DNA of 32,358 nucleotides from Klebsormidium nitens. Taxonomy: Eukaryota; Plantae; Klebsormidiophyceae. The stretch is from positions 1 to 32,358 of the forward strand of contig DF237318.1 of NCBI GenBank assembly GCA_000708835.1. The letters are read 5' to 3'. This document shows, piece after piece, positions 1-32,358 of this stretch. The position numbers and the translations under genes were made by a program. The notes beneath the pieces are model-generated. The model saw nothing but the letters and a program-made list of their open reading frames with translations, was not told where the DNA came from and did no database searches. Position 1 is the first letter of the stretch. Each line of letters begins with the position of its first letter.

Positions 1-300
1 CACATGTGAAGTAGACAGGCAGCGTGTGACCCTGTCCAACCGTCACAAGAAGCTAGATCTTGTAAACAACAAAGGGATGCCACCTCTCAGACGTTTTCGG
101 ATTCTAAAATTGACGACCGACTCAAGCATTTCAAAGTACTCCCTAAGGGTATCATCGAGTAGTTACGACATCTTGGCGAGACTGCGGGGACATCGAGCTT
201 GTACCTTGAGAACCTGATAATAGACGCACTCGTATCCTTACCCCGTTCTGCTTTCCGCAAAGGAGGACTTCTGATCAGCTTCTCTTGTCCATACCCGCAG

Positions 301-3300
301 GCGGTGCGGGCCCTTCTGGCACAACAGATGACACCACGCAGTACGCCAAAGTCATAAAAGACGCCGGGTGCCAGGTCGCGGTGTCAAAGCTGCGGGCCTC
401 GTGCAGGCGCTTTCCACGTACAATCGCTCTCTTCCGCCGAAAGCAGTCCGGCCTAGAGGTACGGGTTTCGAACTTTGAATCCGGGAACTTGTAAACACAA
501 TGGTATATCACTCCTTTTTGTTAGGACCCCACCGGATGTATCCTCTGCACCTGCACTTATGGTAATTTTCTATCTAATTCCAACTACTGTAGTCTCTCTT
601 TCATCTGGCCCCACCCCACCTAGTCTCTGTCAAAGCTGACTAGAATTGTCATCTCCGGATACGAGTCTGGTTGGAAGCTTGTATCACCAACAAATTAACA
701 CTCTGAAGCCCCGCAACTGCAAAGCCTAGACTCCCAACGGTTTGAAAGTGAATATCCTCATACCCGTATGATCAAAACGAAAAGCGGACAGACCTAATGC
801 AGACTTGCAGTCTGTCGCTTTCATCTGCTCTCCGCCAGGACCGATTCACCAAATAAGTGGCGGCATAGGGCCCGGAGGAGGTCCCAACTCAAGGGCTCGA
901 TCTTTGGGTCGTCGAAGTCCGCAACATCACTTCTTCTCTCGCCACAGGTGAAAGTCGACATTCCAATCAAAACGTTCACGGCGGCACTGGAGGCAGCACA
1001 AGACGGTGACATCATTGAGCTGACGGGCGAGGTGGACCTGGCGTGGTTTAGCATAAACAAGGTAGTTGAGCATAAACCAGGTAGCTTTAGCATGACAAAA
1101 GAACTCCTTTCAGCAGATATGCTAGGCTGCTTGCTTCGTGCTTCGGTGACGGTTTTTGTTGTTCGCTTCCTTGATTTGGACGATTTTGCAGAGGCTCCAA
1201 GTACCCCGAGTGTTGGACAATGAGAAGGGATGCGAAGTCAGAGGTCGCCGCTACCTTGTCGAGCCAAGCAAGTGATGTTGCATCCTAGGGCCCGCTTTCA
1301 AGCCCCTGTATGTTGAAGGCGACTCAGGCATTTTGGTTAGCCAATGTTGTTCGTTGCGTTCTTGAACAAGTAAAACGCGCCCCTGTGTTGACCCCAGATT
1401 TGGTGCACAAGCCCTCAGAATACAAGCACGACGACCGGCACGTCTCGCGTGCTGAGGACCAAATTCGTTGCGCAAACATGTCCAGATCCTGAACCTGCAT
1501 CCGTAGCGTGTATGTTCCTGGTACATTCTCGTGAATCCCAGCTTCAAAGGGCGTTTGGCCACGTGTGCGTTGGCACAGTGAGTTGCTCAAATTCCGCAGG
1601 CGTTCGTTTCGAAGCCCCGTTGCTTGTAGCACAGTCCTCCATTCGTGCTTCCCACTCTCGCGCTAATGAAGACGTGGCGGCAACGTACAAGTAGTGCCGG
1701 ACGGTGCACTGGTTCCCGAATCTATTTGTTTGGTGATTGCAAGATTCTCTTGGCGAATCTGATCAACCAGCTAAAGCGACTGTGCTTATTCGTGTATCAG
1801 CGCGTCACGATTCGCGGCAAGCCCGACTTCCCAGCACTCATGTGCGATAAGTGGGAGGCCTTCTCGTCAAAGGGGCCGGGAGAACTGATGCCCTTCATCG
1901 AGGTATGTTCGCGTTCCTGTACTGGCTGACGAGCAACTTTGGAAGACTAGCTGGCGGTCGCGTTCAGTGATGCGTACGCTTCTGCTTCCCGATCCCTTGA
2001 GCTGCCCTCAATCCTTCGACTCGCGGTGCGGTCCCCAAAGTCAGGACTGAAAAGGCCTTGAAATTGACAGTGCTTCACCCGGCAGAGATGTTTATCAAGC
2101 CAGAGAAAGTTTCGCGGGCCAGTCGTCAATTGACTCGGATCTTAGAAAGGCTCCCATACTTGCATACGGTGTTGGGTCTGTCTGCCGACCTGCACGCAGC
2201 CTGCACGTCCACTCCCAATGCGGAAACCGTCTTCCAGTCGAACGACAAGTCCGCTTGCCAATATTGGTGAACGTTCGCCTGTCCTTGCGCAGATTCAGCC
2301 CTCCGCCTCGGGGCTCACTCTGGGCCCTGACCTCATCATCCACTCCTCGACCGACCGCCACCACGCCAACCAAACCGTGGCGGTCTTTGTAAGAGATGGC
2401 ACTAAAAACGTCGGTGAGCGCGGAAATTTTGGTGCACGTCAGTTCGTCGAACGCACGGAGTGACAGTGTTAGCTCTGCTTGGATCCCGGGTGTTGTACAA
2501 AGTCCAATGCCACTCTATAAACAGACTTCGTCACCCTACATTTTCCGTTCTTGGACGTCACCATGTTCGCATCCCCACCTTTCATTGACGTCATTACTTC
2601 TCCGTGGCAGCCTTTGCCCGCGTCATCTCTCTAAAAATCTAGACAGTCTGCCTAGTTTTGATGATGCCCGGAATGAAACGCCTATTTTGGTACTCTGTCG
2701 CCTATGTTCGCACCATCCGCTGACGTCATTCTCCTCAGTTCTCTAAGACGCAAGGTTAAGTTGGCAGTAACTGCTGATGTCGCATTTACTTTGGCCGGTC
2801 ACATTACCGTTCTCGGTTCGACACCCTCGGTTGACGTCTTTGTTCCTCTTTGGCAGCCTTCGAACACGTCACCACGTTGCCAATTCACCCTCCACTGCGC
2901 CGCCGTCCCCCTTGGCAGCCAAGTCTCCCCTTCTTCGGCTCTTCTTTCTGACGTCACATCTCCACTAAGCCGTTGACCACGTTGCCATGTTTCTTCCCAC
3001 GCTCTCTGCTGACGTCACCAATTCCCCTGGCAGTGTTTGACCGCGTCACCATCAACGGCGACGCTGCGCGCAAGAAGAAGAAGGCACTTGACAACACCGG
3101 CCGACAGGGGGGCTGTGGCGTGATCTTTGGTGACGGCGCGAGCGGCGAGATGCGGCAGTGCCGGGTGTTCCATCACGAGCTGTCGGGAGTCCAGGCCCGC
3201 CTGGGGGCTCGCGTGTCCATCCGTGACTGCGAGATATCGTCGAACGGGGGTAAGTTGCACGTCTCAGTGTCTTCAGATTCTAATTTATAGGTCTGAAGTG

Positions 3301-5455
3301 TGATTAGGTTTCTGGGATGCGTCAGCTAGTTGTAAGGGGGGTTTTTCGCTGCACCGCCGGTGACTGGTGGATTGCCTGCTTGTGTTGTTCCCTTCTCTTT
3401 TCCTTCTGTCCAACTCTTGAGTTGCCCGCAGCATCGGATCTCAGCCTTCCAGAAAATGGTGAGTCATTGCGTCAGTGCGTTCTTGCTATCCAGCCAGATC
3501 AATCGGAAGCTACCGACAAACCATTGTTTCCTATAACCTGGATATACGGCTTTCTTGGAGAGGGCTTTCCTTGCGAGACATCCTCAGCTTTGCCGGTCGA
3601 TCCATTTTCCTACAAAGCGCGGCTGAGGCCCGCTTCCTGCGGCGATAGAGACGGAGCACTCCTATTGGTGCAATTGCTTTTTTCCTTTCACAACAAGCGT
3701 GGTCGGGCTTCTGCAAACTCCTGACGTTCGATTCTCTTACGGAGCTGCGTCAGAGCAGATGATTGAGGAAATCCGCAATCTGTCCGCACCATTTCTGCGT
3801 GTTCCGCCAATCCGGGCAGTACGTTGTGCATCATGTGCGACCAGGAAGGGTGACGCACTTCTGTGGTTGCTTCTTGTGCGGCAGTGTCCTGCTAGCTTGC
3901 CAGTTTGTCGACTCGCTCACTTGAAGCATACGCGATTGCTGCAGATAGGGGAGTTTGGGCATACGGCGCTTCTGAGATGTCCGTGGACGGGTGCACGATC
4001 CGCGAGAACGGGCAGCAAGGCGTGGCCGTCAATGCGCTTCCGGCGACGATCACTCGGTGCCATATCTCGGACAATTACCTGGAGGGAATCCTGCTCGAGT
4101 GGCCGGACCAAGTATCGGGGCCAGGTGCGGTTTGTTATCACATATATAATAGAAGAAATTTCGGTGGAAGGGCCCAGTGCGACTGCCGTCACTTCTGAGG
4201 AACAGTCGCACTTAATGAGACTTGTCAGCCTTATGTAGATCCGTTGTGTCAGTCGGCGACGATCGGTGTCCAAGTATGCGCCCACTTCTTGCCAGGATGT
4301 CAGAAGGCTCAAACTGCATCAGAAGTGGCAGCTACATGTCGCTTTCGTGGGGTGTACGAGGAAAAGTCTCTTTCGGTCCGCCTTATGTCCTGGTAATGGT
4401 CGGTTGAAAGCATCTCAACATCGTTGTTCCTGGCATGCGGACCGTTTGATGCACCGTTTGAATTTGACGGATTTGTATTGGCAACGCAAAACCTGCCTGG
4501 TTACGTCAATCGCTGGCTTTCTTTATTGACACAATCTGGGATGCGCAAATCCGACTTCAGAACGAAGACATTAGCACGAATTCACTGCCTTGAACAGGTT
4601 TCGAGGATCCAATTGTCTTTACTGCTGCGTCATTTAATAACTGCTTCTCTTGATGATTGTGGGGTACCCCTATCTCTAACAAGCAGCCCAGACGGCTGTT
4701 TAACGAAGGCAAACGTCAGCAGCCAAAATTCTTTTTTTCTTTTCCAGATCAATCGGCAGCCAGGAGGCGTATCTGCGAGAAGGGACACGTGATCAAAGAC
4801 AACCACATTGTACAAAACGACTTCGGCATAGTGGTAGAAGACGGCGTGGCTGCGACTCTGGACGGGAACGTGGTTGAGCGGAACAAGGAGACTGGGGTCT
4901 ACTTCGATGAGGCACAGGGTCACCCAGGTTAGCCGCGGATTATTGTGCTCTGTTTATTGACTGACATGATAATAGCATCGCGTATCCGCTCATCAGATTG
5001 CAAATGGACAACTCGGGAAGCAGAGCGGCAGACTTGAACGATTCACGATCAAAAATCTGTCTTTTAAGCAACCTGTAGGACGTGCTCCATGCTCCTCGGG
5101 TGCTCCGAATCGCACGTTGAAGCAAATCAGCGGCTCTGAGCTCATTGAGGGCGATCATGGAGTTCGCTTCCAAGCAACCTTTACTCGCTCCTGTCCGACC
5201 AATCATTCGCCGCCTCCTACAAGATACTCTTTTTGAAAACGTGGTCTGTGCCGGTAGAGCTGTAATTTGCATCCTCGCCTTAGCAATCATTGCCACCGTG
5301 GACAAAACGGACGTACCTGTGGCCACGCTTTCTGTGGTTGGACGGCTCTACATTGACTGCAATCTCCTTCTGCAGACTTTCCCTGCCAACTTGAGCGGTG
5401 TCGCAGCGTCGTGCTTGGAAATATTGTGATCAAGGACAACCAGAAGGGCAACCTT
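301..5455 (+). CDS. Right-handed parallel beta-helix (pectin-lyase-like/PbH1 repeat) protein; multi-exon, 5'-partial, 3' end lost in assembly gap
   Basis: Phase-consistent GT-AG exon chain: 301-458, 948-1061, 1801-1902, 2293-2413, 3034-3249, 3945-4124, 4748-4927, 5376 to at least 5455. The spliced product has the usual beta-helix cap (TFTAALEAAQDGDIIEL..INKRVTIRG). It is followed by ~22-aa coils with Asn ladders: GVQARLGARVSIRDCEISSNG, GVWAYGASEMSVDGCTIRENG, GVAVNALPATITRCHISDNY, GHVIKDNHIVQND, GIVVEDGVAATLDGNVVERNK. The fold call is by motif recognition; the specific function is unknown. Confidence 0.85.
1047..1101 (+). repeat. ~19-nt tandem copies of a 5' splice junction (3 copies)
   Basis: ttagcataaacaag|gtagt, then tgagcataaaccag|gtagc, then tttagcatgacaaaag. 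The first copy is the real exon end at 1061. Confidence 0.7.
2560..3052 (+). repeat. Degenerate tandem array of a 3' splice region upstream of the exon at 3034
   Basis: The real site is tgacgtcaccaattcccctggcag|tgtttgaccgcgtcacc. Copies include tgacgtcattacttctccgtggcag|cctttgcccgcgtcatc (AG at 2610) and tgacgtctttgttcctctttggcag|ccttcgaacacgtcacc (AG at 2856). Weaker copies end near 2738, 2918 and 2969. Confidence 0.75.
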
Positions 5456-6399
5456 NNNNNNNNNNNNNNNNNNNNNNNNNNNNNNNNNNNNNNNNNNNNN
5501 NNNNNNNNNNNNNNNNNNNNNNNNNNNNNNNNNNNNNNNNNNNNNNNNNNNNNNNNNNNNNNNNNNNNNNNNNNNNNNNNNNNNNNNNNNNNNNNNNNNN
5601 NNNNNNNNNNNNNNNNNNNNNNNNNNNNNNNNNNNNNNNNNNNNNNNNNNNNNNNNNNNNNNNNNNNNNNNNNNNNNNNNNNNNNNNNNNNNNNNNNNNN
5701 NNNNNNNNNNNNNNNNNNNNNNNNNNNNNNNNNNNNNNNNNNNNNNNNNNNNNNNNNNNNNNNNNNNNNNNNNNNNNNNNNNNNNNNNNNNNNNNNNNNN
5801 NNNNNNNNNNNNNNNNNNNNNNNNNNNNNNNNNNNNNNNNNNNNNNNNNNNNNNNNNNNNNNNNNNNNNNNNNNNNNNNNNNNNNNNNNNNNNNNNNNNN
5901 NNNNNNNNNNNNNNNNNNNNNNNNNNNNNNNNNNNNNNNNNNNNNNNNNNNNNNNNNNNNNNNNNNNNNNNNNNNNNNNNNNNNNNNNNNNNNNNNNNNN
6001 NNNNNNNNNNNNNNNNNNNNNNNNNNNNNNNNNNNNNNNNNNNNNNNNNNNNNNNNNNNNNNNNNNNNNNNNNNNNNNNNNNNNNNNNNNNNNNNNNNNN
6101 NNNNNNNNNNNNNNNNNNNNNNNNNNNNNNNNNNNNNNNNNNNNNNNNNNNNNNNNNNNNNNNNNNNNNNNNNNNNNNNNNNNNNNNNNNNNNNNNNNNN
6201 NNNNNNNNNNNNNNNNNNNNNNNNNNNNNNNNNNNNNNNNNNNNNNNNNNNNNNNNNNNNNNNNNNNNNNNNNNNNNNNNNNNNNNNNNNNNNNNNNNNN
6301 NNNNNNNNNNNNNNNNNNNNNNNNNNNNNNNNNNNNNNNNNNNNNNNNNNNNNNNNNNNNNNNNNNNNNNNNNNNNNNNNNNNNNNNNNNNNNNNNNNN
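5456..6399. other. Assembly gap (944 N)
   Basis: Run of N in the sequence. The ORF-track entries spanning it are artefacts. Confidence 1.
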
Positions 6400-6534
6400 A
6401 GCGTGATGGATAACTGCCTCTGCAGAAAAGCAAAAAAGTGTAGGAGCCGCCAACCGCTGCTTCCAGGGTTGAGCAGTCAGTGACCGCCACGTCATTTCCC
6501 GCCCTTCTGCACTCCGTGCTGTGCTGTCTTACAG

Positions 6535-8700
6535 TTGCTCCTCTGAGGCTGTTTGGCGAAGCTGCAAAGGGGAGGTCCCATTCCAGTCCCTTCAGAAAAG
6601 ACATGGTGAGACACTAATCTGCTCATTGTCGTTTCTTCATCTGGTCAATCTGCTCATTGTTGTCTCTTCATTTGTCAAGCTGAGCAAGAGTTGTAGGGAT
6701 TCGCTTCTCACACAAGATGGCCGCAATCCTACACAATGCCTTCAGAAAACACGGTACATACATCAATCAGGACGTTCTTCTGGACTACCATCATTCTCCA
6801 GCTAGAGGCACTTGTACCAAACGCAATCGATCACATTGACGAAGTCAGTGAAAGCGATTTTCAGATTGGAAACCAAGTCTTCAAGCCAGACTGGGGAATT
6901 GTTGAACTAGTAGGTTTTCTTGTCCCAGCTCTTTGGGGTGAAGGACATTGGAAGAATAGTGCAGAGACACTAACGAGCTTCCCAGCAAAGCTTGTAGCAG
7001 TTTTAAACGCAGGCTGTAAGTTTGCGCATGGTGTGTACATCCATGCCAACTACAGCACCCCTGCAGACCGCGAGTTGACCTTCTTTGACTATGATAGCAC
7101 TGGGAAGAGGGACAGAATCGAATTTGGTAGGGGAAGTGCTTGCGTAGCCCCAAATATCCCCCAGTATCAGTTGAGGTATCGCGTAGCTGACCTGTTTCAC
7201 AATATGCCCCAGCCTTCCCAGAATCACGCTCAGCAGCTTATAACAATAGATCTCTTTCTGTTGCGACGTCGATTGCAGAAAAATTTGACCTGAGTGGTAA
7301 GTAATTGGTTTGGCCCTCCTTTGTCCATCTTGTCAGTGCCACTCAAATGTGCGATTCTGCTCTTACATGAGACTGGCAACACTGGAAACACAGATGCTGA
7401 CAAGTGTTTGTAGCCTGCCTTACAGGTGGGAATGGACCACAGAAATGAAAGGTACGTCCTTCTGCAGCAAATGCCATTAATCATTCTTAAGCTTGTTGTA
7501 CAGTCAATTCGTAGTGGCATTCAGAGAGTATACATTATTGGTGGTCAGCTTTTGTAGTGAAAGCAGCTCATCTGCTTGTACTGTGGTGCAGGCAAACATT
7601 GGTGCTACGAACCAGATCCATTGAGCGCGGTCAGCTGCAGACATGAAGCACATGCAAGCTCTCCCTCTGTATGATGAAAGCAACTGCATTCGTTGCCTCT
7701 CAGTGAGTGTCGATTTGTTTGGTACTTTTTTTGTCCCGCTGATCAGCTGATCAGGATTGTCTTCTTTGTCCGATCTGATCAAAGTCACTATCTGGTCTTC
7801 TGCAGGGGGGTCTCCAAGTTGTGCTAGCAGAGACATTGTAAAGTAAGTATCCCTGGACTCAATGGTATCACTCCCTGCTTGCAGAGCGCTTGTTCTGTCT
7901 GCCACTGCTTCCAAAGACATCCGCATGAGGGAAAAGCTTTCCAACCTTTGTTGTTCGCTTGTGCAGGGATGTTAATCCAGGGGGTGACTTCCAGGATCTA
8001 GATAGAGAGTTCACTGTCGCACGGAGGGCCGGCCTAGCTGTTGTAACCAGTGCTTTCCGTGAAGGATTTGACATCAGTGATGCTATGGACATTGCTACGG
8101 AGCGGAAAAAATCCCTAGGTCTTCATGGTGAGTTTGCTGTCAGAAAGTGAGCCTATAGTGGCTTGCCGGCTGCAGCAACAATGGCTTGCCGGGAGGGTAA
8201 TGCATCAGAATCTCTGCTCCTCCTGAGCCTTTCTAAGCAACTCAGTAGGTTCAGTATGCATCTTCTCTGAAGTTCCTTCTCAGCTGTCTCGGCACCAGCT
8301 TCAAAGTCTGATGCAGGTCTTTGTGTTTTTGTGTGCACAGCCTCAACAATGAGAGTCTTCCCTGTGCAAGAAGATTCGTTCAGCTATGACGCCCCAGCTT
8401 TCATTGTCATGGTTGCATCACCAAAGGTGGATAGATCTGCGCTTGATGTGAAAGGGGAGTCATTTCTTAGAGGCGGAACACTGGCTGGTGTTTTAATGAG
8501 ACGTGTCCAAGGGGAGAGCTGGGAGGCTCGCCCTTTTGGTGATGCATCTTGGAAGGATGGCGCAAGCTGGCAGGTAGGCCTCAGGTATTCTCCAATAAAG
8601 CCCTTCATGTATTGCCCTAGTAAATTAGGAGCATCGGCATTTATGTTCCTCGACTCTTCTCTTCTCCTTGAAGGACAACATCGAGTCCCCCAACTTTTGA
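6535..8700 (+). CDS. Hypothetical multi-exon protein with short introns; weak TerD-like motif near C-terminus
   Basis: Phase-consistent 3' chain: 7806-7842, 7967-8127, 8341-8573, 8674-8700 (TGA), giving ..SRDIVKDVNPGGDFQDLDREFTVARRAGLAVVTSAFREG..GTLAGVLMRRVQGESWEARPFG..DNIESPNF*. A second consistent chain is 6802 (or 6806)-7015, 7067-7126, 7213-7296. Probable upstream exons are 6535-6605 and 6697-6753 (two possible frames). The link across 7297-7805 and the start codon are unresolved; the start may lie in the gap. Confidence 0.55.
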
Positions 8701-10658
8701 TTCCAAGATACTCCGTTTTCCTTTCCTTTGGAAGGTGTCCTCACATGCTCGTCGTTGACCATATCAAGTCCTTGTGCAGATGTTGGGTGCCAACTCTGAA
8801 GTGGCAGTACCAATCAAAGCGCTTCTGCCCTCTCACAAAGGGGATGCTGCAGTGCACGTAAAGTTGTGCCAATTGCTTCTTCAGGCTGCAAACAAGACAA
8901 TCGAGCAATGCTCTCGACAATAGGATCGCCAAGTAAGGCCCTCGGCAATGGGACAAGACATTGGGAGCAGCATAGTGGTTAATCATAGATCATAGATCAA
9001 TCATATGGTCACTCTATTGCAGTCAAGGGCCCGCTCACATGATAAACCCACATGGAACTTTGGAGATCAAGCGCTTGCCCATACTGCAGACCATCAAGTC
9101 GTTTTCTAGCATGCCTTTCCTGTGCATTTGCAAACAACTCATGCGGTCTCATGCATACAGAGGTCAATATCCGTGAACGACACATATTCATATAACATTT
9201 CTTAGTTCCTTTCACAAGAGCAATGCTGCAGCCCCATCGATCCTTGCTGAAGAATGTTTGGAAAGCCAAAGAAGATGCATTAGTCTGCAATCAGAACCGC
9301 TGACCTGTACATTACGACCATATTTACTTACAGGCCCAGCCTTTCCATACCTTGCTGCACATATAAGGCAGACTAAGGTAGTCACTCACTCAATAAGCTC
9401 AAGGGCTCGTAGTGCAACATGAAGGCCATGCCTCTTCTATGTCTTTGCGAGCTCCGTCACACGCTTGAGCGAACACTAAGACTGGTGCGCCCGATTTTGG
9501 ACGAATTTGATTTTTGACGGCAAACCCGAAATCTAATTTCGGACTCAGTCAACTCAGTCTGCGGCTGCTCGTGCCCGTCGGTTCTCGTTGTCGCATTTCA
9601 AAGTACCATCAGGAGACAAGCCGCATGCGACAGCGTTACACACGCGCGTGTGCGGCCGCAGACTGCGTCAGATAGGTAGTTCGAATTTAACACTCGGGTT
9701 TGCCAATAAATTAAAATCGTTCCGCACCAGTCTCAGCCCTCTTTTGAGAGGTGGCCTGACTCAGAGGTCTGAGCGGGGTCTGAGCGAGCTCCACCTGGCA
9801 ACCCCCTGGTAAATAGGTGATTTTCCGAGTATATTGATTATTCCAGGTTCGAATGGACGCGCGGGTATTCCAAACATTTCTAAACAACCCCAGTTGGGGG
9901 AGAGACTTAGCCGAATCGGCCATCCGGGCAGCTACACGGCCAGGGGGACACGTGGCGCCCTGAGATTGGCGCTTTTTATGCCAACGATCAATTGGTTAGT
10001 TGGCGCTCGAGTGGTGTGGCAACCGTTGAAGTCCTGTACTTCGCATGACATCCAGGAGAAAGAGCGGTCCGTGACCGTTGGATTCTACGAGATGTCATCG
10101 ACGGTCGTAGCTTGGGAGATTGCTCGAAGACGTCCGACTGCGCGCGCCCATGCATCATTGTATGTACGCAGCCATATCGCGCTCAAAGCATGGCCAGGAG
10201 CCTCATACGCCGGTACAGAAGCCTGCCTATATGCCCTGAACCGTGAACGTTTTCATAAGCCTGGCTTGAGCCTGAGGCATGATTCTAAAATGCATTCGCC
10301 AGCTTGTTCAATTAACCCTGCGCTAGCTGCCATTAAAAGTAGGTTGAACACTCCGCGGCGACCAGACATGCGAAGGGCAACCCTGACTTGTTGATTAATT
10401 CAAGGACAGCGCGCCCCGTAAGGTTTACGCCCCGTGTTTACATGCTTTTTTTCAGATTTCATCAACGGCCTTCGATACTCGCTATGGACTTTCACCGCAG
10501 ATGGAACTTCGCTTTGCCTTATCTAGCCTCCTGCCATCATGTCGTCGCTTATCTGACATATTTTACGTCTGTCCTACTTACCGACCTGTTCGGCTTCTAG
10601 AACGTGACACTCGCCGTCGCACCGTCTTGCGCCGATCGACGCCCAACTGCTGAGCACT

Positions 10659-13600
10659 TCACCTACCACTCATCACATGCTTGAGCGCCGCTAAGGCGAC
10701 CACGCTGACCTCCAAAGCAGCGATTGGTCGCCCATCCCTATCCACCACCTCTAGTTGCTGGGACTGCAGATCCCGCCCGCTGTGCAGAATCTCCCCGAGG
10801 TCTATCTCCGTGAAGCCGAGCTCGTGGTATTCTCCGAATGCGGCCCCTTCCGTTCCGATGCAGAACGGAATGCAAGCGTCCTCCCCAGCGGAAGAGCGGA
10901 GCATAGCGCACAACTCCTGGCGCGCGGCTGCGTGCGTGGCGGCCGCGAACGAGTAAGCTGCGACGAGATGAGGAACTTGCTTCAGAATTGTTGGCTTCTC
11001 TGCTATCCTTCTCGTCCGTGATCAGGATCAAGTACTTTCGTCACAACACCGCAACGTAAGTCAAATGTCGTTGTGCAAGAGACAACTTTTTGAAGAGGTT
11101 CCGCCATCCAAAGAGGGATGGGAATGACCGGACTGCGAGACGTCGATACGAAGCTTGAGGTGATAAGATTGCATGCCAGTGTGGGTCAAAGAAAATTTTC
11201 GCTTCTGGCGCCTTAAGCCCACTCGTGGATTAAATTGTAAGGGGCGTACTGGACCGCTGTGGGTGAATCACAGATTCCCCTTTTTGAGACATTCAAAGAG
11301 TTCCAGTCAAGAGTTGCTGAGAGAAGCGATTGGAAAAAGCACGGGCATTGCGCTCTCACTTCTAGAGAAGGCGATGTCTAGGAGCGACCCCGTCTTGGGC
11401 ACCGACTGGGTCCTCTGGTCCGTGACCGGTACGAACCGCGGGAGGAAGTCGAAGAGAACAAACACCCGCTGGATGATTGGGTCGCGTACCGCCTCCGAAC
11501 CTAGCCGTAACTGAACCAGGAAAAGGGGCATATTGTCAACCACGATGCTGTGAGATACATTCTAAAAAGGCAGCGAAACAGACTGCAGCGCATAAATTCT
11601 GAAGGCTACTTCAGTCGCCTGCAATTGAGCCAATTCATCTTTCAAAGCATCATCATATTCTTGTTCTCATTTTAAGGCAAACGGAGGTGCAAAGAATTGC
11701 ATCGAGGAGCCAACCAGGCAATCGTGCGCTACGTCAACGTGGCAACCTGTGACTGGGACACTCGCAACCGATTACAAGAGATGACGTCCTCAAGCGAGCA
11801 AGGTGGATATTACTAACGTCGCCCGTTCACACTTTCTTTTGCTGCCTCACCTTATGAATGGTAATGCTCACGACCGGCCCCGCTTCCGGGGGGTTCCCCG
11901 CCCCGACTACGATGCTATGTCTCACCCCCCCGTGCCCTCGCAACCGTCCCACCTGACTCCCCCGGCTGCCCTTGCTAGAGCGTGCCTCGCTAGTGCCGCT
12001 GCTCTCGGCTTCCAGCGCGCCCGCCCGGGCCTTTTCCCCGGGACGTTTCGGGGCGACCCACTCGCTGCTCTCGGCTTCCAACGGTCGCCCTCGGGGCTGT
12101 TCCCCGGGACGTTTTGGGGCGACCCACTCGCTGCTCTCGGCTTCCAACGGTCGCCCTCGGGGGTGCCCCGGGGTGGCCCAACCGACCTCTTCGTCGTCGG
12201 AGCTACCACTGTAGCGGCCGCGCATTCGGGGGGCGGTGCGAGTCCCCCGGTCGGGAGGAGCGTGGAAACGGGAAGGCGTGGAGGGCTGGCTAGATGGAGA
12301 CTGCTGGACAAATGAACAGTTTTTGTCATCAGCAGACCGGGAGATTATTGGAGGTTGCAGCGAGGGACAAGCGTCCCGACCGGAAATATGGTAGCGTACT
12401 ACTCGCGGAATCTGCTCGGTATGCTTCCTCGGGATGAAGATATTCCGCTCGGTCTAGGCCGGTTCACAGAGGCTTAGTGCAACTCTAGAAGCGGAAGCTA
12501 GTGTCCACTCTCTTTGTTGCAAGAGGGCTGCGTGAACGTCCTTCGCGAGTCGTTCTCTACAAACGAACTGCAGTTGCAATTTCACAAAATACATAAATGA
12601 AAGTTTGGTACTCCGTCCTTACCTGCTCAGAGTCGGGTCCCCTTTTCTCATCCGCCCCCCGCCTCCCAGTTGACTCCCGATCACCCCCCCGTTTTGTATT
12701 CCCTCGTTGCGACTTTCTCGTGGGGGCTTGGCTGCCGCTGCTGCCCGCACCCCCGCTAGGGCCAGATCCTTTTCCGTCCTCAAGTCTTCGTTCCTCGCTC
12801 CTTCTACTTTGATCATCATCCTCCGGCCGCCGCTCTAAGGAATTGGCAAACCGCGCACTACTCGTAACGGATGCTCCAGGGGCGTCCAGTCGCCGGCTTC
12901 CACGTGGCAACTTCTCAGTTGGATGCAGAACCTCGTAATCTGCGTCGAGGAGGTGTCCCGCAACAGCTGGGGATGCCGCTCCGGTAATCCTTGTTCCGCC
13001 CGGTTCCGCGCTGGTTGGTGGCGGCGGCGCGCGCCACGAGACTCCCACAGCCAAAGTGCCAACCACCTGACGATTGGAAAGCTTTACGGTCAGAAGCATG
13101 GTGAGAGATAGAGTGCTGACGTCATCATTGCGGCCGCCAACATATGCAAGAGAAGATTGCTGACGTCAGCACACCTGCCTCCCACCTTCCGGCAACTGCC
13201 GTCCACACGTTCGGCCTAACAAAGACGGCCAAAACTGTCGCCCCGTTTGCAATCGAAGACCTTCGAAGCTGGAACCATCTCCTCCGTGCACACACACCGG
13301 AACGTTTTTAGGAAGGATTTGAAAGCGTGACTGTACGCAGCTACGCTACGGAACGCGAGCGGAACGCGCACCTTTCCGGCCCTGTCCTTGACCGGGAGCT
13401 CGCCCTGCAGTCCGCCCGCCTCGATGAGCGCCTTGAGCGGAACTTCCGCCGTGCCCACCAGTCCCGCGTTTTCCAGGTCCGGGTCCGCATCGTCGAGCAG
13501 ATGCACCTGTGGTGGCGAGCCGTCGCTGGTTAGTTGCATAACGTGCGGGTGAAGACAAGCCGTGTTCGGATTCGTATTTGACAGCTTCCAGAGGTTATGA

Positions 13601-16600
13601 GTTGCTGTAAACGCTGCTTTCTCGTCGGGGGCTAGCACTATCGAAGTCCTGATTCTCTTCGCGGCCGAACTACTTCCCTGTTTGCGGCCGGTAAAGTCAA
13701 GTCGCCTGATATCGTGTCGGGACAACGTAGTTCGAAGATTCAGTCAACAAGTTCGCTGCGAGCTTTACGAACCACCAAGACCACTTCCTGGCAACGCCTA
13801 GAAAGTTTGACGCGACGAACGCCCGCTCAGTGCCTTGAATGAGCTTCGCTCTTCATTAAAATGCTGACTTAGGACGGATAAATGAATGGCCTACCTGCAA
13901 GCTCGCCGCCCGAAGCACCGCATCCAACGGCGCAGATCGCATGAACGGGTACGCCGCCACGTCAGCAAAGTGCGGATTCGGGCCCGCCCCAAACCGGGTG
14001 TCGTGAACCGGGTACCCCGGGAAGCAGTAACTGCAGTACGGAACCAGGCCGTTTCCGCCGCGCGCGCGCCGGGTGGTCAGTCCCCGGGCGCTGTCGATGG
14101 TGACGTAGACCGTGGAGCAGGAGTCGGGGGACGCGGCAGCGGCTGCAACCGCGGCCGCGAGGGGGTCGACGGAGCTGCGCCGGCGGGCGGGGGCGGCAGT
14201 GGGGCGCGTCAGGAACGCCTGGGAATGAGAAGGAGATGAATGTTAGGAAGCGGATTTGCATGCTCTACTGAGAAGTGGATTGTTTCCACCTTCCCGCTAG
14301 TTCCTCGACTCCATGATTGACCACGTAACGTGATGTGCAAATGCGGTTCCAGGGGAAGAGTTGAGGTTAGCGCGCCCTTGGTTAAGCGCAAATCTCAAGC
14401 CGAATCGTCACCTCTTTTTGAATCATGCGCTTTGGGCATTACAAAGGTTCCAACATCAGAAAGGACCAAGTTAAGCTCGACCTCCCCTTCTTTGATCAAC
14501 CGTTGACGTCAACAGGTTACGATTCATCCTTCTGACGTCATCTTGTCGCCCCCCGTTTCAGTACCTGAAGCTGCTTAGCAATGCTCCGGCGCATAGCCAG
14601 GCTGTAGCGCAGCGTCCCGACCAGCTCCCCGCTCTCGTTCCTCAGTTGGACCTCCCGGGGCAGCTTCCGCCCGGCGGGCCCGCTGCTGTCGCCCAGCAGC
14701 AGGCTCAGCGGCAGCCCGGCGCTCCCCACCGTGCGGAAGTCAGGGCCGTCGCGAACGTGCAGCTCCACCAGCAACTGCGCGATCGCGCAAAATGGTTCAA
14801 GGGCAATCATGTAATGAATTTCAAGGACCGATTACCTAACTAGGAAAGGGGACAAATCACGTTGAATTGAGAACAGAGTTACCAGATGCCATTTCAGATA
14901 TAATCAAAGTGGCTAACGGGGTTGTTGCATAGAAAGAGAAATTTGTTCCAAGCGCCTGGCCTCTTCCCGTCGCGCATACGATAAAAGAAGCACTTTCAAC
15001 CGTTGCGGAACCGTTCCCTTGAAAAGAGAACAGCTCCTAAATGGTTAAGGTAACCGCAGAGAAGCTTGCAGCCAGAAGACACAGGGCTTGTCGTCAAGCC
15101 TGTCACATCTATGTTTTCCTGCACACGCACCCAGTGTTTGGAAACCATCTGTAAAATACTTTTTGAGGTTAGCTTTCTTGTCTAGGCGGTATCGCTTATG
15201 CATCGAAGCGATCCTTTACCTTGTTGTTCTGCGCGTACGAAAGGAAGAAGTCGTCGACGTTGACCACGTATTGGATGTTGCTGCCATAAGCGGGAGACGC
15301 GCCGCCGACTACGCCCGTAGCCTGCATTTGCAATTGACCATTAGCGATCCCAGAGTATGAATGTTTGAAGAGGATTAAGAGCCCTTGATACAGGTGACGC
15401 AGTGTTCGAACATGATCGCAAGCGTTCAAAACAGATTTGAGACGCACTCGAGAGCGGACTAGCCCGAAAATGGAAAGATCAGGCCTTCCAACCAACCAAC
15501 AAGGCCGTTCTGAAAGTCCTGATGGGCTCTGATCAATCACTCCTCATGAGATTGCTGAGGCGTAAGCTTGGCGTTTCCAGCATAAGACGTTTGCTGGTCT
15601 GACAAACGTACCTGCGTGTCGTGCTCGTAAAAGTCAAATGTCAGGAACGTGTGTGGATCATTGGTGCCCAATTTGGCCAACTCCAGAGAAGCGCCCTGTA
15701 CCAGAGAACCGCAAATTCAGTCTACAACTTCGATGCAATCTGCTCCTTGAATCTCGCCCTAGTTACGCATTCTTGACGCTGAGCCAGAGACGTGGTCATC
15801 GCGCTCGCCATGCCCAGAAGCTTTGAGTCTCCAATCCTACCATACAATTATGTGCGACCATGTCTTTCACAGATTCAAACGGTGGACAACGTAGTTGATA
15901 TGCAGATCAGGCTGGCTGCTCCACCGAGCCCCAAAACCCTGATGCTGTAGAGACATTTCCATTCGCACCACCTTGGTGCGAATAACTAATTTCGAATTCT
16001 TTGCCGTTTCGCACCAGCTTAAGGAATTTTTTTTTTAGGTATTCGCAAGAGCCACATTTAGGTTGTCTTAAGCTTGTTTTCTGCATATGTACATGCTGAA
16101 TCTGATTGCGCAATTTCGCGCCAAGGCTGAAGGTCACTTTCGATTTTTCGCAACGACCGAAACTCAATTGATTCAGTGCAATTGGGAACGTCGCTAAATC
16201 CTGCGTAGCTACGCGTAGCCGCCGCAAAGTAGCCGCAACCTTTATCAACGCACTTCCGAGCGCCGAAACTCTCTCCCGTAGTTTTTCGCACCACAATCCC
16301 CCAATTCTTCTCCAACCCTTTACAAACCTTGACTTCCGGAAACGCCGATTCTCACCGCAACCCGCAGCTCCACAATGTTGCTCTCCTGGTCTAGATCCGC
16401 GAGCGACCCCGCCTCGCTTCCCCCCCCAACGCTCTCTGTGTCGCTCCAATCGCTGTCTCCCCCCCCAAGAGCGCGGCTCGCCACCAGGCTCGCGCGTGTG
16501 GCACGTGAACCCCCGGCTAGGAAACGCTTCAGCTGACCTTCCACCTGTCGGAGGCGCTCCCCCCGTGCGGACAGCTCGGCTTCTGGAGGAGAGACAAAGT

Positions 16601-19600
16601 GCTCGGGTTAAGACACCGGGAGAGATTAACAAGGTAGGGAAAGCCTGCTGGAGACGCTCCCCCCGGGCGGCCAACTAGGCCTCTGGACGAGGGAAAGGGT
16701 GCCCGGTTTAAGAGACCGGCAGAGGGTGAGAGCGTAGGAAGCGTAAGGGTATGGAGTGAGTGCACCGGTCTTGATGCAATTTTCGGGGATGATTTTGCAT
16801 CTTCTGACGGGAAACGACGAGCAGAACGCGGCGAAGAATCGATGTCATCCGACCTTCGAGCTTTATAATGATACATGTGATTGGTCTCGGTATCAGGAGA
16901 TACTTGAATGGCTTTCTTACGTCAGATCATTTTGATCACCTTCGAATCTTGCTAGCAAGAAACTGAAGACATGGACTCTTGTCATGTCTTCGGGTCCCTC
17001 TTCAACTCCTTGGAGAATGCTTCATTCGTTTTCTTATCATCTTATGAACCTGATAAACATCGATAGGTATGTCAATACATATCAAACTCTAAACGGAATT
17101 TATTCTCTCCAATTCAAGTCCGGGAGGCCTTCTTACCTAGCTTTTCGATCTTTCTCGTAAGCTGTCCCTCGAGCTCCTTGGCCTTCGCCCGACTACTCTC
17201 CAATTCCTGATAAAGAAAGCGGACTGTTGTGAGCATTTTTTCTCCTTTTGGCCAAGTAGTGAAGAACGCAAATCTGGAATCGTCGGTGGGAAATTGTCAC
17301 CAATAGGTGCATAGCTCTCACCCCATTGCCACGTGCACGGCAAGCAGTTGGATTGGGATCAACGGAACGCACTGATATCAATCGAACATTGCCGAAGGCT
17401 ATCATCTGCTACAGGAAGATTCCAGTTTGCTTGCTAATTATTGGCCCCAGTACTTACAACGGCTGAAGCCTTATGCTTCATCGTCTTTCTGCAGGAATTG
17501 ATCTGCCAACGTACCTGCTTCAGCTCCTGAACTGTGTTTTCCGCTTGATGCAGTTCCCGCTCCACGGTGTGAAGCTCCGTCAGCTAAGAACGAGAAATAG
17601 AAGGCATCAAGTTTTGATGCGAAACCAGGTTTGAGTGCACGAACTCTTGCGAAGCGCAGCCTCTTCGCGTTACCTATTTTGCTTTGTGCCCTGTGGCCAG
17701 AATCACCTCCAGGTGGCAAGCCCCAGATTTCGACGACCTGCATCGTCAGCACGGGCTCTTAAAAAGCGTGTGTGCATGACGGCACCAGAATATTATCCAG
17801 TTCTCTTCAATCCGGGTTGTCTTCAGTCCAGGAATCTGAGTCACATCCGCCCGGACGTATGTCCACAAACTACGCTTCGCAGACCCCGACAAAGGCACGA
17901 AATTTCGATTCTTCTTTTTCTTTTGAGTACGCGCTGCTTAGATGATCACAAAGATCGATCTTACCTGTTCCGTAAACGCCGTCCGGAGCTCATCCAGCTC
18001 TAGCTTCAGGTCCCGCTGCTCGGGGCTTCCCCCCTGGGAACTCGCTCCGTTTGCCTTGACCTCCGCCAGCCGCTGCATCAGCCCGGTGGGACCGCTCGGC
18101 CCGTGCTGACGTAGCTGCTCCGTCAGCTGATCCACCTGCCGTAAGTTGACGGGTTTCTCATTTATCCAGACAGATACCTGACAGTCAAAGTCAAGTATTG
18201 TCGAGACAGATACATGAAAGCCGAAACGCAATAGCGCGTGCAATCAAAGGCCAGTCTCCGTTGCCTGCTCCGTTGGCGGCGTGCTTAATTTCGAAGGATA
18301 TGCTCTTGGATTGCTTGAATGGATTGCGTTTTCCGAGGGTTTGGTTAGGGGGTTTGGTCTTATCCATCGAGCGGCCGCAAACGAACTAAACAAACAGAGG
18401 CCGTCGCTCGGAACGGACTCGAAGCCTGAGAAGGCTCAAACCGGGAATGGATTGCAGTCCAGCAGAACACGAGTCTGAGAGGCACGTACACGTCAACCCT
18501 ACAGGGCTAAATTACAAACTCCAGTTTCGAATCCAATTTCACATAAAATGCCCCCAAAAGATCACACATTTAGTTGAAGCCGCCGAAAACTCACCATAAG
18601 CGTGACCTTCCCAAGCTCCGCCCGCGCCCCGTCCCTCTCCGCGCGCGCCTCGCGGACCTCCGCCTCCGCCTGCTGCGCGCGCACGAGCGCGCGCTGCGCG
18701 TCGCTCGCCTCTTTCCGCGCCTCCGCCTCGCGCAGCTCCGCTTCGGCGGCCTGTTTCTGCGCGTCGGCCAAGAGCGCGCGCGCGCTTTTGAGCTCCGCGA
18801 GCGCGCTTTCGGGCGCGGCCATGGCCTGAGCGAGGAGGGCGACGTTCTCTTTCTCAAGCGCGAGCCGCTCGCGGCGCGCGGTGTCAAGCATGGGCGCGAG
18901 CTCGCGTGCCGCCTCTAGTTGTAGGACGAGCTCGGACTCACGTGCGGTGAGGCGGGCCACTGTTTTGCGCTCCTGCACCAGAGAATCCGCCCTTCGATTA
19001 CTTTTCTTCCAACGGTGTTTTTTAGTGTAAGGTCCCTACAAAGGCCGCGTGCTTCGAACGAACAGACCGGAGAAAGCTTAAGGACTCGTGTAAGAACCAC
19101 GGAAAATCAGGTGAACAGCACGGGAACGATGGAGACTTCGCCTCCCAAGGAGCGTCTTCAACATATGAGGGAGTAGCACCCGACCGGCGGGGTCTCCGTT
19201 TTGCGCACCCAACTTATCGTAAGTCGTAGGGCTTAGTAACGTACCCTCCAAAACTTTGACAAACCTCTACCAGTCTTTTAGACGGAACTGCTCAAGTGGC
19301 GAGGCAATGAGCTACCTGGTTCAGTTGCCGATGCGTCTCCTCCAGTTGCTGCAGCGCCTTCTCGTGGTTCCCGTTAATACTCGCGAGCGCCTCCGCCGCC
19401 GCGTCATACCGTTTCTGCAGGCTCGTTACCCGTTCCCACGCCGTTCGTAGCTCCGCGCTCAGATTGCTACTTTCTCCCCCCATCCTGATCCCCGCAAAGG
19501 TACCCCCCTGGACCGTGCTTCTTTGATTCACACCGAATCCCGCGTCCGCAACCATTGCCGCCGCGGCTCGCGCATCGGCCAACTCGCGGCGCAACCGCGG

Positions 19601-22087
19601 CACCTCATCTAGTTCCTTCCTGAGTCTCTGCAGTTCTTCAAGTTCTTGCCTCAGTCTCGGCACCTCTTCCGCCTCTCTCCTAAACCGTTCCGCTTCCGCC
19701 GCTTCCCTTCTCAGCTGCGGAACCTCCGCCAGCTGTGCCCTCAGTCCTTGCACCTCCGCGCTGAGCTCAGCAACCCCTCCCCCCGAAACCGACGCCGTCC
19801 TCCCCAGGGGGCTCTTCGGCAGTGCGTTTCCTACCCCCCCAGCCGGCGCCCGCTGCTCCAGCGTCCCAATTTTCATCCTGAGCCCCAAGTTGTCGACTTG
19901 CGCCGCCGCTAGCTCTTTCTCCAGCGCAGCCAACTTCTCCCTATATGCTTCCTCGGACGCCTGTAAGAACGTCCGGGGGGGGTTCTCCTTCTGCTGATTC
20001 GCCCCCCCCACGCTCATGCTGAGAACACGGGTGGTTGGGAGAGCGCTCATGGAGCGCTGTCGGTTAAGATTGGCGGGGCGGGTCGTGCGTGTCAGACGCA
20101 GAGTCTCCTCGAGGCGGCCTTTTGAGGTCTTTGCGAGTGCCTTGAAGTGGAGAACGCGTTCCTTCTCCCGGGTGCACGCCCGCACGCTTTCCCGCAGCTT
20201 TTCCTCCAGTTCCACCACACGCTGCAGACAAAGAGCGGGAGCAAGAATGCATAAGCCATATGGAGCGAGAAGGATGTGCAAGGGCTTCTGAGATGGAGAG
20301 CGCGTTCTTTCGCGCGCATGCACGCCCGCACGCTTTACGCAGCTTTTCCTCGCGCTTTACCGCACGCTGTCGAGAAGGAAGCAGGAAAGGTCTGAATACT
20401 TCCACAAGGCAGGATAGTATTGTCAGGGTCTCAAATTGGAGGATGCGCTTCGTTCTGCGCGGGCACGCGCGCACGCTCTTTCGAAATTGTCCTGGGGGTG
20501 GAACACGGGCTAAGATATCACAAATTGTCGGAACTGAGCCTTCAAAATGCGGAATTTTGACGCTACTTTTAAAGTCGAACAATTTAGCGACCAGGCATAA
20601 GCTGTCACTTGTAAATGCTTGCGAGCACTTGATCTGCCTCGACCGAGTCTGCTAGCTTTGACCTTGCTCAAGCAGAACGAGACAGTCGAGAAAGCTTGTA
20701 ATTAATAAATCGGGAGTGTAAAATCTCCAATGAAGGCGAAACGTCACGGAATCGTGGCATTCACCACCGTCAGAATTGCGTATCAGTCAGGTTTGTAACA
20801 TCGAACCTTCTCCATGGGTGGACACAAAGACGGCCGACTATCGCATCCCGCTCGCTATCCTCACCTGCTCGGCTGCAAACTGTAGCGCCACATTCCCCCC
20901 GCTGCGCACTCCTGACGCCGTCACGATGTCAAGTCTCATCTTGCGTTTGGCCGCCTCCTCTGTACGCGCCAACCGAGCCAACAGCCTGGAGATGACAGCA
21001 TGCAAATTGAGGAATGAGAGAAGAGCTAGCTACTGAGGGTGCGCACGGGTAGGTTTGTATATGCAAGATGCGTAGTTGCATCATTGGTCCAGTGGCCTTC
21101 ACACGTCTGTGGTAATACACCTCAAAAGCTTCAGAGCGTTCGTCGCTGATTTATCAATAGCTGAAGAAGATTTCATTGCCCCGATTCCATCAGGACAAAC
21201 ACGGCTCGCTGTTCTGCTGTTACAGAAAGCCTTTCGCCGTGTTTAACGTGAACATGCTCTGGCTCCGCTCCGTCGCAATCAACCGTCATTTTCTCAAGAA
21301 GAAAGATTCTGCACTTAGTGTTTACGGTCTACTCAGCAAGTCAAACTGTTCAAAGAGCTGGACATTCTGAACCGTTTCGCTCACATCTTATTCCTCTCCT
21401 CCTTTTCCGCAATGTCCTTCTTCAGCTGGAAGTTCTCCTGCTCCAGCGCCAGCAGCCGCTCATGCTCCGGCCCCGTCGTACACGCGCTCATGTTTCCCAT
21501 TCTAGTTGTTGCGCCTTTGCTCCGGAGCAAGCTGATTGCAGGGTCTGGCGGTGGGGGTCCGCTAACGTTGCTGTCAGTTTCGCCTTCCATGTATGCGGGA
21601 AGGCTCGGCCCAGCGGCCGTCACAGAGTGGTGCATCATGAGCGACTTGGAGAAAGACTTGGTGCCGGCCATCGATTCCCTCATAGACGCTGCACAAATCA
21701 AGAGCACGCTTGCATGGCTTGGTTTGCTTGCAGGGTGGTGCTCTGAGAGATGATGCAGGGAAGGCTTCGGAGGGGGGCCGAGAATTTGTGAACAATCTTT
21801 TTGCCACTTGCAGATGAGCTGGCTGCCCCTGTGATTTTGCAGGAAGAAGGCGCGAAAGTTGATGCCATCTATTTCATAAAGTCGAACCAGGACAGAAACT
21901 ATGTCGCTGATTAGCCAAAGGAACATGCAATATGCTGTGGGCTAGGAAGATAAGGCAGTCAACGCTTCTCTTTCTTACTGCCCCTCCACCAGCATTGTCT
22001 TGCATGGTAACCGTCAATCTACTGTGGTTAAATTTGAGTTGCAAGGCGGTCCAAGGCGAGCTTACCTTGATGCACTGGAAACTCCAT
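10659..22087 (-). CDS. RPGRIP1L: RPGRIP1L/MKS5/NPHP8-like ciliary transition-zone protein (N-terminal coiled coil + three C2 domains), ~1480 aa, 18 exons
   Basis: Fully phase-consistent minus-strand chain: 22087-22066 (tentative), 21688-21385, 20985-20865, 20221-19316, 18972-18607, 18135-17965, 17583-17515, 17206-17137, 16582-16356, 15695-15612, 15321-15220, 14774-14565, 14218-13895, 13506-13372, 13066-12623, 12300-11851, 11510-11360, 10957-10659. Family-like segments include ERLLALEQENFQLKKDIAEKEERNKMLLARL, long coiled coils and RGERLRQVEGQLKRFLAG. C2-1: NIVELRV..DPHTFLTFDFYEHDTQATGVV..NIQYVVNVDDFFLSY..LLVELH. C2-2: PYCSYCFPGYPVHDT..PNPHFAD..LVGTAEVPLKAL. C-terminal C2: IQRVFVLFDFL..ELGFTEIDLGEILHSGRDLQSQQLEVVD..IAALEVSVVALAALKHV. 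The first exon and start codon are less certain. Confidence 0.88.
11997..12160 (-). repeat. 66-nt (22-aa) coding tandem repeat in the RPGRIP1L linker
   Basis: PRGRPLEAESSEWVAPKRPGE(Q/K) twice, plus a partial ..LEAESSG copy. cgctgctctcggcttcca recurs at 11997, 12063 and 12129. Confidence 0.9.
16545..16745 (-). repeat. 100-nt tandem duplication of a 3' splice site and exon start (RPGRIP1L)
   Basis: On the minus strand the real site is ttaacccgagcactttgtctctcctccag|aagccgagctgtccgcacggggggagcgcctccgacagg. The upstream copy is ttaaaccgggcaccctttccctcgtccag|aggcctagttggccgcccggggggagcgtctccagcagg. The AGs are exactly 100 nt apart (16583-85 and 16683-85). Confidence 0.85.
19577..19726 (-). repeat. 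Five 10-aa (30-nt) coding repeats in the RPGRIP1L coiled coil
   Basis: EVPQLRREAA EAERFRREAE EVPRLRQELE ELQRLRKELD EVPRLRRELA. Confidence 0.75.
20140..20515 (-). repeat. Two decayed intronic copies of the 5' end of the large RPGRIP1L exon
   Basis: The real site is cag|cgtgtggtggaactggaggaaaagctgcgggaaagcgtgcgggcgtgcacccgggagaaggaacgcgttctcca. Copy 1 is cag|cgtgcggtaaagcgcgaggaaaagctgcgtaaagcgtgcgggcgtgcatgcgcgcgaaagaacgcgctctcca. Copy 2 is aagagcgtgcgcgcgtgcccgcgcagaacgaagcgcatcctcca. The shared anchor falls at 20181, 20327 and 20470. Confidence 0.85.
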
Positions 22088-23184
22088 GCTCTGTTTGTGT
22101 CTTATTAGACCTTTTCACAGTCTTATGTTCGATCGTGTTGTGTGCATGACTGTGCAATTCCTCCCACGTTTTTAGTGATGGCCGTGTTTTTGTCGGCGGC
22201 TGCCGTAAGCGACTAAGAAGGCAATGCTGTCTTTCTCGATTGCATGTTGCAAAGCCAGTACTGTGCAATCCAACTCTACGACAACTAAACCATTCAGCTA
22301 CTCCGCTTCTGCGAGCGTCATACCCTCCAGACTGGAGATATTCTTCCCAGGCTCTTCGAACAGGATTGCGACATACAATGCTGCGATACCGCATGCAATG
22401 CTGCGATTATTTCAGCTTCGCAGAGAACCTGCCAAGGAGCAGCCGCAGGGCTTGATGTTATCACATTGCTGAAGGCCCCATTAGATTCTGCTCATCCAGG
22501 CTCGCGCCTAAACTTACAGTAACTTACTATTACTGAACTGTGAGAACTCCGTCCATCTCATAGACCGACGCATATGCAACTTTAAGGCACAGATCCAACC
22601 ACTGTAGCCTAGACTAGGTGTGCTTACTAGGTAAATACTAAGCTGTACAGCGCCAGCTGAAAAGCCGGCCGATAGCGTGTGCGCCCTATTTCTGCAGTCA
22701 CTGCATCACTGCACTGAGCCCTTTGGAGCTACTACGGTACTACGCACAGTACTTCCCGTACCCTCATAGACTAATCAGCCTGTACAAACATCGACAGTGC
22801 GTAACGACACATAACCGTCGTTTGATACTAAGTCAGCTGGTATAGATATACAGTTCGCGCGCGTACATTGACTTTGCCCCCCCGGTTTTGAAAAGGAGTA
22901 CCCCATCTTACTCAGTTGGGGGGGCGAAGGGGGGGCGAATCGCTTGCCTTCTTATACCCAGACAAAGGTTGCCGCGAATTCGGAAGCGCTTCTCGCATAT
23001 TTCGGGGGCAGTGTGGGGGAGATGCAATGGCCCTGCATAATTCAGATTGCGACATTTGTCTTCGTCTGGTTCAATGTTACTGCGCAAACGTCTCTGGTTC
23101 AGAAAAGTTGGATTCACCATGTCCAATGCCAATACTTTCTAGCACCATGAAAGACAGTCCACATTCACGGGCCCCTAAGAAGCC
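22088..23184. promoter_or_regulatory. Divergent (head-to-head) intergenic region, presumed to hold both promoters and 5' UTRs
   Basis: Lies between the inferred start of RPGRIP1L (-) and the start of the AAA+/4Fe-4S gene (+). It contains a doubled GC-rich motif gggggcgaa at ~22918-22939. Position-based inference only; no TSS is visible. Confidence 0.45.
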
Positions 23185-26100
23185 ATGGCGACAACAAGGA
23201 TATTGACTGCTGCTAGCAACAAATTGCTTTGCACCTCAGCAATTGCGTGTGGTGGAAAGACATCAGGAGTGCTTGAATCTTGCGTCTTCTGTCCGAGCTC
23301 TCTTCAATCTGAAAAGCTATCTCAGCACTTACCACCACTTTTCAAATCAGATTTTTGTAGCTGCCAGCCTCAGAAGTCGTTCCAACCATCAAAAGTTGCA
23401 GGAAGGCGTGTTTCACAGACTTTGCCAAAAAAAGTTAATTCTGCATTGTCTGGGCAAGCTGACGTGGGGGATCAACACCCTGATGTCCAGGTATATCATT
23501 CTTCTGACTGCTTTTGAAAAGAAGCACTCAGAAACAAAATGTTCTCAAGTCGCTGTATGCAAGATCTTGCACTGGCAAGGTGCCCTCTTTGAAGATGCTT
23601 GCACTGATGTTCTGCCGATTTTATTCTCTCTCAGCAGTACCTTTTGCAAGTAGTGGTTGTCCAAGTCGCTTGCATAGTGGGTGTCGCTTTGGCTGCCTCT
23701 AAAAAGACATTGATGCTCTGCCACCCAAGGATTCTGGAATCTGATGGTTTTTGTGTTTGGTACCAGTCTGGTTCCTTGACAAAGGGCTTTTATGAAAAGG
23801 CCATGATTGAGTTCATATAAAGGTACCCATGCGAAAACTGAAAACGAAGACAAAATAAGAATGTCTACAGGTCAATCATTGAACAAGTCATCAACTGTCT
23901 AGAGCGCATCCCTTCAGCAGACATAGTGAGAACATTCGAAATCATTATTCAAAGATCTCTCTTCTATCCAAGTTTCGAGCAGGAAAGACCAGTACGTTCT
24001 GGCCCAGTGTTTCAATGAATGTTTAGCCACCACATCCTGCAGGACGAAGCAGCCAGGCAACATGCACTGCGGCCGCATCTGGTCAACTGCCCCCGCAGGG
24101 GGGTCATTGGGAACTCCCGTTATGCTGTGCGACTTCGGAAGGAAATCGTGCAGGCAGCAAAAGACAAGAACAGGTACATTTGATATGTGCAGTGGTACTG
24201 ATCCAAGAGATCTTTTGTTTCATTGACTAAGGTGAAGCACAATGTAAAAGTGGGGTATGCTCTGGAGGCAAATGGAATCAGGAGCTCAAAATCTGTTAAT
24301 TTCTTCCTATGAGAATCTGTGTTTAGTACATTGCTAGATTCCTGATACGACTTGACAGAACTAAAGGGACCTTCCGCCCCATGAAAGCTGTTAAGACTAT
24401 CCCCAATAAAGTCCCCAAATCTTTCCCAAACAAGCTTCGCAAACTTCGCGTCTCAAACACTCCTCCTGCAGGAGCCCTGTCCTTTTCTTCGGCGAGCCTG
24501 GCCTGGAGAAGGACGGATACGCAGCTCTGGTGCATTTCGGCACCCCTAACCGCTCCAAGAATATGGTGCGTCTTGACTGCCATCGCCTGGGCCGCAGCGC
24601 CGTTGAGCTTTTTGGAAGCAGGGCCCGGCCCGGGCTCCTGCACTGGCTGGGGGACGGGACTCTTCTGCTAGACAACGTGCTTCAGGTGAGCCGTCCTTTT
24701 GTTTCCGTTTATGACGCATGTTAAGCTCTCGCCTGAGCAGGTTTCTGCTCATCTTCGAAGACGTTTCTCCTTCAACGGAGCGGTCTTTGCACTGGCTGGG
24801 GGAGGGCACTCTTTTGCTAGACCACGTGCATCAGGTAGTCTGTATTTCCGCCCCTTTCTTTGGTTCCCCATTACTGGATGGACTCCCAAAACCCTTGCCT
24901 GAGCACTTTCTGGCTCGTTTTGGGGGGGGCCTGTACTCGTTAGGAGAGGTCTCTGTGCTGGCTGGGGGGCGGGACTCTTCTACTAGACAACATGCATCAG
25001 GTGCGTCACTCTTTCATTTCCCTATCTCGTTCCTCTCGCTCTGATTTCTGATGAGTATCATTGCCTGTTTCTGTTTTTCTTCCATTCCTACTTACTGGAT
25101 GGTGTCCCCAAAGCCCTTACTTCCTGCCAATTTTAAAAGGCACCGTTTCGTTCTAGGCCAAGGAGTCCTGCGATGGGCGATTGACCGCTCTGGCTGAAGA
25201 ATGTGCATAAAACGCCATGTTTATGCTTTGTCCTCTCTGTTCGTGTTCAGCACTTTCTTGGTATGAGGCTCTAAGAGCACCTAAGGATTGGTCTGGTCTC
25301 GCAACTGGAGGAGTGCCGCGCCACAATCCAACTTGAAATCCACTTGCATCCAGCTATCATTTGCATCAAGTCTCCAAGCGCTAAGCCCGAAATCTGGAAA
25401 CCACTTCTGACCCTCGATGAACAGATCGAACAACCCTGATTGGGAGTTTCTGACTGAAAGGCTGCTTGAAGAAGATTTTATTGCACGTCACGCTGACGAA
25501 AAGCTTTATGAACATCCGTGCAGGCTCATCCCGTGTTCCTGCAAAACCTCGTGGATCTATTGCGCACGGGCACCTACCGACCCGCATCGAGCACCCGTCT
25601 CGAAGCCTGGGCTCAGCCAGATGGTAATTATCTGGGCCAACGTCTCCTTCTCTCCGCCTCTACAAGATATCCTTACCCGCATCTTAGTGCTGCTGTTGTA
25701 TCGGTTCTTCTCGCTCGCTCTTGAATGTAGAGACGACTGTCTAAAGGCTCTCTTATTTGAAGATCCCTCTAAGTCTGTGTTAGCCGACTTGGTTCTCGAA
25801 TCAACGGAAGGCCTTAAATTTTGCGTTTCAGTTTAAGCAATTTACTCTTGACACTACTGATGACTTCGAGGACAGCAAAACGAAACTCGTAACGCGCCAT
25901 TCGACTTAGACACTCCTAGTAATTTTGAAAATAGAAAAGCAACCGAATTGAGCGTCGCAATTTCAATTGCAGAAGGGGTGACAATGGAACCGGTGCGGCA
26001 CAGCCAGGCGCGCATCATCTTGACGGCCGAAGGGACGGTTCCGGCGCTCGAGCACCTGGTGACGGTGATCAAGGTGAGCACAAACGGAACGAGAACTTCA

Positions 26101-29100
26101 CGGGTTGCGGCACAACGGAAACGGAGCTTAACGGAAGTGAAGCTGAACGGGAATGGATGTGCAAAGTCTGCGCTTGCTCCGGCTCTGACAGGTTTAAAAT
26201 TTGAGAAAAGTCTAGTCAACAGAACTACTTGAACCAAGTCTTGAGTCAGCACCCTGCCGTGTGAAATCAAACTCATACTGAAAGACATCCGCTTGCCTCT
26301 TAGATTGGTTTCGGCAGAAAGCTCGATGAATAAGTCGCTTATAAAGTCTGCTTTTCTGTCTTATAAAGTCCCTCCACCTCCACGTGCGCCCCTACCGCAT
26401 TCCCCTGCTTGCCGCCTATTTTTCGTGCCAGTACCGATCCAGCGCTGAAACTTGCCGTTCAAACCCGTTGAAGCTGAGATTACTCGCTTATGTGAGATTC
26501 GTTCCTTGTCCCGTCAGGTTCCCCCCCTCCGTGTGCGCCCCTCAGACATTCCCGCCTACCGCCTCCTGCCTGCGTCGCTGATTCTTCTGTATTTTCAAAC
26601 GTCAGGCTGAAATTGGATATTCACAGGGCTTGAGTTTTTCTAGGCTGCTTCTCTTTTCTTTCAGGTTCTCTCCCTCCGCGTGCCCCCCTTCGACACCCCC
26701 CCCCTCACTGCCTACTTTCTGCGCCAGTCCTAGTGTCGCTGGTTCTCAGAGACATTCCCTCGAGCATGTCAAACGTTCGGGCTGGACTGAGTGTTGATAT
26801 GCGGTAAAACCGTTTCTCCTTCAGGTCCCCCCCTTCCGCATGCCCCCGTTCCGACACCCCTCCCCTTACCGCCTACTTTCTGGGCCAGTATCGATCTTTC
26901 GCTGAGCAAAGTTCCTTGTCCCGTCAGGCTCCCCCCCTCCGCGTGCGCCCCTCCGACATTCCCCTCCTCCCTGCCTACTCACCCGTTCAGTTTGAGATCA
27001 AACAATAAGATGAAAACTTCTCTCGTCAGGTCCCCCCCATCCGCGTGCGCCCCTCCGACATCCCCCCCCTCACCGCCTACTTTCTGCGCCAGTACTGCGC
27101 GCAGCACGGCGCGCGCCCCATTGTGCCCACCTCGGAGGCGCTGCGCGCGCTGGAGACGAGCCCCTTCCCCGGAAACGTGCGCGAGCTCCAGGCGGTCCTG
27201 GAGCGGGCCGCGCAGAACATGGCGGACGGCGAGACGCGGCTCACTGCGGACGTCCTGTGGAATACCGCCAAGGTGGGGCCGGAAGTTGATTGAAAGTTTT
27301 TGACCTTATTCTTCTTCTTCTTCTTCCTTTCTGTGTGCAATGATCTGGCCACAAGCGTGGAGTCTGCAGACTCGTATACGCGGTATCGTAAAAGCTGGTC
27401 ACAGGTCCGTACGCGTTTGGCAAGCTTCGAGTCGCTTTTCGGACAGAAGGCCCCCTCTTCGCCTGGACCTGCTCAAGGCGTGCCGCCCCATGCGCTCCTT
27501 CCCAGCCAAACGACCAGCAACATACTTTCACCCCTAAACAGCTCGACTTTCGTTCTAACCACTTTTTGACTACCTTTAACCATCTCTCGACGATCGCCCG
27601 TCTGATTCCCGTCTGATTCTGACCCGGCAAAACATTCCCCTCTTTGCAGCAAGGCCACGACTTCTTCCGCCTTTACTTCTGAAAGGAGGGGGGACGATAC
27701 ACTTCAGTCGGAATAAGTCGTCTTCCCCTGCTTGCGCGCTCTATTGGTTCGCACACTCCAGTCGGACCTTGCTTGCGTGCTCTCTTGTTGCGAACCAAAC
27801 CAAAACCAACTCGCGCCATTCACAGCATGTTTACGCTGACCGTCTCCAGCTTTTCCATTCTCGCAGCAAGGCCACGACCCCTTCCGCCTGGACCTGCTCA
27901 AGGCGTACCCCCCCCTGCGCTCCTTCCTCCGCAGCGACTTCTGGCCACGGGAGATCAACTTCGGCTTCACCACCTACGTTTTCGCGGCAACCGTGGCGCT
28001 ACTGCTGTTCGGGCCTCAAGACCGAGAGCACAACGTCGCGCTAACCGTCTTCTGGGCCTACTGGTGGCCCGTCCTCTTTCTGATCTACCCCTTTTTGGGC
28101 CGGGTCTGGTGCTCGGGTGAGAGTTCCGTTCCGGTCCGGTCCGTTCCATTCCGTTCCGTTCCGTGTATAAATTTGTGGCTACGGAACCCTGAGGTTTACT
28201 CACGGACGGGTGTGAGCGGCTCGTGCCGGGCTGTTCCGTCGATTGTGTTTCTGTGTCTGCGAAACCAAAAGGCTCATCGATGAACGAGAGAAGCCCACTT
28301 CCTCACGGCTCGATGTCTAATGCATTTCAGGTCAGCCTGACTTTATATATTATTGGCTATATTCGTCATGTTTTTTCACTTGATCCCCAACGCATTCGAC
28401 GCCGGAAGGCTTGTTTCAAGCTCATCGTTTTCTGTTACGTTCAGCGACCTTGCTGGGACCGGCTCCGGTGCTCAAGCGAGGGCTTCGCACCGGGCGCCCC
28501 TCCTTTAAGGATGGAAACAATAAAATCGACCATTCTAGTTGCACATTGACTTTCTTAAGATACGAAATGATCCTTGTTGGGTTTCGCGGAGTCCGGTTGA
28601 GCGCAGCTCGACAAAGTGTAACGTTGCCCCTCATCCCAGCCAGAGAGCGTTCTTAGAAAGCACCGTTGCGTTACTTCAGCAACCCGAGAGTACAGCTGGC
28701 GGAATAATGAGTAATTAAAAGCTTATCACTAGAAGCTTAGAAAGCAAGGAACACCCGGGCGTTGCCATCTTGGCTTCCCGCGTTTTTGTCCAGCACCAGC
28801 CCGGCCCCACCTCATCTCTCCCGGAACCTATTCCAAGTCACCCATCCTTCTGAAGTCACTTCTTCTTAGGCTGCCACTCCTAAAAGCGCTAAACCTCTTA
28901 TTTGAAAGGACGGCTCTGACTATTTCCCGTCTCTATCCTGCAGTCTGCCCGTTTATGATCTATGGCGAACTGGTGCAGAAGTGGAGACTGGGCACGGGAG
29001 CCAAGCTCTTACAGTGGCCTAGAGAAACAGGTAGGGGTTGATTATCTATTCTGCACTGGGCTTCGTGGGACGCGTGTCACAGGGCGACCGATGGCCTGAA

Positions 29101-31829
29101 GTCTCACCTTCGCAGTCGCTCGAGAAAGCCACGTGCTTCAAATCCGCAACGACACGCAGTCGTTATCCTCTACGTGGATGTCCCGTCAATATCTAGTTCA
29201 CTGGGCTGATTTACCATATGTTAACAGCATTCAATACGCTGGGCTGACCGTTCATAAGCTTGAAAAAGCCAATACGCTTTTTCGCAGAGCAGCTATGGTG
29301 CTGACGAAAGCCTCTGGCGCTAGCCCTTCGCTCTGTGCGATTCTGACGCGACATATTGAGTATACTGCCAGGGTGAAGAATGGCAGAAGATTCGCTCTCT
29401 TGTGGTATAGTACGATTGACGAGTAGACGCCAACGCTTTCTCGCCTTTATGAACAGGGTTCCCATCTCTGTGGACAAATTTACTGTAGCCGGGTTCAGAA
29501 GTCCGAGCATTCCCTCGCATGACCTAGCATCACAAAGCCCCGAAAAGTAAGATTTGGAGTCGCACCAAATGCTCCCCGTGCATTTTTGCAGCCGAGACCT
29601 GGGGCCCCTGGTTCCTGGTGTCCCTCTTCGGTGCGATCCTGGTCTGGGAGGACGTGTGGCACCTCAGCTCGCACGCCGCGCTCTCCGCCGGCCTCCTCTT
29701 ATTGATTACGTCAGGCGCCGTCATCTGTTCCGCCGTCTTCGAGCGCCGGCTGTGGTGCCGCTACCTGTGCCCCATCGGCGGAATGAACGGACTCTTCGCG
29801 AAAATGTCGATGACCGAAGTGCGCGCGCGCCAGGGCGTCTGCACCGGTGCGTTTTCCTCTCCCTCTCTAGTTGCGCGTCTTTGTCTGGAAGTGACGGCGT
29901 TTCTGTCACCTTGTAAGTCTTGGGTTTTGACGCGCCCGTTGGCCAGAGAAAGACTCTTCGACGGTGGATTCGCTGTTGGAGACAGCTGGAGACTTTCATC
30001 CCAATAGAAAAGATGATACAAATTCTTGCGACCCGCCGGGTCTCAATGAGGGAGGCAAGCGGGTATCTTTCTGTTTGATCATATATGGAACTTGGATTGA
30101 GCGAGTTGCTTCGTTTGAGTTTGGAAACCTGCCCGGAAGCCAGGTTAGAGTTGACAGCAGTCTCCGTCTCTAACTTATGTCGAAACCGCATGGACTGACT
30201 TGCCTAAAGTTTGGTTCGGATTTTGCCTGAGGGGAGGCCAATCGTCTGACTTCCTTATTTCACGTCAGCCCTTTACTTTCAATTGTGCCTCCGTAACCTC
30301 GACGATAACCGAAAGCCGATAAGGACACCTCTTCTGACGACCTTCCAATTTTCAAAAACCTCACCGCTCAGCATTTCACAGTCAGTCCGCATGATGCCCT
30401 TCCCGTCCTGACGTGGCCCTTCCCTCCGCAGCCACGTGTCAGACGTACCACTGCTACAAGGGCGGCCCGGCGGAGCCCCCCGAGGGCTTATCCACCGGTG
30501 GCTGTCCTGTTCACTCGCACCCGGCGCAGCTCCCGGACAACAAGAACTGCGTCCTGTGCATGGACTGCCTCAAAGCGTGCCCCCACACAAGCGTGGAATT
30601 CAACCTGAGACCCCCCGGAGTGGATCTGTGGACCGGTCACAAGCCGGCCACGTCAGAGGTTACGCTCATGTTCATGCTGCTAGGGGGAGGTGCGCTTCGC
30701 CCACCCTTTGTTTCTGTTGCCGATTCTTCCCCGCAATCCTTGTGTGCGTTGTCCTCGTCACGGTCTTCTTCCTTGTACGACTTGGATTTTGTTTGCCGAC
30801 GGCTTTTCTGAGGAACGGGCTCAGTGGGTGTTGAATGTGAGCACCTTTGCGAGGACGGCGGTCTGAGTAGGCCCCTCTTTGTTCTTCTCGATCGGACACA
30901 CGGAAGCAGCGGAATTTTCCGGAGTCCCCGGATAGACTGCCGCGGGGCTTTGCATTGCTCTGAAGATTTCCGAAACTGATCTTAGGGGCGATACTCATGC
31001 CCATGGAAGTGCTGTCGGCTGCGATACCAAAATCAGTGGCCCCTATCATGAAGCAATGACACTTCCGGAATAGTAAGCTTTGAAAATAGTAAGCTCACCA
31101 GCCTGGGACGGTTAGGGTTAGTTTGGGGGTTTTGTGTGGGTACGGGTGCGGAGCAGGTAGGTTTTGTGGGTTAGGATTTTAGTATTTGGTTTGAGCTTAC
31201 TGTTCCTGAAGCTTAGTTTCCTAAACTGTCGCGACATCCTATCACGTTGCATGGAGGAGGTGGGCCTGGCCTGCAACAAACGCTTACTCCCCACGCTGGC
31301 GTCATGTCTTTTTAACCTGTTTGCAGTGTACCTCCACCGCGCACCGCACCTCATGAGTCAACTCGGACTCGAGCCTCTCCTCCTCGACTCAAAGCCTATC
31401 CATGTGGGGATCGCTTTGGCGCTTCTGTCCCTCCCTGGCTTTGTTGCTTTCGGAGTGGACTCAGCGACCCGCTTCTACTCCGAAACGCGGCGGGCCGTTA
31501 AACCCGCGCCGTTTCTGCACCTGGCGTATGGGTATCTTCCCTTAGTGTGGAGCGCTACACTCGCCCATTACTTGTTCCTTTTCCTAGTCGAGGGAGGGAC
31601 TCTTCTCCCCGTAACGGCAGCGACTGTCGGGTTTGAGGATCTAGGACTTCCAAGTTTTGTGGCCGACTCTTCTGTTGTAGGATTTCTTCAGGGGTCGGTT
31701 TTGATGGCGGGGGCCGGTCTGAGCTTGGCCCTCACTCGTAAGCTAGGGAAACGACCATGGAGCGCGTTGTGGCCCCAGTGCACGACGATTGTGGCTTTCA
31801 CGGCCGAGTTGTGGGCACTGATTCTATGA
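23185..31829 (+). CDS. Putative plastid-targeted fusion of a sigma54-activator-like AAA+ domain and a polytopic membrane 4Fe-4S (NapH/FixG-like) domain, cyanobacterial type; 11 exons, 815 aa
   Basis: Phase-consistent chain: 23185-23490, 24043-24173, 24472-24685, 25524-25623, 25973-26073, 27030-27272, 27867-28116, 28944-29030, 29592-29846, 30432-30689, 31327-31829 (2448 nt incl. stop). AAA+-like part: RGVIGNSRYAVRLRKEI, VLFFGEPGLEKD, ELFG..GTLLLDNV, VPPIRVRPSDI, FPGNVRELQAVLERA. Membrane/Fe-S part: FWAYWWP..GRVWCSVCPFMIYGE, ERRLWCRYLCPIGGMNGLFAK, CTATCQTYHCYKG..GCP..CVLCMDCLKACP, plus many hydrophobic helices. Exon 1 is Ser/Thr/Ala/Lys-rich and transit-peptide-like, with ATG context aagccATGG. 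Confidence 0.92.
24635..25130 (+). repeat. Tandem decayed copies of an exon 3' end and 5' splice site (3 copies)
   Basis: ctgcactggctgggggacgggactcttctgctagacaacgtgcttcag|gt (real, ends 24685); ttgcactggctgggggagggcactcttttgctagaccacgtgcatcag|gt (24834); gtgctggctggggggcgggactcttctactagacaacatgcatcag|gt (25000). Downstream intron text (ttactggatgg..cccaaa..ccctt) is also duplicated. Confidence 0.9.
26361..27100 (+). repeat. Five decayed copies of a 3' splice site and exon start upstream of the exon at 27030
   Basis: The real site is tcgtcag|gtcccccccatccgcgtgcgcccctccgacatcccccccctcaccgcctactttctgcgccagtac. Homologous copies have AG ending at 26368, 26517, 26664, 26824 and 26927. The 26517 and 26927 copies share gttccttgtcccgtcagg exactly. 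Confidence 0.9.
27440..27930 (+). repeat. Two decayed copies of a 3' splice site and exon start upstream of the exon at 27867
   Basis: The real site is cgcag|caaggccacgaccccttccgcctggacctgctcaaggcgtacccccccctgcgctccttcc. Copies are cag|aaggccccctcttcgcctggacctgctcaaggcgtgccgccccatgcgctccttcc (AG at 27446) and ttgcag|caaggccacgacttcttccgccttt (AG at 27649). Confidence 0.85.
28123..28164. repeat. Imperfect (GTTCC)8 pentanucleotide microsatellite just after a donor site
   Basis: gttcc gttcc ggtcc ggtcc gttcc attcc gttcc gttcc gt, starting 6 nt after the GT at 28117. Confidence 0.85.
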
Positions 31830-32358
31830 GAGAAGAGTATGTTAGGGAGACAGTTGGTTATGGGATTCCTCATGTGTGTAACATCGAACACAAGAGTCTG
31901 CTTTGCATAAACAGTGCTGGCTGACCTGAGACATCGGCAGATCGGTACTTGTAAGTGTGCAGTGGAGTTTGTTCCCGGATGGACCGGTGAAATAGGATTC
32001 ATAGAAACAAGACTTGAATTTGGATGCACTCCAAAAACGCTTCGGTAGGACAATAAGCCGTTATTGGAAAGGTCGAAAGCTTTAGCTTACATCATTTGAC
32101 TTGCATCGGAGCAATTGTGGCACGTATGGACTTCATCATGGTTCCCTGGCAGCACACTCTATCTCAACGTGACCCACTCATTCAGCGATCGGAATTCTTC
32201 CGACAACTTCTGACATAGAACATATGAGTATACACCAGCCCCGTCAGAAAATTTATGCGCAACCACGAATGCCTTCCAATCGAGGATACATAGATTCGTC
32301 ACGTACATGCGTTATATGCATACGCTCGCGAAACCAGTGTACTAAGGGGAAGGTCATC

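Follow-up and report, generated by a model that had tools for sequence, protein, structure and literature searches.

A nuclear gene of Klebsormidium nitens joins a degenerate bEBP-type AAA+ domain to a NapH-like membrane Fe-S module of cyanobacterial type

KFL_003690030 of Klebsormidium nitens encodes a protein in which a presequence of ~95 aa is followed by a bEBP-type AAA+ domain with its lid and by a 9-helix NapH/MauN-like membrane module that carries an eight-cysteine region. With modest confidence in the explanation as a whole, the protein is interpreted here as a cyanobacterial-derived, gated membrane Fe-S oxidoreductase with a degenerate AAA+ domain, probably located in the plastid. The family is already present in public databases as a conserved protein of uncharacterised function and is not a new kind of system. 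The window, meaning the whole stretch of DNA analysed, comprises 32,358 nucleotides of contig DF237318.1 (assembly GCA_000708835.1).

The gene consists of 11 exons on the + strand at 23185-31829, as determined by tblastn with a Nostoc homologue and splice-site reading, and its introns are bounded by GT..AG in 10/10 cases. The CDS of 2448 nt yields a protein of 815 aa that is letter-for-letter identical to the NCBI entry "hypothetical protein KFL_003690030" from Klebsormidium nitens. Spliced RNA contigs from four runs in three studies join exons 1-7 at the predicted sites, covering the first six junctions. Beyond 29030 the RNA contigs run on into the first bases of exon 9; this piece is 255 nt long, which is also the length of exon 9. 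A stop codon lies in frame at 23176-23178, immediately 5' of the exon 1 ATG. KFL_003690030 is an expressed, intron-rich nuclear gene, and the intact 815-aa spliced ORF given in the preliminary description is borne out by the gene model, the RNA contigs and the identity to the annotated protein. A paralogue with 77% identity has the same 11-exon structure and the same intron positions. The features of the locus are as follows.

23075..23184, + strand: 5' UTR with approximate transcript start; a 2836-nt spliced RNA contig starts ~25 nt upstream of 23100.
23185..23490, + strand: exon 1, residues 1-102, presequence (putative transit peptide); the 23490/24043 joint is present in RNA contigs.
24043..24173, + strand: exon 2, a linker helix and the beginning of the AAA+ domain (GNSRYAVRLR); RNA joints, and tblastn 52% against Nostoc residues 142-185.
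24472..24685, + strand: exon 3, deviant Walker A (GEPGLEKD), short L1 without GAFTGA, and Walker B (LLLDN); Sigma54_activat E 2.8e-5, NifA alignment.
24787-24855 and 24953-25021, + strand: two decayed copies of the exon 3 3' end with its donor, in intron 3; the main transcript skips both.
25524..25623, + strand: exon 4, AAA+ helix (LVDLLRTGTYRP); tblastn, RNA joints.
25973..26073, + strand: exon 5, AAA+ strand (ARIILTAE) and the segment without arginine fingers; RNA joints, NifA alignment.
26365-26435, 26501-26553, 26648-26731, 26822-26892 and 26911-26994, + strand: at least five decayed copies of the acceptor and start of exon 6, in intron 5; the main transcript skips them.
27030..27272, + strand: exon 6, AAA+ lid (VPPIRVRPSDI ... 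PGNVRELQ); AAA_lid_14 E 2.4e-16, RNA joints.
27867..28116, + strand: exon 7, amphipathic linker, TM1, TM2 and the first Cys of CxxCP; tblastn 52%, Fer4_5, helices 390-449.
28944..29030, + strand: exon 8, rest of WCSVCPFMIYGE and stromal loop; tblastn, RNA end after 29030 matching the exon 9 start.
29592..29846, + strand: exon 9, TM3, TM4 and WCRYLCPIGGMNGLFAK (CxxxCP); Fer4_5 E 1.3e-6, cyanobacterial matches.
30432..30689, + strand: exon 10, two predicted [4Fe-4S] motifs (C565...C587-P and CxxCxxCxxxCP) and TM5; tblastn 68%, Fer4 families, invariant Cys columns.
31327..31829, + strand: exon 11, C-terminal helices TM6-TM9 and stop codon; tblastn 41%, helices 671-814; a Pfam search matched no family in this region.

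Pfam searches with exon pieces returned Sigma54_activat (E 2.8e-5), AAA_lid_14 (2.4e-16), Fer4_5 (1.3e-6 and 0.03) and, weakly, Fer4 families. Together with the predicted structure and a match to TIGR02163, these confirm the fusion of a bEBP-like AAA+ domain to a NapH-type membrane Fe-S module that had been recognised from the sequence alone.

The AAA+ module retains the bEBP fold, with Foldseek TM scores by target of ~0.8 for the predicted structure against NtrC1 and PspF. Alignment to NifA reveals a 9-residue deletion exactly at EKGAFTGAV, which removes GAFTGA, and this loop is missing in 60/60 aligned family members. The Walker A motif reads GEPGLEKD (consensus GxxGxGK), in which the P-loop Lys is kept and the preceding Gly is replaced by Glu. 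Walker B reads LLLDN (consensus hhhhDE), so that the catalytic Glu has become Asn, and Asn occupies this second position in at least 90% of the family. The segment that corresponds to the arginine fingers of bEBPs (FRxDLYYRL) is shortened and contains no Arg. No HTH family was found with Pfam or in the models, and the lid is followed by the 450-aa membrane module. Judged from its sequence, the AAA+ domain cannot act as a sigma54 activator, since it lacks GAFTGA, the Walker B Glu, the arginine fingers and any DNA-binding domain. The preliminary description had proposed an AAA+ domain without a sigma54 partner, and deletion of the sigma54-contact loop is stronger evidence for this than it had offered itself. 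We read the module as one that would bind nucleotide at most, with a regulatory or oligomerising role rather than that of a motor or transcription activator. Among solved structures, the best sequence match of a cyanobacterial homologue is VpsR, an atypical bEBP.

All four cysteine motifs first noted from the sequence are present in the membrane module. A pattern search places CxxCP at residue 447 (CSVCP), CxxxCP at 533 (CRYLCP) and CxxCxxCxxxCP at 602 (CVLCMDCLKACP), and the cysteine positions place CxxxCxxxxC..CP at 561-587 (C561-x3-C565-x4-C570...C587-P). In the family alignment Cys 447, 450, 533, 537, 561, 565, 570, 587, 602, and 612 are invariant, and Cys 605 and 608 are conserved in at least 90% of sequences. 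Eight of the conserved cysteines are predicted to form two [4Fe-4S] clusters at the stromal face. The AF2 model of the membrane module is confident (pLDDT 92, pTM 0.90) and would place the two Cys-pair motifs and the two predicted [4Fe-4S] sites on the AAA+ (stromal) side, at the mouth of the 9-helix bundle. The K+R counts are compatible with a stromal-side Fe-S domain.

A sequence search of solved structures matched the AAA+ and cNMP domains only, and not this module. Foldseek returned nothing for the membrane fold at E 0.001 or better, and VIA-align, run on ~48,000 chains, reached Z 6.5 at best, all its matches being generic helical bundles. The ESM-Atlas structural neighbours of the whole 450-aa module include stand-alone bacterial versions, which are widespread in bacteria and carry no signalling domain, as well as fusions to Caa3_CtaG, COX2, and NosL. 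The stand-alone versions occur in Chloroflexota, Actinomycetota and Thermodesulfobacteriota.

The N-terminal region differs from that of the cyanobacterial homologues, which carry a cNMP-binding domain (Pfam E 1e-11 to 1e-12). Pfam gave no match in residues 1-110 of KFL_003690030, tblastn found no trace of a remnant in intron 1 or upstream, and RNA joins exon 1 directly to exon 2. Residues 1-95 are instead disordered in the AlphaFold model (pLDDT <50), Ser/Thr-rich and poor in acidic residues, and bear no similarity to the N-terminus of the paralogue. The cNMP domain of the ancestral protein has been lost in the Klebsormidium lineage, and the disordered ~95-aa presequence stands in its place. 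From its disorder and composition, this presequence is probably a targeting signal for a plastid membrane. The cNMP domain is gone from many other algae too, with at least eight state changes on the algal side of the tree, and some algal gene models have no presequence and begin directly at the cNMP domain.

Beyond this N-terminal exchange, residues 104-815 are colinear with the cyanobacterial proteins at ~48-52% identity, and 244/316 cyanobacterium-invariant columns are kept. Exon 9 matches at least 278 loci in species-representative cyanobacterial genomes with ~70-75% identity. Four motifs that had been assigned to a cyanobacterial family (SRYAxRLR, GEPGLEKD, WCAVCPFMIYGE, and WCRYLCPIGGMNGLFAK) agree with the consensus of 73 cyanobacterial homologues. 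An unrooted tree separates cyanobacteria on one side from all algae on the other (SH-aLRT 99 for the split), and the algal side forms one clan of orthologues in roughly species-tree order. The cyanobacterial origin put forward in the preliminary description is upheld insofar as all non-algal matches that have a name, and the closest non-algal relatives, are cyanobacterial. Nesting within cyanobacteria is not upheld; because the tree is unrooted, the algae are described as beside, rather than nested in, the sampled cyanobacteria.

Among the species-representative cyanobacterial genomes scanned, at least 278 have the family, which also persists in three phyla of the green lineage: Prasinodermophyta, Chlorophyta, and, through Klebsormidium, Streptophyta. 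Of the distribution that was to be checked, the green algae, including chlorophytes and Klebsormidium, have the gene, and no land plant homologue was among the matches listed in any search. Clustering of ORFs around 80 cyanobacterial loci revealed no operon partner, only clade-local synteny with genes for transaldolase, DUF4351, a response regulator, Rieske, FtsZ, and LtrA. The literature search found no paper on the K. nitens gene ids of KFL_003690030, and none on the domain combination in cyanobacteria or Chlamydomonas. The earlier impression of an uncharacterised family agrees with this, as the search found no functional study. The existing annotation, the paralogue, the cNMP-binding domain of the cyanobacterial proteins and the degenerate AAA+ motifs had been overlooked in the preliminary description.

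The following history and mechanism are proposed. The ancestor would have combined a cNMP-binding domain, a bEBP-type AAA+ domain with lid and a NapH-like membrane Fe-S module, an arrangement widespread in cyanobacteria. It was most likely acquired with the plastid or at about the time of plastid acquisition, and its descent within green algae has presumably been vertical since then. Klebsormidium has exchanged the cNMP sensor for a presequence that probably directs the protein to a plastid membrane. Electrons may enter from a stromal donor such as ferredoxin and leave to an acceptor in or across the membrane, for which a quinone and, as in CcoG, a metal ion such as Cu(II) are candidates. Throughput would be controlled by the nucleotide state of the N-terminal module. 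The low CcoG and NapH scores, the lack of conserved neighbours and the lack of a relative with a solved fold were counted against the oxidoreductase reading, as were, for its plastid location, the algal gene models that begin at the cNMP domain. A more specific proposal is a previously unrecognised reductase, fed by ferredoxin and gated by nucleotide, in cyanobacteria and green-algal plastids. It would reduce a metal, with Cu(II) as for CcoG, or pass electrons to a thylakoid or envelope acceptor, and the pseudo-ATPase ring would act as a built-in ATP/ADP or second-messenger switch; in this full form it is rather unlikely to be correct.

It may be that the protein is instead, as the preliminary description proposed, a redox/nucleotide sensor tethered to the membrane. 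Its Fe-S module would then respond to the redox state of membrane or stroma, and the AAA+ domain would pass this on by binding or releasing a partner protein, with no net catalysis. This alternative is somewhat unlikely. The AAA+ domain, catalytically dead by its motifs yet conserved, and the cNMP sensor of the ancestral protein are both consistent with it, but neither an output domain nor a conserved partner gene has been found. The NapH-type relatives NosR and NirI, to which there is a weak match, carry the curated name 'transcriptional regulator NosR', and relatives of VpsR and FleQ type are second-messenger receptors (PMC6158489). However, the full NapH-type electron-transfer set of two Cys pairs and eight cluster cysteines is conserved, which is beyond the usual need of a sensor, and the commonness of stand-alone bacterial modules that have no signalling domain likewise counts against a sensor.

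A second alternative, which we consider distinctly unlikely, is a CcoG-like cupric reductase. It would generate Cu(I) on the stromal or cytoplasmic side, from where P1B-ATPases would deliver it to plastocyanin or cytochrome oxidase. Fusion of structural neighbours to CtaG, COX2, and NosL points in this direction, as may the behaviour of Synechocystis slr1529 ('ntrX'), which, as its shared legacy name suggests, may be a family member. In high copper the expression of this gene falls to 0.29-fold, although as part of a general stress response (PMC4182526). Otherwise, papers on slr1529 report nothing beyond changed expression and a knock-out that survives with altered metabolites. Membership of the superfamily of CcoG and YccM, characterised by Fer4_5, two Cys motifs and two [4Fe-4S] clusters (PMC7558416), also favours a cupric reductase, but the CcoG profile reaches E 0.73 only, with NapH/MauN being the best named match, and there is no copper-gene neighbourhood. 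Land plants still need copper for plastocyanin and yet seem to be without the gene, therefore a general role in copper supply is weakened.

Automatic database names and the Pfam Sigma54_activat matches would make KFL_003690030 a genuine sigma54-type, NtrC-like transcription regulator, but this is highly improbable and is contradicted by the sequence, in which GAFTGA, the Walker B Glu, the arginine fingers and an HTH are all wanting and a 9-helix membrane module occupies the place of the HTH. Cyanobacteria and plastids are also not known to have sigma54. The names 'sigma 54-interacting transcriptional regulator' and 'nitrogen assimilation regulatory protein' mislead, as none of the features required for sigma54 activation is present. 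Finally, a bacterial contaminant or dead pseudogene relic in the assembly, which the strong likeness to cyanobacterial proteins might suggest, has practically no chance of being the explanation and is ruled out by ten spliceosomal GT-AG introns, spliced transcripts in three studies, an intact ORF with 244/316 family-invariant residues retained, intron positions common to the gene and its paralogue, and orthologues across green algae.

In the KFL_003690030 family a bEBP AAA+ domain has clearly been taken over as a non-catalytic part of a NapH-type Fe-S membrane protein, and such a module survives in a eukaryote. If the protein is a regulated reductase, it bears on the supply of electrons or reduced metal to the lumenal side in oxygenic phototrophs, and on why land plants apparently dispensed with the gene. 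A nucleotide-gated reductase, if true, would be a new coupling of energy charge to membrane redox chemistry, and would represent the only known bEBP-type AAA+ module working outside transcription and inside a eukaryotic organelle.

Among named systems, CcoG reduces Cu(II) and is a Fer4_5 membrane protein with Cys motifs and a pair of [4Fe-4S] clusters (PMC7558416). Structural neighbours of the KFL_003690030 membrane module are joined to domains for copper-centre assembly. CcoG, FixG, and YccM are associated with a ccoGHIS context and an Ig-like FixG_C domain, whereas the KFL_003690030 family has neither; Pfam found no FixG_C match and E was 0.73 for the CcoG profile TIGR02745. The best named match is NapH/MauN TIGR02163 (E 3e-13, profile positions 71-254 of 255), a model of quinol-dehydrogenase-type membrane ferredoxins. 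Within this match lie four helices, a pair of Cys-Pro motifs where the membrane faces the cytoplasm, and a di-cluster ferredoxin region at the C-terminus. The scores are far below the cut-offs, at 49.8 vs. 213 bits for TIGR02163 and 37.5 vs. 234 for PRK09477, therefore the protein is a distant relative and not a member. As the NapH and CcoG profiles both score far below their cut-offs, a substrate is not transferable from those families. The first motif is CxxCP, with 2-residue spacing, vs. CxxxCP of NapH, and the first cluster motif is atypical. Compared with NapH, there are five more C-terminal helices, a 260-aa N-terminal AAA+ module and no NapG or nap context; the gene stands alone in the nucleus and lacks nap/mau operon partners.

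The AAA+ module resembles those of VpsR (Vibrio cholerae, PDB 7v2b), Brucella NtrX, and TyrR, which likewise have the bEBP AAA+ fold and lid, no GAFTGA and a non-consensus Walker B. VpsR is a c-di-GMP receptor devoid of ATPase activity (PMC6158489). These are soluble proteins with receiver and HTH domains that regulate sigma70 promoters, whereas KFL_003690030 lacks any domain for DNA binding and has its AAA+ part joined to a polytopic Fe-S membrane module. The cyanobacterial homologues, exemplified by ~840-aa proteins of Nostoc linckia NIES-25 (L026 3474-5999) and Acaryochloris marina MBIC11017 (L028 3456-6002), appear in databases as 'cyclic nucleotide-binding / sigma 54-interacting / 4Fe-4S binding'. 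They begin with a cNMP-binding domain, whereas KFL_003690030 begins with a disordered presequence and has ten introns. Common to both are GEPGLEKD, the Walker B Asn and the missing GAFTGA, as well as the two Cys-pair motifs, all cluster cysteines and the C-terminal helices.

The gene at 23185-31829 (+ strand; KFL_003690030) of the streptophyte alga Klebsormidium nitens has been annotated before without an assigned function. The window is eukaryotic nuclear DNA. Exons were located by tblastn with the 841-aa Nostoc linckia homologue (L026 3474-5999), and splice sites were then set by reading. The resulting model has 11 exons, with GT..AG at 10 of 10 introns, and a CDS of 2448 nt encoding 815 aa, the length already given in the preliminary description. 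It matches P0375, titled 'hypothetical protein KFL_003690030 [Klebsormidium nitens]' at NCBI, at every residue.

Exons of the window gene, from tblastn and splice sites
23185-23490, + strand, exon 1
24043-24173, + strand, exon 2
24472-24685, + strand, exon 3
25524-25623, + strand, exon 4
25973-26073, + strand, exon 5
27030-27272, + strand, exon 6
27867-28116, + strand, exon 7
28944-29030, + strand, exon 8
29592-29846, + strand, exon 9
30432-30689, + strand, exon 10
31327-31829, + strand, exon 11

Transcript evidence comes from Logan contigs of four runs in three studies, compared with window 23100-29099. Contigs as long as 2957 nt lack introns 1-6, removed at the modelled GT..AG ends, and those running past 29030 continue into the first bases of exon 9 with a piece of 255 nt, the length of that exon. 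As the RNA contigs match the modelled introns, they show the gene to be expressed and its introns removed as in the model. They also join exon 1 straight to exon 2 and place the transcript start at ~23075. The exon 9-10 and 10-11 junctions are based on identity to the annotated protein and on unbroken homologue alignment over the joints.

K. nitens carries a second copy, KFL_007280100, of 820 aa and 77% identity to the window protein, with the same 11 exons and intron positions. Introns of both genes contain copies of neighbouring exon sequence. Intron 3 of the window gene (24787-25021) holds two decayed tandem copies of the exon 3 end and donor, intron 5 (26365-26994) at least five decayed copies of the acceptor and exon 6 start, and intron 9 of the paralogue (L081 9322-9417, 9672-9749) two copies of the 3' part of exon 9. 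Only the junction copy adjoining the intact exon is spliced in transcripts, and the introns look to have grown by duplication of exon-intron junctions. A (GTTCC)8 microsatellite (28123-28164) lies at the start of intron 7, right after the donor.

Elsewhere in the window, a run of N at ~5400-6400 marks an assembly gap of ~1 kb and accounts for the low-GC bins at 5001-7000 of the composition profile. Long ORFs on the - strand at 18562-20323, rich in Glu, Ala, Arg and Leu (AELREAEARKEA..., with EVPRLRxEL units that recur), point to a gene for a coiled-coil protein, upstream and on the opposite strand. A short peptide, LAALGFQRSPSGLFPGTFWGDP, is directly repeated at 11803-12329, its two copies preceded by a third, more diverged one. 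This stretch is GC-rich with ORFs open on both strands, and is probably a tandem DNA repeat, not coding sequence.

In species-representative bacterial genomes, exon 9 alone matches at least 278 loci, at ~70-75% identity. Among the matches listed, all informatively titled loci are cyanobacterial bar one metagenome bin labelled Acetobacteraceae (L021), which carries a typical cyanobacterial copy, so the contig is probably mis-binned. The cyanobacterial proteins (~840 aa) have an N-terminal cyclic-nucleotide-binding (cNMP) domain followed by the same AAA+, lid, and Fer4_5 parts. The window protein is colinear with them from residue 104 to its end at ~48-52% identity, and retains 244 of the 316 columns that are >95% conserved in 73 cyanobacterial sequences. 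Pfam detects no cNMP domain in residues 1-110, and tblastn of intron 1 and upstream DNA finds no remnant of one; the exon 1-exon 2 joint in RNA confirms its loss in Klebsormidium. Other algal proteins differ in this domain, some with and some without it, giving at least eight state changes on the algal side, part of which may be gene-model artefacts. Across L001-L080, the cyanobacterial homologue loci, the gene stands alone, with no neighbours conserved across orders. The lost domain, the paralogue, and the existing annotation went unmentioned in the preliminary description.

A maximum likelihood tree of 75 rows (quick IQ-TREE, LG+C20) is divided by a branch with SH-aLRT 99, or 91 when the long Spirulina branch is included. 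On one side lie 32 cyanobacterial rows, Spirulina excluded, together with row P0164; on the other lie all algal rows, with metagenome and transcriptome rows. The Klebsormidium paralogues group with support of 100, and the branching of the algal groups roughly follows the species tree. This fits a single ancient transfer from a cyanobacterium, by endosymbiotic gene transfer or by a horizontal transfer that reached the green lineage very early, with later vertical descent and, in Klebsormidium, a recent duplication. The cyanobacterial origin proposed earlier is borne out by the colinear ~50% identity and the cyanobacterial matches; nesting is not, as the tree is unrooted with early-branching cyanobacteria unsampled, and sets the algal clade beside the sampled cyanobacteria.

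Named orthologues occur in Trebouxia, Coccomyxa, Myrmecia, Apatococcus, Elliptochloris, Chlorella, Micractinium, and Botryococcus; in Monoraphidium and Scenedesmus; in the Chlamydomonadales Chlamydomonas incerta, C. eustigma, Edaphochlamys, Gonium, Volvox, Astrephomene, and Sanguina; and in Ostreococcus, Picocystis, and Prasinoderma. Scanning 1.84 billion cluster representatives by HMMER, with the last exon as query, yielded 239 matches; of 30 of the best, looked up by name, none is from a land plant; nor is any in the top 120 of two word-index searches with algal queries. The survey proposed in the preliminary description is positive for chlorophytes and a streptophyte alga, with no land plants among the matches listed, and the family is likely absent from the latter.

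Pfam matches on the exon pieces are Sigma54_activat, AAA_lid_14, two Fer4_5, and weak Fer4-type domains. A pattern search finds CSVCP (447), CRYLCP (533), and CVLCMDCLKACP (602), while cysteine positions give a C561-x3-C565-x4-C570...C587-P segment. All four motifs listed in the preliminary description agree with the family consensus, and what it observed in the sequence is fully confirmed. The AlphaFold2 model, built from a 60-sequence alignment, is confident (pLDDT 82.7, pTM 0.71). Residues 1-95 are disordered, followed by a helix (99-114), an alpha/beta AAA+ domain with lid (~120-365), and nine long helices, the fourth and fifth of which flank a small Fe-S domain. Modelled separately, the membrane part reaches pLDDT 92 and pTM 0.90, and its loop Lys+Arg counts agree with the positive-inside rule. 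In this topology the AAA+ module, the Fe-S domain, and the two Cys-pair motifs face the predicted cytoplasmic/stromal side, with the C-terminus opposite.

The nearest NCBIfam family of the membrane module is NapH/MauN (TIGR02163, E 3e-13, profile positions 71-254 of 255), at 49.8 bits vs a cut-off of 213; NosR matches weakly. Of the 12 cysteines in the two Cys-pair and two cluster motifs, ten are invariant in 60 sequences and two reach ≥90% conservation. Pfam gives no match for the last 190 residues (TM5-TM9), and no solved structure is similar to the module. Counterparts of the whole 450-aa module (TM 0.8-0.97) appear in the ESM Atlas in three contexts: the cyanobacterial family; stand-alone proteins of 470-510 aa from Chloroflexota, Actinomycetota, and Thermodesulfobacteriota; and fusions to Caa3_CtaG, COX2, or NosL, each of which belongs to a copper-centre enzyme or to the assembly of one. 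The superfamily also includes CcoG, which reduces Cu(II) and has two [4Fe-4S] clusters (PMC7558416). These partners and this kinship are leads to a possible copper connection.

The AAA+ module has the fold of bacterial enhancer-binding proteins (bEBPs), with Foldseek TM by target of ~0.8 to NtrC1 and PspF. HMMER alignment with NifA shows that a 9-residue deletion removes the GAFTGA loop and that the arginine-finger segment is shorter, with no arginine. Across 60 family members Walker A reads GEPGLEKD, its lysine conserved in ≥90% and preceded usually by Glu instead of the glycine kept in a few cyanobacteria. Walker B position 2 is Asn in ≥90%, the pair being D-N in the window protein and mostly N-N in cyanobacteria. 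The window protein has no DNA-binding domain. Together these losses exclude a sigma54 activator, and as descriptions of function the legacy names 'sigma 54-interacting transcriptional regulator' and 'nitrogen assimilation regulatory protein' are wrong. The solved structure that best matches the cyanobacterial protein in sequence is VpsR, an atypical bEBP and c-di-GMP receptor without GAFTGA, with N-D at Walker B and no ATPase activity (PMC6158489). The motif losses and this comparison indicate that the module can at most bind nucleotide. In the window protein, a NapH-type membrane ferredoxin carries an atypical bEBP AAA+ module. Pfam, NCBIfam, and the model bear out the fusion first proposed, and the deleted loop, degenerate Walker motifs, and missing arginine fingers support its AAA+ domain having no sigma54 partner.

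The N-terminal 95 residues are dissimilar between the K. nitens paralogues, the remainder being 73-77% identical, and each N-terminus is rich in Ser/Thr and poor in acidic residues. Such dissimilarity and composition are typical of transit peptides, which these putatively are. With the cyanobacterial ancestry, the presequence makes a plastid membrane the likely site. The main rival for function is a pure sensor or transducer, as the preliminary description had it, and cyanobacterial gene neighbourhoods hold nothing to tell this from an oxidoreductase. The model shows the Fe-S domain and Cys pairs on the helical bundle at the predicted stromal face, with the conserved but catalytically degenerate AAA+/lid module on the same side, and sequence comparison shows that the ancestor had a cyclic-nucleotide sensor. 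We infer that the protein is probably a gated membrane oxidoreductase. It would accept electrons from a soluble donor, e.g. ferredoxin, its own acceptor, in or across the membrane, being a quinone or metal ion, and the N-terminal module would set its activity via nucleotide binding or oligomerisation.

No published work was found on the K. nitens genes or on the combination of domains. Synechocystis slr1529 ('ntrX'), which has a legacy name in common with the family, is presumably a member. Its expression is lower under high copper and under iron deprivation, within broad responses, an antisense RNA exists, and the knock-out is viable with altered metabolites (PMC4182526, PMC3516471, PMC5318462). 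The family is conserved, present in public databases and, as far as found, unstudied. It offers functional studies of Chlamydomonas and model cyanobacteria a well-defined target, without being a new kind of system. Its AAA+ module resembles VpsR in lacking GAFTGA and in its nonstandard Walker B. Its membrane module shares a superfamily with CcoG, the CcoG profile being barely a match at E 0.73.
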